A stretch of 64,000 nucleotides of DNA from NCBI GenBank assembly GCA_965207885.1, contig OZ242311.1:3680001-3744000 (forward strand). The letters are read 5' to 3'. This document shows, one piece after another, positions 1-64,000 of this stretch. The notes beneath the pieces are model-generated. The model did no database searches. It had not been told where the DNA came from and saw nothing but the letters and a program-made list of their open reading frames with translations. Numbering within the stretch: the first letter of the stretch is position 1; each line of letters starts with the position of its first letter. The translations under genes and the position numbers were made by a program. The DNA is from Candidatus Latescibacterota bacterium (GTDB lineage: Bacteria; Latescibacterota; UBA2968).

Positions 1-3000
1 CGATGATCACATTTTCCTTTAGTCCCAATAGCGTGTCAACCTTGCCCTGTACTGCTGCTTCGGTAAGCACTCGGGTAGTTTCCTGGAAAGACGCTGCTGA
101 AATGAAACTCTCGGTCAAAAGAGAGGCTCGGGTAATCCCCAACAAGACGGGATTGTGAGTTGCGGGATCGCCTCCTTCAACCAGAACCTTATCATTTTCA
201 TCGAGGAAACGGAATCGGTCAACGAGTTCGTCTTCGAGAAAATTGGTATCTCCAGGATCTGTCACCTGTACTTTCTGCAACATCTGCCGGACGATGGTTT
301 CAATATGCTTGTCATTGATTTTCACACCCTGGAGCCGATAAACCTGCTGAATTTCATCGACGAGATACTCCTGAACTTTTCGATCTCCCAAAATAGCCAG
401 AATATCGTGTGGATTTACCGACCCCTCAGACAGGCGGTCACCCGCGGTTACGCGATCACCTTCTTGTACGCGCAGATGCCGTCCGTAGGGAATGGTGTAT
501 TTTTTTTCTTCACCCTCATCAGCCGTAACCAGGACAACTCGAGAGCCTCTCACCATGCGACCAAAGCTCACCGAGCCGTTGATTTCGGTAACCACTGAAG
601 CCTCTTTGGGGCGACGCGCCTCAAAAAGCTCAGCTACACGCGGCAAACCACCTGTAATATCTCGTGTTTTGCTGCGCTCACGCGAAATTTTAGCCAGCGT
701 ATCACCATCTGCTACTTGGTCGCCATCGCGCACCACCAGTCGCGCTCCCAGAGGAATGATATAATGGCCCAGTTCTTCGCCATCTGCATCGACAACCTTA
801 ATGTGGGGCGATAAGGTGCGGTCTCGGTGCTCAATCACGACCAGTCCGGCAATGCTGGTGGTTTCATCAATTTCTTCGCGATATGTCACTCCTTCTACGA
901 GGTCCCCAAACTGAACTTTACCAGCTTTGGGCGATACGATCACATTATTATACGGGTCCCATTCGTAGAGTGCCTGGTCCTCTTCCACATCTTGTCCTTC
1001 CTCCACTCGCAACACAGCTCCATGCGGCACGTGGTAGTGCCCTCCCCTTACACGACCCTGATCATCTTGCACTTCGATCTCGCCATTCCGACCGACCACA
1101 ACCCATGAATCTTCATCGCGCTGCACAAACTCGAGATGTTTAAAGATGACTTTTCCCGCACGCTTTGCACCAATCTCGGCCTGCTCGGCAATGCGACTGG
1201 AAGTGCCTCCAATATGAAAGGTGCGCAATGTCAATTGTGTTCCGGGTTCGCCCACACTCTGCGCAGCAATAACACCCACGGCCTCTCCAATATCAACGGG
1301 TAGTCCGGTGGCGGGGTTGCGGCCATAACAGGCCATACAGACCCCTCGCCGAGTTTCACACGTCAATACGGACCGCACCCAGACGCCTTCAATACCCGCA
1401 TCGGCAATTTTGTCGGCCAATTCTTCATTTAATAAAGCGCCTGCGGCAACAATGCGTTCACCCGTAATGGGATCTTCGACATCTTCCAGCACTGTGCGTC
1501 CTACAATGCGGTCAGATAGCGATTCAACAACTTCTTCGCCTTCCTTCAGGGCTTCCATTTCAATGCCCAATATCGTTCCGCAATCGGCTTCAGAAATAAC
1601 CACATCTTGCGATACATCCACCATGCGACGCGTCAAGTAGCCCGCTTCAGCGGTCTTCAAGGCCGTATCGGCCAGCCCCTTGCGACTGCCGTGCGTCGAA
1701 ATAAAATACTCAAGCACGGTCAGACCTTCTTTAAGTGACGAAATAATAGGTGTTTCAATAATTTCGCCAATCGCTCCCGTCAATTTCTTTTGCGGTTTAT
1801 TCATCAGCCCGCGCATACCACCGAGTTGCTTGATCTGATCGTCGTTTCCTCGTGCGCCCGAATCCTTCATAATCCAGATTGAATTGAAGCCTTCTTCGGC
1901 TTTTTCAAATGCACCAATCATGGCCTGGGCAATGTGATTGGTCGTATGCTGCCATACATCAATCACTTTGTTGTAGCGTTCGCCCTCGGTAATAGCCCCG
2001 ATCGCGTGTTGTTCAATAATTTTTTCGACTTCGCCCATAGCATCGGTAATCAATTCTTCCTTTTCGGGGGGTACGACCACATCGCTCACCGCAATCGAAA
2101 TACCCGACTGCGTCGCATAATCGTATCCCAACTGCTTCAATCCATCGAGAAAATCTGTCGTAATGCGGTTGCCATTCCGACTGTGGACTTCAGAAGAAAC
2201 TTTGCGGATACCTTTGTCATCGATCAATTCATTGATAAAGGGCATTGTTTCGGGCATAATTTCGTTAAAAATGACGCGCCCAACCGTAGTCGTCAAAAGC
2301 TTACCATCTATGCGAACGCGCACGGCTTCATGCAGGTCAATGCGTTCAAAATCATACGCCATGCGAGCTTCATTGGTACTGCTAAAGGTTTTGAGATTCT
2401 CTTCCTTGCCGTGAACAATTTTTGTCAGATAATAAAGGCCTAAAGCTATTTCCTGGGGTTTATCGACCACAACAGGCGATCCATCGGCGGGTTTGAGCAA
2501 ATTGTTTGACGACAGCATCAACACCCGCGCTTCAATCTGGGCCTCAAAAGAAAGCGGCAGGTGTACGGCCATCTGATCACCGTCGAAATCGGCATTAAAT
2601 GCCGCACAGACCAGCGGATGAATGCGAATGGCTTTGCCTTCTACGAGCACGGGTAAAAACGCCTGAATGCCCAGGCGATGCAATGTTGGGGCGCGATTGA
2701 GCAAAACGCAGTGATCCTGGATAATTTCTTCGAGAATATCCCATACTTCAACGCGCTCGCGTTCGACTAATTTCTTCGCACTTTTAACGGTTTGGACGAG
2801 GCCCTTTTCTTCGAGCCGTCGAATAATAAATGGCTTGAATAATTCCAGAGCCATATGTTTGGGTAGCCCGCATTGATAAAGCCTTAAATGAGGATCTACC
2901 ACAATCACAGAACGACCCGAATAATCGACGCGTTTACCCAAAAGATTCTGGCGAAATCGCCCCTGTTTACCCTTGAGTAGATCGGAAAGCGACTTGAGGG

Positions 3001-3955
3001 ATCGGTTGCCATCACCGCGAACAGCACGAGACCGACGGCCATTGTCAAACAGAGCGTCTACAGCCTCCTGGAGCATGCGTTTTTCATTGCGTAAAATGAC
3101 TTCGGGTGCTTTGATTTCAATCAGTTTTTTGAGCCGATTATTTCTATTGATCACGCGGCGATACAAATCATTGAGATCCGAAGTTGCAAACCGCCCGCCC
3201 TCTAAGGGTACAAGAGGACGCAAGTCGGGCGGGATGACGGGAATCACATCGAGAATCATCCAATCGGGCTGATTATCCGATTGGCGGAACGCCTCGACGA
3301 CCTTGAGGCGTTTGAGTGCCTCCTGTTTGCGCTGCACCGAAGTCTCGAAACGAGCTTGCGTTCGCAGTTCAGCAGACAAGTCCTCAATATCGATTGCAGA
3401 CAGCAATTTTTTGATAGCGCCAGCCCCCATATCGACATCAAATGAATACCCCTCGTCTTCGAGATCAATCACCTCATCTTCAGTGAGCAAATCCTTGAAT
3501 TTGAGATCGGGAGCATCACCGGGATCTAACACCACATACGATTCGTAGTAAATGATCCGCTCGAGATTGCGAACGGAAAGATTGAGCAAATACCCCATGC
3601 GAGATGGGAGCGACTTAAAAAACCAGATATGTGTCACTGGAACCGCCAATTCGATGTGTCCCAGCCGCTCTCGTCTGACCTTTGATTGGGTCACTTCTAC
3701 CCCACATCGGTCACACACTACACCCCGATATCGAATGCGCTTGTATTTACCGCAATGGCACTCCCAGTCTTTGACAGGCCCAAAAATGCATTCGCAAAAT
3801 AATCCGTCGCGCTCGGGCTTAAAAGACCGATAATTGATAGTTTCGGGTTTAGTAACCTCGCCGCGCGACCACCCTCGGATGGTATCTGGCGAAGCCAGTT
3901 GAATACGAATAGAATTAAAATCTAAGGGTTGATTGGCAAAATTGGTATCGGCCAC
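1..3955 (-). CDS. rpoC: DNA-directed RNA polymerase subunit beta' (3' end outside window)
   Basis: Not in the ORF track (no stop in window). Manual translation from GTG at 3955: [42 protein letters not shown]..; NADFDGDQM at ~2570-2600; TLRTFHIGG near 1200-1230; frame continues to [12 protein letters not shown] at the window edge. Confidence 0.98.
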
Positions 3956-3985
3956 GAGAGAACCCCCTTTTCAAGTCTTATGTCG

Positions 3986-6900
3986 TCAGTCAATCTGCGC
4001 GTTTTCAAGTACCACGTCCAAACACAGGCTTTGCAATTCTTTGACCAGAACATTAAATGATTCTGGCACACCGGGTTCGGGTGGATTTTCTCCCTTCACA
4101 ATGGTCTCGTAAATTTTGGATCTGCCTGCCACATCATCGGATTTGACAGTAAGCATTTCCTGTAACATGTGTGCAGCACCATAAGCTTCGAGTGCCCAAA
4201 CTTCCATTTCTCCAAAGCGCTGTCCGCCAAACTGGGCTTTGCCGCCCAAAGGTTGCTGCGTGACCAGTGAATAGGGTCCAATTGAACGCGCGTGAATCTT
4301 ATCGCTGACCAGATGCGATAGTTTCAACATATAAATGATACCGACCATCACTTCTTTATCAAACGGTTCCCCTGTTTTGCCATCGTAAAGGAGCGTTTTT
4401 CCGTTTTCGGGCAAATCAGCTTTTCGCAACATACCCTGGACATCGTCCATGCTCGCGCCGTCAAACACAGGAGTCGCAAAGTGGAGATCCAGTTTGTGGG
4501 CTGCCCAACCCAAATGGGTTTCGAGGATTTGGCCAAGATTCATGCGAGAGGGTACACCGAGCGGATTCAAAACCAGATCAATGGGCGTGCCATCCGGCAA
4601 ATAGGGCATATCTTCTTCGGGCACAATAATCGAAATTACACCCTTATTGCCGTGCCTACCGGCCATTTTATCCCCTACCATCAGCTTTCTTTTGCGAGCG
4701 ACATACACCTTGACCAGTTGCACAATGCCCGGCGGAAGTTCATCTCCGCGCGCGATTTTTTCAAGCTCTCGCTCGAGTTCTTCTTCCGCCTGCTGCATCA
4801 AGTGGTCGGCTAGTTCAATCAGTCGATCCACCTTTTGGCTTGTCGCTGGACTATCACACCAATCTCCATCGGGTTTCACTGTGCCCAGGTCAAATTTGTC
4901 CAGCGATCTTTCATTCAACGCCGTGCCAGCCTTTACAACTACCGTACTATCTTCATCGCGCAAGGTATTGACTCTGCGGTTTTTGAGAAGAGCTAAAACC
5001 TGCTGATCCCGGCTTTGTTTTAATGACTCAATCTTAGAGGCAATGCGTTTTTGGGCAACTCCGGTCTTTTCTTTATCTTCATTTCGCGTCTTTTCATCGC
5101 GCTCTTTGCGAGAAAAAACTTTGCGATCCATGACTACGCCATCCATTCCTGGAGGAGCTTTAAGCGATGCGTCGCGCACATCGCCAGCCTTCTCGCCAAA
5201 AATCGCGCGTAACAAACGCTCTTCAGGTGACAATTCAGTTTCGCCCTTCGGGGTCACCTTCCCAACGAGAATATCGCCTTGATTGACCTCTGCTCCCACG
5301 CGAATGATGCCGTGCTCATCCAGATTGCGAACAGCTTGCTCACTAACGTTGGGAATTTCACGCGTAATTTCTTCTGTGCCGCGTTTGGTATCGCGAACCT
5401 GAAGCTCAAATTCTTCAATGCTAATTGAAGTAAAAATATCCTTTTTAATGAGCCGCTCAGAAACAATGATGGCATCTTCGAAGTTATACCCATGCCACGA
5501 CATAAACGCCACGAGCACATTGGCACCGAGCGCGAGATCTCCCCTGTCTGTGGCACAACCATCGGCCAATAACTGACCTTTTTCAACTTTATCACCAACT
5601 TGTACGGCCGGACGCTGGTTAATACAAAAATCTTGATTGGATCGCTTGAATTTGGTCAGATCGTAAATGTCCTCATCAGACAGCGAAATGGTTTCAATAC
5701 TGCGACCCTTTCGGCGCTTAACGACAATTTTGTCGGCACTGACATACGTCACAACACCGGCATTTTTCGCAATAATGACAGCTTTTGAATCAACGGCAAC
5801 TTTGCGTTCGAGACCCGTTCCAACACGCGGGGCATCCGTAATTAAGAGAGGCACACCTTGCCGCTGCATATTGGACCCCATCAACGCGCGGTTGGCCTCA
5901 TCGTGCTCGAGAAAAGGAATAAGTCCGGCGGCAGCACTCACAAGCTGGAAGGGTGAAACATCCATATAATCAATCGCATCGGGATCGACCACAGGAAAAT
6001 CGCCTCGCCGCCTCGCCTGCACGACATTATTTTCAAATTCGCCCTTGTCATCAAGCGCTAGATTGGCCTGTGCAATGGTATGGCGATCTTCTTCATCGGC
6101 GGGCAAATATGCAATATCCTGTGAAACTTTGCCACTTTTGACCTTCCGATAGGGCGTCTCGAGAAAGCCGAAGGGATTGACCTTGGCATAAGTTGCCACA
6201 GACACAATCAGGCCGATATTAGGGCCTTCGGGCGTTTCGATGGGACAAATGCGGCCGTAGTGCGTGTGATGCACATCGCGCACCTCAAACCCCGCCCGGT
6301 CGCGCGTTAATCCCCCCGGTCCTAATGCCGATAAACGGCGTTTGTGGGTCAATTCGTCAAGCGGATTGATTTGCTGTAAAAACTGCGACAATTGGCTACT
6401 GCCAAAAAAGGCCTGAACCACAGTAGATACAGTCCGTGCGTTGACCAGATCGTGGGGAGTCAGTTGCTCGGAATCGCGCAAACTCATGCGCTCTCTAATC
6501 GTGCGCGCCATGCGCGCCAAACCAATACTAAATTGCTTGGAGAGCAACTCGCCTACAGAGCGCACCCGCCGATTGCCCAAATGATCGATATCATCGGTAA
6601 ATCCCTCCCCCATAGCCAAGATAAGTAGATAGTCAATGACTTTAATAAAGTCATCAATACACAGCATGGTGAAGTCGAGCGGAATATTATCGACCATATC
6701 CAGACGCTGGTTAATGCGATAGCGCCCGACAGTACCCAGATTATAACGCCTGGGACTGAAAAAATTTCGCTCGAGCAATCCGCGCGCAGTTTCAATATTG
6801 GGAGGATCGCCGGGACGCAGCAGGCTATAAATCCGCGAGAGTGCTTCTTCCTCATTGTCACACGGATCCTTGTCCAGCGTATTAGTAATAATCCCACCGT

Positions 6901-7759
6901 CGTTTTCGGGATCGATATCCAACACTGTGATTTTGGCGACCCCATTTTCCTTAAGGGCTAAGAGATGCTCCTCCATCAACGTGGTATATGCTTCGACAAT
7001 TACTTCTCCCGTCTTTTTATTTACCACATCTTCGGTAACAATGTGATCGACGAGTTCTTCAGAAACTTTGACGGTGGTATCACCGTGAAAAATGCCCAGA
7101 ATTTCCTCGGACTTGTCAAATCCCAAAGCTCTCAACAAAGTCGTGACCGGCAGTTTGCGTTTGCGGTCGATATGAACGTACATAATATCGTTGATATCGA
7201 GACTAAATTCGAGCCAAGCTCCGTTATCGGGAATGATTCTGGCGGAAAATAAACGCTTGCCATTTGGATGAATAGCATCGTCAAAAAATACGCCAGGAGA
7301 TCTGTGTAATTGGCTCACGATCACGCGTTCTGAACCGTTGATGACAAATGTACCTTCATCGGTCATCAACGGCAATTCGCCTAAGAACACCGTCTGCTCG
7401 ACGATATCTTTAACGCGAAATTCGCCATTTCCCTGCTTTTCTCGAGAAATCAGACGAAGCGTTGAACGCAATGGCACGGCATAAGTCGTACCGCGTTCGA
7501 GACATTCTTGCACATCGTATTTGGGAGTTCCAACGGAATAATCGACAAACTCTAAAGAATAGAGATTGTGGGCGTCTGTGATCGGGAAGATACCGTGGAA
7601 GACCGCCTGGAGGCCTTGTTTCTCGCGTACTCCAGGCGGTACATCCTTCTGTAAAAACCAGTCATAAGAATCGAGCTGGATATCCAGCAGATTCGGCATT
7701 TCGATTGCAGACGTGAGAGTTCCGTACGATTTCCGGTCAATAAATCCTCTATCTGCCAA
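3986..7759 (-). CDS. rpoB: DNA-directed RNA polymerase subunit beta
   Basis: 1257 aa; [37 protein letters not shown] motifs; TTG start with AGGAG upstream. Confidence 0.99.
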
Positions 7760-7832
7760 GGGCTCACGCTCCTGTGCTGGAAGGCTAACGGTCAGTTACG
7801 GATTAGTATTGCTGCACAAACTTACAACAACC

Positions 7833-8207
7833 CTACTTGAGTTCCACCACCGCGCCGGCTTCTTCCAGTTCTGCCTTGATCTGTTCGGCTTCTTCTTTTT
7901 CCACGCCTTCTTTAACGGTATTGGGGGCCCCATCAACCAGAGCTTTGGCTTCTCTAAGCCCCAACGAGGTAAGGCTGCGAACAACCTTGATCACCTGGAT
8001 TTTCTTGTCTCCAGAAGACGACAAAATCACATCAAATTCTGTCTGCTCTTCAACAGCGGGAGCAGCATCACCGCCACCGCCGCCGGGTGCTGCAACAACA
8101 GCTGCCTGTGCAGTCACACCAAACTTTTCCTCAAGTGCTTTGACCAATTCGGCCAACTCGAGCACCGAGAGTTTTTCAATTTCGCTAATAATAGATTCAA
8201 CAGCCAT
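7833..8207 (-). CDS. rplL: 50S ribosomal protein L7/L12
   Basis: [49 protein letters not shown]; ATG at 8207 with GGAGG RBS. Confidence 0.98.
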
Positions 8208-8252
8208 GAATATGCCTCCGTCCAACAATGAATTGGGTGTGTAATAAGCGGT

Positions 8253-8786
8253 CTATTCGCCGCCTTCTTCCTTTCTTTTTTCTGCAACAGCTTGAAGTGT
8301 ACCAACGAGTTTTTGCAAAATGCCATTCAGCGTAAAGGCAAGGCCACTTATCGGGCTTTGTATTGCAGATACCATCTGGCCCAGCAGTACATCGCGCGAA
8401 GGTATTTCGGCCAATCGCTCAATCTGGTCTGCAATAAAGACCTCGCCATCGATATACCCGGCTTTAATCGCGGGCTTGCCATCGGTCTCTTCGGCAAATT
8501 TGGTCAATACACGAGCTGGTGCTACGGGATCTCCATCGGCGCAAACAAGCCCTGTGGGACCGCGGAACACATCGTCGAGTCCCTCAACTCCGGCTTGTTT
8601 AACCGCCAGTTTAGCCAACCGATTTTTTATTACGAGATAAGAAACAGACTCTTCGCGGAGTTGCTTGCGCAACAGGGTAAATGAAGGAACATCTAACCCC
8701 GTAAAATCAGTTAAATACAACCCTTTGGCTCGTTTTAAGATATCTGTCAACTCTGCGACAGTAGCCTCTTTTTCAGCAGTTGGCAT
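8253..8786 (-). CDS. rplJ: 50S ribosomal protein L10
   Basis: [36 protein letters not shown]; position between rplA and rplL; ATG at 8786 with AAGGAAGG RBS. Confidence 0.97.
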
Positions 8787-8803
8787 TTCTGTACCTTCCT
8801 TGT

Positions 8804-9505
8804 TCAATTGGCCGCCAGTGCCGTGCGGTCCAGGCGTATCCCCGGTCCCATTGTGGTAGATAATGTGACCGAACGCATGTATTGTCCTTTTGTAGAAGAT
8901 GGACGCGCTCTGACAATTGCATCGATCAATGCCTGGGCATTCTCCCGAAGACGCGGTGCATCAAAAGACGCTTTGCCCACAGGCGTATGCACATTGGCCG
9001 TTCTATCGACCCGATATTCTACACGCCCCGCTTTGGCCTCCTGCACAGCACGAGCTGCATCGGGTGTCACTGTGCCACTCTTGGGATTGGGCATCAGACC
9101 TCGAGGGCCGAGAATGCGTCCCAATCGCCCGACCTGTCCCATCATGTCGGGCGTGGCAATAGCCACATCAAAATCTGTCCAGCCGTCATTGATCTTCTCC
9201 ACCAGATCTTCGGCACCTACAAAATCTGCACCCGCCGCTTCGGCAGCAGCGGCAGGCTCACCTCTGGCAAAAACTGCAACGCGTACGGATTTGCCCAGCC
9301 CGTGTGGCAAGGCGACTGTACCGCGAACGAGTTGGTCGGATTGCCGCGGATCAACGCCCAGCCGAAACGTGAGTTCAACTGTTTCGTCAAATTTCCGAGT
9401 GGGCATTTTTTTTAATATATCAACGGCTTCTGCCAGACCGTAATGCGTTTGGCGGTCAAAAAGCGCGGCCGCTTGTTTATAGCGTTTGGATTGCCCTCGT
9501 GCCAT
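8804..9505 (-). CDS. rplA: 50S ribosomal protein L1
   Basis: [45 protein letters not shown]. Confidence 0.99.
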
Positions 9506-9517
9506 ACATACCTCCGG

Positions 9518-9943
9518 TCAATTGTTGACGGTCAGGCCCATACTGCGAGCCGTTCCCGCAATCATGCGCTTGGCAGCCTCAATGCTACCCGCGTTGAGGT
9601 CTTGAACTTTCATTTCTGCAATTTCCTGGAGTTGCGCATCGGTCACGGAACCCACTTTTTCCCGGTTGGATTCCGGCGACCCTTTGGCAATCCCCGCAGC
9701 CCTCTTGAGCAACACGGCTGCAGGCGGACTCTTCAACTCAAAAGAAAAACTCCTATCTGCATAAACCGTAATAATCGCGGGAATTATCAAACCCTGTTTA
9801 TCTTGAGTTTGTGCATTAAAGGCTTTGCAAAACTCCATAATATTGACGCCGTGCTGTCCCAAAGCTGGACCAACCGGTGGTGTCGGCGTCGCCTGTCCAG
9901 CGGGAATTTGTAACTTGATTGTTGTGAGAATTTTTCTGGCCAT
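9518..9943 (-). CDS. rplK: 50S ribosomal protein L11
   Basis: [42 protein letters not shown]. Confidence 0.99.
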
Positions 9944-9955
9944 TAGTGCCTTTCG

Positions 9956-10492
9956 TTATCGCGATTCGACTGCTTCTTCAACCTGTAAAACATCTAACTC
10001 CACGGGTGTGTTGCGCCCAAAGATGCTAACCATCACTTTGATCTTGCTCTTCTCCGGATTGATGTCGTCAACCAGACCAATAAAATCACTGAAAGGACCA
10101 TCAATCACCTTGACCCGGTCGCCCACTTGATAGGGCACATCAGAAGTTTCCTCAACGGGGCGACGCTCAATTTGCCCCAAAATGCGGTTTACTTCTTCTT
10201 CGCGCAAAGGTTGCGGTCTTCGGCCTGGACCGACAAAGCTCGTCACACCTGGCACACTGGTAACAAAATATAGGGACTCTTTGTCCATATCCAGTTCAAC
10301 CAAAAGATAACTGGGTAAAAATTTCTTGAGGGATGTCGTTTTCCGTCCATCCTTCATCTCGACGACTTCCTCAGTAGGCACGATCACCCGACCAATTTTG
10401 TCGCCAACATCGATGTTTTCTTTGGCGGCCTCAATATAGCTCTTGACCTTATTCTCGTGCCCAGAATAAGTGTGGACAACATACCATTTCAT
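9956..10492 (-). CDS. nusG: Transcription termination/antitermination factor NusG
   Basis: MKWYVVHTYSGHENKVK, PGVTSFVG, KOW domain GDRVKVIDGPFSDF, VSIFGRNTPVEL; start trimmed to ATG 10492. Confidence 0.98.
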   Translation of the reverse strand: MKWYVVHTYSGHENKVKSYIEAAKENIDVGDKIGRVIVPTEEVVEMKDGRKTTSLKKFLPSYLLVELDMDKESLYFVTSVPGVTSFVGPGRRPQPLREEEVNRILGQIERRPVEETSDVPYQVGDRVKVIDGPFSDFIGLVDDINPEKSKIKVMVSIFGRNTPVELDVLQVEEAVESR

Positions 10493-10522
10493 CGGCCAAA
10501 GACTCCCTGACAAAAAATCCCG

Positions 10523-10708
10523 TTAAATCAGGATAAACTCCATAATACTCGCCAAAAAAGTATCCACAATATAAATGAATCCGGCCAGTGCAAGTGACAA
10601 TATAAGCACAATTGTAGTCGATGACTTGAGTTCGTCACGAGTAGGCCAGGTGACCTTTCCCATTTCAACGCGCACTTCGCCGAGAAATTGACTGATTTTG
10701 CTAAACAT
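10523..10708 (-). CDS. secE: Preprotein translocase subunit SecE
   Basis: EVRVEMGKVTWPTRDEL followed by one TM helix; lies between tRNA-Trp and nusG; ATG 10708. Confidence 0.95.
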   Translation of the reverse strand: MFSKISQFLGEVRVEMGKVTWPTRDELKSSTTIVLILSLALAGFIYIVDTFLASIMEFILI

Positions 10709-10723
10709 AATAAAATAAAAAAA

Positions 10724-10799
10724 TGGCAGGCCAGGCAGGACTTGAACCCGCAACCGTCGGTTTTGGAGACCGATGCTCTACCAGTTGAGCTACTGACCT
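10724..10799 (-). tRNA. tRNA-Trp (CCA)
   Basis: AGGTCAGTAGCTCAACTGGTAGAGCATCGGTCTCCAAAACCGACGGTTGCGGGTTCAAGTCCTGCCTGGCCTGCCA; 76-nt cloverleaf, anticodon CCA, encoded 3' CCA. Confidence 0.97.
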
Positions 10800-10811
10800 A
10801 CCCAAAAACAA

Positions 10812-10887
<76 letters not shown>

Positions 10888-10912
10888 GTTGGGCAATCCC
10901 CACTTGAGGTTC

Positions 10913-10989
10913 TGGAGCGGGAAACGGGACTCGAACCCGCGACCCTCAGCTTGGAAGGCTGACGCTCTGGCCAACTGAGCTATTCCCGC
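10913..10989 (-). tRNA. tRNA-Gly (TCC)
   Basis: GCGGGAATAGCTCAGTTGGCCAGAGCGTCAGCCTTCCAAGCTGAGGGTCGCGGGTTCGAGTCCCGTTTCCCGCTCCA; anticodon TCC. Confidence 0.97.
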
Positions 10990-11065
10990 CCGGCTATGTA
11001 TAAAAAACAACCCTTTTCTACAAAAGGGATCGGTATTGCCAAAAAATAATTTTCCGAGAATTAAC

Positions 11066-11094
11066 AAGATATGAAAAAGGTAGTCTCAGGTCAA
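11066..11094 (-). promoter_or_regulatory. sigma70-type promoter for tRNA-Gly/Thr/Trp-secE-nusG-rpl-rpo
   Basis: TTGACC-17 nt-TATCTT on the minus strand, ~75 nt upstream of tRNA-Gly. Confidence 0.65.
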
Positions 11095-11130
11095 GAGAAT
11101 TTTGTAGAAACTCAAACCTGTGATAGATTT

Positions 11131-11177
11131 AAAAAAACGGGAAGTCGGTGTTTTGCAATGTGGGCCTGACTCGCCCG
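11131..11177 (-). terminator. Possible intrinsic terminator after tRNA-Tyr
   Basis: Imperfect stem CGGGCGAGTCAGG / CCGACTTCCCG with a large loop, followed by T7 on the minus strand. Confidence 0.35.
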
Positions 11178-11209
11178 CTGTGTCTTGGGGGAGGAAACTG
11201 TTGGAGTTT

Positions 11210-11295
11210 TGGTGGGGGGTGGCGGATTCGAACCACCGAAGGCATAAGCCAGCAGATTTACAGTCTGCCCCAGTTGGCCGCTTTGGTAACCCCCC
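11210..11295 (-). tRNA. tRNA-Tyr (GTA)
   Basis: GGGGGGTTACCAAAGCGGCCAACTGGGGCAGACTGTAAATCTGCTGGCTTATGCCTTCGGTGGTTCGAATCCGCCACCCCCCACCA; long variable arm, anticodon GTA. Confidence 0.96.
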
Positions 11296-11313
11296 AATCT
11301 ATACAGCCTGGAA

Positions 11314-11342
11314 AAAATACCAGAAGATATTTTGATAGTCAA
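11314..11342 (-). promoter_or_regulatory. sigma70-type promoter of tRNA-Tyr
   Basis: TTGACT-17 nt-TATTTT with extended TG, 18 nt upstream of the tRNA. Confidence 0.65.
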
Positions 11343-11371
11343 GACCAAAATCGCTCAATGCCAATTGCAGA

Positions 11372-11400
11372 TTGACAAATCTGCCTACCTTTGCTATTTT
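11372..11400 (+). promoter_or_regulatory. sigma70-type promoter of the sugar epimerase gene (divergent from tRNA-Tyr)
   Basis: TTGACA-17 nt-TATTTT with extended TG. Confidence 0.65.
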
Positions 11401-11458
11401 CCGAGTTCAATTTTCCGCATTTAACTTTCTATCAGATGCCTGGCGTGAAAGGAGCAAA

Positions 11459-12373
11459 ATGACTGACCCCATTCAAAACTATGCGCGTATTGGTATTGTT
11501 CACTTTATGGCCTATAAAGCTTGTCTTGGCGGCGAAGGTCCCATTTTGGAAACCCTGGAAAAAATCGCCCTTGATCCCTATTTCCAGGTCGTTGAAGTCA
11601 CCCACATGAAAGACCCACAAGTGCGAACAGAAGCACGCGACTTGCTCACCGCTGCCCACATGGATGTGGCTTTTGGCGCGCAACCCATTCTGCTGGGTAA
11701 CCAACTCAATATCAATGCCCCTGATGTCGCCCACCGTCAAAGTGCTGTTGACGCTGTCAAAGCGGGAATTGACCAGGCCGAAGAACTCGGTGCTCCTGGC
11801 TGTGCCCTGCTTTCAGGTGTAGATCCGGGCCCCGAAGCCCGCGAAGAAGGTCTCGATCTGCTGGTAGATTCTTTGAGCCAACTCTGCGACTATGCCGGCG
11901 AAAAGAATATGGATATTGTACTTGAAACCTTTGACCGCGTACCTTACGGCAAAAACTGTATTGTGGGGCCTAATGCCCTCGCTGTTGAAATCTCAAACCG
12001 CCTCAGACGCCAGTATCCCCATTTTGGCCTGATGCTCGATTTGAGCCATTTTCCACTTCAGGGTGAAAGCACGGTTTACGCCATCAACATCGCTCGGGAT
12101 CACATCGTCCACATGCACGTTGGCAATTGCGTAATGTCCAACCCCAACCACCCGGCCTATGGCGATAACCATCCCCGCTTTGGCTGCGAAGATGGCGAAA
12201 ACGATGTACCCGAAGTTGTGGAATTTCTCCGCGAACTGCTCAACATCGGTTATCTCGACCCCGATAAGCGCCCCATCTTGAGCTTTGAGGTCGGCCCAAT
12301 GGAAGGGGAATCCTCGGAAATCATTATCGCCAATGCCAAGCGCGTGCTCGACGAGGCCTGGGCGCAAGTCTAA
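11459..12373 (+). CDS. Sugar phosphate isomerase/epimerase (xylose-isomerase-like TIM barrel, AP_endonuc_2 family)
   Basis: Metal ligand pattern VLETFD / LDLSH / HMHVGN / SFEV; ATG 11459 with AGGAG RBS. Confidence 0.75.
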   Translation: MTDPIQNYARIGIVHFMAYKACLGGEGPILETLEKIALDPYFQVVEVTHMKDPQVRTEARDLLTAAHMDVAFGAQPILLGNQLNINAPDVAHRQSAVDAVKAGIDQAEELGAPGCALLSGVDPGPEAREEGLDLLVDSLSQLCDYAGEKNMDIVLETFDRVPYGKNCIVGPNALAVEISNRLRRQYPHFGLMLDLSHFPLQGESTVYAINIARDHIVHMHVGNCVMSNPNHPAYGDNHPRFGCEDGENDVPEVVEFLRELLNIGYLDPDKRPILSFEVGPMEGESSEIIIANAKRVLDEAWAQV

Positions 12374-12392
12374 ACGCACACAAATTACAATA

Positions 12393-12432
12393 ACCGGGCT
12401 TTCCCAAAAGAGAAGGTCCGGCTATTTTTTTA
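12393..12432 (+). terminator. Intrinsic terminator
   Basis: CCGGGCTTTC-loop-GAAGGTCCGG stem followed by a T-run, directly after the epimerase stop. Confidence 0.7.
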
Positions 12433-12443
12433 TTTCGATATGC

Positions 12444-13202
12444 TCAATTCCAATATTCACTTCGCGCAGGCGGTCCGGGCTTTAACGCCCTGCGAATCAA
12501 CAGACCCAAAACCCGGGTGAAAACCACCATTAAAAAAAAATTAAACATAGCAGTCAGCACCACCCCAATCAGGGATAGCTGTCCCAATATCAAACTGCCG
12601 AGCAGAGATATCCCAAATAGACCAAAACACGCTTGAATATAATCGACCCTCACAATCTGGCGCAAATCCCGCCAAACAGGCCCCGGTTCAAATGCCATCC
12701 ACACCCGCCCTTCGGCAGCAAATCGCGTAAATACAATGGGAAAAAATCCGTAAAAAAAGATAACCGTGAATATCAGCAATAGCGACAAAGCCCCGGCCTC
12801 TTCTACAGAACTCGGTATCAAACCCAATACCGAAACCACCATTACAAAACCCGCAACTCCAATGACAGTGTATCCCAGGACAATGAGGAATAACCAGAAG
12901 CCCGCCACCCCGTAAGCCCACCAATTGCTCCATGAGGGTAAGTTCAGTGATTCAGTACCGTTGAGCGCATCGACAAAAATCCGGTATAAGTAGCCCCAGG
13001 CAATGCACAAAAGCCCTATGGTCACAATCAGCAACACGCCCCCCATCCCAGGCCCAATTTGCCCGGTGAAAATCAGCACCAGCACCAGTGCAGGCGGCAA
13101 ATTTAATACGCCGCCCGGGATAATTTTCCCCCACCAGCGCGGCGTATTAAACAGGGAGCGAAGTGTATTAAACAAAATAATGCCAAACATAGCTTTCCAC
13201 AT
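12444..13202 (-). CDS. Integral membrane protein, DUF4013-like
   Basis: Several TM helices with GY..I....NG...LPSWSNW and FAAEGR...AFE patterns; ATG 13202 directly after the upstream TGA. Confidence 0.5.
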   Translation of the reverse strand: MWKAMFGIILFNTLRSLFNTPRWWGKIIPGGVLNLPPALVLVLIFTGQIGPGMGGVLLIVTIGLLCIAWGYLYRIFVDALNGTESLNLPSWSNWWAYGVAGFWLFLIVLGYTVIGVAGFVMVVSVLGLIPSSVEEAGALSLLLIFTVIFFYGFFPIVFTRFAAEGRVWMAFEPGPVWRDLRQIVRVDYIQACFGLFGISLLGSLILGQLSLIGVVLTAMFNFFLMVVFTRVLGLLIRRALKPGPPARSEYWN

Positions 13203-13203
13203 G

Positions 13204-14397
13204 TCAGACTGCGTCAAGTGCCTGTCCGACATCGACAATAATATCCTCGGTGTCTTCAATGCCTACGGCATAGCGCACCAACTCATCGGCAATGCCAATT
13301 GCCAATCGGTCTTCGCGCGCCAATTCGTAATACGAAATAGATGCGGGATGCGAAACGAGACTCTCCACCCCTCCCAGACTAGCCCCGATACACGGAATTT
13401 TCAAGCGGTCAATAAAATCCAGCGTACCTGCCTCATTCGCATCTAAATCAAAACTTACCAGCCCACCAAATCCACGCATCTGCGCTTTGGCAACATCGTG
13501 GTGTGGGTGGCTTTCCAAACCTGGATAATACACGCGCTTTACCCGATCGTGATTTTCCAAAAACCGCGCCAACATCAGCGCTGTTTCATTTTGCTTACCC
13601 ATTCGCAGTGGAAAAGTCTTGATCCCACGGATCAACAAATAAGCGCAATGAGGATCGATCACCCCTCCCAAAATACCTCGATAGTCTCGAATCGCACCAA
13701 CAAGGGGCGCATTGCCCAGCACAGCACCAGCCATCAAATCGTTGTGCCCCCCCAAATATTTGGTCGCCGAATGAATGACCAGATCGACGCCAAATTCGAG
13801 CGGACGCTGGTTTAAGGGCGTGGCAAATGTGCTGTCAATAATCGTCTTGACCCGATGCCTTCTTCCAATATCAACCAGTTTTTCCAGATCGATCACATTG
13901 AGATGTGGATTGGTCGGAGATTCGGAAATAATTACCCGCGTGTTATCCCTGACTGCACCTTCTAATTCGGCGTAATCACCCGCGTGAACAAATGTAGTTT
14001 CAATGCCAAATTTTCGCAACACCATCTGGCAAAATTGTGCGGTCTTGCGATAGCAGTCATCCATAATCACTGCATGGTTTCCGGTTGATAGCATGCCCAG
14101 TAGCGTAGTCGTCACAGCACTCATACCCGAAGAAAATAAAATAGCGGCCTCCGCGCCTTCCAATTCTGCGAGCTTGGATTCTGCGGCATGCTGTGTTGGA
14201 TTGCCGTAGCGCCCATAGTCAATCTGTGGGTTTTGACCATCTACAAACGCTTTAACCGCATGCGTATCTTCAAATACATAAGTCGATGTCTGCGCAATGG
14301 GCACTGTCAGAGATTTTCCCCAGTGTCCCCTTTCTTCACCTGCATGAACAGCCCGTGTCCCCGAACAGGGCGCGTGCGTCTCGCACTTTTCAGACAT
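13204..14397 (-). CDS. metB: Cystathionine gamma-synthase (plant-type; Cys/Met metabolism PLP enzyme)
   Basis: YGRYGNPT, DCYRKT, ESPTNP, DSTFATPLNQ, HSATKYLGGHND (PLP Lys), SLGGVESL; SAM riboswitch upstream. Confidence 0.85.
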   Translation of the reverse strand: MSEKCETHAPCSGTRAVHAGEERGHWGKSLTVPIAQTSTYVFEDTHAVKAFVDGQNPQIDYGRYGNPTQHAAESKLAELEGAEAAILFSSGMSAVTTTLLGMLSTGNHAVIMDDCYRKTAQFCQMVLRKFGIETTFVHAGDYAELEGAVRDNTRVIISESPTNPHLNVIDLEKLVDIGRRHRVKTIIDSTFATPLNQRPLEFGVDLVIHSATKYLGGHNDLMAGAVLGNAPLVGAIRDYRGILGGVIDPHCAYLLIRGIKTFPLRMGKQNETALMLARFLENHDRVKRVYYPGLESHPHHDVAKAQMRGFGGLVSFDLDANEAGTLDFIDRLKIPCIGASLGGVESLVSHPASISYYELAREDRLAIGIADELVRYAVGIEDTEDIIVDVGQALDAV

Positions 14398-14409
14398 GCG
14401 CCATCTCCC

Positions 14410-14439
14410 AAAAAAAAAGCGGAGCCACAAAAGCCCCGC
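14410..14439 (-). terminator. Terminator-like hairpin T2 in the metB leader
   Basis: GCGGGGC-TTTTGTG-GCTCCGC followed by T9, just upstream of the GGGAGA RBS. Confidence 0.7.
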
Positions 14440-14448
14440 GCAGTACGC

Positions 14449-14476
14449 AAAAAACCGGACTAAAAAGCCCGGTTTT
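14449..14476 (-). terminator. Riboswitch-controlled terminator T1 in the metB leader
   Basis: AAAACCGGGCT-TTTT-AGTCCGGTTTTTT; its core GGCTTTTTAGT is complementary to the aptamer 3' end GCTAAAAAGTT. Confidence 0.75.
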
Positions 14477-14484
14477 GGAAATAA

Positions 14485-14534
14485 CTTTTTAGCGACTTGT
14501 TTAAAGTGGCTGCAATATGCCGCAAATCACCACT
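14485..14534 (-). ncRNA. SAM-II (SAM_alpha class) riboswitch aptamer
   Basis: AGUGGUGAUUUGCGGCAUAUUGCAGCCACUUUAAACAAGUCGCUAAAAAG: P1 AGUGG/CCACU, loop GAUUU, and UUGC pairing with GCUAA - the conserved SAM-II pseudoknot core - located upstream of a methionine biosynthesis gene. Confidence 0.9.
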
Positions 14535-14554
14535 CACTATAGCTGTGTTTTGGG

Positions 14555-14583
14555 AATGTAAACAAAACCTCCAACCATGTCAA
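14555..14583 (-). promoter_or_regulatory. Internal sigma70-type promoter for the riboswitch-metB transcript
   Basis: TTGACA-17 nt-TACATT starting immediately after the thrC stop codon. Confidence 0.75.
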
Positions 14584-15945
14584 CTATCGGTTGGCTTCAA
14601 TCCGATCGAAAATCGCCTTTTTTACCGCATCGACTTCAGGAGGCAACACAACGGGTTCATTTTGGTAATGCGGGCCGACACCCCAGTCCTGTAACTGATC
14701 CCGATGATACCCGAGCTTAAATTCGCTAAACTTCAACCCGTGAGCCGTTGAAATCACGATCACCCGATCGCTTTTCTGAATCACACCCCTTTCAACCAAC
14801 TTGAACAATGCTGCGAAAGCCACCCCGGTATGCGGGCAGGCAAACAAACCCGTGCGGTCGGCACGCGCAGCCGCATCGGCCAATTCCTCCTCGCTGGCTT
14901 GCTCCACGACACCACCAAATATTTTGAGCGTTTGAATCGCCTTTTCCCGACTCACTGGATTGCCGATCTGGATCGCACTCGCCAATGTCGGCTGTGCCTG
15001 AATCGGTTCAAAACTATCAAAATTCTTTTCAAAACTCTGGTAGAGCGGGTTTGCCCTATCGGCCTGGGCAACCGCAATGCGCGGCAACCGGTCAATGAGA
15101 CCGAGGGCTTCCATTTCGAGAAACCCCTTACCAAGCGCACTCACATTGCCCAGATTTCCGCCGGGAATCACAACCCAATCGGGCACGTCCCAATCAAATT
15201 GTTGCACCAATTCAATGCTGATCGTTTTTTGTCCCTCTACCCGCAGTGAATTCATCGAATTGGCCAAATAAATATTCTCCTCGCGGCAAATCTCCTGCAC
15301 GAGCCTCATACATCCATCAAAGTCCGTCTCCAAACTCAGCACCAGCGCACCATTGGCCAGGGGTTGCAAAAGTTGTGCGGTCGAGATTTTGTCCCTCGGC
15401 AAAAAGACCACCGATTGTATGCCCGCCGCCGCACAATACGCAGCCAATGCCGCCGAGGTGTCCCCAGTAGATGCACACGCAACCGCCGGAATACGCGCCC
15501 CCTCAAACAGCATCTGTTTCACCATGGATACCAGCACCGTCATGCCCAAATCTTTGAACGACCCCGTATGGCTGTTACCACATTGCTTAACCCACAAATC
15601 CTCAACGCCAATTTCGCGCCCTAAACGCTCGGCCCAAAACAGATTGCTTCCCCCTTCGTACATCGACACCACATTGTCTTCGTGAACTACGGGGCAGACC
15701 AGTTCTTTTTTCCCCCACACCGAACTGCCATAAGGCCATTCTGTCGTCATATAGCGCTTATCAAACAACCCGCGCCAATAACTGCCCGACTTGCGTTTGA
15801 GCACCTCCATATCGTGCGCCACTTCAAGCAATCCCCCGCACGTTGGGCATGCGTAAATCACATCCGTCAACGCATATCGCCCCTCGCACCCTCGAAAACA
15901 CCGAAACCACGCATTATAAGTTGTATCGTCCATAATCACCGCCAT
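14584..15945 (-). CDS. thrC: Threonine synthase (plant-type subfamily, N-terminal Cys cluster)
   Basis: [10 protein letters not shown] (PLP Lys), [54 protein letters not shown]; ATG 15945 with GAGGA RBS. Confidence 0.92.
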
Positions 15946-15958
15946 TATAGATGATTCC

Positions 15959-16726
15959 TCAAATTCTCTCCAACGCCTGCGCCTCAATCCAGCCGCCGAG
16001 GCCCGAGCGCAGGCGCACCAACAGCCATCCACCTTCAACGCGTTCAATCTCGACCTTCGTGCCCTCGTGAAGTGCGAACACCTGTAAAAAGTCGGGCCCT
16101 GGCCCACTGCGACCAATGGCCTCATCCACCAAAATGATAGCTTTGGGAATGCTGTGTTGATGCGCCTTAAACGCCAGCATAGCCGCACTGCCCAAAAGTC
16201 CGCCCACAAAAACCACCAGCAACCCACCCCATAGCAAACGACGGACCGGCACAAAAATCCAACACATCGCCACACCGCCTATAGAAAAAACAAACACACA
16301 AACCATAACTGCCAGCGCATCGAGGGGAAAAAAATCAAAAATCGCTTGCAAAATCCGCGTCAAAATATTGACCTCATCTTCGTTTTCTCGATCTATCTTC
16401 TGGGCATTGGCAAACTGCAAATTCGCCAGAACATCCCGATCGCCCGGCATCAAATTCAAAGCGCGTTCATAAGATAAAATCGCACGCCCGAGTTGCGCAT
16501 TTTTAAAATACGCATTGCCCAGATTATAATACACCTCACCATTATTCAGCCCCTGGGCAATAACGCGCTCATAAGCCGAAATCGCCGCATCAAAATCCCC
16601 GGCGCGATAGTGTTCATTACCCCGATTGTACAGCGCGACAAGAGCTTCTGAGGCGAATACCGCATCTACGCCAAGTATCGCAACTGCGACAACGGGGTAT
16701 AACAACCGTACTATCACCGTCCTCAT
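15959..16726 (-). CDS. BatE-like TPR + TM + SH3 protein
   Basis: Signal peptide, TPRs ([21 protein letters not shown]), two TM helices, C-terminal SH3 ([12 protein letters not shown]). Confidence 0.85.
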
Positions 16727-16728
16727 GA

Positions 16729-18573
16729 CTAAATACACCGCTCCAGCGCACCGATCAAATCTTCGGTCTGCGCGAACAAAGCCTGCATCTGCTCTGCCGA
16801 AATCTGCCCCGGCGCAAACCGCGCCTGATCGCATTGACCAAATACGTCCTGGACGCCTGCAATCACCTGTGCATCTACACCGCGTTCCACCAGCATAGCA
16901 CCAATCTGATCCGCTGTCAAACCAGCTGCTACACGATTGGTTCGATCTGCGACAAACTGCGACAAAGACCTGTGAACTTCACCGTGAAAACCCGCGCTAT
17001 CGCCCGCCTCCATTAACCCTCTCGCCTTGCCCAAACGCCGCTGTGCTTCCGAGCGCGAACGCCTTCTGCGCGCATAAGCCACATCGCCTTCTAAACGCAC
17101 GCGATGACGTCGATAAGCGTAAGCACCAGCCACTCCCAAAACGGGAATTAGCTGCAAAAACCAAAACCCACTGCGCTGATAGAGCAACAAGCCCTGATCG
17201 GCCAAATGCATCCGGTCGGGTTTGATATACCGGATATCTCTCCCCAGCGCACGCACTTCTTCACCCGGCAACCCATCAACCGGCTGGGGCATCTGTTCAC
17301 CCGGCGTCACCTGCAACGCGATGGGCTTGGTTTGCACAGTTTTATACAGCTTCTGCACAGGATCAAAATAGGCCAGTGTAAAAGGCGGCAATATCACCTG
17401 CCCTGTTTTATACGGAATCGCCACATACTCAAAAGTTTTTTGTCCGCTTATGCGCGTGCCACGCTTTCGCGTTTCCAAATTCGTCTTGGGATCATAAAAC
17501 TTAAAACCCGACCGCTCCGGACGAATAGGCTCGTTAATCGCGTGCAAATTTCCCGCCCCCTGCACCACCACCTTCACCGCAACGGGATCGCCGGCTTTCA
17601 CCGTACCGGGAATCGCCTCTGCGCGCATCTCAAATTTCCCAACGGTGCCGCCAAACCCCTTCGGCGCACCAGCAGGCAACGGTATCACCTCAATTTCTAT
17701 ATCGCCCGACCGCACCGCCACCTGCTGCGTGTCAAACGCACCAAATGGATCAAAATCGAACAGACCGCGCGACCGCCGACCCCCAACAACTTCGCAATTC
17801 ACCTCAAGTTGCTCAAGGGTGTGCTTACCTGCCGTTGTCGGAAACAGCGCCAAACGCTTGAGCAATGCCGTATTAAACGCGCGCCCATCGACAACCTCTC
17901 GCTGCATATTCAAACGCTGGGCATCAAACACAGTCTCTGCCCAAAACCCCGTAAATGTCGGCACATGGCCGTATTGCACATTTCGCAAATCATAGCGCGT
18001 AAACAATTTATAGGTCACCCCCACCTGTTCCCCCACATAAACCATCCGCTTTTCGGGAATCGCCTGCAAAAATAAATTTTGTTCAATCTCCTGAATCTCT
18101 GACTGTCCCATTGACCGTCCCGTTGATGGCGCGGGGCGCGTCTGCGGGCGACCACTCCTTTTCACCACCTCAATGCGTACCTGATCGGACCGAAGCGTCT
18201 TACCTTCATGGGCCAACTGTGCCGGACCAAGCACATGGGTGCCTACTCTCTGTGCGCGAAAAGAGAAAACATACGTCGTCGTGCGCTTTGTTGTCATCCC
18301 GCCATTGACAATATTGACAGACATTGACGTAGAGGACGTACTACCCGTTAATTGCAACCCATCAGGCGTGGGAACCTGAGGTGCAGACACACTACCCATC
18401 TGCGCGGCCTCAACCTCCACCCTGAACTGAATCAAATCGCCGACTTCGACCCGATTCCGATCCACTGAAGCCCTTATCATCACATCCTGTGCATCAATCC
18501 CCTGTGCCCACAATAGAGCAAAAAAAACACCGCACAAAAATATCCATCTTTTCCTACCATGCATTGCCATCAT
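16729..18573 (-). CDS. BatD-like oxygen-tolerance protein
   Basis: Signal peptide; ASVDRNRVEVGD, SSTSMSVNIVNG, VYVGEQV, LPPFTLAYFDP, DIRYIK, TM and C-terminal helical domain; start could be 18564. Confidence 0.85.
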   Translation of the reverse strand: MMAMHGRKRWIFLCGVFFALLWAQGIDAQDVMIRASVDRNRVEVGDLIQFRVEVEAAQMGSVSAPQVPTPDGLQLTGSTSSTSMSVNIVNGGMTTKRTTTYVFSFRAQRVGTHVLGPAQLAHEGKTLRSDQVRIEVVKRSGRPQTRPAPSTGRSMGQSEIQEIEQNLFLQAIPEKRMVYVGEQVGVTYKLFTRYDLRNVQYGHVPTFTGFWAETVFDAQRLNMQREVVDGRAFNTALLKRLALFPTTAGKHTLEQLEVNCEVVGGRRSRGLFDFDPFGAFDTQQVAVRSGDIEIEVIPLPAGAPKGFGGTVGKFEMRAEAIPGTVKAGDPVAVKVVVQGAGNLHAINEPIRPERSGFKFYDPKTNLETRKRGTRISGQKTFEYVAIPYKTGQVILPPFTLAYFDPVQKLYKTVQTKPIALQVTPGEQMPQPVDGLPGEEVRALGRDIRYIKPDRMHLADQGLLLYQRSGFWFLQLIPVLGVAGAYAYRRHRVRLEGDVAYARRRRSRSEAQRRLGKARGLMEAGDSAGFHGEVHRSLSQFVADRTNRVAAGLTADQIGAMLVERGVDAQVIAGVQDVFGQCDQARFAPGQISAEQMQALFAQTEDLIGALERCI

Positions 18574-19279
18574 ATCGCCTGCCCCGCAACTTCAATTTGC
18601 GTCGCTTCTGAGACTCTTCTTCTCGCGCCTTCATCGCATTGAGAATTCGAGCCGCCTCCTCGGGTGTCATCTCTCTGGGATCGGGCTGTTGGCCCTGCTG
18701 TTGTTTCTGCTGATCTCGCTGATCCTGCCCATCCTGATCTTGTTGATTCTGGTCTTGCTGATCCTGTTGATTCTGGTCCTGATTTTGACTTTGGTCCTGC
18801 TGATCCTGGTTTTGATCTTGATTTTTATCCTGTTCATCTTGCCCATCCTGACCATCCTGATCCAGTTTTTCCAATGCCAATTCCAGATTAATTTTGGCAT
18901 CTATATCATCCGGCTTCAGTTCCAATGATTTCTTATAAGCTCCCACAGCCTCTTGGAATTTCTCCTGCCGAAACAGCGCATTGCCCAAATTGTAATGTGC
19001 AGCAGCAGACATATCCGGATGAGTACCTTCGGTGGCACGCCCCATCTCCTGCAAAGCCTCGGCATATTTCCCCTGCTTGTAGAGTGCATCGCCAGCATTA
19101 AAATGCAACTCCGGTCGGGACCTCGCCTCTTGTTGTGCTTCCAAATACCGACGCAACGCGGCTTCGTACTCCCCCTTCTCAAACAGAGCATTGCCCTCTT
19201 CATTCTTTTTTGCCACGGGATCGAGAAATGTCCACCCCAAAAATGGCAACATCAGCAAAACATATAAAAATCGCTTCAT
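18554..19279 (-). CDS. BatC-like TPR protein with Q/D/N-rich linker
   Basis: TPRs (HFNAGDALYKQGKY, HYNLGNALFRQEKF, DAKINLELA), low-complexity QD linker, MTPEEAARILNAM and terminal W. Confidence 0.85.
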   Translation of the reverse strand: MKRFLYVLLMLPFLGWTFLDPVAKKNEEGNALFEKGEYEAALRRYLEAQQEARSRPELHFNAGDALYKQGKYAEALQEMGRATEGTHPDMSAAAHYNLGNALFRQEKFQEAVGAYKKSLELKPDDIDAKINLELALEKLDQDGQDGQDEQDKNQDQNQDQQDQSQNQDQNQQDQQDQNQQDQDGQDQRDQQKQQQGQQPDPREMTPEEAARILNAMKAREEESQKRRKLKLRGRRYDGNAW

Positions 19280-19296
19280 AACCTCACGTCCATAGT

Positions 19297-20322
19297 CTAA
19301 GTCTCAAATCGCCCGCGCCATGCTTCTTCACTGCGTCGCCGATCCGATAACAGAGCCTCGCTCACAAAACACAACAGAGCAAGAGCCAACGGCCATTGAA
19401 ACCTGTGAATATACTGTGCGTAACGCTGCGTACCCAAATCGCGCTTCTCCATCTCTGAAATCCGTTCATGCACCGCCTGCAATCCAATCCCCCCACCGCT
19501 GGCGCGCACATATAATCCATCGGTCACACGCGCAATCTCCTTCAAGGTTGCTTCATCCAAACGCGTCTTGACAATCTTGCCCTCAGTATCCTTCAAATAA
19601 TCTACCCTATCGCCATCGCGGACCGGAATCAACTCACCTTCCGCAGTCCCCACACCCACAGCAAAAATTCGTACATCTTCCTCCGCTGCCGCTCGCGCTG
19701 CTGCAATGGGATCACCCCCGTGATTTTCGCCATCCGTAATCAAAATGAGCGCTTTGTATTTCCCATTGCGCGACCCAAATCCTCTAATGGCGGCGCGAAT
19801 CGCTTCGGCAACCGCTGTACCCTGCTCTGAAATCAATGTGATATCTGCCTGTCCCAAAAACATCTTTGCCGCGCCATAATCCAGCGTAAGCGGACAGAGT
19901 ACATGGCTATAACCGGCAAAAGCCACAAGGCCGATGCGGTCGCCTTCAAGGCGATCGATCAACCCCTCAATTTCAAAACGCGCGCGATCCAGCCTGTTGG
20001 GCTTAATATCCTCGGCCAGCATACTCAACGACGTATCCAGAACAATCACCAGATCGACGCCACGGCGATGGATCAATTCCAATTCGGTGCCGAACTGCGG
20101 TTGCACCAGTGCAAGAATCAAAAAAAGGAATCCGACACACACCAGCGAGGATTTTATGCTTTGCCGCATGCGACTGACGCCCGAAGCGAGTTTATCCACC
20201 AACTCAGGAGCACCAAACGCATACAGTGCCTTGCGCTTGCGCCGAAAAGCCCACCAATAAAAAAGCGCGAAAACCGGCACGCATAATAGCAAATAAAAAG
20301 CCTGTGGATCGCCAAATCGCAT
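19297..20322 (-). CDS. BatB-like vWA-domain protein
   Basis: MRF..P N-terminal TM, MIDAS DTSLSM, PLTLDY, LITDGE. Confidence 0.88.
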   Translation of the reverse strand: MRFGDPQAFYLLLCVPVFALFYWWAFRRKRKALYAFGAPELVDKLASGVSRMRQSIKSSLVCVGFLFLILALVQPQFGTELELIHRRGVDLVIVLDTSLSMLAEDIKPNRLDRARFEIEGLIDRLEGDRIGLVAFAGYSHVLCPLTLDYGAAKMFLGQADITLISEQGTAVAEAIRAAIRGFGSRNGKYKALILITDGENHGGDPIAAARAAAEEDVRIFAVGVGTAEGELIPVRDGDRVDYLKDTEGKIVKTRLDEATLKEIARVTDGLYVRASGGGIGLQAVHERISEMEKRDLGTQRYAQYIHRFQWPLALALLCFVSEALLSDRRRSEEAWRGRFET

Positions 20323-21321
20323 CTAAGGCAACCTCCGAAATCGCGTATTGCCCAGCACCAATTCCAACGATAGTAGTGCTAACCCGGGATAGAGAAACAG
20401 GTAAAACAACTCGCGATAATCCACATACTCGCGCACTTTGATCTCGGTCTTTTCCATTTCGCCAATCTCGGCGTATATCTCCTCCAGCTTTTCTTCACTC
20501 GTCGCTCTGAAATATTTCCCACCTGTTGCATCCGCCACTTTTTTAAGCGTATCTTCATCAATTTCAACTTTGACCGGTACAAATCGCTTACCAAAAATCC
20601 CATCAACCTCCTGCATAATCGTACCCCTGCTACCTGCACCAATCGCATAAATGCGAACACCCACAGCCTCTGCTGCGCGCGCCGCGGTCATCGGATCGAT
20701 CTCACCGCGATTATTCTTCCCATCTGTCAACAAAATAATCACCTTACTCTTGGCCTCAGATTCTCGCAAACGATTCACCGCAGTTGCGATCCCCAAACCA
20801 ATCGCAGTGCCATCCCAGTCCTTGCTGGCAATTTCAACACCTTCGAGAAAACTCAAAAATACGCCGTAATCCAGCGTAAGCGGACATTGCGTATAGGCTT
20901 CTGCGGCAAAGACCACAAGCCCCAGGCGATCATTGGCGCGCCCCTGTGCAAATTGCGCCACCACCTCTTTACACACTTCCAACCGCGTCTTGCGCTGGTC
21001 CGCCAGATCTTTGGCCTCCATACTGCTCGAAACATCAATCGCCAGCGCAATATCAATACCCTGGCTCAAAATTTCTCGGCCTTCACGCCCCGACTGCGGC
21101 CGCGCCATCGCCGCGATGAGCAAAGCCAGAGCCACACAGCGAAACGCGATCAAACTGTGCCGCAACTTTAAAAAAAAGGACGGGCCAATACGCCGAAAAA
21201 GGCGCGTATCGGAAAAACGTATGCGCCCCGACTTGCGCCTTTCGCGCCCAATATAGCGATAGATGAGCACCGGAATAAACAACAGGATCAGTAACCACTC
21301 TGGATTGGCAAAACGCATCAC
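20323..21321 (-). CDS. BatA-like vWA-domain protein
   Basis: MRFANP, ARPQ, GIDIALAIDVSSSM, GTAIGLG, SKVIILLTDGKNN, TGGKYFRA. Confidence 0.9.
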   Translation of the reverse strand: MMRFANPEWLLILLFIPVLIYRYIGRERRKSGRIRFSDTRLFRRIGPSFFLKLRHSLIAFRCVALALLIAAMARPQSGREGREILSQGIDIALAIDVSSSMEAKDLADQRKTRLEVCKEVVAQFAQGRANDRLGLVVFAAEAYTQCPLTLDYGVFLSFLEGVEIASKDWDGTAIGLGIATAVNRLRESEAKSKVIILLTDGKNNRGEIDPMTAARAAEAVGVRIYAIGAGSRGTIMQEVDGIFGKRFVPVKVEIDEDTLKKVADATGGKYFRATSEEKLEEIYAEIGEMEKTEIKVREYVDYRELFYLFLYPGLALLSLELVLGNTRFRRLP

Positions 21322-22241
21322 TCGGCTACCTCCTGTATCACAGAAGGTGTAATCAGAATGCTCACAATGTCGCGCACGCCATCCATCGCCTCGTGCGCCA
21401 TGTAATCACGCGGTGCAAATTTGGCAAACTTGACCCGATCTGCTTCATTCAAAAAATCTTCTATAGCCATCACCAATTGATCGTCAAATGCTTGGGCGCG
21501 CAAATCCCGCCCAATCTCAAACGTCGTGCGCTCCACTGCATGTACGGGGGTTTTGGCTTCCAAACACCGTCTCAAAACAGCCGACAATAAAGAATAATAC
21601 TGCCGGTAATTTTCCCGCTCTATCAGCCCCAACTGCCCCACCCTGTCCAATTCCTCTAACCAGTTGATAGGCGGCGGTGGCAACTCGACTTCCGGGCGAT
21701 GCCTGCGTCGATAAATATACCAGACCAATCCTGCAAGCAATAGAATCAACCCACCAACCGCCAGCCAAAACCACGCGGGGATCTGTGCTACAATAACCCA
21801 GGGAGGCTTCACATCGCGAATATCCGTTGTGCCTTCTGGCCTGACACTCTGCACCAGCACATCAATGGGTTGCGACGTGATCTTTCCAGAATCGCCCTCT
21901 GCATTGACAAAATGCACGGAAACAGGTGGCACGCGGAACGCGCCCACCTGATAAATCGCCAGCACGAGGTCTTGCGTTTCCCGCACCCGTCCATTTTCGA
22001 GTTGCTCTGTTTCAACCCCGCCCGTGTGCCGGATTTCAAATGGCTGGGGAAAAATTTTTCCATAAGCAATTTCCGCCTTATCATCAGCCCCGCGATGGAC
22101 GCGCAGACGCAAAACAAAAGGGTCGCCAATTGTAATGGTATCGCGGTCAACCCCCGTCAAAAATTCTACCGCTGCATCGGTCGGAACTGTATGTGTCCCG
22201 AACCAAACTATGACAAAAAAGAAAAAATAAATTTTACGCAT
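21318..22241 (-). CDS. Bat-operon-associated exported/membrane protein (BatD/DUF4381-like)
   Basis: Signal peptide, VDRDTITIGD, DIRDVKPP, TM, ERTTFEI, ADRVKFAKF; 4-nt overlap with batA. Confidence 0.7.
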   Translation of the reverse strand: MRKIYFFFFVIVWFGTHTVPTDAAVEFLTGVDRDTITIGDPFVLRLRVHRGADDKAEIAYGKIFPQPFEIRHTGGVETEQLENGRVRETQDLVLAIYQVGAFRVPPVSVHFVNAEGDSGKITSQPIDVLVQSVRPEGTTDIRDVKPPWVIVAQIPAWFWLAVGGLILLLAGLVWYIYRRRHRPEVELPPPPINWLEELDRVGQLGLIERENYRQYYSLLSAVLRRCLEAKTPVHAVERTTFEIGRDLRAQAFDDQLVMAIEDFLNEADRVKFAKFAPRDYMAHEAMDGVRDIVSILITPSVIQEVAE

Positions 22242-22242
22242 G

Positions 22243-22286
22243 ACGAATCTGCGAATCTGCGAATCTGCGAATCTACGAATCTGCGA
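22243..22286 (+). repeat. Octamer tandem repeat (RCGAATCT) x5.5
   Basis: acgaatct gcgaatct gcgaatct gcgaatct acgaatct gcga, ending 2 nt from the ATG at 22241. Confidence 0.95.
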
Positions 22287-22321
22287 CGGAGTTTGTAACA
22301 ACTTTGGGAGGTTGGGAGGAG

Positions 22322-22345
22322 TTCGTCTATTCGTCTATTCGTCCA
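22322..22345 (+). repeat. Octamer tandem repeat (TTCGTCTA) x3, inverted relative to the 22243 array
   Basis: ttcgtcta ttcgtcta ttcgtcca; contains the stop codon of the DUF4340 gene; ACGAAT/ATTCGT is complementary to the other array. Confidence 0.85.
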
Positions 22346-23675
22346 GTTGCAACCACGACATCACCGAATACGGCAACACAACCACCTCACGGCGCGTTTT
22401 GGCAGTGCCATACCAAAAATTGTTGGCATGCCCGATGATCAGCTCTTGCACCAGTGTTTCGCTCCGCCACAGAGAAACAGTCAACACGGGATCATCCAAA
22501 CTATCTGCGGCAGACTTATCCACTCGATCGGGAAACTCGGCAACGACCAGATTGTGAACGCGATCGATCAAATCTTCAACGTCGGCGTCCCCTTTGACAA
22601 CGCGCCCATCCCCCATCACCATCTGCCACGAGCCATCGTCATTCTTTGCGCAATTCACCACGCTGTCTCGATATGCCAACCGCACGCGATCAACACCTGT
22701 GCGATCAAACTCAAAAACGCGCTTGTAACGCAACTGGTTCAATGGAATGTCCAGAGATTCTGCGATCAATTGTTCGACGATAAACACCTGTGGCCGACTC
22801 ATTACACGCCCATACCACAGTTTCTGCCGACTATCGGGAACGCGCTTGCCCAACAACAGTGTATTGGACATTTCATTGTCTTTTACATGCAACTCGACTT
22901 TGTAATCCGGATCGTCGAACCCGTAAATTGTGGGATCATCCACCGCCTCTTTGTGAAAAGATGCAACGCGCTCATCTTTCAACTGTCCCAACAATGTCAA
23001 AATCTCGCGCGCATCAGCTCGCTCTTTTATCGGCTGAACGAGATGCCACTCCAACCCATCCCGCACGACCTCATAGACGCCTCCAGGCGTTTGGAAATAC
23101 GCTCGCGAGACCAGATCGGGATCAAAGGAAAACGCCCGCGTATCGCGCAATGCCATCAGCGGACGATTAAACCGCGCGCGATATTGTTTTTTTGTCAACA
23201 CGACCTTGTTTCCGCCCGACCATGTAAAATAGCACCCCAGCTTGGAGGGAATATCATTGCCAAAAAACAACCACATGGGATCGCCCGATACCGGTTCAAA
23301 TCGCACCTCAACCACGGGCGGATCCAGCCCAAAATCGGCGAGAACAACCCCTGCGTAATCGCCTTCATCAACCACAACCCGACCGCGTTCAACAATCTGT
23401 GCGATCTCAATCATACCCTCAAACTCTATCCAATCTGCAGGCACTTCCAGCGGCGCAATTAGCGCCCACTCATTGCCGCGCTTCTCAGCGACAAAGTGCC
23501 CGTATTCATTGGTCAATGTCAACCGCGCAACGCGATGCCGCTGAACTTCAATAAACGCATTTTTCGCCTCACTCTCGCGTTGTTCCTCTGCCATGCGAGG
23601 ACGTTCATATAAAAAGACAAACCCCACCAGACCCAAAAGCAAAACCGCCAAAATCGCTGTCGCCTTAATACCCAC
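22335..23675 (-). CDS. DUF4340 domain-containing protein (repeated domains)
   Basis: N-terminal TM; repeated W.L..P....AD and YG.D.P motifs; directly downstream of the GldG-like gene. Confidence 0.75.
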   Translation of the reverse strand: MGIKATAILAVLLLGLVGFVFLYERPRMAEEQRESEAKNAFIEVQRHRVARLTLTNEYGHFVAEKRGNEWALIAPLEVPADWIEFEGMIEIAQIVERGRVVVDEGDYAGVVLADFGLDPPVVEVRFEPVSGDPMWLFFGNDIPSKLGCYFTWSGGNKVVLTKKQYRARFNRPLMALRDTRAFSFDPDLVSRAYFQTPGGVYEVVRDGLEWHLVQPIKERADAREILTLLGQLKDERVASFHKEAVDDPTIYGFDDPDYKVELHVKDNEMSNTLLLGKRVPDSRQKLWYGRVMSRPQVFIVEQLIAESLDIPLNQLRYKRVFEFDRTGVDRVRLAYRDSVVNCAKNDDGSWQMVMGDGRVVKGDADVEDLIDRVHNLVVAEFPDRVDKSAADSLDDPVLTVSLWRSETLVQELIIGHANNFWYGTAKTRREVVVLPYSVMSWLQLDE

Positions 23676-23711
23676 AATTTTTTCCTCAGTAGCCAGTTAC
23701 CAGTACACTTT

Positions 23712-25100
23712 TCAACGCCTGCGCCACCAGACCAGCACCCCCGCGACAATCGGGACGCCTGGCAACACCAGCCAATACACCCACCGAATCCAAAATTCAT
23801 CGCCCGGATTCAATGTCAGCGGGCGAAAAAGCGTGCTTTTGGGCCGAATCGTAATTTTATCGCGCGCCCTGAGCAACCAATTCGCTGCATTCATAAACAA
23901 ATCGCCATTGCCCGCCACTTCCACAAAGCGATTGCTCGCAAAATCCGAATCGCCAAATACCACAATCCGCGCCCGCGCGCCACGCCGATCATCCCCCGCT
24001 TTTGCAGCAATAGTGGTCGGGCCTTCCACGACCATCGCGAGCCACAACGGCCCCGGTCGGTCAGCCCCCGATGTGTATTGCACCGCTTCTTTGTCTTTAG
24101 CGGAAACAGCATCCAAATTGGTCTCACTCCAACTGTTCGGCGAAGACAGCACCAGCGAAGAAACATCAGCACCAGGCAAAGATCCCACGCGTTCCATCGA
24201 GCGCGTCAGCGGATAAAACGTCTGCAATCCCGAATGCTTATCCGTAATGGGATGTTTGCTATAATGTGTCGTCACGGGAACCGAAAAATCAGCCCCCGGC
24301 AGCACCTGGCTTTTATCGACCACAAAATCATTTCGCAGACCAATAGACCACTTTCGCAACAGCGGCACAAGCCCCGTATCGATGAGAGGATCCAACAAAA
24401 AGAACGCCGCCCCACCCTGATTGAGATACGTCGCTACAATATCGATCTCTGCTGGCAAAAACGGACGTTTTGGCCCCGCGACAATCAGCGCGTCACAATC
24501 TTTTGGCACGCGCTGTGATTGCGCCAGCACCAGGGATGGACGTACATCGTGGTTGCCTTCGATGAGCAACTGCTTGATCCTGGAAAATCCCTGCTCCGAT
24601 TGATCGTCGGGATGCGCCTCACCGTGCCCCCCCACAAAATAGACCACCTGCCGCTCTTCACTCATCAAACGCGCAATGCCGTTGGTCAGCACCTTTTCAG
24701 ACGTTTCCCGAATCCGCTCTTCCCGATTGCCGTATTCGATCACCGAAACACCATACCGCGTCACAGTATATCGCCTGGCCTCAATCGGTTCTCGATCGGG
24801 ATCGACAAACCGGTACGCAAAACGTCTCGAATGATAGGCGTACTGTTTGAGCAAATGCTCGTAATCGCGCTGCTCTGCCTCTCGGAAAAACGCCACAACA
24901 TTGACATCCTCAGACAAATTTTCCAAAAGAGAAATCGTTTGGGGCGATAGCGTATAAAGACCGCGAGCCGTCAGGTCAAAGCGCGCGTGATACCGCGTGG
25001 TCAAAAAATTAACCACCGCCAGAATTCCCACCGTGATCAACACTGCCACAAGGGCATTAGACCCGTATTTCAATAGTCGATGTGATAAAAATTTGGGCAT
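23712..25100 (-). CDS. GldG-family ABC transporter auxiliary component
   Basis: RFDLT....YTLSPQT, VDPDREP, VYFVGGHGE, LIVAGPKRP, RIVVFGDSDFASN, NGDLFMNAANWL, C-terminal TM + WWRRR. Confidence 0.85.
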   Translation of the reverse strand: MPKFLSHRLLKYGSNALVAVLITVGILAVVNFLTTRYHARFDLTARGLYTLSPQTISLLENLSEDVNVVAFFREAEQRDYEHLLKQYAYHSRRFAYRFVDPDREPIEARRYTVTRYGVSVIEYGNREERIRETSEKVLTNGIARLMSEERQVVYFVGGHGEAHPDDQSEQGFSRIKQLLIEGNHDVRPSLVLAQSQRVPKDCDALIVAGPKRPFLPAEIDIVATYLNQGGAAFFLLDPLIDTGLVPLLRKWSIGLRNDFVVDKSQVLPGADFSVPVTTHYSKHPITDKHSGLQTFYPLTRSMERVGSLPGADVSSLVLSSPNSWSETNLDAVSAKDKEAVQYTSGADRPGPLWLAMVVEGPTTIAAKAGDDRRGARARIVVFGDSDFASNRFVEVAGNGDLFMNAANWLLRARDKITIRPKSTLFRPLTLNPGDEFWIRWVYWLVLPGVPIVAGVLVWWRRR

Positions 25101-25110
25101 AAATCTATCT

Positions 25111-26232
25111 CTATTTCTCACCCGAGTAATGGCGCACGGCATCCCAATCGAGTTCTATACCGAGACCCGGCGCAGTGGGAATAGTGAGCAATCCGTCTTC
25201 ATCGAGTGAAAACGGCGTAGTGACAATATCTTCGATATAAGGCGATGGGGTAATATATTCGACCCAGCGCGCAATGGGATGTGCGGCAGACAGATGGAGA
25301 TCTGCGAGGAGGCCAATAGCGGTGTTCCAGCCGTGTGTGACGACCAGAACATTGTGGTCATACGCATACCATATCAGGCGTCGCACTTCAGAAATACCCC
25401 CCACTTTCGTGACATCGGGCTGAATGATATCATACGCGCCACGTTCAATCCACGGCATGAAACTCTGGCGGCGAGTAAAAACTTCTCCACCGGCAATGCG
25501 GACAGGTGAAAATTCTCGCAATTTGATGTGGCCTTCAATATCGTCGGGCGGGAGGGCTTCTTCAAACCAGGTGATATCGTAATCGCCGAGCATGCGAGCG
25601 GTTTCAATCGCCCATTTGTAATTGTGAGGCCAAAAGGCATCGCTGCCGCCCGCATCGACCATGAGTTCCACATCGGGGCCACAGGTGTCTCGGGCGATTT
25701 TGACGAGGCGTTCATCCATATGGCGGTCAACGCGCCCAAAAGCACCCCAGCCGAGTTTGAGCGCCCTGAAACCGCGGTCGAGCGCGTCTTGCAAAGTATC
25801 GGAAAATGTTTCGGGATCTTCAAAGAGAATCGAGCCGTAGGGTTTTATTTTTTTGCGATAATATCCTCCGAGCAAACGCCCAACGGGCTGCCCAGCCACT
25901 TTGCCCAAAATATCCCATAGCGCGATATCAACACCGCTAATCGCATGTGTAACAGCACCTCCCCGTCCCTGCCAGAAGGTCATCTGGTGAAGTTTTTCAG
26001 ATACGCGCTCGGGTTCCAGCGCGTTCTCCCCAATGATATTGGGGCGCAACAACCCCATCGCCCCATCGACCAGGGCTTTGCTGGTAAAAACACTTCCAAT
26101 GCCGCTCACACCTTCATCCGTCTGAACCTCGACCAGCGTGTGCATATTTTCATCCGGTCCTGGCTCGACTGTCCAGCCCGTCATAGGCGTTTCTCCAAAA
26201 AGCGGAATCGTGCGAACATCGGTGATATTCAT
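25111..26232 (-). CDS. Mandelate racemase/muconate-lactonizing (enolase superfamily) enzyme, possible acid-sugar dehydratase
   Basis: SGVDIALWDILGK, metal ligands MVDAG / FEE / GGE, QPDVTK, HGW; ATGA overlap with ackA stop. Confidence 0.85.
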   Translation of the reverse strand: MNITDVRTIPLFGETPMTGWTVEPGPDENMHTLVEVQTDEGVSGIGSVFTSKALVDGAMGLLRPNIIGENALEPERVSEKLHQMTFWQGRGGAVTHAISGVDIALWDILGKVAGQPVGRLLGGYYRKKIKPYGSILFEDPETFSDTLQDALDRGFRALKLGWGAFGRVDRHMDERLVKIARDTCGPDVELMVDAGGSDAFWPHNYKWAIETARMLGDYDITWFEEALPPDDIEGHIKLREFSPVRIAGGEVFTRRQSFMPWIERGAYDIIQPDVTKVGGISEVRRLIWYAYDHNVLVVTHGWNTAIGLLADLHLSAAHPIARWVEYITPSPYIEDIVTTPFSLDEDGLLTIPTAPGLGIELDWDAVRHYSGEK

Positions 26233-27419
26233 CCGTACTCCTTCAAGTATTCGGCTACTGCGCGTGCGACAATACATTCTTCGTCAGTCTGGACAATCAA
26301 AACCGCAACCTCGCTATTAGATGTCGAGATCAGCCCGTCTGCGGGAGGATTGGCATTTGCGACCTCGTCGAGGTGAACGCCCAGGTATTCGAGACCCGTG
26401 CAGACGCGCCAGCGCACATTTGCCCCGCGTTCTCCAATGCCCCCGGCAAAAGCAATCGCATCCAGACCGCCCAGTGCGGCAGAGCAAGCGCCGATTTCTC
26501 TTTTGATCCCATAACAAAATGCCTCCAGAGCAAGGCGTGCGCGCGCTTGCCCCTTTTGAGCGGCTTCTTCGAGATCGCGCACATCGCCGCTAATACCCGA
26601 AATGCCGAGCAAACCACTTTCCTCTGACAGAATGCGGCTCATCTCGCTTGTCGATAAATTTTCTCGGTCCATTATATAGGGAATAATGAAGGGATCAATA
26701 GTTCCAATACGCGTGCTATTAATGATGCCTGTTTGGGGCGAGAAGCCCATTGAGGTATCTATAGATTGACCGTTGCGAACCGCGCACAAAGAGGCACTCC
26801 CGCCGAGATGGCAGGATACCATGCGGAGATCCTCGCGGTTGAGTATTTGCGCCGTGCGTTGCGAAACGTAGCGATGGGACGCGCCGTGGAAGCCGTATTT
26901 GCGAACCCCGTATTTTTCATACCAGTCGTAGGGGACGCTGTAGATATAGGCATAATCGGGTATGTTGACGTGGAAGGCAGCTTCAAAAAGTCCAATCAGG
27001 GGCAGGTTGGGAGCACATTGCTCGAAAATGCGAATCGCCTGGATATAGGGCGGGTTATGGGCAGGCGCGAGGCTATTGTAGTCCGCCATGCGCTGCAAAA
27101 CATCTTCAGTGAGAAGATAAGTACCCGCTTTCCCGCGCATGTGAACGGTTTTGAATCCAACGGCATCAAGGTCAGACAAATCGGAGAGTACACCGGTGCG
27201 CGCATCTGTCAGACGCGCAATAACATCGCGGACAGCGGATGGATAATCCAGCAAGTGTTGTTCGGTTTCAACAGCGTATTCGCCAATCTGATGGGCAACG
27301 GGTGAAGACGGATCGCCGATGCGTTCGAGACGACCTTCGGCGAGCACCGCTTCATCGGTCATGTCAAACAGGCGATATTTGAATGAAGTAGAGCCTGCGT
27401 TTGCAATGAGGATTTTCAT
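26229..27419 (-). CDS. ackA: Acetate/propionate-family kinase (BMC-associated variant)
   Basis: MKILIANAGSTSFKY, LAPAHNP, KYGFHGASH, CHLGGSAS, DTSMGFSP, SGLLGISG, FAGGIGE, TDEE. Confidence 0.9.
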   Translation of the reverse strand: MKILIANAGSTSFKYRLFDMTDEAVLAEGRLERIGDPSSPVAHQIGEYAVETEQHLLDYPSAVRDVIARLTDARTGVLSDLSDLDAVGFKTVHMRGKAGTYLLTEDVLQRMADYNSLAPAHNPPYIQAIRIFEQCAPNLPLIGLFEAAFHVNIPDYAYIYSVPYDWYEKYGVRKYGFHGASHRYVSQRTAQILNREDLRMVSCHLGGSASLCAVRNGQSIDTSMGFSPQTGIINSTRIGTIDPFIIPYIMDRENLSTSEMSRILSEESGLLGISGISGDVRDLEEAAQKGQARARLALEAFCYGIKREIGACSAALGGLDAIAFAGGIGERGANVRWRVCTGLEYLGVHLDEVANANPPADGLISTSNSEVAVLIVQTDEECIVARAVAEYLKEYG

Positions 27420-28639
27420 GGTGTGACTGTTTCAAGCCTCTGCAGGGGTTTATCGGCAATGGGCAAATGAACGAGCGATGAAGTCACAGCCAAGAGAATC
27501 GCGGCAATCCAAATCATATCGTAAGACCCCGTTGCATCATACACGCGCCCGGCCAGCCACACGCCCAAAAAACTGCCGATCTGATGACTGAAAAAAACAA
27601 TGCCATACAGCGTGGAAAGATAGCGCGAACCAAATATCTGCGCGACAGTGCCACTGGTTAGCGGAACGGTTGCAAGCCATAAGAACCCGATTGCGCTGCC
27701 AAACACAAGCGCAGACGTATTTGTAACGGGTATGAACAGGAATCCGCTAATGACAATGGCGCGACCAAAATAAAGCAAACTCAAGAGATATTTTTTTCGA
27801 TATCGGTCGCCGAGTTGCCCCGAAAGATAAGATCCAAAAATGTTAAAAAGGCCTATCAGGGATAACGCCGTTGCACCGACCATCTTTGAAAGACCGTGAT
27901 CAGTCAGAAAAGAGGGCAGATGCGTGGCGATAAATGCCACGTGAAAACCGCACACAAAAAATCCCGCATTGAGCAACCAGTATCCCGAATGACCTCGCGC
28001 TTGAAGCAGTGCTTGAAGCAGACTGCCATCATGGGATTCAACGGTATTTGGAGACACCTCGCGCCCGCGATGTGGAATCCCAATAGCGAGCAAGGCACTC
28101 GCGCCCGCGATCAGGGCAATAAAAGCGAATGAAGATTGCCAGCCCAAATCAGAAAGAAGCCATTGAACACCCGGCACAATTGCAAACGTCCCGAAAGAAC
28201 CCGCAGCAGTAATAAGCCCAAAAAACGAGGCGCGTTTTTCAGGTGCAACAACCTGAGCGACCGCACCGAGGACCACCACATAGGAAATGCTGCTGAGTGC
28301 GATGCCCATAAGTACGCCGAGCACGGTGTACAGACCAAGAGGCGTACCGACAGAAGACAAAAGAAAAAAACAGACTGCATAGAGCAACGCGCCGACAGCA
28401 ACAACCCATCGCGGCCCAAAATGATCTGCTAAAATGCCCACTACGGGCAAACCAAAAATGAGATTTTGCCAGGCAATGGCCAGGCTAAAGACTTCGCGTC
28501 CAATGCCGAGATCCTGGCTGATCGGTGATAAAAAAAGGCCAAAGGATTGGCGAATGCCCATGCTGACAAACACAATCAGGGCACTACAAAATATGACAAT
28601 AGCCGCTTTGCGATTGGGCACTTTCCGATCCCACCTCAT
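27416..28639 (-). CDS. MFS transporter
   Basis: ~12 TM helices, GILADHFGPR and GQLGDRYRKK MFS motifs; ATGA overlaps on both sides. Confidence 0.9.
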   Translation of the reverse strand: MRWDRKVPNRKAAIVIFCSALIVFVSMGIRQSFGLFLSPISQDLGIGREVFSLAIAWQNLIFGLPVVGILADHFGPRWVVAVGALLYAVCFFLLSSVGTPLGLYTVLGVLMGIALSSISYVVVLGAVAQVVAPEKRASFFGLITAAGSFGTFAIVPGVQWLLSDLGWQSSFAFIALIAGASALLAIGIPHRGREVSPNTVESHDGSLLQALLQARGHSGYWLLNAGFFVCGFHVAFIATHLPSFLTDHGLSKMVGATALSLIGLFNIFGSYLSGQLGDRYRKKYLLSLLYFGRAIVISGFLFIPVTNTSALVFGSAIGFLWLATVPLTSGTVAQIFGSRYLSTLYGIVFFSHQIGSFLGVWLAGRVYDATGSYDMIWIAAILLAVTSSLVHLPIADKPLQRLETVTP

Positions 28640-29928
28640 CCTTGAACTACTGTCCCATATTCATTGGGAATTGGTCCGTCGTATTCCCAGGTTTCCCAGG
28701 GCGTATCTCGGTGCGATTCCCGAACAATGGTTCGAATTTCTGAAACAATATCTGGATATTCAGTTGCGAGATCATTTTGTTCGCCGATATCCGCTGCCAA
28801 ATCGTAGAGTTCAACAATACCTTCGGGATTTGTATGACCCTCGGGTAAATACGCCTTCCAATCGCCCATGCGAACAGCACTAACCCCGCGCCGCTCCCAG
28901 TAGAGAAATTCGTGAGCTTGTTGGGTATCGCGGTCCAGGAGCGCAGGCAACATAGAAATGCCATCAACCGGTTCCGGGATGGACGTATCAGCCAATTCGC
29001 AGAACGTGGGCAACATATCCTGAAAACCCGAATAATGTGCGCTCACAGTACCGGGTTGAATCGTTCCCGGCCACCGGGCGACAAAGGGCACGCGGATACC
29101 ACCTTCATAGAGGCTCCCCTTTTTTGCGCGAAGTGGTCCAGCAGCGTTGAAATGTCCAAGCGTATTGCCACTGCCGTGGGGACCGTTGTCGCTCGTGAAG
29201 ATAACAAGCGTATTTTCGGCAATTCCGAGCGCGTCAAGCATATCCAAAAGCGTGCCAATATCGCGGTCCATGCGCGTAATCATAGCAGCCTGCGTTTTCT
29301 GATTTTCTGTCCAGGGCTTGTCTTTGTAAATATCGAGAGATGGAATTTCGAATCTGGTGTGTGGAATCGTATAGGCCAAATAAAGGAAAAAGGGATTGGA
29401 TTGCTGCTCACGCACAAATTGCAAAGCCTCAGCTGTGAGCAGATCGTGTGAATACGATTTGCCGTAGAGCATAATCTTCTGATCGTTGCGCCAGAGGTGC
29501 TGAGGATAATACGTGTGGGCTTCGCGCTGGCAATTATACCCAAAAAAGTGATCAAACCCCTGATTGTTGGGATCGCCTTCCGATCCCGGATACCCCAATC
29601 CCCATTTGCCAATACAAGCAGTGGCATAACCGCCCTTTTTGAGCAATTTGGCAACCGTCTGTGTCTCCCCGGGAATGGGCACATTGCCCTCAATGGACAA
29701 AGCGCGATTGTCCCGCACATAACAATGCCCCGTATGCAGACCCGTCATAAGCACACACCGCGAAGGCGCGCACACCGAAGACCCGGCATAGTGATCCGTA
29801 AACCGAATACCCTCTGCTGCGATGCGGTCAATATTGGGCGTATAAATAAACTCCTGTCCAAAACAACCCAGATCGCCATAGCCGAGATCGTCCGAGAGGA
29901 TGTATATAATATTGGGCATTGCTTTCAT
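28636..29928 (-). CDS. Arylsulfatase (Cys-type, formylglycine-dependent S1), no signal peptide
   Basis: PNIIYILSDDLGYGD, CAPSRCVLMTG (CxPxR), GYATACIGKWGL, FTSDNG, KGSLYEGGIRVP, ELYDL..DIGE. Confidence 0.95.
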   Translation of the reverse strand: MKAMPNIIYILSDDLGYGDLGCFGQEFIYTPNIDRIAAEGIRFTDHYAGSSVCAPSRCVLMTGLHTGHCYVRDNRALSIEGNVPIPGETQTVAKLLKKGGYATACIGKWGLGYPGSEGDPNNQGFDHFFGYNCQREAHTYYPQHLWRNDQKIMLYGKSYSHDLLTAEALQFVREQQSNPFFLYLAYTIPHTRFEIPSLDIYKDKPWTENQKTQAAMITRMDRDIGTLLDMLDALGIAENTLVIFTSDNGPHGSGNTLGHFNAAGPLRAKKGSLYEGGIRVPFVARWPGTIQPGTVSAHYSGFQDMLPTFCELADTSIPEPVDGISMLPALLDRDTQQAHEFLYWERRGVSAVRMGDWKAYLPEGHTNPEGIVELYDLAADIGEQNDLATEYPDIVSEIRTIVRESHRDTPWETWEYDGPIPNEYGTVVQG

Positions 29929-30749
29929 TATTTTAACTCTTCCATAACTCTGCGAGTAATTTCCGCGATGAGATCGTCCTGGGAAGTTTGGGCAGGAGGT
30001 GTACCGCCAGCGCTCAACGTGCGAATCGTGGGAATGCCGCCATTGGTCTCAGGTTGCGTTGTGGGTGCATCGGGGATATCACACGCTGGATCGGGGCCGC
30101 GAAGGCCCATGCGGTTTCGAATCGCGACCAGTTTTTCCACCTGTTCCGCATTGAGTTCGTTATACCCGCCGAGTTGTTGTGCCACAAAAAGTATTTTCGC
30201 AAAATGCTCCAGCGTTTCCATCTTGTAATAGGAATTCATCACATCGGCACCGATCGTAGTCGCACCGTGATTTTCGAGCAAATAGGCGTCGTAATCTTTG
30301 ACGTATTGCCTGATCGGTTCAGATATCTCTGGTCCTCCCGGCGTACCGTATTCCACAATAGGTATAGCGCCGAGAGTGATAATCACCTCGGGCAAAACAC
30401 ACATAGTAAGGGGAACGCCAGCCACCGCAAAACCCGTAGCCGTTGGCGGATGCGCGTGTACCACAGCGCGCACATCGGGACGCTCGCGATAGAGAAAAAT
30501 GTGCATCCCAATTTCCGACGAAGGCCGCTTTTGCCCACTCACAAGCGTGCCATCCATGTCAGTAATACAGAGATCTTCGATCTTGAGAAATCCCTTGGAC
30601 ATCCCCGTTGGCGTAGTGAGAATGCGGTCTTCTTCAATCCGGCAGGAAATATTGCCATCGTTAGAAGCGACAAAGCCGCGTTCGTACACGCGACGTCCAG
30701 CTTCAACAATATCGAGTTTGGCTTGATGGAGATTCATTTTATATCTCAC
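29928..30749 (-). CDS. Class II aldolase/adducin-family (FucA/RhaD-like) with C-terminal encapsulation peptide
   Basis: DGNIS, PSSE, HAHP, LLENHG Zn ligands; Pro/Thr linker then QDDLIAEITRRVMEELK; start GTG 30749 or ATG 30737. Confidence 0.9.
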   Translation of the reverse strand: MRYKMNLHQAKLDIVEAGRRVYERGFVASNDGNISCRIEEDRILTTPTGMSKGFLKIEDLCITDMDGTLVSGQKRPSSEIGMHIFLYRERPDVRAVVHAHPPTATGFAVAGVPLTMCVLPEVIITLGAIPIVEYGTPGGPEISEPIRQYVKDYDAYLLENHGATTIGADVMNSYYKMETLEHFAKILFVAQQLGGYNELNAEQVEKLVAIRNRMGLRGPDPACDIPDAPTTQPETNGGIPTIRTLSAGGTPPAQTSQDDLIAEITRRVMEELK

Positions 30750-31018
30750 CCCTTCATATCAATATCATCTACAACGCCGACGATAACGGAACGCACCGCA
30801 GGCAATTCCACATTGAGGACGAGACCTGCCGCGACTCCTTGACGGATCACGAGGACAATTTCGCCGCGACCAACGCCTGTGGCGTCAACTGCCAGAGCCG
30901 ATGCGCCGTCATCTTTGCCATCGGGCGTAATGGGTTGCACGACCATGAGTTTGGCGCTGTTGTAATCGCTGTGTTTAATAGTCGATGTGACGCTACCGAG
31001 AACGCGGGCCAGGAACAT
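30746..31018 (-). CDS. BMC vertex (pentamer) protein, EutN/CcmL family
   Basis: MFLARVLGSVTSTIKH..KLMVVQP..AVDATGVGRGEIVL..IVGVVD. Confidence 0.93.
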   Translation of the reverse strand: MFLARVLGSVTSTIKHSDYNSAKLMVVQPITPDGKDDGASALAVDATGVGRGEIVLVIRQGVAAGLVLNVELPAVRSVIVGVVDDIDMKG

Positions 31019-31044
31019 ATAGAATTTGGGATTCGGGGTTTAGT

Positions 31045-31065
31045 CTCCCCTTCTTCTGAGGGGAG
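31045..31065. repeat. Intergenic GC-rich palindrome (REP-like hairpin)
   Basis: CTCCCCT-TCTTCTG-AGGGGAG in the 64-nt gap between two BMC-P genes; no U-tract. Confidence 0.5.
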
Positions 31066-31082
31066 CCGGAGGGTAGGCTACC

Positions 31083-31346
31083 TCATGCATCGACCTGATC
31101 GACAATGCCAACAACTGCCGCATCAACCGGGCCGTATTTATCGGGCAGGGCGTTGGGCGCTTCTCGTGAACCGACCCAGTAGATGGTCTCGCCATCGCTG
31201 GCATTGACCACATCAATCGCGACAAAAGCATCCCCTGCTTTATTGTGCTCGTGATCAATCGGTTCAACGACAAGCAGTCTAAAACCTTTGAGCGAGGCAT
31301 CTTTGCGCGTCGCCCAAATTTTTCCAATGACGCGGCCGAGGAACAT
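31083..31346 (-). CDS. BMC vertex (pentamer) protein, EutN/CcmL family
   Basis: MFLGRVIGKIWATRKD..LLVVEP..VAIDVV..GE..GSREA..PVDAAVVGIVD. Confidence 0.93.
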   Translation of the reverse strand: MFLGRVIGKIWATRKDASLKGFRLLVVEPIDHEHNKAGDAFVAIDVVNASDGETIYWVGSREAPNALPDKYGPVDAAVVGIVDQVDA

Positions 31347-31369
31347 TTTTACCTCGCGAGATACGGGAC

Positions 31370-32806
31370 TTATACAATTCTAAAATAGTCGATGAGGGCA
31401 CAGCGGCGCTGGCGGGTAAATGTGCGGGCAGACGTGCAGCCTTCGCCGGTGGGTGTGGCAATAGAGAAAGACGTATAGCCTTCGCCACCTGCGCCCAATC
31501 CCGCAGATGACGCGCCGTTTTTCACAAAAATCGTACACTTACACTGGCGAGCCATAACCGTCATATTCTCGACATTTTTCGAATGCATGACCGCCGTGTG
31601 GCGATACCCCTGTTCGGCCCGAATAGCCCAGTCAATTGCCCTGTGTACATCGGGTGTGCGAACAATGGGGACAAACGGCATCATCTGCTCGTGTTGAACA
31701 AAATCGTGCTCATTTTCAACCTCGCCAATCAAAAGCTCTGTATCGGGCGAAATATTGAGACCAATTTGGGCAGCAAGCACATGCGCGCTGCGACCAACGA
31801 GGTCCCGATTGAGCATCCAATCGCCTTTTTCGTCGCGGGGAAACGCGATTTTGGTCAGTGCATCAATTTGCGACCGGTCGAGTTCCACACAATTATTTGC
31901 CTTCAAGTGGCGCATTAGTTCATCGGCCACGGATTGAACTGCAAAAACTTCCTTTTCGCCAATACACAAAATATTATTGTCAAAACCGCCGCCTTCAATA
32001 ATGCCGAGGGCGGCCTTTTCGATATCGGCGGTCTCATCTACGACTACAGGAGGATTGCCAGGTCCTGCTGCGATCACGCGCTTGGGTGCTTGCATGGCCG
32101 CTTTGACAACACCGCCCCCACCGGTGACGAGAACGAGATCAATGACGGGATGCACAAAAAGGCTCTGCGCCGTTTCTATGGATGGTTCGCGCACAGCGAC
32201 GAGCAGATTTGGTGGACCGCCCGCGCCGACAATGGCGCGATTGAGCATCTGAAGACCCAGAGCCGAAACATCTTTCGCGCTCGGATGGGGCGCAAAAACC
32301 GCGCTATTGCCCGCAGCGACAAAGCTAATTGCATTGTTGACCATCGTGGGCACCGGGTGCGTGGATGGCGTGACCGCTGCTATCACGCCAAAGGGCGCCA
32401 TTTCAACAACCGTCAAACCATTGTCGCCCGTCCACGCCGTGGGTTGCAAATCTTCAACGCCAGGTGTGTGTTGTACAACAACCTCGAGTTTGCGAATTTT
32501 GTGCGGCACCTTACCCATGCCGGTTTCTTCAACGGTTTTTTGCGCGATACCCTTTGAATGCGCCATAGATTCGCGGCGGATCGCAGAAATAAGCTCGCGG
32601 CGTTGCTCCAGACTCATTGCTTCAAGGGCACGCTGGGCTTCTGAAGCTGCAGCAATAGCTTCTTCGAGATCATCAAAAAGGCCATCGTCGCCTTTGTTTT
32701 CATAGCGCGCGGGCGGTGCAATAACAGCAGGGGCTTCGCGCTCAGCCACAAGGCGACGCACGACCTGCTCAACCACCGATTGGATTTGAATTTCGTCTAA
32801 GTTCAT
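31370..32806 (-). CDS. CoA-acylating aldehyde dehydrogenase (PduP/EutE family) with N-terminal encapsulation peptide
   Basis: MNLDEIQIQSVVEQVVRRLVAE EP; EETGMG, APFGVI..VTPSTHP, AGPGNPP, FDNNILCIGEKE (catalytic Cys), SFSIATPTGEG, TFTRQRRC. Confidence 0.95.
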   Translation of the reverse strand: MNLDEIQIQSVVEQVVRRLVAEREAPAVIAPPARYENKGDDGLFDDLEEAIAAASEAQRALEAMSLEQRRELISAIRRESMAHSKGIAQKTVEETGMGKVPHKIRKLEVVVQHTPGVEDLQPTAWTGDNGLTVVEMAPFGVIAAVTPSTHPVPTMVNNAISFVAAGNSAVFAPHPSAKDVSALGLQMLNRAIVGAGGPPNLLVAVREPSIETAQSLFVHPVIDLVLVTGGGGVVKAAMQAPKRVIAAGPGNPPVVVDETADIEKAALGIIEGGGFDNNILCIGEKEVFAVQSVADELMRHLKANNCVELDRSQIDALTKIAFPRDEKGDWMLNRDLVGRSAHVLAAQIGLNISPDTELLIGEVENEHDFVQHEQMMPFVPIVRTPDVHRAIDWAIRAEQGYRHTAVMHSKNVENMTVMARQCKCTIFVKNGASSAGLGAGGEGYTSFSIATPTGEGCTSARTFTRQRRCALIDYFRIV

Positions 32807-32823
32807 ATCTCACTTCGCACGTC

Positions 32824-33114
32824 TCACTTCTGATAAACCGCTTCACCTTCGATTTCTGCCGTGTCGATAATAGCGACAATCACAGCATCGACAGGGCGAT
32901 CTTCAGTCACACTCGTCATGCGGGCGGAACTTCCACTACAACAGAGCACGACTTCGCCATCGCCTGCACCAACAGCATCTACGGCGACCAAAAAACTTTC
33001 TTTGAGTTCGAATGCGGGCAAATCAAGCGTTTGGACGATCTGGAGCTTAAAACCCGCCAGACCGCTGTCTTTTTGGGTGGCAACCACCGTTCCCACCACC
33101 TTGCCGAGGGTCAT
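32824..33114 (-). CDS. BMC vertex (pentamer) protein, EutN/CcmL family
   Basis: MTLGKVVGTVVATQKD..L.GFKLQIVQ..VAVDAVGAGDGEVVL..GSSAR..PVDAVIVAIID. Confidence 0.95.
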   Translation of the reverse strand: MTLGKVVGTVVATQKDSGLAGFKLQIVQTLDLPAFELKESFLVAVDAVGAGDGEVVLCCSGSSARMTSVTEDRPVDAVIVAIIDTAEIEGEAVYQK

Positions 33115-33117
33115 AGT

Positions 33118-33402
33118 TTAGCCGTCTGAAGAGCCGATAGGCAGAATATTTTCAAGGCTACCATGTGGTCGCGGAATGACGTGTACGGAAACGAGTTCTC
33201 CAATTTTGCCAGCGGCAGCAGCACCGGCTTCCGTTGCAGCTTTAACAGCTGCCACATCGCCGCGCACAATAGCAGTGACATATCCTGCGCCAATGCGTTC
33301 CCAATTGACAAATTGGACATTGGCGGCTTTGACCATCGCATCTGCAGCCTCAATCATAGCTACGAGACCTTTGGTTTCAATCATGCCGAGGGCTTCACCC
33401 AT
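33118..33402 (-). CDS. BMC shell hexamer protein (BMC-H, PduA/EutM-like)
   Basis: [46 protein letters not shown]. Confidence 0.97.
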
Positions 33403-33424
33403 GTTGTGTCCTCCTGAAAAATGA

Positions 33425-33697
33425 TCATTGTGTACTGAAAATAACCGTCTCTACCTGTGGATCGAGATTTGGGATAACGTGAGCGGCAACGAGATCGCCA
33501 ACGCGCTCGGCAGCTTCTATTCCCGCTTCGATAGCTACGTGAACCGCGCCCACATCGCCGCGTACGAGTGTGGTGGTATATCCCGCACCGATTTTTTCGT
33601 ACTTTTCAATCGTGACGAGAGCCGTCTTAACCATGGCATCGGCAGCTTCTGTTGTGCCAATAACGCCGAGTGTTTCAATCATACCAAGAGCATTCAT
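33425..33697 (-). CDS. BMC shell hexamer protein (BMC-H, divergent C-terminal motif)
   Basis: [40 protein letters not shown] (PRPH absent). Confidence 0.95.
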
Positions 33698-34401
33698 TTT
33701 ATCATAAACACCGTATCTCCACAGACGAGATCGGCTGCGTTGGCGTCGTCGGTATCCAAATGGAGTTCGGGCAAATAGCTTTCGTCAATTTTGAGGCGCA
33801 CATTATCATATATAACGCCTTTTTCGCCTCCCACGCGCACCCTGACAGATTCCCGCCCTTGAAAGCCATAATCTATTACATCAGATGGACGCAGGTGAAT
33901 GTGGCGCGCCGCGCGAATGGCTGCGTTGACCGTGACCGACCCCTTGGGACCGATAAAAGTAACAGGTGGCGCATCTCTCAGGTCTCCCGAATCCCTCACA
34001 GGCGGGTCAACACCGATATAGATGGCATCGGTTCGGGCGAGTTCGACCTGATTATAGTCGCGACTGGGACCGAGAATTCGCACGCGCTCAATCGCGCGCA
34101 ACCGGGGGCCAACAACAGATATGACTTCCTCGGCGGCAAAAGCACCCGGCTGATAGAGTTCTCGATAAGGCGTTAAGGTGTGACCCGCACCAAAAAGGAT
34201 CTCCAGAGTTTCGTCGTCAACATGTGCATGCCGGGCAGACACACCTGCAGAAATGGGAATTTCTGCGTTATCTCCACCGCGTATTTGGAGCACGACTTCT
34301 TGCGCAATGCGATCAATCGCATCGCTTTCCCCGCTGTTTTGCCCGAAAGAACAAAGCCCGCAGTCATCGCACACAGAGGCATTTTTTCGCATTGGAAACA
34401 T
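33694..34401 (-). CDS. pduL: PduL-type phosphotransacylase with N-terminal Cys motif and encapsulation peptide
   Basis: SARHAHV, L.QPG.FAA.E, VRILGP.R..NQVELARTDA, RDSGDL, ARHIH, LHLDTDDANA; start ATG 34401 or 34392. Confidence 0.93.
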   Translation of the reverse strand: MFPMRKNASVCDDCGLCSFGQNSGESDAIDRIAQEVVLQIRGGDNAEIPISAGVSARHAHVDDETLEILFGAGHTLTPYRELYQPGAFAAEEVISVVGPRLRAIERVRILGPSRDYNQVELARTDAIYIGVDPPVRDSGDLRDAPPVTFIGPKGSVTVNAAIRAARHIHLRPSDVIDYGFQGRESVRVRVGGEKGVIYDNVRLKIDESYLPELHLDTDDANAADLVCGDTVFMIK

Positions 34402-34440
34402 TGTCAAAGTTCTGTATCAGGTGCTGTTTACAAAGGGCGA

Positions 34441-34469
34441 AAAATAGCCCATGCCTGCTGTAAAGTCAA
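34441..34469 (-). promoter_or_regulatory. sigma70-type promoter of the BMC operon
   Basis: TTGACT-17 nt-TATTTT, ~40 nt upstream of pduL. Confidence 0.65.
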
Positions 34470-34559
34470 GAGCTAAACACGCCGTAAAAAGCGCCATGCT
34501 TGACAAGTACCGCGCTTTGAACCAAATTCAGAGAGACTGTTTTATTTTTTCTAACCATC

Positions 34560-36179
34560 ATGAGAAATATACACTTGCTACTTAGATCGCTCATGTGCAT
34601 CCTGCTGTTTTTCTATATAGCCAGCCCGGCAATCAGCGAAGATGCCTCACCCGATATTCCACTGTATCATCCCGTGTATCCCTTATTGGATCGCCTGAAT
34701 GCACGAGACTGGGTCGCCGTACCCGATACGCGTCCCTTGACCCGGATACAAGTTGTGCGGATGCTGTCCGCCGTGTCCAGTCAATCTATGTCGGCAACCG
34801 AGCGCGGCCTCATCAACCGATATATCGCAGAATTGGAAAATCGCGCGGCCTTTGCACGCGAACCCCGATGGACCTGGCACGACTCTGCGGCGTCCGTCAC
34901 CCTCGAACCGCTGGCACGGCAACAGGTGATTGCGCGCAGGGGCGATGGATTTTTGAACGAGACCGCGTCGCAAACCTATATTGGTGGTTCTATGCGCGGG
35001 CGATTCCACACATTGGGATTTTATGCACGCCACTTTGAGGCCCGCGAGTGGAGCAACCAACCGCGCCTTCGCCGAGAAGATGTGCTGGCCCATCCCCTTG
35101 AAGACGTGCAACTCAAAGGCAAAAAAGTGGATTTCCGCGAAAGCGCGTTTCAACTGGCCTGGGCAAATACATGGATGCGTGTAGATGTGGGTAAAGGAAG
35201 CCTCAGTTGGGGGCCCGGACGCACGGGAAATTTATTGCTCTCCAACAATGCGCCATCTTATGGCTTGTTCCGGTTGCGGACATCACATGGGCGATTGCGC
35301 TATACCCATATCGCTTCATCACTGCGCGCACGCCCGGGATTAATCGACACGACGCGACGGTGGATCGACAATGGGCATGTGCGTATTTTTTTAAGGCAGA
35401 AGCGACTTGCCGCGCACCGACTGGAGATTGCGTTCTCAAAAGTGAGAATAGGATTGCACGAGGCAGTGGTATATGGCGACCGAGGATTTGAACTGCTCTA
35501 CGTTTTGCCAGTCGCCGTATTTGCTGGAACGCAAAACCACCTGGGAAATCGCGACAATCTCGTAATTGGAGCCGATATATCAGCTCACATCCTGACGGGA
35601 CTAACACTTTATGGCGCGTGTTTTTTCGACGATATGGTCAAATTCGATCCCAATGCGTTTTCCAATCAATTTGCCTTTCAATTGGGCGCATTCTGGGTCG
35701 ATCCCTTGGGCTTGCGAGATACTGACGTACGCGCCGAATATGTGCGTGTGGAGCCTTATGTGTACGCACACAATTTCCACATCAATACGTATGAACACTA
35801 CGACGCGCTGTTGGGCTATCCAACCGGACCAAATGCAGACCGATATTTTGCACGAGTGACACACCGCTTTTCGCCGAGCCTGAATGCGTCTTTAACTTTT
35901 GAAAGAGAGCGACAAGGTGAAAATCCAGTAAATCCAGATGGAACAATTGTCAATGTAGGCGGCAATGCACAACTGGGGCGTCGATTAGAGGACCCAACTA
36001 CGCGAAACTTTATGTCGGGCAATATAGAGACACTAAAAAAAATAGGTGGCCACGTGTTATTCGCACCCGTGAGAAATTGGACTTTACAAATGCAATATCA
36101 ACACCATCGCATCACAACACAGCAAAGCAGGGTAACAGGGCATGAGTGGACAGCGACAATGGCTGTGAACTTCTATTAA
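34560..36179 (+). CDS. Capsule assembly Wzi-family outer-membrane beta-barrel protein
   Basis: Signal peptide, IPLYHPVYPLLDRL, WGPGRTGNLLLSNNAP, AAHRLE, LGYPTGPNAD, C-terminal aromatic residue. Confidence 0.75.
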   Translation: MRNIHLLLRSLMCILLFFYIASPAISEDASPDIPLYHPVYPLLDRLNARDWVAVPDTRPLTRIQVVRMLSAVSSQSMSATERGLINRYIAELENRAAFAREPRWTWHDSAASVTLEPLARQQVIARRGDGFLNETASQTYIGGSMRGRFHTLGFYARHFEAREWSNQPRLRREDVLAHPLEDVQLKGKKVDFRESAFQLAWANTWMRVDVGKGSLSWGPGRTGNLLLSNNAPSYGLFRLRTSHGRLRYTHIASSLRARPGLIDTTRRWIDNGHVRIFLRQKRLAAHRLEIAFSKVRIGLHEAVVYGDRGFELLYVLPVAVFAGTQNHLGNRDNLVIGADISAHILTGLTLYGACFFDDMVKFDPNAFSNQFAFQLGAFWVDPLGLRDTDVRAEYVRVEPYVYAHNFHINTYEHYDALLGYPTGPNADRYFARVTHRFSPSLNASLTFERERQGENPVNPDGTIVNVGGNAQLGRRLEDPTTRNFMSGNIETLKKIGGHVLFAPVRNWTLQMQYQHHRITTQQSRVTGHEWTATMAVNFY

Positions 36180-36192
36180 GCGGGAAAGAGAA

Positions 36193-37365
36193 ATGAGTCA
36201 TCGCCAGTACCTGTGGGGCTTGCTCGCATTCGCATTATTATTGCGCGTAGGGTTTGGGTTGTCGCAATCCGATTTGACCAATTCATCTGATGAGGTACAT
36301 TGGGATCGTTTGGGGCAGGCTTATGTCGCGCTGGGCGTTTTGCACCCCGATACCGGAATGTACCGCCCCCCATTATACGGCTTATTTCTGGCGGGCATGT
36401 ATCGTACATTTGGTCACAAACCCGTCCTGGTGCGGATTGCCCAGGCCATCTTGGGCACAATCACCTGCTATTTCATCTATGTTCTGGGCTGTAGAATGGG
36501 CAGGGTATTGGTCGGTCTGATCGCTACTGGTTTGTTCGCTATTTATCCGTTATTTATATATTTTTCCGGCGTGTTGATGGCCGAAACCATTCTGATTTTT
36601 TTGACGACTATTAGCTTTTTGTGCTGTGTCCAATTCTGGAAAAAAAACACCTTTCCGATGGCGATGATATTTGGTGGAATTGTGGGACTATCCGCACTTT
36701 GCAAGCCCGTTTTATTGCCCTGGTTACCTCTTGTTCTCTTTTTTTGGTGGCAAAAATCTCGCCTGACACCTGCACAAAAAGCATCGCGCGTGCTAACCGT
36801 AGTCGGCGCACTCTGCCTGATTATTTTGCCCTGGACAGCGCGCAATCATATCGTCTCGGGCGAATTTGTGCCTATCTCGACTAATTTGGGGATCAACTTG
36901 CTGGTGGGAGCACACCCAGAAGGACGCGGCGTTTACGACAACCACATCGATTATCTGGCACTTTATCACACACTGGCCGACACATCTCAGGGTGCAGCCG
37001 CCGACCGCCGCGTCGCGGGCGTTGTGATAGAGTGGATAATCGCGCAACCACTGCACTATCTGAGTTTGAGCATTGACAAACTGCTCTATTTTTGGTGCCC
37101 CTGGGTGCCGGGAGAGCCGCCATTATACAACGCAATTGCCGTGCTTTCCTGTACCCCATTGCTAACCCTGGGACTTGCCGGCACATTTATCCAACGCCAG
37201 AGGTCCGAAGGTCTGGCACTTATTCTACTGATAATTTGCATGTCACTATTGCACATGGTATTCTTTGCTCACACGCGCTTTCGGCTACCTGTTGACGCGG
37301 TTTTGTGCGCGCCTGCGGCCTGGGTATGTGTGCAGTGGATTAACCGAATAGGGCGAAGGGCGTGA
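36193..37365 (+). CDS. GT-C fold glycosyltransferase, family 39 (ArnT/PMT-like)
   Basis: SDEVHW, YRPPLY, YPLFIY..LMAET, PWTARN, RFRLPV; multi-TM. Confidence 0.8.
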   Translation: MSHRQYLWGLLAFALLLRVGFGLSQSDLTNSSDEVHWDRLGQAYVALGVLHPDTGMYRPPLYGLFLAGMYRTFGHKPVLVRIAQAILGTITCYFIYVLGCRMGRVLVGLIATGLFAIYPLFIYFSGVLMAETILIFLTTISFLCCVQFWKKNTFPMAMIFGGIVGLSALCKPVLLPWLPLVLFFWWQKSRLTPAQKASRVLTVVGALCLIILPWTARNHIVSGEFVPISTNLGINLLVGAHPEGRGVYDNHIDYLALYHTLADTSQGAAADRRVAGVVIEWIIAQPLHYLSLSIDKLLYFWCPWVPGEPPLYNAIAVLSCTPLLTLGLAGTFIQRQRSEGLALILLIICMSLLHMVFFAHTRFRLPVDAVLCAPAAWVCVQWINRIGRRA

Positions 37366-38756
37366 TACTTCGAGCAGATTTTTTTGACCCTGCAAAACCT
37401 CACCTGCTGGTTCTGGTGTGTTTTGGGCAGATATTGTTGATTGCACTACCGTTTTTAGTAAATGACGCGCTTGCGGCAATTCTCGTCTTGAGCTTGTTGT
37501 CGGCAATCGCACTTTTTGGCTCTCTCACGCTGTCAGTGCTCTATTTGTGTTTCACCGCCGCGGTTGTGCCTTCCTGGTTTTACGAAGACTATCTGACCTT
37601 GCCTCTGGACTTCAAATTTTATGAAGGTCTTCTCGTAGTGGTGATGGGCATTGCCGCGCTCAACTATTTGTTAGAAGGCCGATGGAATTGGCGACGGCAT
37701 ACTTTTTTGGATCAACCAATGCGCGTATTGCTGGGGCTGGTCGTATTTTCATGCTTGTTGGGGTTGATCTACGGACAGTCGGTCTCGCAAATGTTGCGCG
37801 ATGTGCGCTATCCATTATACTACACGTTGTTCTTTGTGATAACGTGGTTTTTTGATATACGGAGATTCTCCACATTCCTGCATTTATTTCTCTTCATCGC
37901 CGCAATTGTCGGCATCGAGTACTTGTTTGAATTTCTTTTACAGGTAGATGCGAACATTGCGGGCGGTTTTGTTCGGGTCGCACGGCTCGAAGGTATTGTG
38001 TTGCCGATGGGCATACTCATTATTGCCGCCATTTTGTTATTTGAAGCACGGGCATACAGACGAGCATGGGCGTGGGGTGCGATATTGCCTATCGGGCTGG
38101 CCCTGGTTTTGACAATGGGGCGGGGCATGTGGATTTCACTATTCGTAGGGCTGGGCAGCCTCGCCGCGTTGACTGTGCTGGACAAGCAGGCCGCCCCCCG
38201 ACGCCTGTCGCGTCTTTTTATAGTGGCATTGGTTCCCCTGCTGCTATTGGCGATGGGTTATATTTTCCAGCAACAAACCCGTGCTGCCGTCAGTGATATC
38301 GCATTGGACCGCGTGACGCGCAGCGTTGAAGCCATAAGTGGGCGGTTGATATCTTATGGCAAAGCACTGGAAAAAATTCGTCAGCGCCCTTTGCTCGGCG
38401 GCGGACACGGTGAAACCGTGACGTCTTTGGTGACATTTCCACCACCGCCACAGATATTGACAGTAGGTGCAGTTGACAACGTTTATTTAACGATTGGGAT
38501 GCGAATGGGGCTGGTTGGCGTCGCAGCATTTTTGTGGGTCTTCGGCTTTGCTCTGTGGCGTGCATATCTATTATTCCAGCAAAGTTCTGATACCCGCGTG
38601 CGTCTATTCTGCGCGGCATTTATCGCCATTTACGCTGCGCTACTGGTCTATGGCATGGCAGACGCAACCCTCTTTGCCAATCGGTTGATCTTCATCCATG
38701 CGACATTTTTGGGGCTTATTGCGCGGCTGGTAGCAGAGGAAAAAAATAATGCCTGA
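37362..38756 (+). CDS. O-antigen ligase/polymerase family protein (Wzy_C)
   Basis: Multi-TM; LTMGRGMW, SGRLISY, RPLLGGGHG, DNVYL..GLVG. Confidence 0.75.
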   Translation: MILRADFFDPAKPHLLVLVCFGQILLIALPFLVNDALAAILVLSLLSAIALFGSLTLSVLYLCFTAAVVPSWFYEDYLTLPLDFKFYEGLLVVVMGIAALNYLLEGRWNWRRHTFLDQPMRVLLGLVVFSCLLGLIYGQSVSQMLRDVRYPLYYTLFFVITWFFDIRRFSTFLHLFLFIAAIVGIEYLFEFLLQVDANIAGGFVRVARLEGIVLPMGILIIAAILLFEARAYRRAWAWGAILPIGLALVLTMGRGMWISLFVGLGSLAALTVLDKQAAPRRLSRLFIVALVPLLLLAMGYIFQQQTRAAVSDIALDRVTRSVEAISGRLISYGKALEKIRQRPLLGGGHGETVTSLVTFPPPPQILTVGAVDNVYLTIGMRMGLVGVAAFLWVFGFALWRAYLLFQQSSDTRVRLFCAAFIAIYAALLVYGMADATLFANRLIFIHATFLGLIARLVAEEKNNA

Positions 38757-39669
38757 GCGCGTGACAGCAATAGTGGTCAATTGGAATGCCGGAGAACATC
38801 TGGCGCAATGCGTTACAGCATTGATCGATCAGTGTGGAATTGATCTCGATGTGATCGTAGTCGATAACGCATCGTCGGACAACAGTCTGGAGGCATTGAA
38901 AACTTATGGCGACCGCGTGCGCGTGATTCAAACCGGCGAAAATCTGGGTTTTGGGCGCGCAGTGAACCGCGGTGTGGCTGTCTCGCATAGCGCAATTGTC
39001 GTAGCCATGAATCCCGATGTTGTGTTGCAGCCAGATGCTGTGAATACAATGGTCGAATTTTTGAACACTCACGCCAATGTGGGCATGGTAGGGCCAAAGT
39101 TGAAAGACGCGGATGAACAGGTACTGGCCTCATGCGGCGAAGCGCCGAGGCTCAGAGATGAAATCTGTCGTAAATTCCTATTGCATCTAATATTTCCATT
39201 GCTTAAATTTCGGCGACGAAGCCCCTCCAAACCCGAAGCCGTGGCCTGGGTAACCGGGGCGTGTTTCGCGGTTCGTCGCCGCGTTCTGGACGCAGTCAAC
39301 GGGTTGGACGAGGCCATTTTTATGTATTACGAAGATGTAGATCTCGGCCTGAGCATCAACCGTGCGGGCTGGCAGGTCATGTATTTGCCCCACGCCGAAG
39401 GCATACATATTGGGGGCGAAAGTTCCAAACAGGCATTGACGCGGATGCTCGTGGTCAGTGAAGCGTCTTATGCCTATTTTATTGCCAAACACCTGGGGCA
39501 ATGGGCCGCGCGCTTGCTCAGGCTCCTCCGCCCCATCGAAATGACATTGCGCGCATTGCTCTGGGGAAGTGTGTTTTTACTCGCCCACAGCCGTCGCACA
39601 GAAGCGCGAGCGCGTTTGCGGGCTTACTGGTTTATCTTAACTCACGGCGCTGTGGAGGAAGGTCCATGA
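38749..39669 (+). CDS. Glycosyltransferase family 2 (WbbL-like)
   Basis: IVVNWN, VVDNASSD, NLGFGRAVNRG, NPD, WVTGAC, FMYYEDVD, HIGGES. Confidence 0.9.
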   Translation: MPERVTAIVVNWNAGEHLAQCVTALIDQCGIDLDVIVVDNASSDNSLEALKTYGDRVRVIQTGENLGFGRAVNRGVAVSHSAIVVAMNPDVVLQPDAVNTMVEFLNTHANVGMVGPKLKDADEQVLASCGEAPRLRDEICRKFLLHLIFPLLKFRRRSPSKPEAVAWVTGACFAVRRRVLDAVNGLDEAIFMYYEDVDLGLSINRAGWQVMYLPHAEGIHIGGESSKQALTRMLVVSEASYAYFIAKHLGQWAARLLRLLRPIEMTLRALLWGSVFLLAHSRRTEARARLRAYWFILTHGAVEEGP

Positions 39670-40778
39670 TTCCCATTTTTCGTCCCTGGTTTGACAACGC
39701 AGAAGTCGAAGCTGTGCGCGAGGTATTGATGTCCGGTTGGGTCGGACCCGGGGAAAAGGTCGAAGAACTCGAAGCGCGATTTGCCCATTATGTGGGAGCA
39801 CAACACGCGGTATCTCTGAACTCGTGCTCTGCAGCACTGCTGTTGGCCTTGAAAACACTGGATATAGAAGGGGGAGAGGTCATTACCACACCCTTGACCT
39901 TTGTATCGACCAATCACGCAATTTTGCAAAACGGAGCCACGCCGGTTTTTTGCGACATAGATCCCGAAACACTCAATATCGATCCAAAAGCAATTGCCGC
40001 CAAAATCACGGCGCGCACCCGAGCGATTATGGTGGTGCATTTTGCCGGGCACCCTTGCGACATGGATGAGATTCTATCCATCGCAAACCAGCACGGAATT
40101 CCAGTCGTAGAAGACGCCGCACACGCCAGCGGCGCGCGTTACAAAGGCCAAATGGTCGGCGGAATGGGCACAGTAACATGTTTTAGTTTTGATGCGCGTA
40201 AAAATTTGTCAACATGTGACGGTGGGATGTTGACCACCAACAATTCAGACCTTGCCGAGCGCGCGCGAAAACTGCGCTGGATGGGCATCTCTCGCGGAAC
40301 TTATGATCGGTTTCGAAAAAATGGCGCAGAGCGCCGATGGGAATACGAAGTAGGCGAACTCGGCTATAAATGCTATATGAACGATCTCAATGCGGCAATT
40401 GGTCTGGTGCAATTGGGCAAATTGGAGTCAGCCAATGCACAACGCCGAGAGATTTTTTTGCAGTACGGACGTGCATTTGCCGCCCTCGACTGGATGCAAA
40501 TACCTGTAGAAAAACCCCAGGTTCGCAGTGCAATGCACGCTTATGTGGCACGCGTATCCCAGCGCGATGAATTGATAGATCATCTGGGGCAACACAACAT
40601 CGATGCGGGCGTACACTACAAGCCCTGCCATTTATTTGAAGTGTACAAACCCTATCGTACCGACCTGCCCATCACCGATGCCGTGTGGCGCAATCTGGTC
40701 ACGCTGCCCCTGTTCCCAAGCATGACCGAAAACGAAATTGGACAAGTCATCGCAGCCGTGTGCGACTTTCAACCCTAA
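39666..40778 (+). CDS. DegT/DnrJ/EryC1/StrS sugar aminotransferase
   Basis: MIPIFRP, SGWVGPG, TFVST, VHFAGHP, EDAAHA, FSFDARKNL..DGG, GVHY; ATG 39666 overlaps the GT2 stop. Confidence 0.93.
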   Translation: MIPIFRPWFDNAEVEAVREVLMSGWVGPGEKVEELEARFAHYVGAQHAVSLNSCSAALLLALKTLDIEGGEVITTPLTFVSTNHAILQNGATPVFCDIDPETLNIDPKAIAAKITARTRAIMVVHFAGHPCDMDEILSIANQHGIPVVEDAAHASGARYKGQMVGGMGTVTCFSFDARKNLSTCDGGMLTTNNSDLAERARKLRWMGISRGTYDRFRKNGAERRWEYEVGELGYKCYMNDLNAAIGLVQLGKLESANAQRREIFLQYGRAFAALDWMQIPVEKPQVRSAMHAYVARVSQRDELIDHLGQHNIDAGVHYKPCHLFEVYKPYRTDLPITDAVWRNLVTLPLFPSMTENEIGQVIAAVCDFQP

Positions 40779-40786
40779 GGTGTGTT

Positions 40787-41752
40787 TTGACGCCCGTTAT
40801 CTTATTCGGTACTACCGCAATTCTATCGGCTTTATTCACAGCGGTTGCGCGCCTGATGGCTCGCCGTTTTAATGCGCCCGACGCGCCTGTTTCAACTCTG
40901 GGCGGTACAGCTTTGCTGGCCGCTCTTTTTTGTAGCTTTTGGTTTTTGCCTCAATCGCTCCCGTTGGGCCTCGTCATCGGTGCTGTGGGAATGGCACTCA
41001 TAGGCATTTTAGACGACTGGAAGCCTTTTGCACCGCTACACAAATTTGCGTTGACCCTTGTAGCTGCAGGCATTGCCGCCTACCTCGGCCCGTGTATCCA
41101 TCTCACAAATATTATCTGGATAGATCGCCCCCTGACTGCGCTGTGGATGGTCTGGATGTGCCATGCGTTCAATGTTCTGGACATGGAAGACGGTCTTTCC
41201 TCAGGTAGTGGAACCATTGCTTCGCTGAGTTTGTGGGTGATAAATGCTGGCGATTGGGCACTCGTAACAGCGGGCGCACTCACGGGGTATTTGCTACACA
41301 ATTTTCATCCCGCCCGCATCCTCATGGGCGACACCGGAAGCCTGTTAATTGGCTTTTTGCTCAGTAGTATGGCCGTTTCTGTCGCAAATCAAATTGGCGG
41401 TCTCATGGGGGTCATCGGACCTTTGATCGCTCTGGGCCTGCCCATCTTTGAAGCGATATTTATCAGTGCGATCCGATTTGCCAAAGGCCGCTCTATTGTC
41501 CGACCCAGCCGGGATCACGTCGCACAGCGATTGATACAATGGGGGCTACCAGTGCGTGCAGCAGTCGTTCTGATGTGGCTGACAGGCGCAATTTTGGGTA
41601 CTTTGGCTCTCGTGTTCGCGTTAGGGCATTGGATCAGTTTGGTGGCGTTGCGTGCCTTGCAATCGGTGCGTGGTGGGGATTGTCGCGCGTGGATATGGAA
41701 GGCGATGGATGTGATGGACGCCCGGTCGGTCTATTTGGCAAAAACTGGTTGA
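40787..41752 (+). CDS. MraY/WecA-like polyprenyl-phosphate sugar-1-phosphate transferase (C-terminus probably frameshifted)
   Basis: LGG, GILDD, FNVLDMEDGL, NFHPARILMGDTGS, RDHVAQRL; TTG start 40787 after TAAGG; terminal hydrophobic helix appears to continue in the -1 frame near 41640. Confidence 0.8.
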   Translation: MTPVILFGTTAILSALFTAVARLMARRFNAPDAPVSTLGGTALLAALFCSFWFLPQSLPLGLVIGAVGMALIGILDDWKPFAPLHKFALTLVAAGIAAYLGPCIHLTNIIWIDRPLTALWMVWMCHAFNVLDMEDGLSSGSGTIASLSLWVINAGDWALVTAGALTGYLLHNFHPARILMGDTGSLLIGFLLSSMAVSVANQIGGLMGVIGPLIALGLPIFEAIFISAIRFAKGRSIVRPSRDHVAQRLIQWGLPVRAAVVLMWLTGAILGTLALVFALGHWISLVALRALQSVRGGDCRAWIWKAMDVMDARSVYLAKTG

Positions 41753-42390
41753 TTCACCGCACAATGCGCCAGACAATGGACAAAGTAAAGGAGATGGTAA
41801 GTGGAAAATTGCTGGATGTGGGGTGTGGCAATAAACCCTATGCCAGCATTTTTGAGACGCGCGTGCAACAATACATCGGCCTGGAAAAAGGGCACGAGCG
41901 GTATGAACGCGCCGACGTGTGGGGCGATGTGCTGGCCCTCCCCATCCGCGACCAAACCTGCGGTACCGTGTTGTGCAATCAGGTCTTAGAACATGTGCCG
42001 CAGCCCCAACTGGCAATTGACGAAATGGCGCGCGTATTGCGACCGGGTGGCTATTTAATTCTCACCGCACCCCATATTTGGGGCTTGCACGAAGTCCCCC
42101 ACGACTATTTCCGCTTTACGCCTTATGGCTTGCGCCATCTCGCTGAAAAATCGGGGCTAACCGTCCATACAACGCAGGCACTTGCGGGATTTTGGGTCAC
42201 AGCCGGAACGCGATTCTGTTATTATTTGGCGCGTTTTGAGCGCGGACCTCTAATCCCCTTTACGCGCATTGGATTTTTGCTCATCCAACTCGGCGCACTA
42301 TTTTTGGATCGCTTGCACCGCGTAGAGAGCGAAGCGTGGAATTTTCTACTCATCGCACAAAAGCGCGCAAAGGTTTTATCCCATGAGTGA
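41695..42390 (+). CDS. Class I SAM-dependent methyltransferase (possibly the C-terminal domain of a WecA fusion)
   Basis: LLDVGCGNKPY, VLCNQVLEHV, RVLRPGG, HEVPHDYFRFT; the frame is open from 41539 and the start is uncertain. Confidence 0.8.
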   Translation: MEGDGCDGRPVGLFGKNWLIHRTMRQTMDKVKEMVSGKLLDVGCGNKPYASIFETRVQQYIGLEKGHERYERADVWGDVLALPIRDQTCGTVLCNQVLEHVPQPQLAIDEMARVLRPGGYLILTAPHIWGLHEVPHDYFRFTPYGLRHLAEKSGLTVHTTQALAGFWVTAGTRFCYYLARFERGPLIPFTRIGFLLIQLGALFLDRLHRVESEAWNFLLIAQKRAKVLSHE

Positions 42391-44506
42391 TTTTATCGCG
42401 TCCATTAAAGCCAATTTTAATGAGCGGTACCCGGGTATCCACCATGCGATAGTGAAACACTATTTCACATCTATCATCATCCTGATCATCTTCTTTGCAT
42501 TTATCCTTCGATATTTCCAATTAAACGTCGGTTTGCCCTATTTGTATTTTTGGGATGAACCCCTTACAGCCAGCAACGCGCTTCAGATGATAAAAACGGG
42601 GGATTACAACCCCCATTTTTTTAAGTACGGTTCTCTGATGATTTATTTGAACCTGCTGATCGATCAGTTATACCGTATTTATCTCTCACTCACGGGCGAT
42701 TTGGCAAGCGTAGAAAATATACGCATTGGAGCCGACACCGGTTGGCACTGGACGATATCTCATCCGAGCTTTTATTTTTGGAATCGTTTTTTGACCGCCA
42801 CAATGGGCATCGCAACAGTATTTATCGCCTATTTAATCAGCAGGTCGATATGCAACAGATGGACAGGCATCATATCGGCCCTTTTTTTATCTGTTCTCCC
42901 GATCCACATAGTTCATTCGGGTTTTGTAACAATGGACGCGCCAGTCGCCCTGTTTGTCTCGCTTGTCGCCCTATTCTCCATTTTGTTTATCGACCAAAAA
43001 AAAATCATCTATTTCATATTGGGTTTAATATGCGTCGGCTTTGCCACAGCGATAAAATACAATTCGAGCCTGGTAATTTTGCTCCCCATTGCATCGCTGA
43101 TTTGGATGTCTTACCGGGATGAACTCTCGCGCCAAAAATTTTATTGGCTTGCGATCCCCTGCCTGCCAGCGGTGACTTTCTTTTTTATGATGCCCTACGC
43201 AATTCTCGACTTTCCAAATTTTATTAAGGATGTCTTACACCAAATTAATTACTACAAAACCACGGGACACCCCGGCGCAACAATCAGCCCTGGATGGGAT
43301 TATTTTGCATTTCAGATACGGGAATTTTACCAAAACATAGGGCTAACAGGCACCATCCTGTTTGCAATCGGTCTGGCGGGGACAATTTCCCGCCCTGTAT
43401 TACTCCTGATCTTATTATTTCCCGCGAGCTATCTTGTATTTATGAGCGGCATGACCGTCAACTTTCACAGAAACTTTATACAGGTGTACCCATTCATCGC
43501 CGTCTTTACTGGTGTCGCGTTTTACAATCTGCATGCAGCATTGACGCGCTTTTATCCAAAGCTCAAAAAGCCAATTCTGATTGTATGCCTCGCAGCCATG
43601 CTCGTTTTACTGCCACGAGCTTATGACGCTTATCAAACGGGCATAGTATTGCACAACACCAGAGATACCAGAAGCACAGTCATAGATACGCTCAACGCAA
43701 TGGAAAATATGCAACAAGTCGTCTTTGCCAGAGAACTGCGTATTCACAAACAAGACCTCGACAGATTAAAATACGACTATGCGATACAGCCCATAGAAAT
43801 AATGAGCGCGGAACAAAATAGAGACCGCACACACTATGTCTTGCCAGTCGAAATATCTCAGATTTACACTTATCACCAGGAGGAAATACAGACAAAACAA
43901 GCAATCATCAACAAAATCCCTGACGAGCATATTATGCAATACATCGACAACATTTACATCGGGAAAAATATAGGAAAAAATTACATCAAACAAAATGCCG
44001 CAACCATGCTCGATGTATTTTCCACGAGCCCTTCGCTGATCATCGCAAATCAGATACCGCACGAACCATTGCACCCCGGCACTATTGCATTTGATACCTG
44101 CAAGCTATCTCCCACAGGCGTGCAAATCAACATCCGCAATACCGCAACACTCCGCGATGGCGTAATAACAACCCCGTCTTACCACCTGAAACGCGGGAGA
44201 TACCTGTTCACATTTCAAGCAAACAAATCTGCGACACCAGAACGCTCTAAAAGCTTTATTTTTAGAGAATACGAAACAAAAATCACCGTAAAACGCCTGA
44301 ACGCATTCCGCGAACATGCGAGCATCAAGGTCTCAATCTTTGCAGACCAGACGCTCTTAACACAACAAATATTCATCCCAACAGAGAACTTCGCTCAAAT
44401 GGACGCCTTTTTTTCGCTCGAAAAAAACCAGCGCGTTTCAGTCAAAATAGAAAATCTCTATCCTGTGAAAACAACAGTTAAGCAACTGAAAATTTTGGCT
44501 TTGTAA
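42383..44506 (+). CDS. Glycosyltransferase family 39 (PMT-like) with periplasmic C-terminal extension
   Basis: GLPY..WDEP, YNPHFFKYGS, HIVHSGFVTMDAP, AIKY, PYAILD, RNF; AT-richer than its neighbours. Confidence 0.75.
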   Translation: MSDFIASIKANFNERYPGIHHAIVKHYFTSIIILIIFFAFILRYFQLNVGLPYLYFWDEPLTASNALQMIKTGDYNPHFFKYGSLMIYLNLLIDQLYRIYLSLTGDLASVENIRIGADTGWHWTISHPSFYFWNRFLTATMGIATVFIAYLISRSICNRWTGIISALFLSVLPIHIVHSGFVTMDAPVALFVSLVALFSILFIDQKKIIYFILGLICVGFATAIKYNSSLVILLPIASLIWMSYRDELSRQKFYWLAIPCLPAVTFFFMMPYAILDFPNFIKDVLHQINYYKTTGHPGATISPGWDYFAFQIREFYQNIGLTGTILFAIGLAGTISRPVLLLILLFPASYLVFMSGMTVNFHRNFIQVYPFIAVFTGVAFYNLHAALTRFYPKLKKPILIVCLAAMLVLLPRAYDAYQTGIVLHNTRDTRSTVIDTLNAMENMQQVVFARELRIHKQDLDRLKYDYAIQPIEIMSAEQNRDRTHYVLPVEISQIYTYHQEEIQTKQAIINKIPDEHIMQYIDNIYIGKNIGKNYIKQNAATMLDVFSTSPSLIIANQIPHEPLHPGTIAFDTCKLSPTGVQINIRNTATLRDGVITTPSYHLKRGRYLFTFQANKSATPERSKSFIFREYETKITVKRLNAFREHASIKVSIFADQTLLTQQIFIPTENFAQMDAFFSLEKNQRVSVKIENLYPVKTTVKQLKILAL

Positions 44507-44534
44507 AATTTTCAAACTGTTGTAAAAATTCACA
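44502..44534 (+). promoter_or_regulatory. Tandem putative enhancer-binding-protein sites (TGT-N8-ACA-like)
   Basis: TGTAAAATTTTCAA (44502) and TGTAAAAATTCACA (44521), 19 nt apart, ~90-120 nt upstream of a sigma54 box. Confidence 0.55.
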
Positions 44535-44590
44535 CCTGTGCCATAGCGTCACATATCCCGCCTTTTCTATCCTGATTATATCATGTTGTA

Positions 44591-44603
44591 ATTCAACAAC
44601 TTA
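44591..44603 (+). promoter_or_regulatory. IHF-like binding site
   Basis: ATTCAACAACTTA vs consensus WATCAANNNNTTR (one mismatch), between the UAS and the -24/-12 box. Confidence 0.45.
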
Positions 44604-44620
44604 AAACAATTCATCTCAAT

Positions 44621-44636
44621 TGGCACGCTGTTTGCA
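44621..44636 (+). promoter_or_regulatory. sigma54 (RpoN) -24/-12 promoter
   Basis: TGGCACG-CTGT-TTGCA, an exact match to TGGCACG-N4-TTGCW, 45 nt upstream of the 44681 start. Confidence 0.85.
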
Positions 44637-44680
44637 TAACACTTTTACCGCACACAAAAACCTCAACGGAGAAATGTGCG

Positions 44681-46039
44681 GTGAAAACAATTTACTACAC
44701 AGTGCTTTTGCTAACCGTCTCGCTACACGGCTGCGCCACCTATTCTCACTTTTCGGGCGACTTTCGCACGAGCCTGCGCGCGCGCAATTACGAAGACGCC
44801 CGTGCAAAAATCAAAAAGTCGAGAAAAAGAGGCAACCAATTGCTCTATCTCCTCGAAAATGGCCTCTTAACCCACTATCAGGGTCACTACGAAACATCCA
44901 ACCGCTATTTTGCCGAAGCCGAGCGGTTATCAGATCGACTCTATACCCGCTCGGTTTCCCGAGAAGCCGCCGCATTTTTGACCAACGACGCCATACGCAA
45001 CTACCGCGGCGACAGCTTTGAAATGGTTGCCGTACACTACTATCGCGCGTTGAACTACTGGTATCTGGGCCTCCCTGAAGACGCCCTTGTCGAATGTCGC
45101 AAAGCCAATTTGAAACTCGACCAATACGCCATCCACAATGGACAGACGAGTTACAAAAATGACGCCTTTATTCACTACATCACCGGCCTGTTCTACGAAG
45201 CCACAGGCGAATTCAACGACGCCCGCGTCTCCTATCAGCACGCACAAGACGCCTATTCATACTACGAAAAAAAGTTCTATACCGCCCCACCTCAAACCAT
45301 CGCCGAAGACCTCAAACAGGTAGATGACATTCTCAACGGCAAGGAATCCGACATGCGCTTTGCCTCGCTCAACATCCCGCCCTTTGTACCGCCTGTGGGC
45401 AATGGCGAACTCGTGATCTTTTCTGAAATCGGCTTTATCCCCCGCAAAGTCCAGGAGGAAATAGATCTGCCCGTTTACGAAGAAGACATCAAACACAGCA
45501 AAGGCGACAAAGTATCTACCATCGCCGCCGAAATCTCACACCGCCGTCACCGCGTATATCCCATTCGCGATGTCGAATACTGGTTGCGCGTTACCCTTCC
45601 CAAATACGAGGCCGTTGCCCCGCGCACAAAGCACATTCTCATCCGCGCAGGAAATCGCACCATCCAAACGCAGATCGCCCAAAATTACGCCGCAATTGCA
45701 AAAACATCGCTCCGGGATCACTACCCGAGGATTATGATCAGAACAATTGCACGCGGGCTTGTGAAATACATAGCCCACCGAGAGGCCAAAGACGAAAATG
45801 AAGTCCTCGGTTTCTTCGTCAACCTGTTCAACATCTCAACCGAAATCGCCGACACCCGCAGTTGGGTCTCCTTGCCCCACAATATACAAATCGGCCGCCT
45901 CGAACTGCCACCCGGTATTCACACCATCACGCTCGAAGCACTCGACGCCAACGGGCGCATTATCGAAACCGAAACCTTTACCAACATCGAAATCAAACCC
46001 GGCCAACGCACGTTTTTAAATCACAGGATCTATCAATAA
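44681..46039 (+). CDS. TPR lipoprotein, COG3014-like
   Basis: Lipobox LHGC, LLYLLENGL, SNRYFAEAE, Y.G..FE..AVHYYRALNY, DALVECRK, ADTRSWVSLP. Confidence 0.75.
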   Translation: MKTIYYTVLLLTVSLHGCATYSHFSGDFRTSLRARNYEDARAKIKKSRKRGNQLLYLLENGLLTHYQGHYETSNRYFAEAERLSDRLYTRSVSREAAAFLTNDAIRNYRGDSFEMVAVHYYRALNYWYLGLPEDALVECRKANLKLDQYAIHNGQTSYKNDAFIHYITGLFYEATGEFNDARVSYQHAQDAYSYYEKKFYTAPPQTIAEDLKQVDDILNGKESDMRFASLNIPPFVPPVGNGELVIFSEIGFIPRKVQEEIDLPVYEEDIKHSKGDKVSTIAAEISHRRHRVYPIRDVEYWLRVTLPKYEAVAPRTKHILIRAGNRTIQTQIAQNYAAIAKTSLRDHYPRIMIRTIARGLVKYIAHREAKDENEVLGFFVNLFNISTEIADTRSWVSLPHNIQIGRLELPPGIHTITLEALDANGRIIETETFTNIEIKPGQRTFLNHRIYQ

Positions 46040-46058
46040 TTACACAAGGAGGAACACA

Positions 46059-46874
46059 ATGAAACTTTCACATCGAAGTCTTTTGTCGATAATCGCTCTC
46101 GTCCTGCTGGTCATGTCAACGGCAAACGCGGCGCAATCAGACCTGCCGCCCACGCGGGGCATCGTCGTCAACCTCGTCGAATGGGACGGCGGAGAATTGC
46201 CCGCCGTTTATGAACGCACGGACCAGCTTCCCTTTACCCATGAGGACCTGTTGCAATTGGTACAAAGCGACTTTAAACCCGACCAAATTGCGCAGATGAT
46301 TTCCGAGCGGCGATATGCGGGCGATGCATCTGCCGAAGGTCTGATTGCACTGAAGAGAGCTGGTCTTGCACCCGTCGTTATACAGGCCATCTCCAAACAC
46401 GCGCTCGCGCCCAACCAATCGCTCAACCTCACCATTTACCTGACCTTTGACGGGCATTCCCAAACAGCGCGCCATCGCTTTCTCTACGTCATCATTCCCG
46501 ACGGCGAGATCCAGCGCGTCTTCACTGCCGACTTAAACACAGTGCTCGCCGGACAGTGGAAAAGAGACACCCTGATCGATGCCACAGACCCCTTGATCCC
46601 GCGAAAAATTCGGCGCGTCACCTTCTCGGGAACAATCCCACTCAAAACACACGGCAGCAAAACCGTACGAATTTTCACATCCTCGCGCCCGGGAATCTAT
46701 CAAATCGACGAGATACCAGCGATAGACCTCTCGCGGGTTCAAACATATCAAATGGATTATCCAGTCAGTTCACCCATTCAAGACTGCCGCGCCTATATCC
46801 GCTACAAACAGGATGTAGTGCTGCCGGACAAATGGCACATGATTGACACGCGCATGGAATGCGAATGGCGATAA
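46059..46874 (+). CDS. Exported hypothetical protein
   Basis: AGGAGG RBS, signal peptide (ANA-A), helical motif LIALKRAGLAPVVIQAI. Confidence 0.7.
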   Translation: MKLSHRSLLSIIALVLLVMSTANAAQSDLPPTRGIVVNLVEWDGGELPAVYERTDQLPFTHEDLLQLVQSDFKPDQIAQMISERRYAGDASAEGLIALKRAGLAPVVIQAISKHALAPNQSLNLTIYLTFDGHSQTARHRFLYVIIPDGEIQRVFTADLNTVLAGQWKRDTLIDATDPLIPRKIRRVTFSGTIPLKTHGSKTVRIFTSSRPGIYQIDEIPAIDLSRVQTYQMDYPVSSPIQDCRAYIRYKQDVVLPDKWHMIDTRMECEWR

Positions 46875-46909
46875 GACACGCCTTTCACCTCTCAACAAGG
46901 AGTTAAGCC

Positions 46910-47497
46910 ATGAAACTCATCACCTGGATAGCAATCGCCCTGATCGGTATCACAACTGGATGCGCTGGGCCCAGAGCCTTTACAAAAGGGACGTATGAAG
47001 ATCCCAAAACCATCGCCTTGCTCGACGACCGCTTTAACGAAAACGACATGCAACTCATCGCCAAAAAAGTCGTCGATTCAATCCTCAAAGCCCCATTGAA
47101 CAGACCTGAACCCGCCATCATGCTCGGCAAAATGCGCAATCGCACTACCGAACACATCGACATGGTAGCCCTCTCCGACAAAATCAAAACCGCATTGATC
47201 CAGAGCGGCAAAGTGCGCTTTGTCGATGTCACCAACCGCAAAGACATCGCCACAGAATACGACTATCAACAATCGGGCTACGTCGATCCCACACAGGCCA
47301 AAGCACCGGGCAAACAGACCGGATCAGACCTGATCCTCACAGGCACACTCAGCGCGAACGTGCAGGAAGTGGGCAAAGACAAACTCATCTACTACAAAGC
47401 CACTTTCCAACTCACGGATCTGGTCTCATCAGAAATTATATGGACAGACGAAAAAGAAATCCGCAAAGCCTACAAAAAGCGCAGCATCGGATTGTAA
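46910..47497 (+). CDS. Penicillin-binding protein activator LpoB-family (CsgG-like fold) lipoprotein
   Basis: Lipobox TTGC, NRTTEHID, LIQSGKVRFVD, GSDLILTGTL, LTDL..SEIIWTDEKEIRK. Confidence 0.8.
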   Translation: MKLITWIAIALIGITTGCAGPRAFTKGTYEDPKTIALLDDRFNENDMQLIAKKVVDSILKAPLNRPEPAIMLGKMRNRTTEHIDMVALSDKIKTALIQSGKVRFVDVTNRKDIATEYDYQQSGYVDPTQAKAPGKQTGSDLILTGTLSANVQEVGKDKLIYYKATFQLTDLVSSEIIWTDEKEIRKAYKKRSIGL

Positions 47498-47566
47498 TTG
47501 CGCAGAAGACCTGGGATTATTAGGTTGGGGTTTACGGATAATCCTGATCCAGAAAGGAGCAAAACC

Positions 47567-48112
47567 ATGAAACACCTGTTATTCACACTCGCAATCGCTA
47601 TACTTCTGGGGAGTAGTGCCAGCGCGCAAACTGGCCGCACTGATGGGGCAGAAGAAAGCGAATTCGGCAAAGGGGGATACCCGTTTGGCGGCCCGAGCCA
47701 TCGCGTCTATCTCAACACCGCCTTTGGCTCTGGTTTTTTTGACCTGACGGACGTCAACAAAACGCGCACGGGTTTTCTCTATGGGGTTGACCTCGGCGTC
47801 GAAATGGACCAGTGGCTCGGCATTCAGGCGAGCTATAATTATCTTTCCGACCGCGACATGTCCATCTTCAGCCTCGGCTCGCGTTTTGCCTACGCCTTTG
47901 ACCCCTTTGTGTACCACGTCTCGCTCAACGCCGGGCTATATGCGCCCAATGAAGGCAGCCGCAACTTTGGTCTGGCACCTGGCGCAGGCATAGACATCGT
48001 CCTCCACAAAAGGGTGCGTATCGGACTCGACTACAAACACGACTTTATCTTTACCGACAACCGCACCACCGACATGGACCGGATTTACGCAGGTCTCAAA
48101 TTCTTCTTTTAA
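47567..48112 (+). CDS. Small outer-membrane beta-barrel protein
   Basis: AAGGAG RBS, signal peptide, alternating beta strands (GAGIDI, RIGLDY), C-terminal YAGLKFFF. Confidence 0.75.
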   Translation: MKHLLFTLAIAILLGSSASAQTGRTDGAEESEFGKGGYPFGGPSHRVYLNTAFGSGFFDLTDVNKTRTGFLYGVDLGVEMDQWLGIQASYNYLSDRDMSIFSLGSRFAYAFDPFVYHVSLNAGLYAPNEGSRNFGLAPGAGIDIVLHKRVRIGLDYKHDFIFTDNRTTDMDRIYAGLKFFF

Positions 48113-48113
48113 T

Positions 48114-48156
48114 CAAAAAAACAAGAAGCGAGGGCCAAACAATCCCTCGCTTCTTG
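48114..48156. terminator. Terminator hairpin between convergent genes
   Basis: 13-bp perfect stem CAAGAAGCGAGGG / CCCTCGCTTCTTG, with an A-run on the left (U-tract on the minus strand). Confidence 0.75.
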
Positions 48157-48182
48157 CGTCTTATCCACAGGCCTCATATCAC

Positions 48183-49205
48183 CTATCCAAACACCTCACT
48201 CGCGACAAAAGCCATACCCAGTGCAGCAGCAGAATCGCCGCCGCGCGCCCATTCAAACTGCGTTGAAACAGCCTGCGTATCAAAGGGATTTTCGAGATAG
48301 ATCGGCCACGACCCATCCTTAAATCCTTCGATTACCCACGCCATATACCGATCGCGAAAAGACGCTTCTGAAAGCCCTCCGCCGATCACCACAAGCCCGG
48401 GGTCGAATAATCGCACCCAATTCGCGATCGCATAACCCAGAATAAATGCCTGCTCCTTAAAAAGCGACACCGCGAGTGGGTCGTCATTCTCCGCGTAATC
48501 GCGGAGTTGATACGCCTTTTCCTCAATTGACGCACCAACAGCATTCAGCGCGTGATCCCTCCATTTATCCTGCGTCAATTCAATCCCGAGTCTGCGTCGC
48601 AATGCCATAAGCGACACCCAGGCCTCCGCACAACCCGTAAGCCCACAGGAACAAGCAGGCAACTCCCCATCCACCTCCCGAAACGGAACCGAAGCATGCC
48701 CCACTTCCAGCGCGAGACCATTTGAACCCTCGTAAATCTGCCCACCGGGCAAAACCAATCCACCACCCAGACCCGTTCCAGGCGCAACGAGCAAAAGACC
48801 CGCATCGGAATCTGGCCGCGCAGCGTATTCACCTGCCGCCGCTGCATTGCCATCATTCGTCATATACACGGGTACACCCGCGCGCGCAGAAAACTCGCCG
48901 CGAATATTCGTCCCCACCCAATCCGCACCCAGATTGGCCTGCACCCGAATCACGCCACTACTACTCGGCGCAGGAACATCCAGCCCAATACCCGCAATAT
49001 CCGATTGGCTCCTCCCAGCGCGGTCCGCCAATAACAACAGTGCTTCCTCGAGCTGTGCAAACGTCGCCTCATACCCGTCTTTGACGCGACTGGGCACCTC
49101 TACCATATCGCCCAATAAATTGCCAGCAGCATCGACGAGAATAGACTTCACACTCGTCCCACCGATATCCAGCCCCGCAAAACAGCGCGTATTACTCTCT
49201 CCCAT
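48183..49205 (-). CDS. ROK-family sugar kinase
   Basis: GLDIGGTSVK, NDGNAAAAGE, GTGLGGG, EVGH, CSCGLTGCAE, VIGGG. Confidence 0.88.
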   Translation of the reverse strand: MGESNTRCFAGLDIGGTSVKSILVDAAGNLLGDMVEVPSRVKDGYEATFAQLEEALLLLADRAGRSQSDIAGIGLDVPAPSSSGVIRVQANLGADWVGTNIRGEFSARAGVPVYMTNDGNAAAAGEYAARPDSDAGLLLVAPGTGLGGGLVLPGGQIYEGSNGLALEVGHASVPFREVDGELPACSCGLTGCAEAWVSLMALRRRLGIELTQDKWRDHALNAVGASIEEKAYQLRDYAENDDPLAVSLFKEQAFILGYAIANWVRLFDPGLVVIGGGLSEASFRDRYMAWVIEGFKDGSWPIYLENPFDTQAVSTQFEWARGGDSAAALGMAFVASEVFG

Positions 49206-49215
49206 AACCCCATTC

Positions 49216-50394
49216 CTATCTTCGGGTAATCACAAACAACTGGCGCGTCCCATCTCTGGAAATCGAAGGAAAAAGCACCTGGTCACTCGTGCGGTTCCAG
49301 CAGGGTGCGGGATCGCTCCTCAAATCCCCCGATATCCACTCCCCCTGATCGTATCGCTCGGTTCGCGCCCATGCCCCGTCAGCCATGCGATACATCACAT
49401 AAACCGTTCCGCGCTTTGGCCCCGAACCATTGATGATCCACTTTCCATCTGGGGAAAACGCATTGTCTCCGCCAGGCTCCGGAAAAACAGACTGATCTCC
49501 CAAAGTCCGTACAATTTTCTGCTCATCGGTATCGTACACCACCAAATCATCTGCATTGTGACCGAGAATCTCATGCCCTTCCAACCACTCGGGATGACCA
49601 CCAATAAAAACCTTCTGTATGGTTAAATCACTGCCATCGGAATTCACGGTAAAAGGCACATTGAGCTGATCCCCGCGCCCACCGAAATTGCCTCGCGCAT
49701 AAAAATAAATCCGATCATCATCCCGGTTCCACAGCGTATGGTTGATAAACATCTCCTTGCTCTCAACTCCCGGGTGGTAATCCCGCAACGCATCTCCCAA
49801 TTCGGCAAAAGATGCAATCAACTCTTTTTCGCCCGTATTCACATCAATCTTAAAAATCCCATCGTCCTCGGGATGTACAACCCCTTCAGTCCAGTCCGCC
49901 GCGCCGAGATATCCCGTCACCAAACGCAGACGCGCCATACGCGCATAATTTAATCCCAGAAAATAGCCGCCATTTTGCGCCACACCGCTGTTGCCAAACG
50001 ACGTATCTTCATAGCGATACTCGCGGATCCTTTTCCCCCTGGAAATATCAAATAAAACCGTAAAAACCTTCTGCGTCTCTGGATCGCGATCATTGAAAAA
50101 AAACTGCATCTCCGGCGATTCGGGATTCCAATAAAACATCGTACCCTGCTGCGGATTCCATCCCTGCGACTGATCAACTATCTGGATCGAATACTCATTC
50201 TCAGTATCGATCAAAATCACATCCGCTGCCTCGCCAGGTCCGGGCATATGATCCTGAAAACCATTCCGCAACGCGACGATATAGCGACCGCTCTGATTCC
50301 AGGAAATGGTCTGCGACTGACCGATATAACCAAAAAAGTGATGTTTGGGACCATACGTGATCTGCTCAACTTCAAGCTCAAATGAATCTGACAA
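49216..50394 (-). CDS. Hypothetical beta-propeller protein (oligogalacturonate-lyase/TolB-like)
   Basis: HHFFGY, WNPQQG, FFFNDR, DDGIFKID, FINHTLWN, GGHPEW, FSPDGKW, RSDPAPCWN; TTG 50394 with GAGGAG RBS. Confidence 0.6.
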   Translation of the reverse strand: MSDSFELEVEQITYGPKHHFFGYIGQSQTISWNQSGRYIVALRNGFQDHMPGPGEAADVILIDTENEYSIQIVDQSQGWNPQQGTMFYWNPESPEMQFFFNDRDPETQKVFTVLFDISRGKRIREYRYEDTSFGNSGVAQNGGYFLGLNYARMARLRLVTGYLGAADWTEGVVHPEDDGIFKIDVNTGEKELIASFAELGDALRDYHPGVESKEMFINHTLWNRDDDRIYFYARGNFGGRGDQLNVPFTVNSDGSDLTIQKVFIGGHPEWLEGHEILGHNADDLVVYDTDEQKIVRTLGDQSVFPEPGGDNAFSPDGKWIINGSGPKRGTVYVMYRMADGAWARTERYDQGEWISGDLRSDPAPCWNRTSDQVLFPSISRDGTRQLFVITRR

Positions 50395-50420
50395 TTTATT
50401 CTCCTCGTGTATTTTACGGA

Positions 50421-52046
50421 TTAAACTCCTATCGCATAGCCATCGCGTCTCGGATCTGCACCGCCCATCAGCGCGCCCGATTCTGCATCTACCACAATAC
50501 CCTGCGCACCCCCGCAAACGGGTGAATAATCGGGCAACACCTTCACATCGTGCCCACGCGCTTTCAGTGCGCGCCGAATAGACTTCGACACCCGCCCTTC
50601 AATAGACACATTAGTACCTGCACTCTCAATGCGGAACCGGGGTGCTTCAATCGCCGCCTGTATATTCATGCCGTAATCCAGCACATTGGTCAAAAATTGC
50701 ACCGACGTTTGTTGAATACCCCAGCTACCCGGCGTACCCAGAGCAGAAAAAAGCGCGCCATCTCGAAACACCAGCATCGGCGACAAACACATATCCACTT
50801 TTTTGTGAGGCGCAATACAATTTGGGCTATTGGGCACAAGATCGCCCCATCGAATAAAATTGTTCAAAAACATGCCCGTATCGCCCATCATCACCCCCGA
50901 CCCAAAACCCGACCCCAAACTCTGAGTTATAGCCACGGCATTGCCATCACCATCGACCACATCGAAATGTGTCGTGCATTCATTGAGCCAGGCCTTTGGA
51001 TCGCCCGGGTCAACCTCGCCCGGCAACTTCGTCGCCGGATACCACTCGCCCCGATGCACGCCCGCGCGATTTCCAATCAGCTTTCGGCGTTCTTCTGCAT
51101 ACCCCTTCGCCAGCAATCCTTCAACAGGAGCCTGCGGGGCTGCCGCGTATTCGATCCGATCTGCATTGCCCAACTTCACAGCTTCGATGAACAGATGCAA
51201 TGTCTGCTCCGAATGGTGTTCCATCTCAGCCAGATCGTATCCCTCCAGCATATTGAGCGTTTCAAGGATCTGAAATCCCGCACTCGGTGGCGGCGGACAA
51301 AATACCTCATAGCCGTGATAAGTCGTCACCAATGGATCGACCCATTCCGGTTCAAAATCCGCCAAATCGCGCTCGGACAACCAGCCCCCTTCACCCTGAA
51401 TATATTCCGCCATTTCGCGCGCGAGATCTCCGCGATAAAAAACCTCCGCTCCCCCTTCAGCGACCCTTCGAAACGTCCGCGCCAAATCCTTTTGAATTAA
51501 AATCTCCCCCGGCAGAGGTCCGCGCCCACGCGACAGAATAACGTGTTCGGCCCTGTCGTTCATCTTTCCGCCACTGGTCATCGATTGGCTATTCCTCACC
51601 GTCACGGCATACCCGTTCTCCGCCAGATCAATCGCAGGCGCAAATACATCTGCTGGTGTCATCGTGCCATAGCGCTCCAACAATTCCAACCAGCCACCAC
51701 AAGCACCCGGCGTCAAACACGAACGCGGCCCAGCATCTTTATCCGCCGGTCCATCAAACAACTCGGCACGCGCTTGATACGGTGTTCGCCCACAATAATC
51801 CAGCACGCGCCTGTGGTCGTTTTTCGCATCATACACAATCGCATACCCCACCCCCGCAATACCAGACATATAGGGTTCCACAACATTGAGCGCGGCAGCA
51901 ACCGCCACCGCAGCATCAAACGCATTGCCCCCTTCAAGCAACATCCGCGCGCCAGATAGCGCGGCCAGCGGATGTGCGCACGCAACCATCCCGCGCGTAC
52001 CCGTAACCGTTGGTCTATGTGTCACACCATGTGCTGAAAAAGCCAT
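50421..52046 (-). CDS. ggt: Gamma-glutamyltransferase-family Ntn hydrolase (cytoplasmic, no signal peptide)
   Basis: GMVACAHPLA, GGNAFDAAVA, VVEPYMSGI, TTHFDVVD (Thr nucleophile), GTPGS, GGADPRRDG. Confidence 0.9.
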   Translation of the reverse strand: MAFSAHGVTHRPTVTGTRGMVACAHPLAALSGARMLLEGGNAFDAAVAVAAALNVVEPYMSGIAGVGYAIVYDAKNDHRRVLDYCGRTPYQARAELFDGPADKDAGPRSCLTPGACGGWLELLERYGTMTPADVFAPAIDLAENGYAVTVRNSQSMTSGGKMNDRAEHVILSRGRGPLPGEILIQKDLARTFRRVAEGGAEVFYRGDLAREMAEYIQGEGGWLSERDLADFEPEWVDPLVTTYHGYEVFCPPPPSAGFQILETLNMLEGYDLAEMEHHSEQTLHLFIEAVKLGNADRIEYAAAPQAPVEGLLAKGYAEERRKLIGNRAGVHRGEWYPATKLPGEVDPGDPKAWLNECTTHFDVVDGDGNAVAITQSLGSGFGSGVMMGDTGMFLNNFIRWGDLVPNSPNCIAPHKKVDMCLSPMLVFRDGALFSALGTPGSWGIQQTSVQFLTNVLDYGMNIQAAIEAPRFRIESAGTNVSIEGRVSKSIRRALKARGHDVKVLPDYSPVCGGAQGIVVDAESGALMGGADPRRDGYAIGV

Positions 52047-52103
52047 AACACTGCTCCTGATAGTTTGATTTCACGCCACAATAGGCCGAATTAAGATCGG
52101 TAT

Positions 52104-52132
52104 AATCTACGTCCGAGAAAAAAAATTGGCAA
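52104..52132 (-). promoter_or_regulatory. Putative sigma70 promoter of the ggt operon
   Basis: TTGCCA-17 nt-TAGATT. Confidence 0.45.
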
Positions 52133-52167
52133 CCGTAGAGTCATAGCGATTATTGTTGCAGAATCTA

Positions 52168-52196
52168 TTGCCCCAATCGCCGCACCAACGTATATT
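52168..52196 (+). promoter_or_regulatory. Putative sigma70 promoter of the M20 gene
   Basis: TTGCCC-17 nt-TATATT. Confidence 0.45.
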
Positions 52197-52240
52197 GCCC
52201 ATCCACTATCCCATTCATCCATAATCTGGAAAGAAACCTT

Positions 52241-53353
52241 ATGGACCCCGTACAACTCACGCGCGAATTTGTATCCTTCAACTCAACCAGCTATTTGAGC
52301 AACGTAGATTGCTCAAACGCCATGGCAGAAAGTATGCGCAAAGCTGGCCTCGCGGTCGAACGCATCCCCTACACAGACCCCAGCGGCGTTCCCAAACTGA
52401 ACCTCGTCGGAAAAAAAGGAAATGGCACCGGTGGCCTCGCCCTGATGGGACACAACGACGTCGTACCCGCCGAAGGGTGGGCCTGGGACCCCTTTGAAGT
52501 CGTCGAAAAGGGATCCCGAATCTACGGACGCGGCGTAGCCGACATGAAAGGTTCGGTCGCCTGCATGATCGCCACGGCAAGCCGTTTCTCCACCGACGAA
52601 CTCAAACAACCCATCTACGTAGTCGTCACCGGAGATGAAGAAATCAACTGCGGAGGCGCCGATGTCGTCGCCCAAAAATCCGAGGTATTAAAAGAATCCG
52701 ATGTGCGCTACGGCATTATTGGCGAACCGACCCTGCTCGACGTGGTACACGCCCACAAAGGCTCGGTCAAAATCAGCGTCACCGCCACGGGAAAAGCCAC
52801 GCACAGCAGCACGGGAACAGGCATCAACGCCAATCACAAACTCATCCCCTTCCTCAACGATATGCTCGCCATAGACCGCGAACTCAAAACCGACGAAAAA
52901 TACCTCAACAACGCCTTCACACCCCCACACGCCACGCTCAACACCGTCATACACGGGGGGGAACAGGCATCAAACATCACCACACCAGAAAGCGGGGCAA
53001 CACTCAACATGCGCCCTATGCCCGGACAGGATTTCGCGCCCCTGCTCGACAGAATCAGAACACTGGCCGAAGAACGCGAGGTACACGTCGATATCTACGA
53101 CGGCCTCGCTCCGCTCCATACCCCCGTAGAATCTCGCATCGTGCAAGAAGCCCTCTCCGTTGCAAACAAGAGCGAACCCAAAACCGTAGCTTATGGCACC
53201 GATGGCCTGATCTTTGGCAAAACCATGGAACTCGTCGTACTCGGTCCCGGCAATATCCAACAGGCGCACACCATTGACGAATGGATCGAAATCGAACAAC
53301 TCCATCAAGCTGTGGATACCTTCTCGGAAATGGTGCGGCGGTTTTGTAGTTAG
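52241..53353 (+). CDS. M20 metallo-amidohydrolase, ArgE/DapE family (acetylornithine deacetylase-like)
   Basis: GHNDVVP, YGRGVADMKG, DEE, IGEPT, HKG, HSS, GPGNIQQAHTIDE. Confidence 0.88.
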   Translation: MDPVQLTREFVSFNSTSYLSNVDCSNAMAESMRKAGLAVERIPYTDPSGVPKLNLVGKKGNGTGGLALMGHNDVVPAEGWAWDPFEVVEKGSRIYGRGVADMKGSVACMIATASRFSTDELKQPIYVVVTGDEEINCGGADVVAQKSEVLKESDVRYGIIGEPTLLDVVHAHKGSVKISVTATGKATHSSTGTGINANHKLIPFLNDMLAIDRELKTDEKYLNNAFTPPHATLNTVIHGGEQASNITTPESGATLNMRPMPGQDFAPLLDRIRTLAEEREVHVDIYDGLAPLHTPVESRIVQEALSVANKSEPKTVAYGTDGLIFGKTMELVVLGPGNIQQAHTIDEWIEIEQLHQAVDTFSEMVRRFCS

Positions 53354-53370
53354 TAATCTCTTCCAAATAT

Positions 53371-53406
53371 GAAAAAGCCCCGTGATCTCAACCACGGGGC
53401 TTTTTC
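53371..53406. terminator. Bidirectional intrinsic terminator
   Basis: GAAAAAGCCCCGTG-ATCTCAAC-CACGGGGCTTTTTC between convergent genes. Confidence 0.9.
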
Positions 53407-53432
53407 ATGTGTAAGCGGACTGGCGCGAACCT

Positions 53433-53699
53433 CTATCCACCCGCAATCGACGTCACAAAATGAACCTCGCTATCGGGGGGTATCTGTGTCCGCAGCCCCT
53501 CTTCGGTGACAACGCCATCAATCGCAACAGCCAGTCCAGGTGCAATCCGATAATCCTCGTACACCACCCGATCTTTAATACCGGGAAATTGTGCATCCAG
53601 ATTTTCGATCACCTCTCGCAAGGTATTGCCACCAACAACCACCTTCTCCTGGCCATCGGTCAATTTGCGCATCAGCGAAGGAATCCACACTTCAGGCAT
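53433..53699 (-). CDS. MoaD/ThiS-family ubiquitin-like sulfur carrier
   Basis: beta-grasp pattern, C-terminal IAGG; ATG 53699 with AGGAG RBS. Confidence 0.85.
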   Translation of the reverse strand: MPEVWIPSLMRKLTDGQEKVVVGGNTLREVIENLDAQFPGIKDRVVYEDYRIAPGLAVAIDGVVTEEGLRTQIPPDSEVHFVTSIAGG

Positions 53700-53726
53700 A
53701 GTCAAACTCCTGTTTCTTTGATCTTC

Positions 53727-56027
53727 TCAGGCCGAGCCGTTTCCACCGTTTTTATCCCACCAGGCTTCCAACACGCGCGGGGGCGACATGGGCAACTCTG
53801 TCAGACGCAGGCCAATAGCATCGTAAATCGCATTGGCAACCGCTGCTGTGGGTGGCACAATCGGCACCTCTCCCACCCCGCGCACACCGTATGGATGCCC
53901 CGGATTGGGAACCTCGACAATATGCGCATCAATCATCGGCAAATCCAAACACGTTGGCATCCGATAATCCAACAAGCTGCTATTCCGCAAAATGCCCTGC
54001 TCATCGTACACATACTCTTCATTGAGTGCCCAACCAATCGCCTGCGCCACGCCGCCCTGCATCTGCCCCTCCACATAAGGCGGATAAATCGCTTTCCCCG
54101 CATCCTGGAAAATCGACGCACGCAAAATATCGACCTTACCCGTATCGGGATCGACCTCCACATCCACAATCGCCACCGCATAAGCACCCCCAACACCTGT
54201 GGGTTTTGCCGTGGCGCGTCCCATCACCGGCCCGCCCGTTGAATCGAGCTTGGCCGCCAGATCTTTAAACGTAATCGACTTCGACGGATCGGACTTCGAG
54301 CGGAACACAGCCTGATCGAACTCGACATCGTCCTCAGAAATCTCCCACAAAATCGCCGCACGCGCCATCATCTGTTCTTTGATATCTTGCGCGCACTTGT
54401 AGGCCGCCCAACCCGTCGCAAATGTCGTGCGCGAACCACCCGTCACACCCGTATAGCCAATCGAATCCGTATCGCCCACCTGTGGACGAATCTCCTGCTC
54501 TGAAATACCCAGCACCTCGGCCATCTGCATCGCAACCGATGTGCGCGTGCCCCCAATATCTGTCGAACCCTCCACCAGATTGATCGTGCCATCGTCATTC
54601 ACACTCGCAGCCGCACTCGAAACACCGCCCCCATTGCCCCAGAAACCAGACGCCACACCGCGACCGCGATATTTTCCATTAATTGCAGTCTGATAGTGGT
54701 CAGAAGAGACCGCAGCGCGAACGCACTCCTCGTGCCCAATGCGCTTATTCACAGGCCCATCTGCGCGGCGCGTGCCTTCTTTTGCAGAATTGCTCAACCG
54801 AAATTCCAGCGGATCGGCCCCCAATTTTTCGGCGAGTTCATCCACCACAGTTTCAACGGCAAAAGCCGCATTCGTCGTGCCCGGCGCGCGATAAGCCGAA
54901 GAGGAGGGCTTGTTGTTCACCACATCATAACCATCCACCAGAACATGCGGGATAATATAAGGCGCCAGCATATTGCGCGCGCCCGCGCCCACGGGACTGC
55001 CAGAAAAAGCCCCCGCCTCATAGACCAGTTCGCTCTCGGCAGCGACGAGCTTGCCGTCATTGGTCGCGCCCATCTTCACCCGGATCCACGAACCCGACGT
55101 CGGGCCAGTCGCCTGCAAGACCTCAGTGCGGGTCATAATCATTTTCACCGGATGCCCGGTCTTTCTCGACAACAGCGCGGCAATCGGTTCCAAATACGCT
55201 TTGATCTTCCCGCCAAATCCCCCGCCAATCTCCAGGGGCACAACCTTAATTTGCGACACGGGGATGCCCAAAATTCTCGCAGTCTGATCCCGCACGCCAA
55301 ACGCACCTTGATTGCTGCACCAGATCGTCACCACGCCATCGGCATTCCACAACACCGTGGCATTTTGCGGTTCGATATAGCCCTGATGCACCATATCCGT
55401 GAGAAACTCGCGCTCCACAATCACATCGGCTTCGTCAAATCCCTGCTCGATATCGCCCAATTCCGTGCGAAAATGCGACGCCACATTGCTAAAATTCTCG
55501 CTCCTCTCGCCCATCGAATTGGTTCTCTGGTCTTCATGTACCAGAGGGGCATCATCCTTCATCGCCTCCCGCACATCCAGCACATGGGGCAGCACCTCGT
55601 ACTCTACCTCAATCAAATCCAGCGCTTCTTCGGCAATATGGACATTGGTCGCTGCCACCGCCGCCACGGGATACCCCTGATAGAGCACCTTCTCGCGTGC
55701 CAACACTGCCGCACACATATCTTTAACGCGCACCACCTCTTCGCCTAAATCGGCCAACTGCTCCTCGGCATTGAGCGCCAAATCCTGCCCCGTAACAACC
55801 GCGCGCACGCCTTCGAGCGCTTCGGCCTTGCTCGTATCAATCGACTTAATCCGAGCGTGCGCATGCGGGCTTCGCAAAACTCTGGCATGCAACATATCGG
55901 GCAAATTGAGGTCCGTACCGTAAATCGCCCTGCCCGTCACCTTATCTGCGCCATCGTGCCGCACGGGCCGCGTCCCCACGACCTTATAATCCGTAATACC
56001 CAAATAATCTTCCTGTGGAATCGCCAT
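53727..56027 (-). CDS. Xanthine dehydrogenase-family molybdopterin-binding (large) subunit
   Basis: KVTGRAIY, RSPHAHARI, HQGYIEP, IGGGFGGK, AYRAPG, TGGSRT, EGQMQGG, GVRGVGE. Confidence 0.9.
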   Translation of the reverse strand: MAIPQEDYLGITDYKVVGTRPVRHDGADKVTGRAIYGTDLNLPDMLHARVLRSPHAHARIKSIDTSKAEALEGVRAVVTGQDLALNAEEQLADLGEEVVRVKDMCAAVLAREKVLYQGYPVAAVAATNVHIAEEALDLIEVEYEVLPHVLDVREAMKDDAPLVHEDQRTNSMGERSENFSNVASHFRTELGDIEQGFDEADVIVEREFLTDMVHQGYIEPQNATVLWNADGVVTIWCSNQGAFGVRDQTARILGIPVSQIKVVPLEIGGGFGGKIKAYLEPIAALLSRKTGHPVKMIMTRTEVLQATGPTSGSWIRVKMGATNDGKLVAAESELVYEAGAFSGSPVGAGARNMLAPYIIPHVLVDGYDVVNNKPSSSAYRAPGTTNAAFAVETVVDELAEKLGADPLEFRLSNSAKEGTRRADGPVNKRIGHEECVRAAVSSDHYQTAINGKYRGRGVASGFWGNGGGVSSAAASVNDDGTINLVEGSTDIGGTRTSVAMQMAEVLGISEQEIRPQVGDTDSIGYTGVTGGSRTTFATGWAAYKCAQDIKEQMMARAAILWEISEDDVEFDQAVFRSKSDPSKSITFKDLAAKLDSTGGPVMGRATAKPTGVGGAYAVAIVDVEVDPDTGKVDILRASIFQDAGKAIYPPYVEGQMQGGVAQAIGWALNEEYVYDEQGILRNSSLLDYRMPTCLDLPMIDAHIVEVPNPGHPYGVRGVGEVPIVPPTAAVANAIYDAIGLRLTELPMSPPRVLEAWWDKNGGNGSA

Positions 56028-56109
56028 TTATTCCTCCTGTAATAATAAAATTGCGGTCCTGATCAACTATAAAAAATAATGCAGACCGCGCACCCTGTCC
56101 AGTTTTTAA

Positions 56110-57009
56110 TCAAGCATCGCTGATCTTGATACCCGACAGGGTCTCGATGGTCTTTGTCACGGCTGAAAAATCGAGTGCACCAGCACCCAGGCTACTGGCG
56201 GCCGCATACATCTGATAAGCCACAGCCCCCAGCGGCACGGGCACATTCATTGCGCGGCCCATCTCCACGCCGATACCGATATCCTTCTTCATCAAATCGA
56301 GCATAAACCCCGGCGCGTACTCATCCTGGAACACAAAATCAGCAACACGCGCCTGAAAAGCCGATGAATTACCCGAACTCACGCTAATCACCTGCCGCAT
56401 CACCTCGGGATCAGCACCTGCTTTAACGCCCAATGTAAGCCCCTCTGCAATCGCTGCCATGGTAATACCACCGAGCAACTGATTCACAATTTTAACCGTT
56501 TGCCCCACGCCAACATCCTCCACATGAAAAATATTCTCGCTATTGCCCATCGCGTCAAAAATCCCCTTACAGCGATCAAAATCGGCCTTTGCCCCACCCG
56601 CAATAATAGTCAGCGTACCGTTAATCGCCCCAATATCGCCACCACTTACCGGTGCATCCATCACGCGAACCCCTTTTTGCGATGCCTGTTCCGCCACATC
56701 CTGAATCGTCAACGGCGAAATCGTACTCATATCCACAATGAGATCGCCTTCAGATGCCCCGGCCAAAACCCCCTGATCGCCCAGGATGACCTCGCGCACC
56801 TCGGGATCAGCCGTCACAATCGTAATAATAATATCCGTTGCCTTGCCCACCGCCTGTGACGAAGACACATAAGTCGCCCCCGCGCCCTCCATCTCGGCCA
56901 CAATCTCATCTCGCCGAGCATAAAATGTCACATCAAAACCCGCCTTCAATAGATTGTGGCACATAGGCTTGCCCATAATTCCCAAACCGACAAATCCAAT
57001 CTTGTCCAT
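56110..57009 (-). CDS. Beta-hydroxyacid dehydrogenase (2-hydroxy-3-oxopropionate reductase GarR/GlxR-like)
   Basis: IGFVGLGIMG, DMSTISP, DAPVSGG, GQTVKIVNQ, F...LMKKD; ATG 57009 with AGGAG RBS. Confidence 0.88.
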   Translation of the reverse strand: MDKIGFVGLGIMGKPMCHNLLKAGFDVTFYARRDEIVAEMEGAGATYVSSSQAVGKATDIIITIVTADPEVREVILGDQGVLAGASEGDLIVDMSTISPLTIQDVAEQASQKGVRVMDAPVSGGDIGAINGTLTIIAGGAKADFDRCKGIFDAMGNSENIFHVEDVGVGQTVKIVNQLLGGITMAAIAEGLTLGVKAGADPEVMRQVISVSSGNSSAFQARVADFVFQDEYAPGFMLDLMKKDIGIGVEMGRAMNVPVPLGAVAYQMYAAASSLGAGALDFSAVTKTIETLSGIKISDA

Positions 57010-57046
57010 CTTGCTACTCCTTCCCTGGTAAAACATCTATTTGTCT

Positions 57047-57075
57047 TTGACAACTGAAATACTTCAATATAATAT
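57047..57075 (+). promoter_or_regulatory. Putative sigma70 promoter of the FGGY kinase
   Basis: TTGACA followed by TATAAT (15-nt spacer) or TAATAT (17-nt spacer). Confidence 0.5.
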
Positions 57076-57113
57076 AACCACAACCTACCCTATCATCCAA
57101 TAAAGAGCCAACC

Positions 57114-58661
57114 ATGAACACAAAAACCTCCTCCGACCCTTTACTCGTCGGCATCGACATTGGAACCACCAACATCAAAGCCTTGATCTTTGATCCTCGA
57201 GGTCGCGAAATCGCCCGCGCACAGGCCAAAACGCCCACGCATCATCCACAGCCAGAATGGGCGTATTACAAACCCGATGAACTCTGGAAAACCGTGAGCA
57301 ACGTCCTGAAAGATACTGTTGCACAAATCGACAACCCCGCCAACATCGCGGGCATAGCCACCGCGAGCATTGGAGAAACAGGCGTCCCAATCGACAGGAG
57401 CGGAAATCCAACCGGTCATGCAATTGCGTGGTTTGACCAGCGCACCCGCCCGCAATGCGAGCAATTGCAAAAAATCTTTGATAGAGACGAACTCTTCTCG
57501 CTTACAGGGCTTCCACTACAACCCATTTCCAGCCTGTGCAAAATCCTCTGGATACGCGAACATCAGCCCGAAGCCTTTGCGCGAACCGCCACCTGGCTCA
57601 ACACTGCCGATTATATTGCCTTCCGTTTATCGGGCATACCCGCCACCGACTATTCGCTCGCCTCTCGCACCCTTGCTTTTGACCTCCACAGGCGGCAATG
57701 GGCGAACGACCTCCTCAGCGAAGTCCGTCTTTCGCCAAATCTCTTCGCACCACTTTGCAATGCCGGAACAGACCTGGGCACCATCCTTCCCGACATCGCA
57801 CGCGAAATTGGCTTGCCCCTGCACACGCGAATATGTACTGGTGGACACGACCATATTTGCGGCGCACTTGCCGTCGGCGTTACAGAACCGGGAACAATGC
57901 TCAATTCTCTGGGCACCGCAGAAGCCATGTGCCTGCCCATTTCTCAGCCGCTTACAGACCCGCAAATAGGCCGCCAAAACTTCACCATAGGCGCGCACGT
58001 CGCACCCGACCAATATTACTTCCTCGGCGGATTGTTTACAAGCGGTGCGAGCATCGAGTGGTTCCGCAGTTTATTTGGCGAAGACGCAGATTATACCACC
58101 CTAATTTCCGAAGCGAGCGAATCGCCCCCCGGTAGTCTGGGTGTTGGCTTTCTCCCACAACTGCGCTTTACCAACCCGCCCCATGCAGAAGCCATAGCAC
58201 GCGGAACATTTATTGGCCTGACCCCCGATGTCAACCGAGGGACGCTCTTTCGCGCAATCCTCGAAGGTCTATCTCTGGAAATGCGCCATATTATCGACGC
58301 GTCCAAATCTCATCCCGGCGTGCCCGAAACAAAAAATATTGTCGCAATCGGCGGAGGTATCCGCAACCAACTCCTCATGCAAATCAAAGCCACTGTACTG
58401 AACCAGCCCATCGCCCTCGCTGAAATGGATGAAGCAACAGCCCTGGGCGCGGCAGTACTCGCGGGATTGGGCACAGGTGTTTACGCGGACATCACCGATG
58501 CCCTGCACACGCTCGATATCCCCCTGCAGACCATTCACCCCATACCTGAACAGGTCGTCCATTACAACAGAATTTACAACCGCGTACACAAACAAATTTA
58601 TCCGGCAGTACAAGATCTCCACCACCAGATAGATCAGATCCAGATAACAACGGTCAGATAG
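57114..58661 (+). CDS. FGGY-family carbohydrate kinase (xylulokinase/fuculokinase-like)
   Basis: GIDIGTTNIK, AWFDQRT, KILWIREH, TDYSLASRT, GGHDH, SLGTAE, RAILEG, GGG, EATALGAA. Confidence 0.9.
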   Translation: MNTKTSSDPLLVGIDIGTTNIKALIFDPRGREIARAQAKTPTHHPQPEWAYYKPDELWKTVSNVLKDTVAQIDNPANIAGIATASIGETGVPIDRSGNPTGHAIAWFDQRTRPQCEQLQKIFDRDELFSLTGLPLQPISSLCKILWIREHQPEAFARTATWLNTADYIAFRLSGIPATDYSLASRTLAFDLHRRQWANDLLSEVRLSPNLFAPLCNAGTDLGTILPDIAREIGLPLHTRICTGGHDHICGALAVGVTEPGTMLNSLGTAEAMCLPISQPLTDPQIGRQNFTIGAHVAPDQYYFLGGLFTSGASIEWFRSLFGEDADYTTLISEASESPPGSLGVGFLPQLRFTNPPHAEAIARGTFIGLTPDVNRGTLFRAILEGLSLEMRHIIDASKSHPGVPETKNIVAIGGGIRNQLLMQIKATVLNQPIALAEMDEATALGAAVLAGLGTGVYADITDALHTLDIPLQTIHPIPEQVVHYNRIYNRVHKQIYPAVQDLHHQIDQIQITTVR

Positions 58662-60444
58662 CCTTATCTTTGCCAATCTCCATATTCCGAAATTGCAAAT
58701 CGCACAACTCGCGATAAAGCCCACCCCTGGCAAACAAAGCCTCATGAGTTCCGCACTGCGCGATCTCCCCTTGATCCAGCACCAGAATGCAATCCGCATG
58801 TTGTACTGTTGACAACCGATGTGCAATAATAAATGTCGTGCGCCCCGCCATCAACCGTTCCAATGCCTGCTGCACCTGCGCCTCTGAAGCCGAATCCAGC
58901 GATGAAGTCGCTTCATCCAGCAACAAAATACGTGCATCTCTCAACAGAGCACGCGCAATTGCAACCCTCTGCCGTTGTCCCCCACTCAATTTCACGCCCT
59001 TTTCCCCAACCAACGCGCCGTACCCCTCCGGCAATTCCACAATAAAATCGTGGGCATTCGCATCTCGCGCCGCCTGCTCAACCTCTTCATCCGCCGCATC
59101 CAATCGCCCATATCGGATATTTTCGCCAATGGAAGTCCCGAACAAATCCACATCCTGTGATACCAGCGCGATCTGTTCGCGCAGCGATACAATCTGCACA
59201 TCGCGCACATCCACCCCATCCACACGCACAACCCCAGAGGTCGCATCGTAAAATCTCGGAATCAGATTCATCAGCGTCGTCTTACCCGCGCCGCTCGCTC
59301 CCACAAGCGCTATTGTTTGCCCTGGCAGGGTCTCAAATGAAACCCCCTTGATTACCGATCGGTCGGACTCGTATCCAAACCAAACATCTTCAAACGCCAC
59401 GGCACCGCGAACATCTGCAAGCGGAAACGCACCCTCGCCATCGGCAATCTCCGGTCGCGTCTCCAGCAACTCAAAAATGTGTTCTGACGCACCCACAGCA
59501 GAATTTAAGGACGCATAAAGACGCGAAATCCCCATCACGGATCGGGCAATATTCATCGCGTAAAAAATAAACGCCACCAAATCGCCCGCCGACAAACGCC
59601 CGGCCAGCACCTCTGTGCCTCCGTACCAGAAAATCACCACCAGTGCCAGCATAAAAAGAAATGCGATACAAGCCGAAAAAACCGCCTCCATAATCACGCG
59701 ATAGCGCGACGTGCGAAACAAATCTTCGTTTGCCTTGCCAAACCGATTCACCTCAAAAACTTCGCGTGCAAACGCCTTAACAACCCGCACAGCCGACAGG
59801 GCTTCTTCGGCAATCGCAGTCGTATCGCCCAACCGATCCTGCACCGTGCGAGACAACTCGCGGATGCGCTGTCCAAAATAGCGCGCCCCAACAGCAGCAA
59901 CTGGCGCGGCGGCAAACACTACCAGACTCAATCGCCAATTGAGAGCAACCATAGCCGCCACAGAGCCAACAGTCATAATCCCCGTCATCAAAACCTGCGA
60001 AATAGCCCCCGTCGCGGCATTTCTGATAGCCCCCACATCATTGGTCAAACGCGACATGAGTTCGCCCAACCTGTGATCGGCATAAAAGCGAAGCCCCAAA
60101 AGGTGCAAATGCGCGTAAACCTTCTTTCGCAGATCTGTCACCACGCGCTCACCCACCCAGGAAATCCAGTAATGGCTGCCAACGTGCAATAGCGACTGAA
60201 GCACAAACAGCACCAGCATGCCAAGCGCCAGCAAATCCAACTGGTGTCGATCGCCCTGCTCGAACACAGAATCCAAAAGCGACCGCAAGCCCAGCGGAAT
60301 CATCAGCCACACACCTGAGGAAAACGCGGTAAATACCAGCCCCAGAACGAGCCGCAACAAGTATGGCCGGGCAAAAGCAAAAATTCGCTTCCACGCCAGC
60401 CACAATGCCACAGGGGAATATGTCTGGTCGTTTTTTTCAGCCAT
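58654..60444 (-). CDS. ABC exporter, fused TMD + NBD (MsbA-like)
   Basis: Six TM helices, GASGAGKT, LSGGQRQR, LLLDEATSSLD, IAHRLST. Confidence 0.92.
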   Translation of the reverse strand: MAEKNDQTYSPVALWLAWKRIFAFARPYLLRLVLGLVFTAFSSGVWLMIPLGLRSLLDSVFEQGDRHQLDLLALGMLVLFVLQSLLHVGSHYWISWVGERVVTDLRKKVYAHLHLLGLRFYADHRLGELMSRLTNDVGAIRNAATGAISQVLMTGIMTVGSVAAMVALNWRLSLVVFAAAPVAAVGARYFGQRIRELSRTVQDRLGDTTAIAEEALSAVRVVKAFAREVFEVNRFGKANEDLFRTSRYRVIMEAVFSACIAFLFMLALVVIFWYGGTEVLAGRLSAGDLVAFIFYAMNIARSVMGISRLYASLNSAVGASEHIFELLETRPEIADGEGAFPLADVRGAVAFEDVWFGYESDRSVIKGVSFETLPGQTIALVGASGAGKTTLMNLIPRFYDATSGVVRVDGVDVRDVQIVSLREQIALVSQDVDLFGTSIGENIRYGRLDAADEEVEQAARDANAHDFIVELPEGYGALVGEKGVKLSGGQRQRVAIARALLRDARILLLDEATSSLDSASEAQVQQALERLMAGRTTFIIAHRLSTVQHADCILVLDQGEIAQCGTHEALFARGGLYRELCDLQFRNMEIGKDKAI

Positions 60445-62140
60445 TCATTTTTCTCCTCAAAACAGCGGTCGCCTCAACATCCACATCGAGATCAGCCGTA
60501 AGCGCCACGCCGTAAGCGTCTCGCGCGGCCTCGACCGACAACCGCTCCTGTTTAACATCCTCCAGCACCCTTTTGGGATCGCGTTCAAAAGGCGATCCAT
60601 AGCCTCCACCACCCGGAATACGCAACGTCACCGACTGCCCGGGTTGGAGATCATAGCGACCCTTTGGCGGCAAAACAGTGCCATCCGACAAAAAAAGTTC
60701 GCCGCACCTGCCATCGCGTCCCCCCAAAAAACCGCGCGGTGCATAGCGCGTGCGATCGTACATACACGAATGCAGCGTGGGATGATCGGAGTCAACAGAC
60801 AAAACCATCTCCTGCCCCAGACCACCTCGAAAAGTACCCGCACCGCCAGAATCGGGAATCAACGCGCGCCTGTGCATAATCACTGGCGACACGGACTCAA
60901 TCGCTTCGGCAGGCACGCCCTTAATCCCACTGGGAAAAGCCGTTGCCGAGATCCCATCATCGCCGGGACGCGCGCCCATACCCCCCGCGGAAAAAAAGAT
61001 ATACGCAAAGCGTTCACCCGTGCGACCTATCCCCTCCAACTGCGTATTCCAAAGCCCAGCCGACCCATCGGCAATCACGCGATCGGGAATCGCCTGAGAA
61101 AGCGCTCCCAATAGCGGCTGCGAAAGAAAATGCCCAATCAGATGCCGCGCACCCACAGCACATGGAAATTGCGCGTTTAAGATACATCCCTCGGGTGCCG
61201 TAACTGTTATGGGACGAAAACTGCCTTCATTATTGGGAATATGCGGGCTAATGGCGCATTTCAAGGGATAAGTCGTATAGGCATGCGTGTAATTGTACAC
61301 CACATTGATCCCGCGATCGACCTGTGGTGACGTGCCCATATAATCAACGATCAAACTGCGATCTTTGACAATAACTTTTGCGCGAATAACCAGCGGTCTA
61401 TCGTACCCATCGAGTTTCACCTCATCCTCATACACGCCATTTGCAATCTCCGAAATCGCCTCTCGAGTCGCCATTTCTGACCGATCTAAAATCAGTTCCG
61501 ACAAACCCTCCAGATCCACGAGATCGTAATGTTCCAGCGCCTGAAGCAACTTGACAGCCCCCACATCATTCCCTGCCTGCTGCGCGTACAAATCGCCGAC
61601 AACCTGATCTGGCTCGCGCACATTTGCCCGCACAATTGCGATCAAATCGCGATTGATCTCTCCCTCGCTAAACAATTTCATAATCGGGATATTCAGGCCC
61701 TCTTCATACACCTGACGTGCACCGGCCCCCAGCGTGCGACCGCCAATATCCATGGCATGGCAAGTATTGGCAAACCACCCCACGCCCCTGCCCCGATAAA
61801 AAACCGGTGTGACAACTGTAATATCGTGCAAATGCCCCGACCCCATCCACGGATCATTGGTGAGCAAACTATCGCCGGGGTTCAGCGTATCAATCGGATA
61901 CGCTTTCACAAAATGCCGCACGCAATTCGCCATTGTATTAATATGTCCCGGCGTCCCCGTCACCGCTTGCGCCAGCATATTGCCCCCGCGGTCAAACACC
62001 CCCGCAGACAAATCGCCTGCCTCGCGCACCACCGTTGTAAAAGAAGCGTGCATCAGTGCTGCTGCCTGCTCATTCACAATAGAAATAAGGCGATTCCAAA
62101 GCACTTCCAGCTCAACCGCATCGATCTCGCGCCCCGTCAT
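60437..62140 (-). CDS. Hydantoinase B/oxoprolinase family subunit
   Basis: VREAGDLS, TPGH, NDPWMGSGHLHD, HAMDIGG, EEGL, DSGGAG.FRGG, PGGGGYG.P.ER. Confidence 0.92.
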   Translation of the reverse strand: MTGREIDAVELEVLWNRLISIVNEQAAALMHASFTTVVREAGDLSAGVFDRGGNMLAQAVTGTPGHINTMANCVRHFVKAYPIDTLNPGDSLLTNDPWMGSGHLHDITVVTPVFYRGRGVGWFANTCHAMDIGGRTLGAGARQVYEEGLNIPIMKLFSEGEINRDLIAIVRANVREPDQVVGDLYAQQAGNDVGAVKLLQALEHYDLVDLEGLSELILDRSEMATREAISEIANGVYEDEVKLDGYDRPLVIRAKVIVKDRSLIVDYMGTSPQVDRGINVVYNYTHAYTTYPLKCAISPHIPNNEGSFRPITVTAPEGCILNAQFPCAVGARHLIGHFLSQPLLGALSQAIPDRVIADGSAGLWNTQLEGIGRTGERFAYIFFSAGGMGARPGDDGISATAFPSGIKGVPAEAIESVSPVIMHRRALIPDSGGAGTFRGGLGQEMVLSVDSDHPTLHSCMYDRTRYAPRGFLGGRDGRCGELFLSDGTVLPPKGRYDLQPGQSVTLRIPGGGGYGSPFERDPKRVLEDVKQERLSVEAARDAYGVALTADLDVDVEATAVLRRKMNG

Positions 62141-64000
62141 GCTTCCTCCCTGATGAGAATCAGATTACCCGTATCATCGACCTGCAACACCCATCCGGGC
62201 GGCAGTACCGTAGTGGATTCAACCTCCTCGACAATAGCGGGACCTTGCAAAACAACCCTTCTTCCGAGTTCCTCTCGCCTGTAAACCGAAGTCCCGTATT
62301 TCCCTTCCGAAAAAAGAACGTCGCGCTGTCCCTCGGGAACCTGATCACCAGCGACTTCCCCAACAGACGCAACATCACAAATTTCCGGCTCTGGCCCCGA
62401 AACCGTCACGCGCCAGTGGATGGCCTCAACGGGAACTCCCTCACACAGGCGTCCGTATAATTTTTTATACGATGCATCAAAAGCCGCTTGAAGCGCGCCA
62501 TCGGAACTTTCTGTGAATTCTCCCAAAGGTACGGGAACGCTTATCTCGTGCCCCTGCCCCACATATCGCATATCTGCCGTGCGTACCACGCGGATTTCAG
62601 AATCATCAATCCCCGCCTCTCGCACAAGCGCACGGCCTTCGTCTTCCATCTCCCCATAGAGCTTATTGACAACCTCGCGATCCAATGCGGCGATCCGCGA
62701 TACAAAACTCCGCACATAATCAAAAGCAATGGGCGCGAGCATCAAACCAAAAGCCGATCCCACACCCGCAGCTGGCGGCACAATCACCCGGTCAATCCCC
62801 AAGCGCATTGCAACCCCGCATGCGTGCACAGGCCCAGCCCCACCCGTTGCAACAAGCGCGTATCCATTCAAATCAATCCCGCGCTCGGCAGCGTGAACCC
62901 GCGCGGCATTGGCCATATTTTCATTCACCAAATCGTGAATACCCTGTGCGGCGCGCACGCGATCCAGCCCGATAAATCGCGCAAATTCATCGACCGCATC
63001 CGCAGCGCGACCCACATCCAGATCCATTTGTCCGCCCAAAAAATACCCGGCATTTAAATAGCCCAACAAGAGATCGGCATCCGTCACCGTGGGTAACTGT
63101 CCACCACGCGCATAACAGGCAGGACCGGGATCTGCCCCCGCACTTTGCGGTCCCACCGTAGGCAAACCCAATTCACTCGCATGCGCGATACTGCCCCCGC
63201 CAGCCCCAATTTCGATCATATCGAGCACAGGCACGAGCAAGGGCAAACCGCTGCCGCGCTTGAAGCGATAAACCCGTGCGACCTCCGATTCAGTCGTAAT
63301 GGGGAACGCCCCATTTTCGCTCAAAATGGCCTTTGCCGTCGTGCCCCCCATATCAAATGCGAGAATCTGCCGATACCCCGACCGATTGCCGTAATGCGCC
63401 GCGGCAAGCGCGCCGCCGCAAGGACCGGATTCTACGAGACGCACGGGAAAACGCACTGCGGTCTGCACAGAACACGACCCACCGTTTGAAAGCATAATAT
63501 GCAGCGGTGCTAAAATCCCCAGCGCCTTCAACCCATCTTCCAAACGCGCGAGATATTTTGCCACCATAGGCTGCACATAAGCATTTGCCACAGTCGTGGA
63601 AGTACGCTCAAATTCTCGAAGTTCGGCGGCAACCCTGTGCGAAACCGAAATGGCGACATCGGGCATAAGAGAACGCACAATTTCCTCTGCTCGACGCTCG
63701 TGATCGGGATTGACATAAGCGTGCAAAAACACAATGGCGACTGCCTCCACCCCGCGCAACGCCTCGCAGGCTTTGACCACATCATCTTCATTTAATGGCG
63801 TCATCACCTCGCCACGCGCGTACAGCCGCTCCCGCACCTCAACGCGCAACCGCCTCTCAACGAGGGGTTCAGGCAATTTTAAAAACAAATCGTAGATATC
63901 GTAACGTCCTTCGCGCCCGATTTCCAGCGCGTCTCGAAAACCCGCTGTCGCAATCAGCCCGGTCTTAGCCCCCCTGCGCTCAATCAGCGCGTTTGTCACC
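62137..64000 (-). CDS. Hydantoinase A/oxoprolinase family subunit (5' end outside window)
   Basis: TNALIERRG, EFERTSTTVANAY, ESGP, DMGGTT, IGAGGGSIA, GPQSAGADPGPACY, PTVTDA, GGAGPVH, DMRYVGQGHE. Confidence 0.92.
   Translation of the reverse strand, partial: VTNALIERRGAKTGLIATAGFRDALEIGREGRYDIYDLFLKLPEPLVERRLRVEVRERLYARGEVMTPLNEDDVVKACEALRGVEAVAIVFLHAYVNPDHERRAEEIVRSLMPDVAISVSHRVAAELREFERTSTTVANAYVQPMVAKYLARLEDGLKALGILAPLHIMLSNGGSCSVQTAVRFPVRLVESGPCGGALAAAHYGNRSGYRQILAFDMGGTTAKAILSENGAFPITTESEVARVYRFKRGSGLPLLVPVLDMIEIGAGGGSIAHASELGLPTVGPQSAGADPGPACYARGGQLPTVTDADLLLGYLNAGYFLGGQMDLDVGRAADAVDEFARFIGLDRVRAAQGIHDLVNENMANAARVHAAERGIDLNGYALVATGGAGPVHACGVAMRLGIDRVIVPPAAGVGSAFGLMLAPIAFDYVRSFVSRIAALDREVVNKLYGEMEDEGRALVREAGIDDSEIRVVRTADMRYVGQGHEISVPVPLGEFTESSDGALQAAFDASYKKLYGRLCEGVPVEAIHWRVTVSGPEPEICDVASVGEVAGDQVPEGQRDVLFSEGKYGTSVYRREELGRRVVLQGPAIVEEVESTTVLPPGWVLQVDDTGNLILIREEA

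Follow-up and report, generated by a model that had tools for sequence, protein, structure and literature searches.

The microcompartment of Planctomycetes and Verrucomicrobia (PVM), as characterised in Planctomyces limnophilus, is described to serve for breaking down fucose and rhamnose (PMC4207490, PMC8217296). In Planctomycetota strain 892, a fucoidan degrader, fucoidan PULs comprising sulfatases and fucosidases are reported to share a genomic region with a BMC, which is induced on fucoidan (PMC11685898), and sponge-associated Opitutales combine microcompartment-based sugar use with numerous toxin-antitoxin modules (Sizikov et al. 2020, according to its title as cited in PMC12648040). A sulfatase embedded in a BMC operon was encountered neither in full-text literature searches nor in the supplement to the 2021 BMC catalogue, as far as these sources were covered, and the same searches gave no counterexample to an earlier, sequence-only reading of the DNA analysed here, which knew of no characterised BMC locus with a coupled sulfatase. 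Here, we describe such an operon from a sponge-associated bacterium.

Results

The locus lies in a window of 64,000 nucleotides (contig OZ242311.1) from the MAG of a sponge-associated bacterium, titled in its records as Candidatus Latescibacterota; shell genes are present in 152 of 168 Latescibacterota genomes. All twelve genes named in the sequence-only reading were confirmed at their places by Pfam and NCBIfam, every one of them on the minus strand (Table 1). The core comprises PduL, two BMC-H, three BMC-P, an acylating AldDH, a class II aldolase and AckA, i.e., the PVM enzyme and shell set, which that reading had rightly placed in a lineage other than Planctomycetes and Verrucomicrobia. The N-terminal extension of PduL, with its amphipathic stretch, and the N-terminal helix of AldDH are encapsulation-peptide-like, and the aldolase ends in a linker and amphipathic helix, a tail of the targeting type. 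A second ackA is found away from the operon.

Table 1. Features of the microcompartment operon, in positions of the window.
Feature	Position	Strand	Evidence
Sigma-70-like hexamer pair (TTGACT-17-TATTTT) upstream of pduL, weak promoter candidate	34441-34469	-	9/12 matches
PduL-type phosphotransacylase	33694-34407	-	PF06130 202 bits; domain from residue 55
BMC-H shell protein 1	33425-33697	-	PF00936 84.4 bits
BMC-H shell protein 2	33118-33402	-	PF00936 104.9 bits; EutM model 141 bits (cut-off 133)
BMC-P vertex protein 1	32824-33114	-	PF03319 98.8 bits
CoA-acylating AldDH	31370-32806	-	NF011927 647.6 bits (cut-off 403)
BMC-P vertex protein 2	31083-31346	-	PF03319 94.4 bits
BMC-P vertex protein 3	30746-31018	-	PF03319 71.7 bits
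Class II aldolase (signature enzyme)	29928-30749	-	PF00596 162 bits, residues 13-187 of 273
Cys-type sulfatase, signal-less, S1_20-like	28636-29928	-	PF00884 204 bits; CAPSR motif
MFS transporter, monocarboxylate (MCT) / oxalate-formate type	27416-28639	-	PF07690
AckA, acetate/propionate-family kinase	26229-27419	-	TIGR00016 380 bits (cut-off 293)
MR/MLE, enolase superfamily	25111-26232	-	PF13378 and PF02746; start M16 agrees with relatives

With the PVM locus, as described in the sources cited above, the operon shares the C-terminally tagged aldolase, the N-terminally tagged AldDH, PduL and acetate kinase as well as the two BMC-H genes, the BMC-P triplet and the absence of BMC-T from the locus. 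Its AldDH is 42–51% identical to its counterparts in the 36 PVC genomes that gave a match (41–51% when the AldDH of BMC loci from both PVC and Poribacteria is considered). Apart from the phylum, the differences concern ackA, which stands last among the core genes here but is flanked by the BMC-H genes and the first BMC-P in PVM (21 complete PVM-order loci of the 33 PVC loci fetched), a third, extended BMC-H that here shares a satellite locus with a Reg_prop protein, the lack of a lactate/malate-dehydrogenase-type gene, and the embedded sulfatase and MFS genes. The label “PVM-like” given previously suits the gene content but not the gene order, and in the formal usage of the 2021 BMC catalogue it denotes a Firmicutes type related to GRM5.

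Sister Latescibacterota genera (loci L096–L111) display the same order, pduL-H-H-P-AldDH-P-P-aldolase-ackA, with proteins 56–93% identical to those of the operon; ackA directly follows the aldolase there (13 loci), and Reg_prop and the extended BMC-H come next. In the genus studied here, this pair has been relocated and the GT87-like gene of some other genera is missing. Sulfatase, operon-type MFS and MR/MLE genes were found in none of 20 regions of the sister genera, where no sulfatase stood beside shell genes, and a sulfatase lay inside none of 34 comparison BMC loci (33 PVC, one Poribacteria). The locus is a genuine variant, specific to this genus, of an already known metabolosome, and the sulfatase embedded in the operon is a novelty at the genus level.

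Judged by ORF coordinates, start and stop codons overlap by 4 nt at pduL/BMC-H, BMC-P3/aldolase, sulfatase/MFS, MFS/ackA and ackA/MR-MLE and by 1 nt at aldolase/sulfatase, and the remaining intergenic gaps measure 3–64 nt. RNA-library contigs from sponge metatranscriptomes, which can include DNA and are not proof of a single transcript, span the junctions aldolase/sulfatase (X15, X16, X20), sulfatase/MFS (X15, X16, X17, X20), MFS/ackA (X17) and ackA/MR-MLE (X15). The site behind the “one promoter” of the sequence-only reading exists, but its being the only promoter is not supported: positions 22000–35000 contain 20 promoter-like sites of that kind, where shuffled sequence gives 11.7 ± 3.2, and within the operon three such sites reach 10/12 matches, above the site in front of pduL. 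The 12 terminator-like sites do not exceed the 16.3 expected by chance.

In each of the 21 species genomes of the genus, the sulfatase is a neighbour of the shell genes. Its orthologue in the 20 other species is 87–97% identical and resides on the same contig, 3.3–11 kb from the best BMC-H match, and it is encoded downstream of the aldolase, in the same orientation, in all 14 loci fetched and in genome G016, whose split operon leaves the sulfatase with the shell genes and aldolase and the MFS gene with ackA. The ORF is intact in all 13 loci that extend beyond it. With dN/dS values of 0.056–0.088, compared to 0.051–0.082 for the aldolase and 0.033–0.074 for AldDH (three species, dS up to ~1.1), the sulfatase is under purifying selection and as constrained as the core enzymes. 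The proposed embedding of a sulfatase in the BMC operon is borne out, and its linkage to BMC genes holds within this one genus but not beyond.

Adjacency alone is cheap evidence in a 6.2 Mb genome with 191 sulfatase ORFs, and it is possible, though rather unlikely in our view, that sulfatase, MFS and MR/MLE genes landed in an ordinary fucose/rhamnose metabolosome by genus-level rearrangement and are retained for a use of their own and for convenient co-expression, but metabolically unlinked to the organelle. The genome also holds 60 MR/MLE ORFs, 18 of them no more than 3 kb from one of the sulfatase ORFs, and the relocated Reg_prop/BMC-H pair and missing GT87-like gene point to further rearrangement in the genus. 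In sister species, moreover, mobile and defence genes have landed in the operon: aldolase and sulfatase are 1–6 kb apart in 6 of 14 genus loci, with toxin-antitoxin, restriction-modification, AbiJ, transposase or GH113-like genes in between, so that tight coupling is unnecessary. Several species do without a functional MFS or without MR/MLE (MFS broken in 3 of 19 other genus genomes carrying it, no MR/MLE in 4 of the 14 species examined), and the loci of sister genera and PVC function without these genes. Against mere passengers argues that the sulfatase remains with the aldolase in 21 species, even upon the operon split, intact and under core-like constraint, that its start and stop codons overlap with those of its neighbours in the species analysed, and that it is one of two S1_20-like copies among 191, so that it was not picked at random from the kinds that abound.

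The S1_20 enzymes that have been characterised desulfate D-galactose or GalNAc 3-sulfate, and we know of no BMC that has their product as substrate, which speaks against a link of the sulfatase to the organelle. The nearest solved relatives of the operon sulfatase are 7ANA (E 1e-110) and 7AN1 (E 1e-94), and its 373 bits against 7ANA compare with 242 bits for the next named kind, a kappa-carrageenan 4S sulfatase. Of the ten positions of the S1_20 decapeptide nine are matched, among them the Gln and His reported to select galacto-configured sugars (bioRxiv 10.1101/2020.11.20.392076). While the Cys-type CxPxR site and the decapeptide are common to the enzymes described there, the operon sulfatase lacks their signal peptide and is encoded within a microcompartment operon. 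The loop behind its catalytic motif is ~16 residues shorter and may be the place of one reported BT1636 specificity residue; the specificity comparison covers the decapeptide and this loop, residues outside them being not mappable on the operon sulfatase. The S1_20-type (galactose-3-sulfate) motif occurs in only one further sulfatase ORF of the genome, a paralogue ~46–48% identical. Given this grouping, fucose or rhamnose sulfate, the substrate envisaged previously, is not the obvious one.

The N-terminus of the sulfatase is too short for a signal peptide; by visual inspection, all 30 homologues examined from outside the genus have one, in many cases Tat-like. In the genome itself, fewer than 20 residues precede the domain in at least 115 of 188 sulfatase ORFs; the signal-less state is therefore the norm in this genome and no mark of special recruitment.

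For the MFS protein, the top NCBIfam models are lactate and oxalate/formate carriers (SfMCT model 108.9 bits, under its cut-off of 320), and its sole PDB matches are SfMCT, an L-lactate transporter, and MCT2. No paralogue was found in the genome at E<=1e-10, and orthologues in other genera adjoin PrpD, ICL-like, GFO/IDH/MocA, PhyH and lactonase genes, not BMC genes. The protein resembles lactate/monocarboxylate carriers, and its earlier assignment as a sugar importer was not borne out by these models, relatives and organic-acid gene neighbours. This weighs against the scheme of the sequence-only reading, in which a sulfated fucose/rhamnose product, taken in by the MFS protein, is desulfated by the sulfatase and cleaved by the aldolase, with MR/MLE in the same pathway. 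Adjacent genes, overlapping codons and junction-spanning RNA-library contigs speak for it; the MFS gene, however, is decayed in three species in which the sulfatase is intact, and in the split operon it stays with ackA, away from the sulfatase. We regard this scheme as the least probable reading.

MR/MLE reached no NCBIfam equivalog at or above cut-off (best, galactonate dehydratase, 162 bits). Its best PDB matches are 3SJN and 5OLC, with 5XD7, a 3,6-anhydro-L-galactonate cycloisomerase, among the neighbours, and it is probably an acid-sugar dehydratase or cycloisomerase. It is present in the operon, as first read, but its role is weakened by its absence elsewhere in the genus and by the many such ORFs. 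An oxidative, non-phosphorylative route could be drawn from these affinities, in which sulfatase and MR/MLE act on sulfated galactose or 6-deoxy-galactose and the shell AldDH detoxifies the resulting aldehyde (glyceraldehyde, or lactaldehyde out of a 2-keto-3-deoxy acid). The S1_20 affinity of the sulfatase and recurrent neighbourhoods of sulfatase, MR/MLE and lactonase/PhyH genes in the genome are consistent with it. Yet the encapsulated aldolase is of the ketose-1-phosphate (FucA/RhaD-fold) type rather than a 2-keto-3-deoxy-acid aldolase, the operon contains no sugar dehydrogenase or lactonase, and MR/MLE falls below every equivalog cut-off and is lacking from 4 of 14 species loci, which makes this route improbable.

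Discussion

The sequence-only interpretation is supported in part: the PVM core and the embedded sulfatase stand, sugar import by the MFS protein is not supported. We give about even chances to a metabolosome of PVM logic with the aldolase as signature enzyme, a genus-specific sulfatase feeding the organelle, an MFS protein moving the acid and a facultative MR/MLE, with all substrates inferred by analogy. A deoxyhexulose-1-phosphate of the rhamnulose-1-P or fuculose-1-P type would enter the shell, where the tail-tagged aldolase would yield DHAP and lactaldehyde, the tagged AldDH would convert the latter to lactyl-CoA and the tagged PduL would form lactyl-phosphate, from which cytosolic AckA would produce lactate and ATP. 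The sulfatase, as a cytosolic S1_20-like exo-enzyme, most likely takes a sulfate of the 3-O type off an imported sugar with galacto configuration, which would reach the organelle via an isomerase and a kinase encoded elsewhere in the genome (RhaA 602 bits, 5 FGGY kinases; the fucose isomerase signal, at 38.9 bits, is weak and speaks against this). The genome also gave 13 FGE-domain matches. The MCT-like carboxylate transporter, encoded directly before AckA, most likely carries the acid end product, and MR/MLE at the 3' end would be a facultative acid-sugar enzyme. That the sulfatase is metabolically coupled to the organelle is a plausible hypothesis.

Sulfatases near a fucose-type BMC are likewise described for strain 892, there in separate PULs, whereas the operon described here has a single sulfatase, signal-less, placed between two of its core genes. 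With the sponge Opitutales, which belong to another phylum, the genus shares the life as sponge symbiont, a fucose/rhamnose-type BMC and, as the cited title suggests, abundant toxin-antitoxin genes, which in sister species of this genus are found even within the operon. The presence of a sulfatase and an acid transporter in the operon hints that sulfated sugars may be stripped and burned in one co-expressed unit.

Operon composition and relation to known microcompartment types

The sulfatase-bearing operon appears to be a variant of the known PVM-type metabolosome, i.e., the fucose/rhamnose microcompartment of Planctomycetes and Verrucomicrobia, and was not previously described within the literature searched. 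All twelve genes proposed in the sequence-only reading were named by Pfam and NCBIfam and, according to the ORF listing, fill the operon interval in one orientation (see table). They include an acylating AldDH (NF011927, 647.6 bits vs. an NCBIfam cut-off of 403), a PduL-type PTAC (PF06130, 202 bits), an acetate kinase (TIGR00016, 380 bits) as well as two BMC-H (PF00936) and three BMC-P (PF03319) shell genes; a third, extended BMC-H is found in a satellite locus elsewhere in the genome. By ORF coordinates, six junctions have overlapping start and stop codons, among them aldolase/sulfatase (1 nt) as well as sulfatase/MFS, MFS/ackA and ackA/MR-MLE (4 nt each), the MR/MLE start being M16, which is backed by relatives. 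The promoter claimed earlier exists as a site, but this 9-of-12 match is one of 20 such vs. 11.7 expected, and terminator-like sites showed no excess over chance.

In the aldolase, the PF00596 domain spans residues 13–187 of 273; beyond it come a linker rich in Pro, Thr and Gly and, at the very end, an amphipathic stretch. AldDH and PduL carry extensions with amphipathic stretches at their N-termini. The 2021 BMC catalogue describes such extensions as encapsulation peptides, and the aldolase C-terminus would represent the encapsulation-peptide-type tag that is a signature of PVM loci. No such extension was seen in the sequences of the sulfatase, AckA or the MR/MLE enzyme, and the C-terminal tail of the sulfatase is common to a non-BMC homologue.

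The locus shares with the PVM type of the catalogue the PF00596 aldolase with a C-terminal tag (as judged from sequence), the acylating AldDH, PduL, the acetate kinase and the shell-gene complement, but differs in its host, since the catalogue supplement confines PVM to Planctomycetes and Verrucomicrobia. For comparison, AldDH matches at E ≤ 1e-90 were obtained in 12 of 121 Planctomycetota and 25 of 121 Verrucomicrobiota genomes sampled, and 34 regions were fetched (all 12 from Planctomycetota, 21 of the 25 from Verrucomicrobiota and one from a Poribacteria genome, G172); the AldDH is 41–51% identical to its counterparts in these BMC loci. Twenty-one of the 33 Planctomycetota and Verrucomicrobiota (PVC) regions show the complete order pduL-H-H-ackA-(H)-P-AldDH-P-P-aldolase, an order observed in our fetched loci rather than a published rule, and the other twelve show part of it or another arrangement. 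In all 21 complete loci ackA comes after the BMC-H pair and ahead of the first BMC-P, whereas here it lies behind the aldolase, so that the core combines PVM content with a gene order of its own. In enzyme and shell content, the claim of a PVM core in a different lineage was supported. Two other types fit less well: the formal PVM-like type (Axen 2014; Sutter 2021), given three BMC-P vs. two BMC-H genes and a non-Firmicutes host, and MIC4, for which the catalogue lists AldDH, PTAC, PF00596 aldolase and PF00871 kinase together with a PduS homologue and a PduT-type BMC-T; the same enzyme set is present here, but the operon ORFs include neither a BMC-T nor a PduS-like gene.

The nearest public records (sulfatase 87–97% identical) are titled Candidatus Latescibacterota MAGs, and most of the runs in which the stretch occurs carry the label sponge metagenome or metatranscriptome. 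Shell genes of the PF00936 family occur in 152 of the 168 Latescibacterota genomes searched. Microcompartments of Latescibacteria were noted in 2014 and 2015, once as a locus called “SPU-like” and once as a BMC for fucose/rhamnose deduced from single-cell genomes (PMC4207490, PMC4454575), and catalogue entries for the group are typed FRAG2, MIC7, HO or “fragmented” (30 of 34 shell-protein-tree mentions plus two type-description passages). PVM-type gene content is hereby extended to a phylum not listed for PVM in the 2021 catalogue.

As to the earlier statement that no characterised BMC locus with a coupled sulfatase was known, full-text literature searches on sulfatases and microcompartments, or on sulfatases and fucose in sponge-associated Latescibacter, returned, in the text accessible, no BMC operon with an internal sulfatase, nor is one described in the available portions of PMC8857213, PMC11685898 and PMC4454575. 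The main text and seven supplement files of the catalogue contain neither “sulfatase” nor “00884”, while two larger archives may hold relevant locus tables. The closest published case in the portions consulted is that of Planctomycetota strain 892, in which fucoidan PULs and a BMC share a genomic region (PMC11685898).

Conservation of the sulfatase and rearrangement of the locus

Within the sponge-associated genus to which the window's genome belongs, the sulfatase orthologue lies on the same contig as the best BMC-H match, at a distance of 3.3–11 kb, in 20 of 20 other species genomes; in all 14 fetched loci it comes after the aldolase in the same orientation, and it is intact in the 13 that reach past its end. 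Its dN/dS of 0.056–0.088 against three species (dS up to about 1.1) is in the same range as that of the aldolase (0.051–0.082) and AldDH (0.033–0.074). The linkage of the sulfatase to BMC genes holds in 21 of 21 genomes of the genus, but not in the regions fetched from outside it. Sulfatase, a copy of the operon MFS and MR/MLE were absent from all 20 regions fetched from other Latescibacterota genera (17 of operon type and three of other BMC types; two end early and two are without an ackA match), and none of the 34 comparison regions carries a sulfatase inside the operon, the single homologue being located outside it on the opposite strand.

The main rival explanation takes sulfatase, MFS and MR/MLE to be passengers of a genome that is rich in sulfatases and undergoing rearrangement; it has to be weighed against this retention and constraint, and we consider it possible but rather unlikely. 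Signs of rearrangement are present: in six of the 14 loci 1–6 kb separate aldolase and sulfatase, with inserted genes for a DNA methylase-HNH, a transposase, AbiJ, PIN and DUF5615 toxin-type proteins and, in two loci, a GH113-like protein, so that direct translational coupling is not conserved, though linkage is. In these two species the gene for the GH113-like protein (513–521 aa, weak match) immediately precedes that of the sulfatase in the same orientation, and its product may be a partner glycosidase.

Mobile and defence genes also interrupt the operon in sister species (see table), among them DNA methylase-HNH, DDE transposase, AbiJ, PIN/DUF5615, an AAA_21 ATPase and an AccI-type restriction enzyme with its methylase; in two species AAA_21 genes follow pduL.

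Outside the genus, but still within its family, order and class, the operon runs pduL-H-H-P-AldDH-P-P-aldolase-ackA-Reg_prop-BMC-H(extended), with ackA directly after the aldolase in 13 loci. The pair of Reg_prop beta-propeller and C-terminally extended BMC-H is found in the window's genome about 3.5 Mb from the operon, beside a DDE transposase. In some other genera a GT87-like gene stands between the two BMC-H genes. About 1.4–1.6 kb, for L096 with the protein listed in the table, separate the first shell gene (or pduL) from the second BMC-H in L095, L096, L098, L103–L105, L107 and L108, and this gap is absent in the window's genus and in loci of genera g4, g5, g9 and g13.

Kind, location and origin of the sulfatase

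The operon sulfatase carries the formylglycine-type motif CAPSR (CxPxR). Among solved structures it is closest to 7ANA (373 bits) and 7AN1 (321 bits), ahead of a kappa-carrageenan 4S sulfatase, which comes next among the named kinds with 242 bits. Both 7ANA and 7AN1 were deposited, together with 7ANB and 7ALL, with the paper in which 3S-Gal activity is ascribed for the first time to the S1_20 enzymes BT1636 and BT1622 and the selection of galacto-configured sugars is attributed to the Gln and His of the S1_20 decapeptide (bioRxiv 10.1101/2020.11.20.392076). In the operon sulfatase this stretch reads CQREAHTYYP, agreeing with the consensus at nine of ten positions, with Gln and His present and Glu at position 4. 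With its CxPxR site and its closest similarity to S1_20 members, the enzyme is predicted to belong to S1_20. When position 4 is left free, the motif occurs in only two of the 191 sulfatase-homologue ORFs of the genome, and with all ten positions in none.

Its N-terminus is too short for a signal peptide. Judged by eye, the N-termini of all 30 homologues examined from outside the genus are extended by a stretch that contains a hydrophobic, often Tat-like segment. In a quick, midpoint-rooted tree with SH-aLRT support, from which family-level homologues were left out, the genus clade (99) stands beside five Planctomycetota sequences (96), both inside a 20-row PVC set (99), and the genome's own closest paralogues are placed elsewhere. 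This placement suggests that the sulfatase was captured from a Planctomycetota-like source. The neighbours of the closest Planctomycetota homologues (3-keto-disaccharide hydrolase, ThuA, GFO/IDH/MocA, HZS-alpha-like) gave no clue to the substrate. In G016, another species of the genus, the sulfatase match lies within a 981-aa stop-to-stop frame, although the gene called there comprises 431 aa.

Genome-wide, at least 115 of 188 sulfatase ORFs (at least 61%) begin their domain less than 20 residues after the preceding in-frame stop, and 143 do so within less than 30; Tat-like signals were seen on only a handful. Since the 10-residue hydropathy window, used along with inspection of N-termini by eye, missed a few evident Tat signals, only these room-before-domain counts are reported. 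The arsenal is consequently mostly cytoplasmic, which implies uptake of still-sulfated substrates; the signal-less operon sulfatase is the norm of this genome, and this weakens the case built on it.

Thirteen FGE-domain matches, FGE being the factor that matures Cys-type sulfatases, were found in the genome, as were RhaA (602 bits) and five FGGY kinases, with a weak fucose-isomerase signal. The rest of the 64-kb window yielded no clear fucose or rhamnose genes. The neighbours of one FGGY kinase in the window are unrelated, and the kinase showed no link to the operon. A polysaccharide-assembly cluster diverges from the operon, and a PMT_2 gene also adjoins the operon in a sister genus.

Transporter and MR/MLE enzyme

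Import of a sugar, as formerly ascribed to the MFS protein, was not supported. The NCBIfam models that match it best are that of the L-lactate carrier SfMCT (NF049980, 108.9 bits, short of the equivalog cut-off, 320) and those of oxalate/formate antiporters. Among solved structures only SfMCT (best, E 3e-20) and MCT2 are related to it, and the ESM Atlas returned only generic “MFS transporter” clusters. Furthermore, the operon of G016 is broken precisely at the sulfatase/MFS junction, with shell genes, aldolase and sulfatase at 1.0 Mb and MFS, ackA, a restriction-modification pair and MR/MLE at 5.5 Mb, so that the MFS travels with AckA. This would suit a carboxylate carrier for the kinase product better than a sugar importer.

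The genome holds no MFS paralogue at E ≤ 1e-10. Orthologues with 61–69% identity occur in 43 genomes of other genera and, in the six whose surroundings were fetched, lie away from the BMC locus; the neighbours scanned include PrpD and ICL-like genes (2/6), GFO/IDH/MocA (3/6), PhyH (2/6) and a lactonase (1/6). Of the 19 other genomes of the genus with this MFS, 16 encode it at full length, while it is damaged by a stop in G002, a split in G012 and an internal deletion in G017.

The MR/MLE enzyme belongs to the superfamily (PF13378 and PF02746 present) and reaches no NCBIfam equivalog cut-off of a named acid-sugar dehydratase, talarate and mannonate dehydratases included, galactonate dehydratase being best with 162 vs. 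311 bits and L-rhamnonate dehydratase scoring 124.8 vs. 393 bits. It is absent in four of the 14 species of the genus examined, in which a GldG-like gene follows about 30–200 nt after ackA. With 60 ORFs the enolase superfamily is unusually numerous in the genome, 18 of them at most 3 kb from a sulfatase ORF, and neighbourhoods of sulfatase, MR/MLE and lactonase or PhyH genes recur, e.g., in the regions L154 and L155.

Expression

The operon is covered by contigs assembled from RNA libraries, most of which carry the label sponge metatranscriptome, and several junctions are bridged, pduL/BMC-H among them. Aldolase/sulfatase is bridged in X15, X16 and X20, sulfatase/MFS in X15, X16, X17 and X20, MFS/ackA by a single 2.3-kb contig of X17 reaching from ackA into the sulfatase, and ackA/MR-MLE in X15. 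The X17 and X20 contigs, about 90–95% identical to the window, derive from relatives and skip MR/MLE, matching the species without this gene. These data are consistent with co-transcription of the operon; RNA-library contigs can contain DNA, and bridging contigs do not establish one transcript. The bin 34643–35000 outside the operon had a cover of 1.34, 0, 0 and 0 in four runs, and zero cover is not usable as evidence.

Coordinates of the operon, its surroundings and related loci (window, the 64-kb stretch; G000, the window's genome; L numbers, fetched loci)
Feature	Location	Strand	Content
Operon, gene order (Pfam + NCBIfam)	window 25111–34407	−	PduL, BMC-H, BMC-H, BMC-P, acylating AldDH, BMC-P, BMC-P, class II aldolase, sulfatase, MFS, acetate/propionate kinase (AckA), MR/MLE
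Directly downstream genes	window 19297–25142	−	GldG-like ABC_transp_aux, DUF4340, BatD, two BatA/VWA genes
Polysaccharide-assembly cluster	window 34560–40778	+	Wzi-like, PMT_2, Wzy_C, GT2, DegT aminotransferase
3-Hydroxyisobutyrate-dehydrogenase-like gene	window 56110–57036		adjoins FGGY kinase
FGGY kinase	window 57114–58661		23 kb from operon
Satellite locus (L014)	G000:C1:236795–240022		Reg_prop, extended BMC-H
Same pair at operon end elsewhere, e.g.	L096:8767–10962		Reg_prop, extended BMC-H
Gap between BMC-H genes	L096:2510–3907		465-aa protein, weak GT87 glycosyltransferase match
GH113-like genes	L021:7511–9052; L027:8375–9940		upstream of sulfatase
Operon interruptions	L025:4295–9956; L020:8549–9999; L021:9404–9742; L026:2638–4245; L161:14846–16486; L162:11395–13806		
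Sulfatase match in G016	G016:C1:1012224–1013504		
Example sulfatase-bearing stretches	G000:C1:283273–339835 and 3475173–3497804		

Proposed working and significance

By homology with PVM, the shell would enclose the splitting of a ketose-1-phosphate into DHAP and lactaldehyde; the latter would be oxidised to acyl-CoA and converted to acyl-phosphate, from which cytosolic AckA would yield acid and ATP. On top of this core, a genus-specific layer could operate, for and against which the evidence seems to us evenly balanced, with the S1_20-like sulfatase readying an imported sulfated sugar for the organelle and the MCT-like carrier handling the acid product. Only tentatively, and with considerable doubt, we propose a new metabolosome subtype in which a sulfated deoxyhexose or galactose would be imported, desulfation by a captured cytosolic 3-O-sulfatase would be the committed first step and the carboxylate carrier would export the product. 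In this scheme, with the sulfatase placed behind the aldolase of the organelle and ahead of the kinase that yields ATP, units from the sponge host or from algae would lose their sulfate in the cytoplasm and then be burned in the microcompartment. The captured enzyme appears to lack the export signal found in its relatives.

Fucose/rhamnose-type microcompartments are treated as markers of consumers of sulfated algal or animal glycans. To our knowledge, desulfation by exported sulfatases of PULs and catabolism in cytosolic organelles have until now been seen as separate, differently located steps. The signal-less sulfatase between two core organelle genes, in a symbiont whose sulfatase ORFs mostly leave no space for an export signal, points to another strategy, namely to import first and desulfate inside. 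In this context, the combination of sulfatase and aldolase organelle represents a small testable unit for learning the diet of sponge symbionts.
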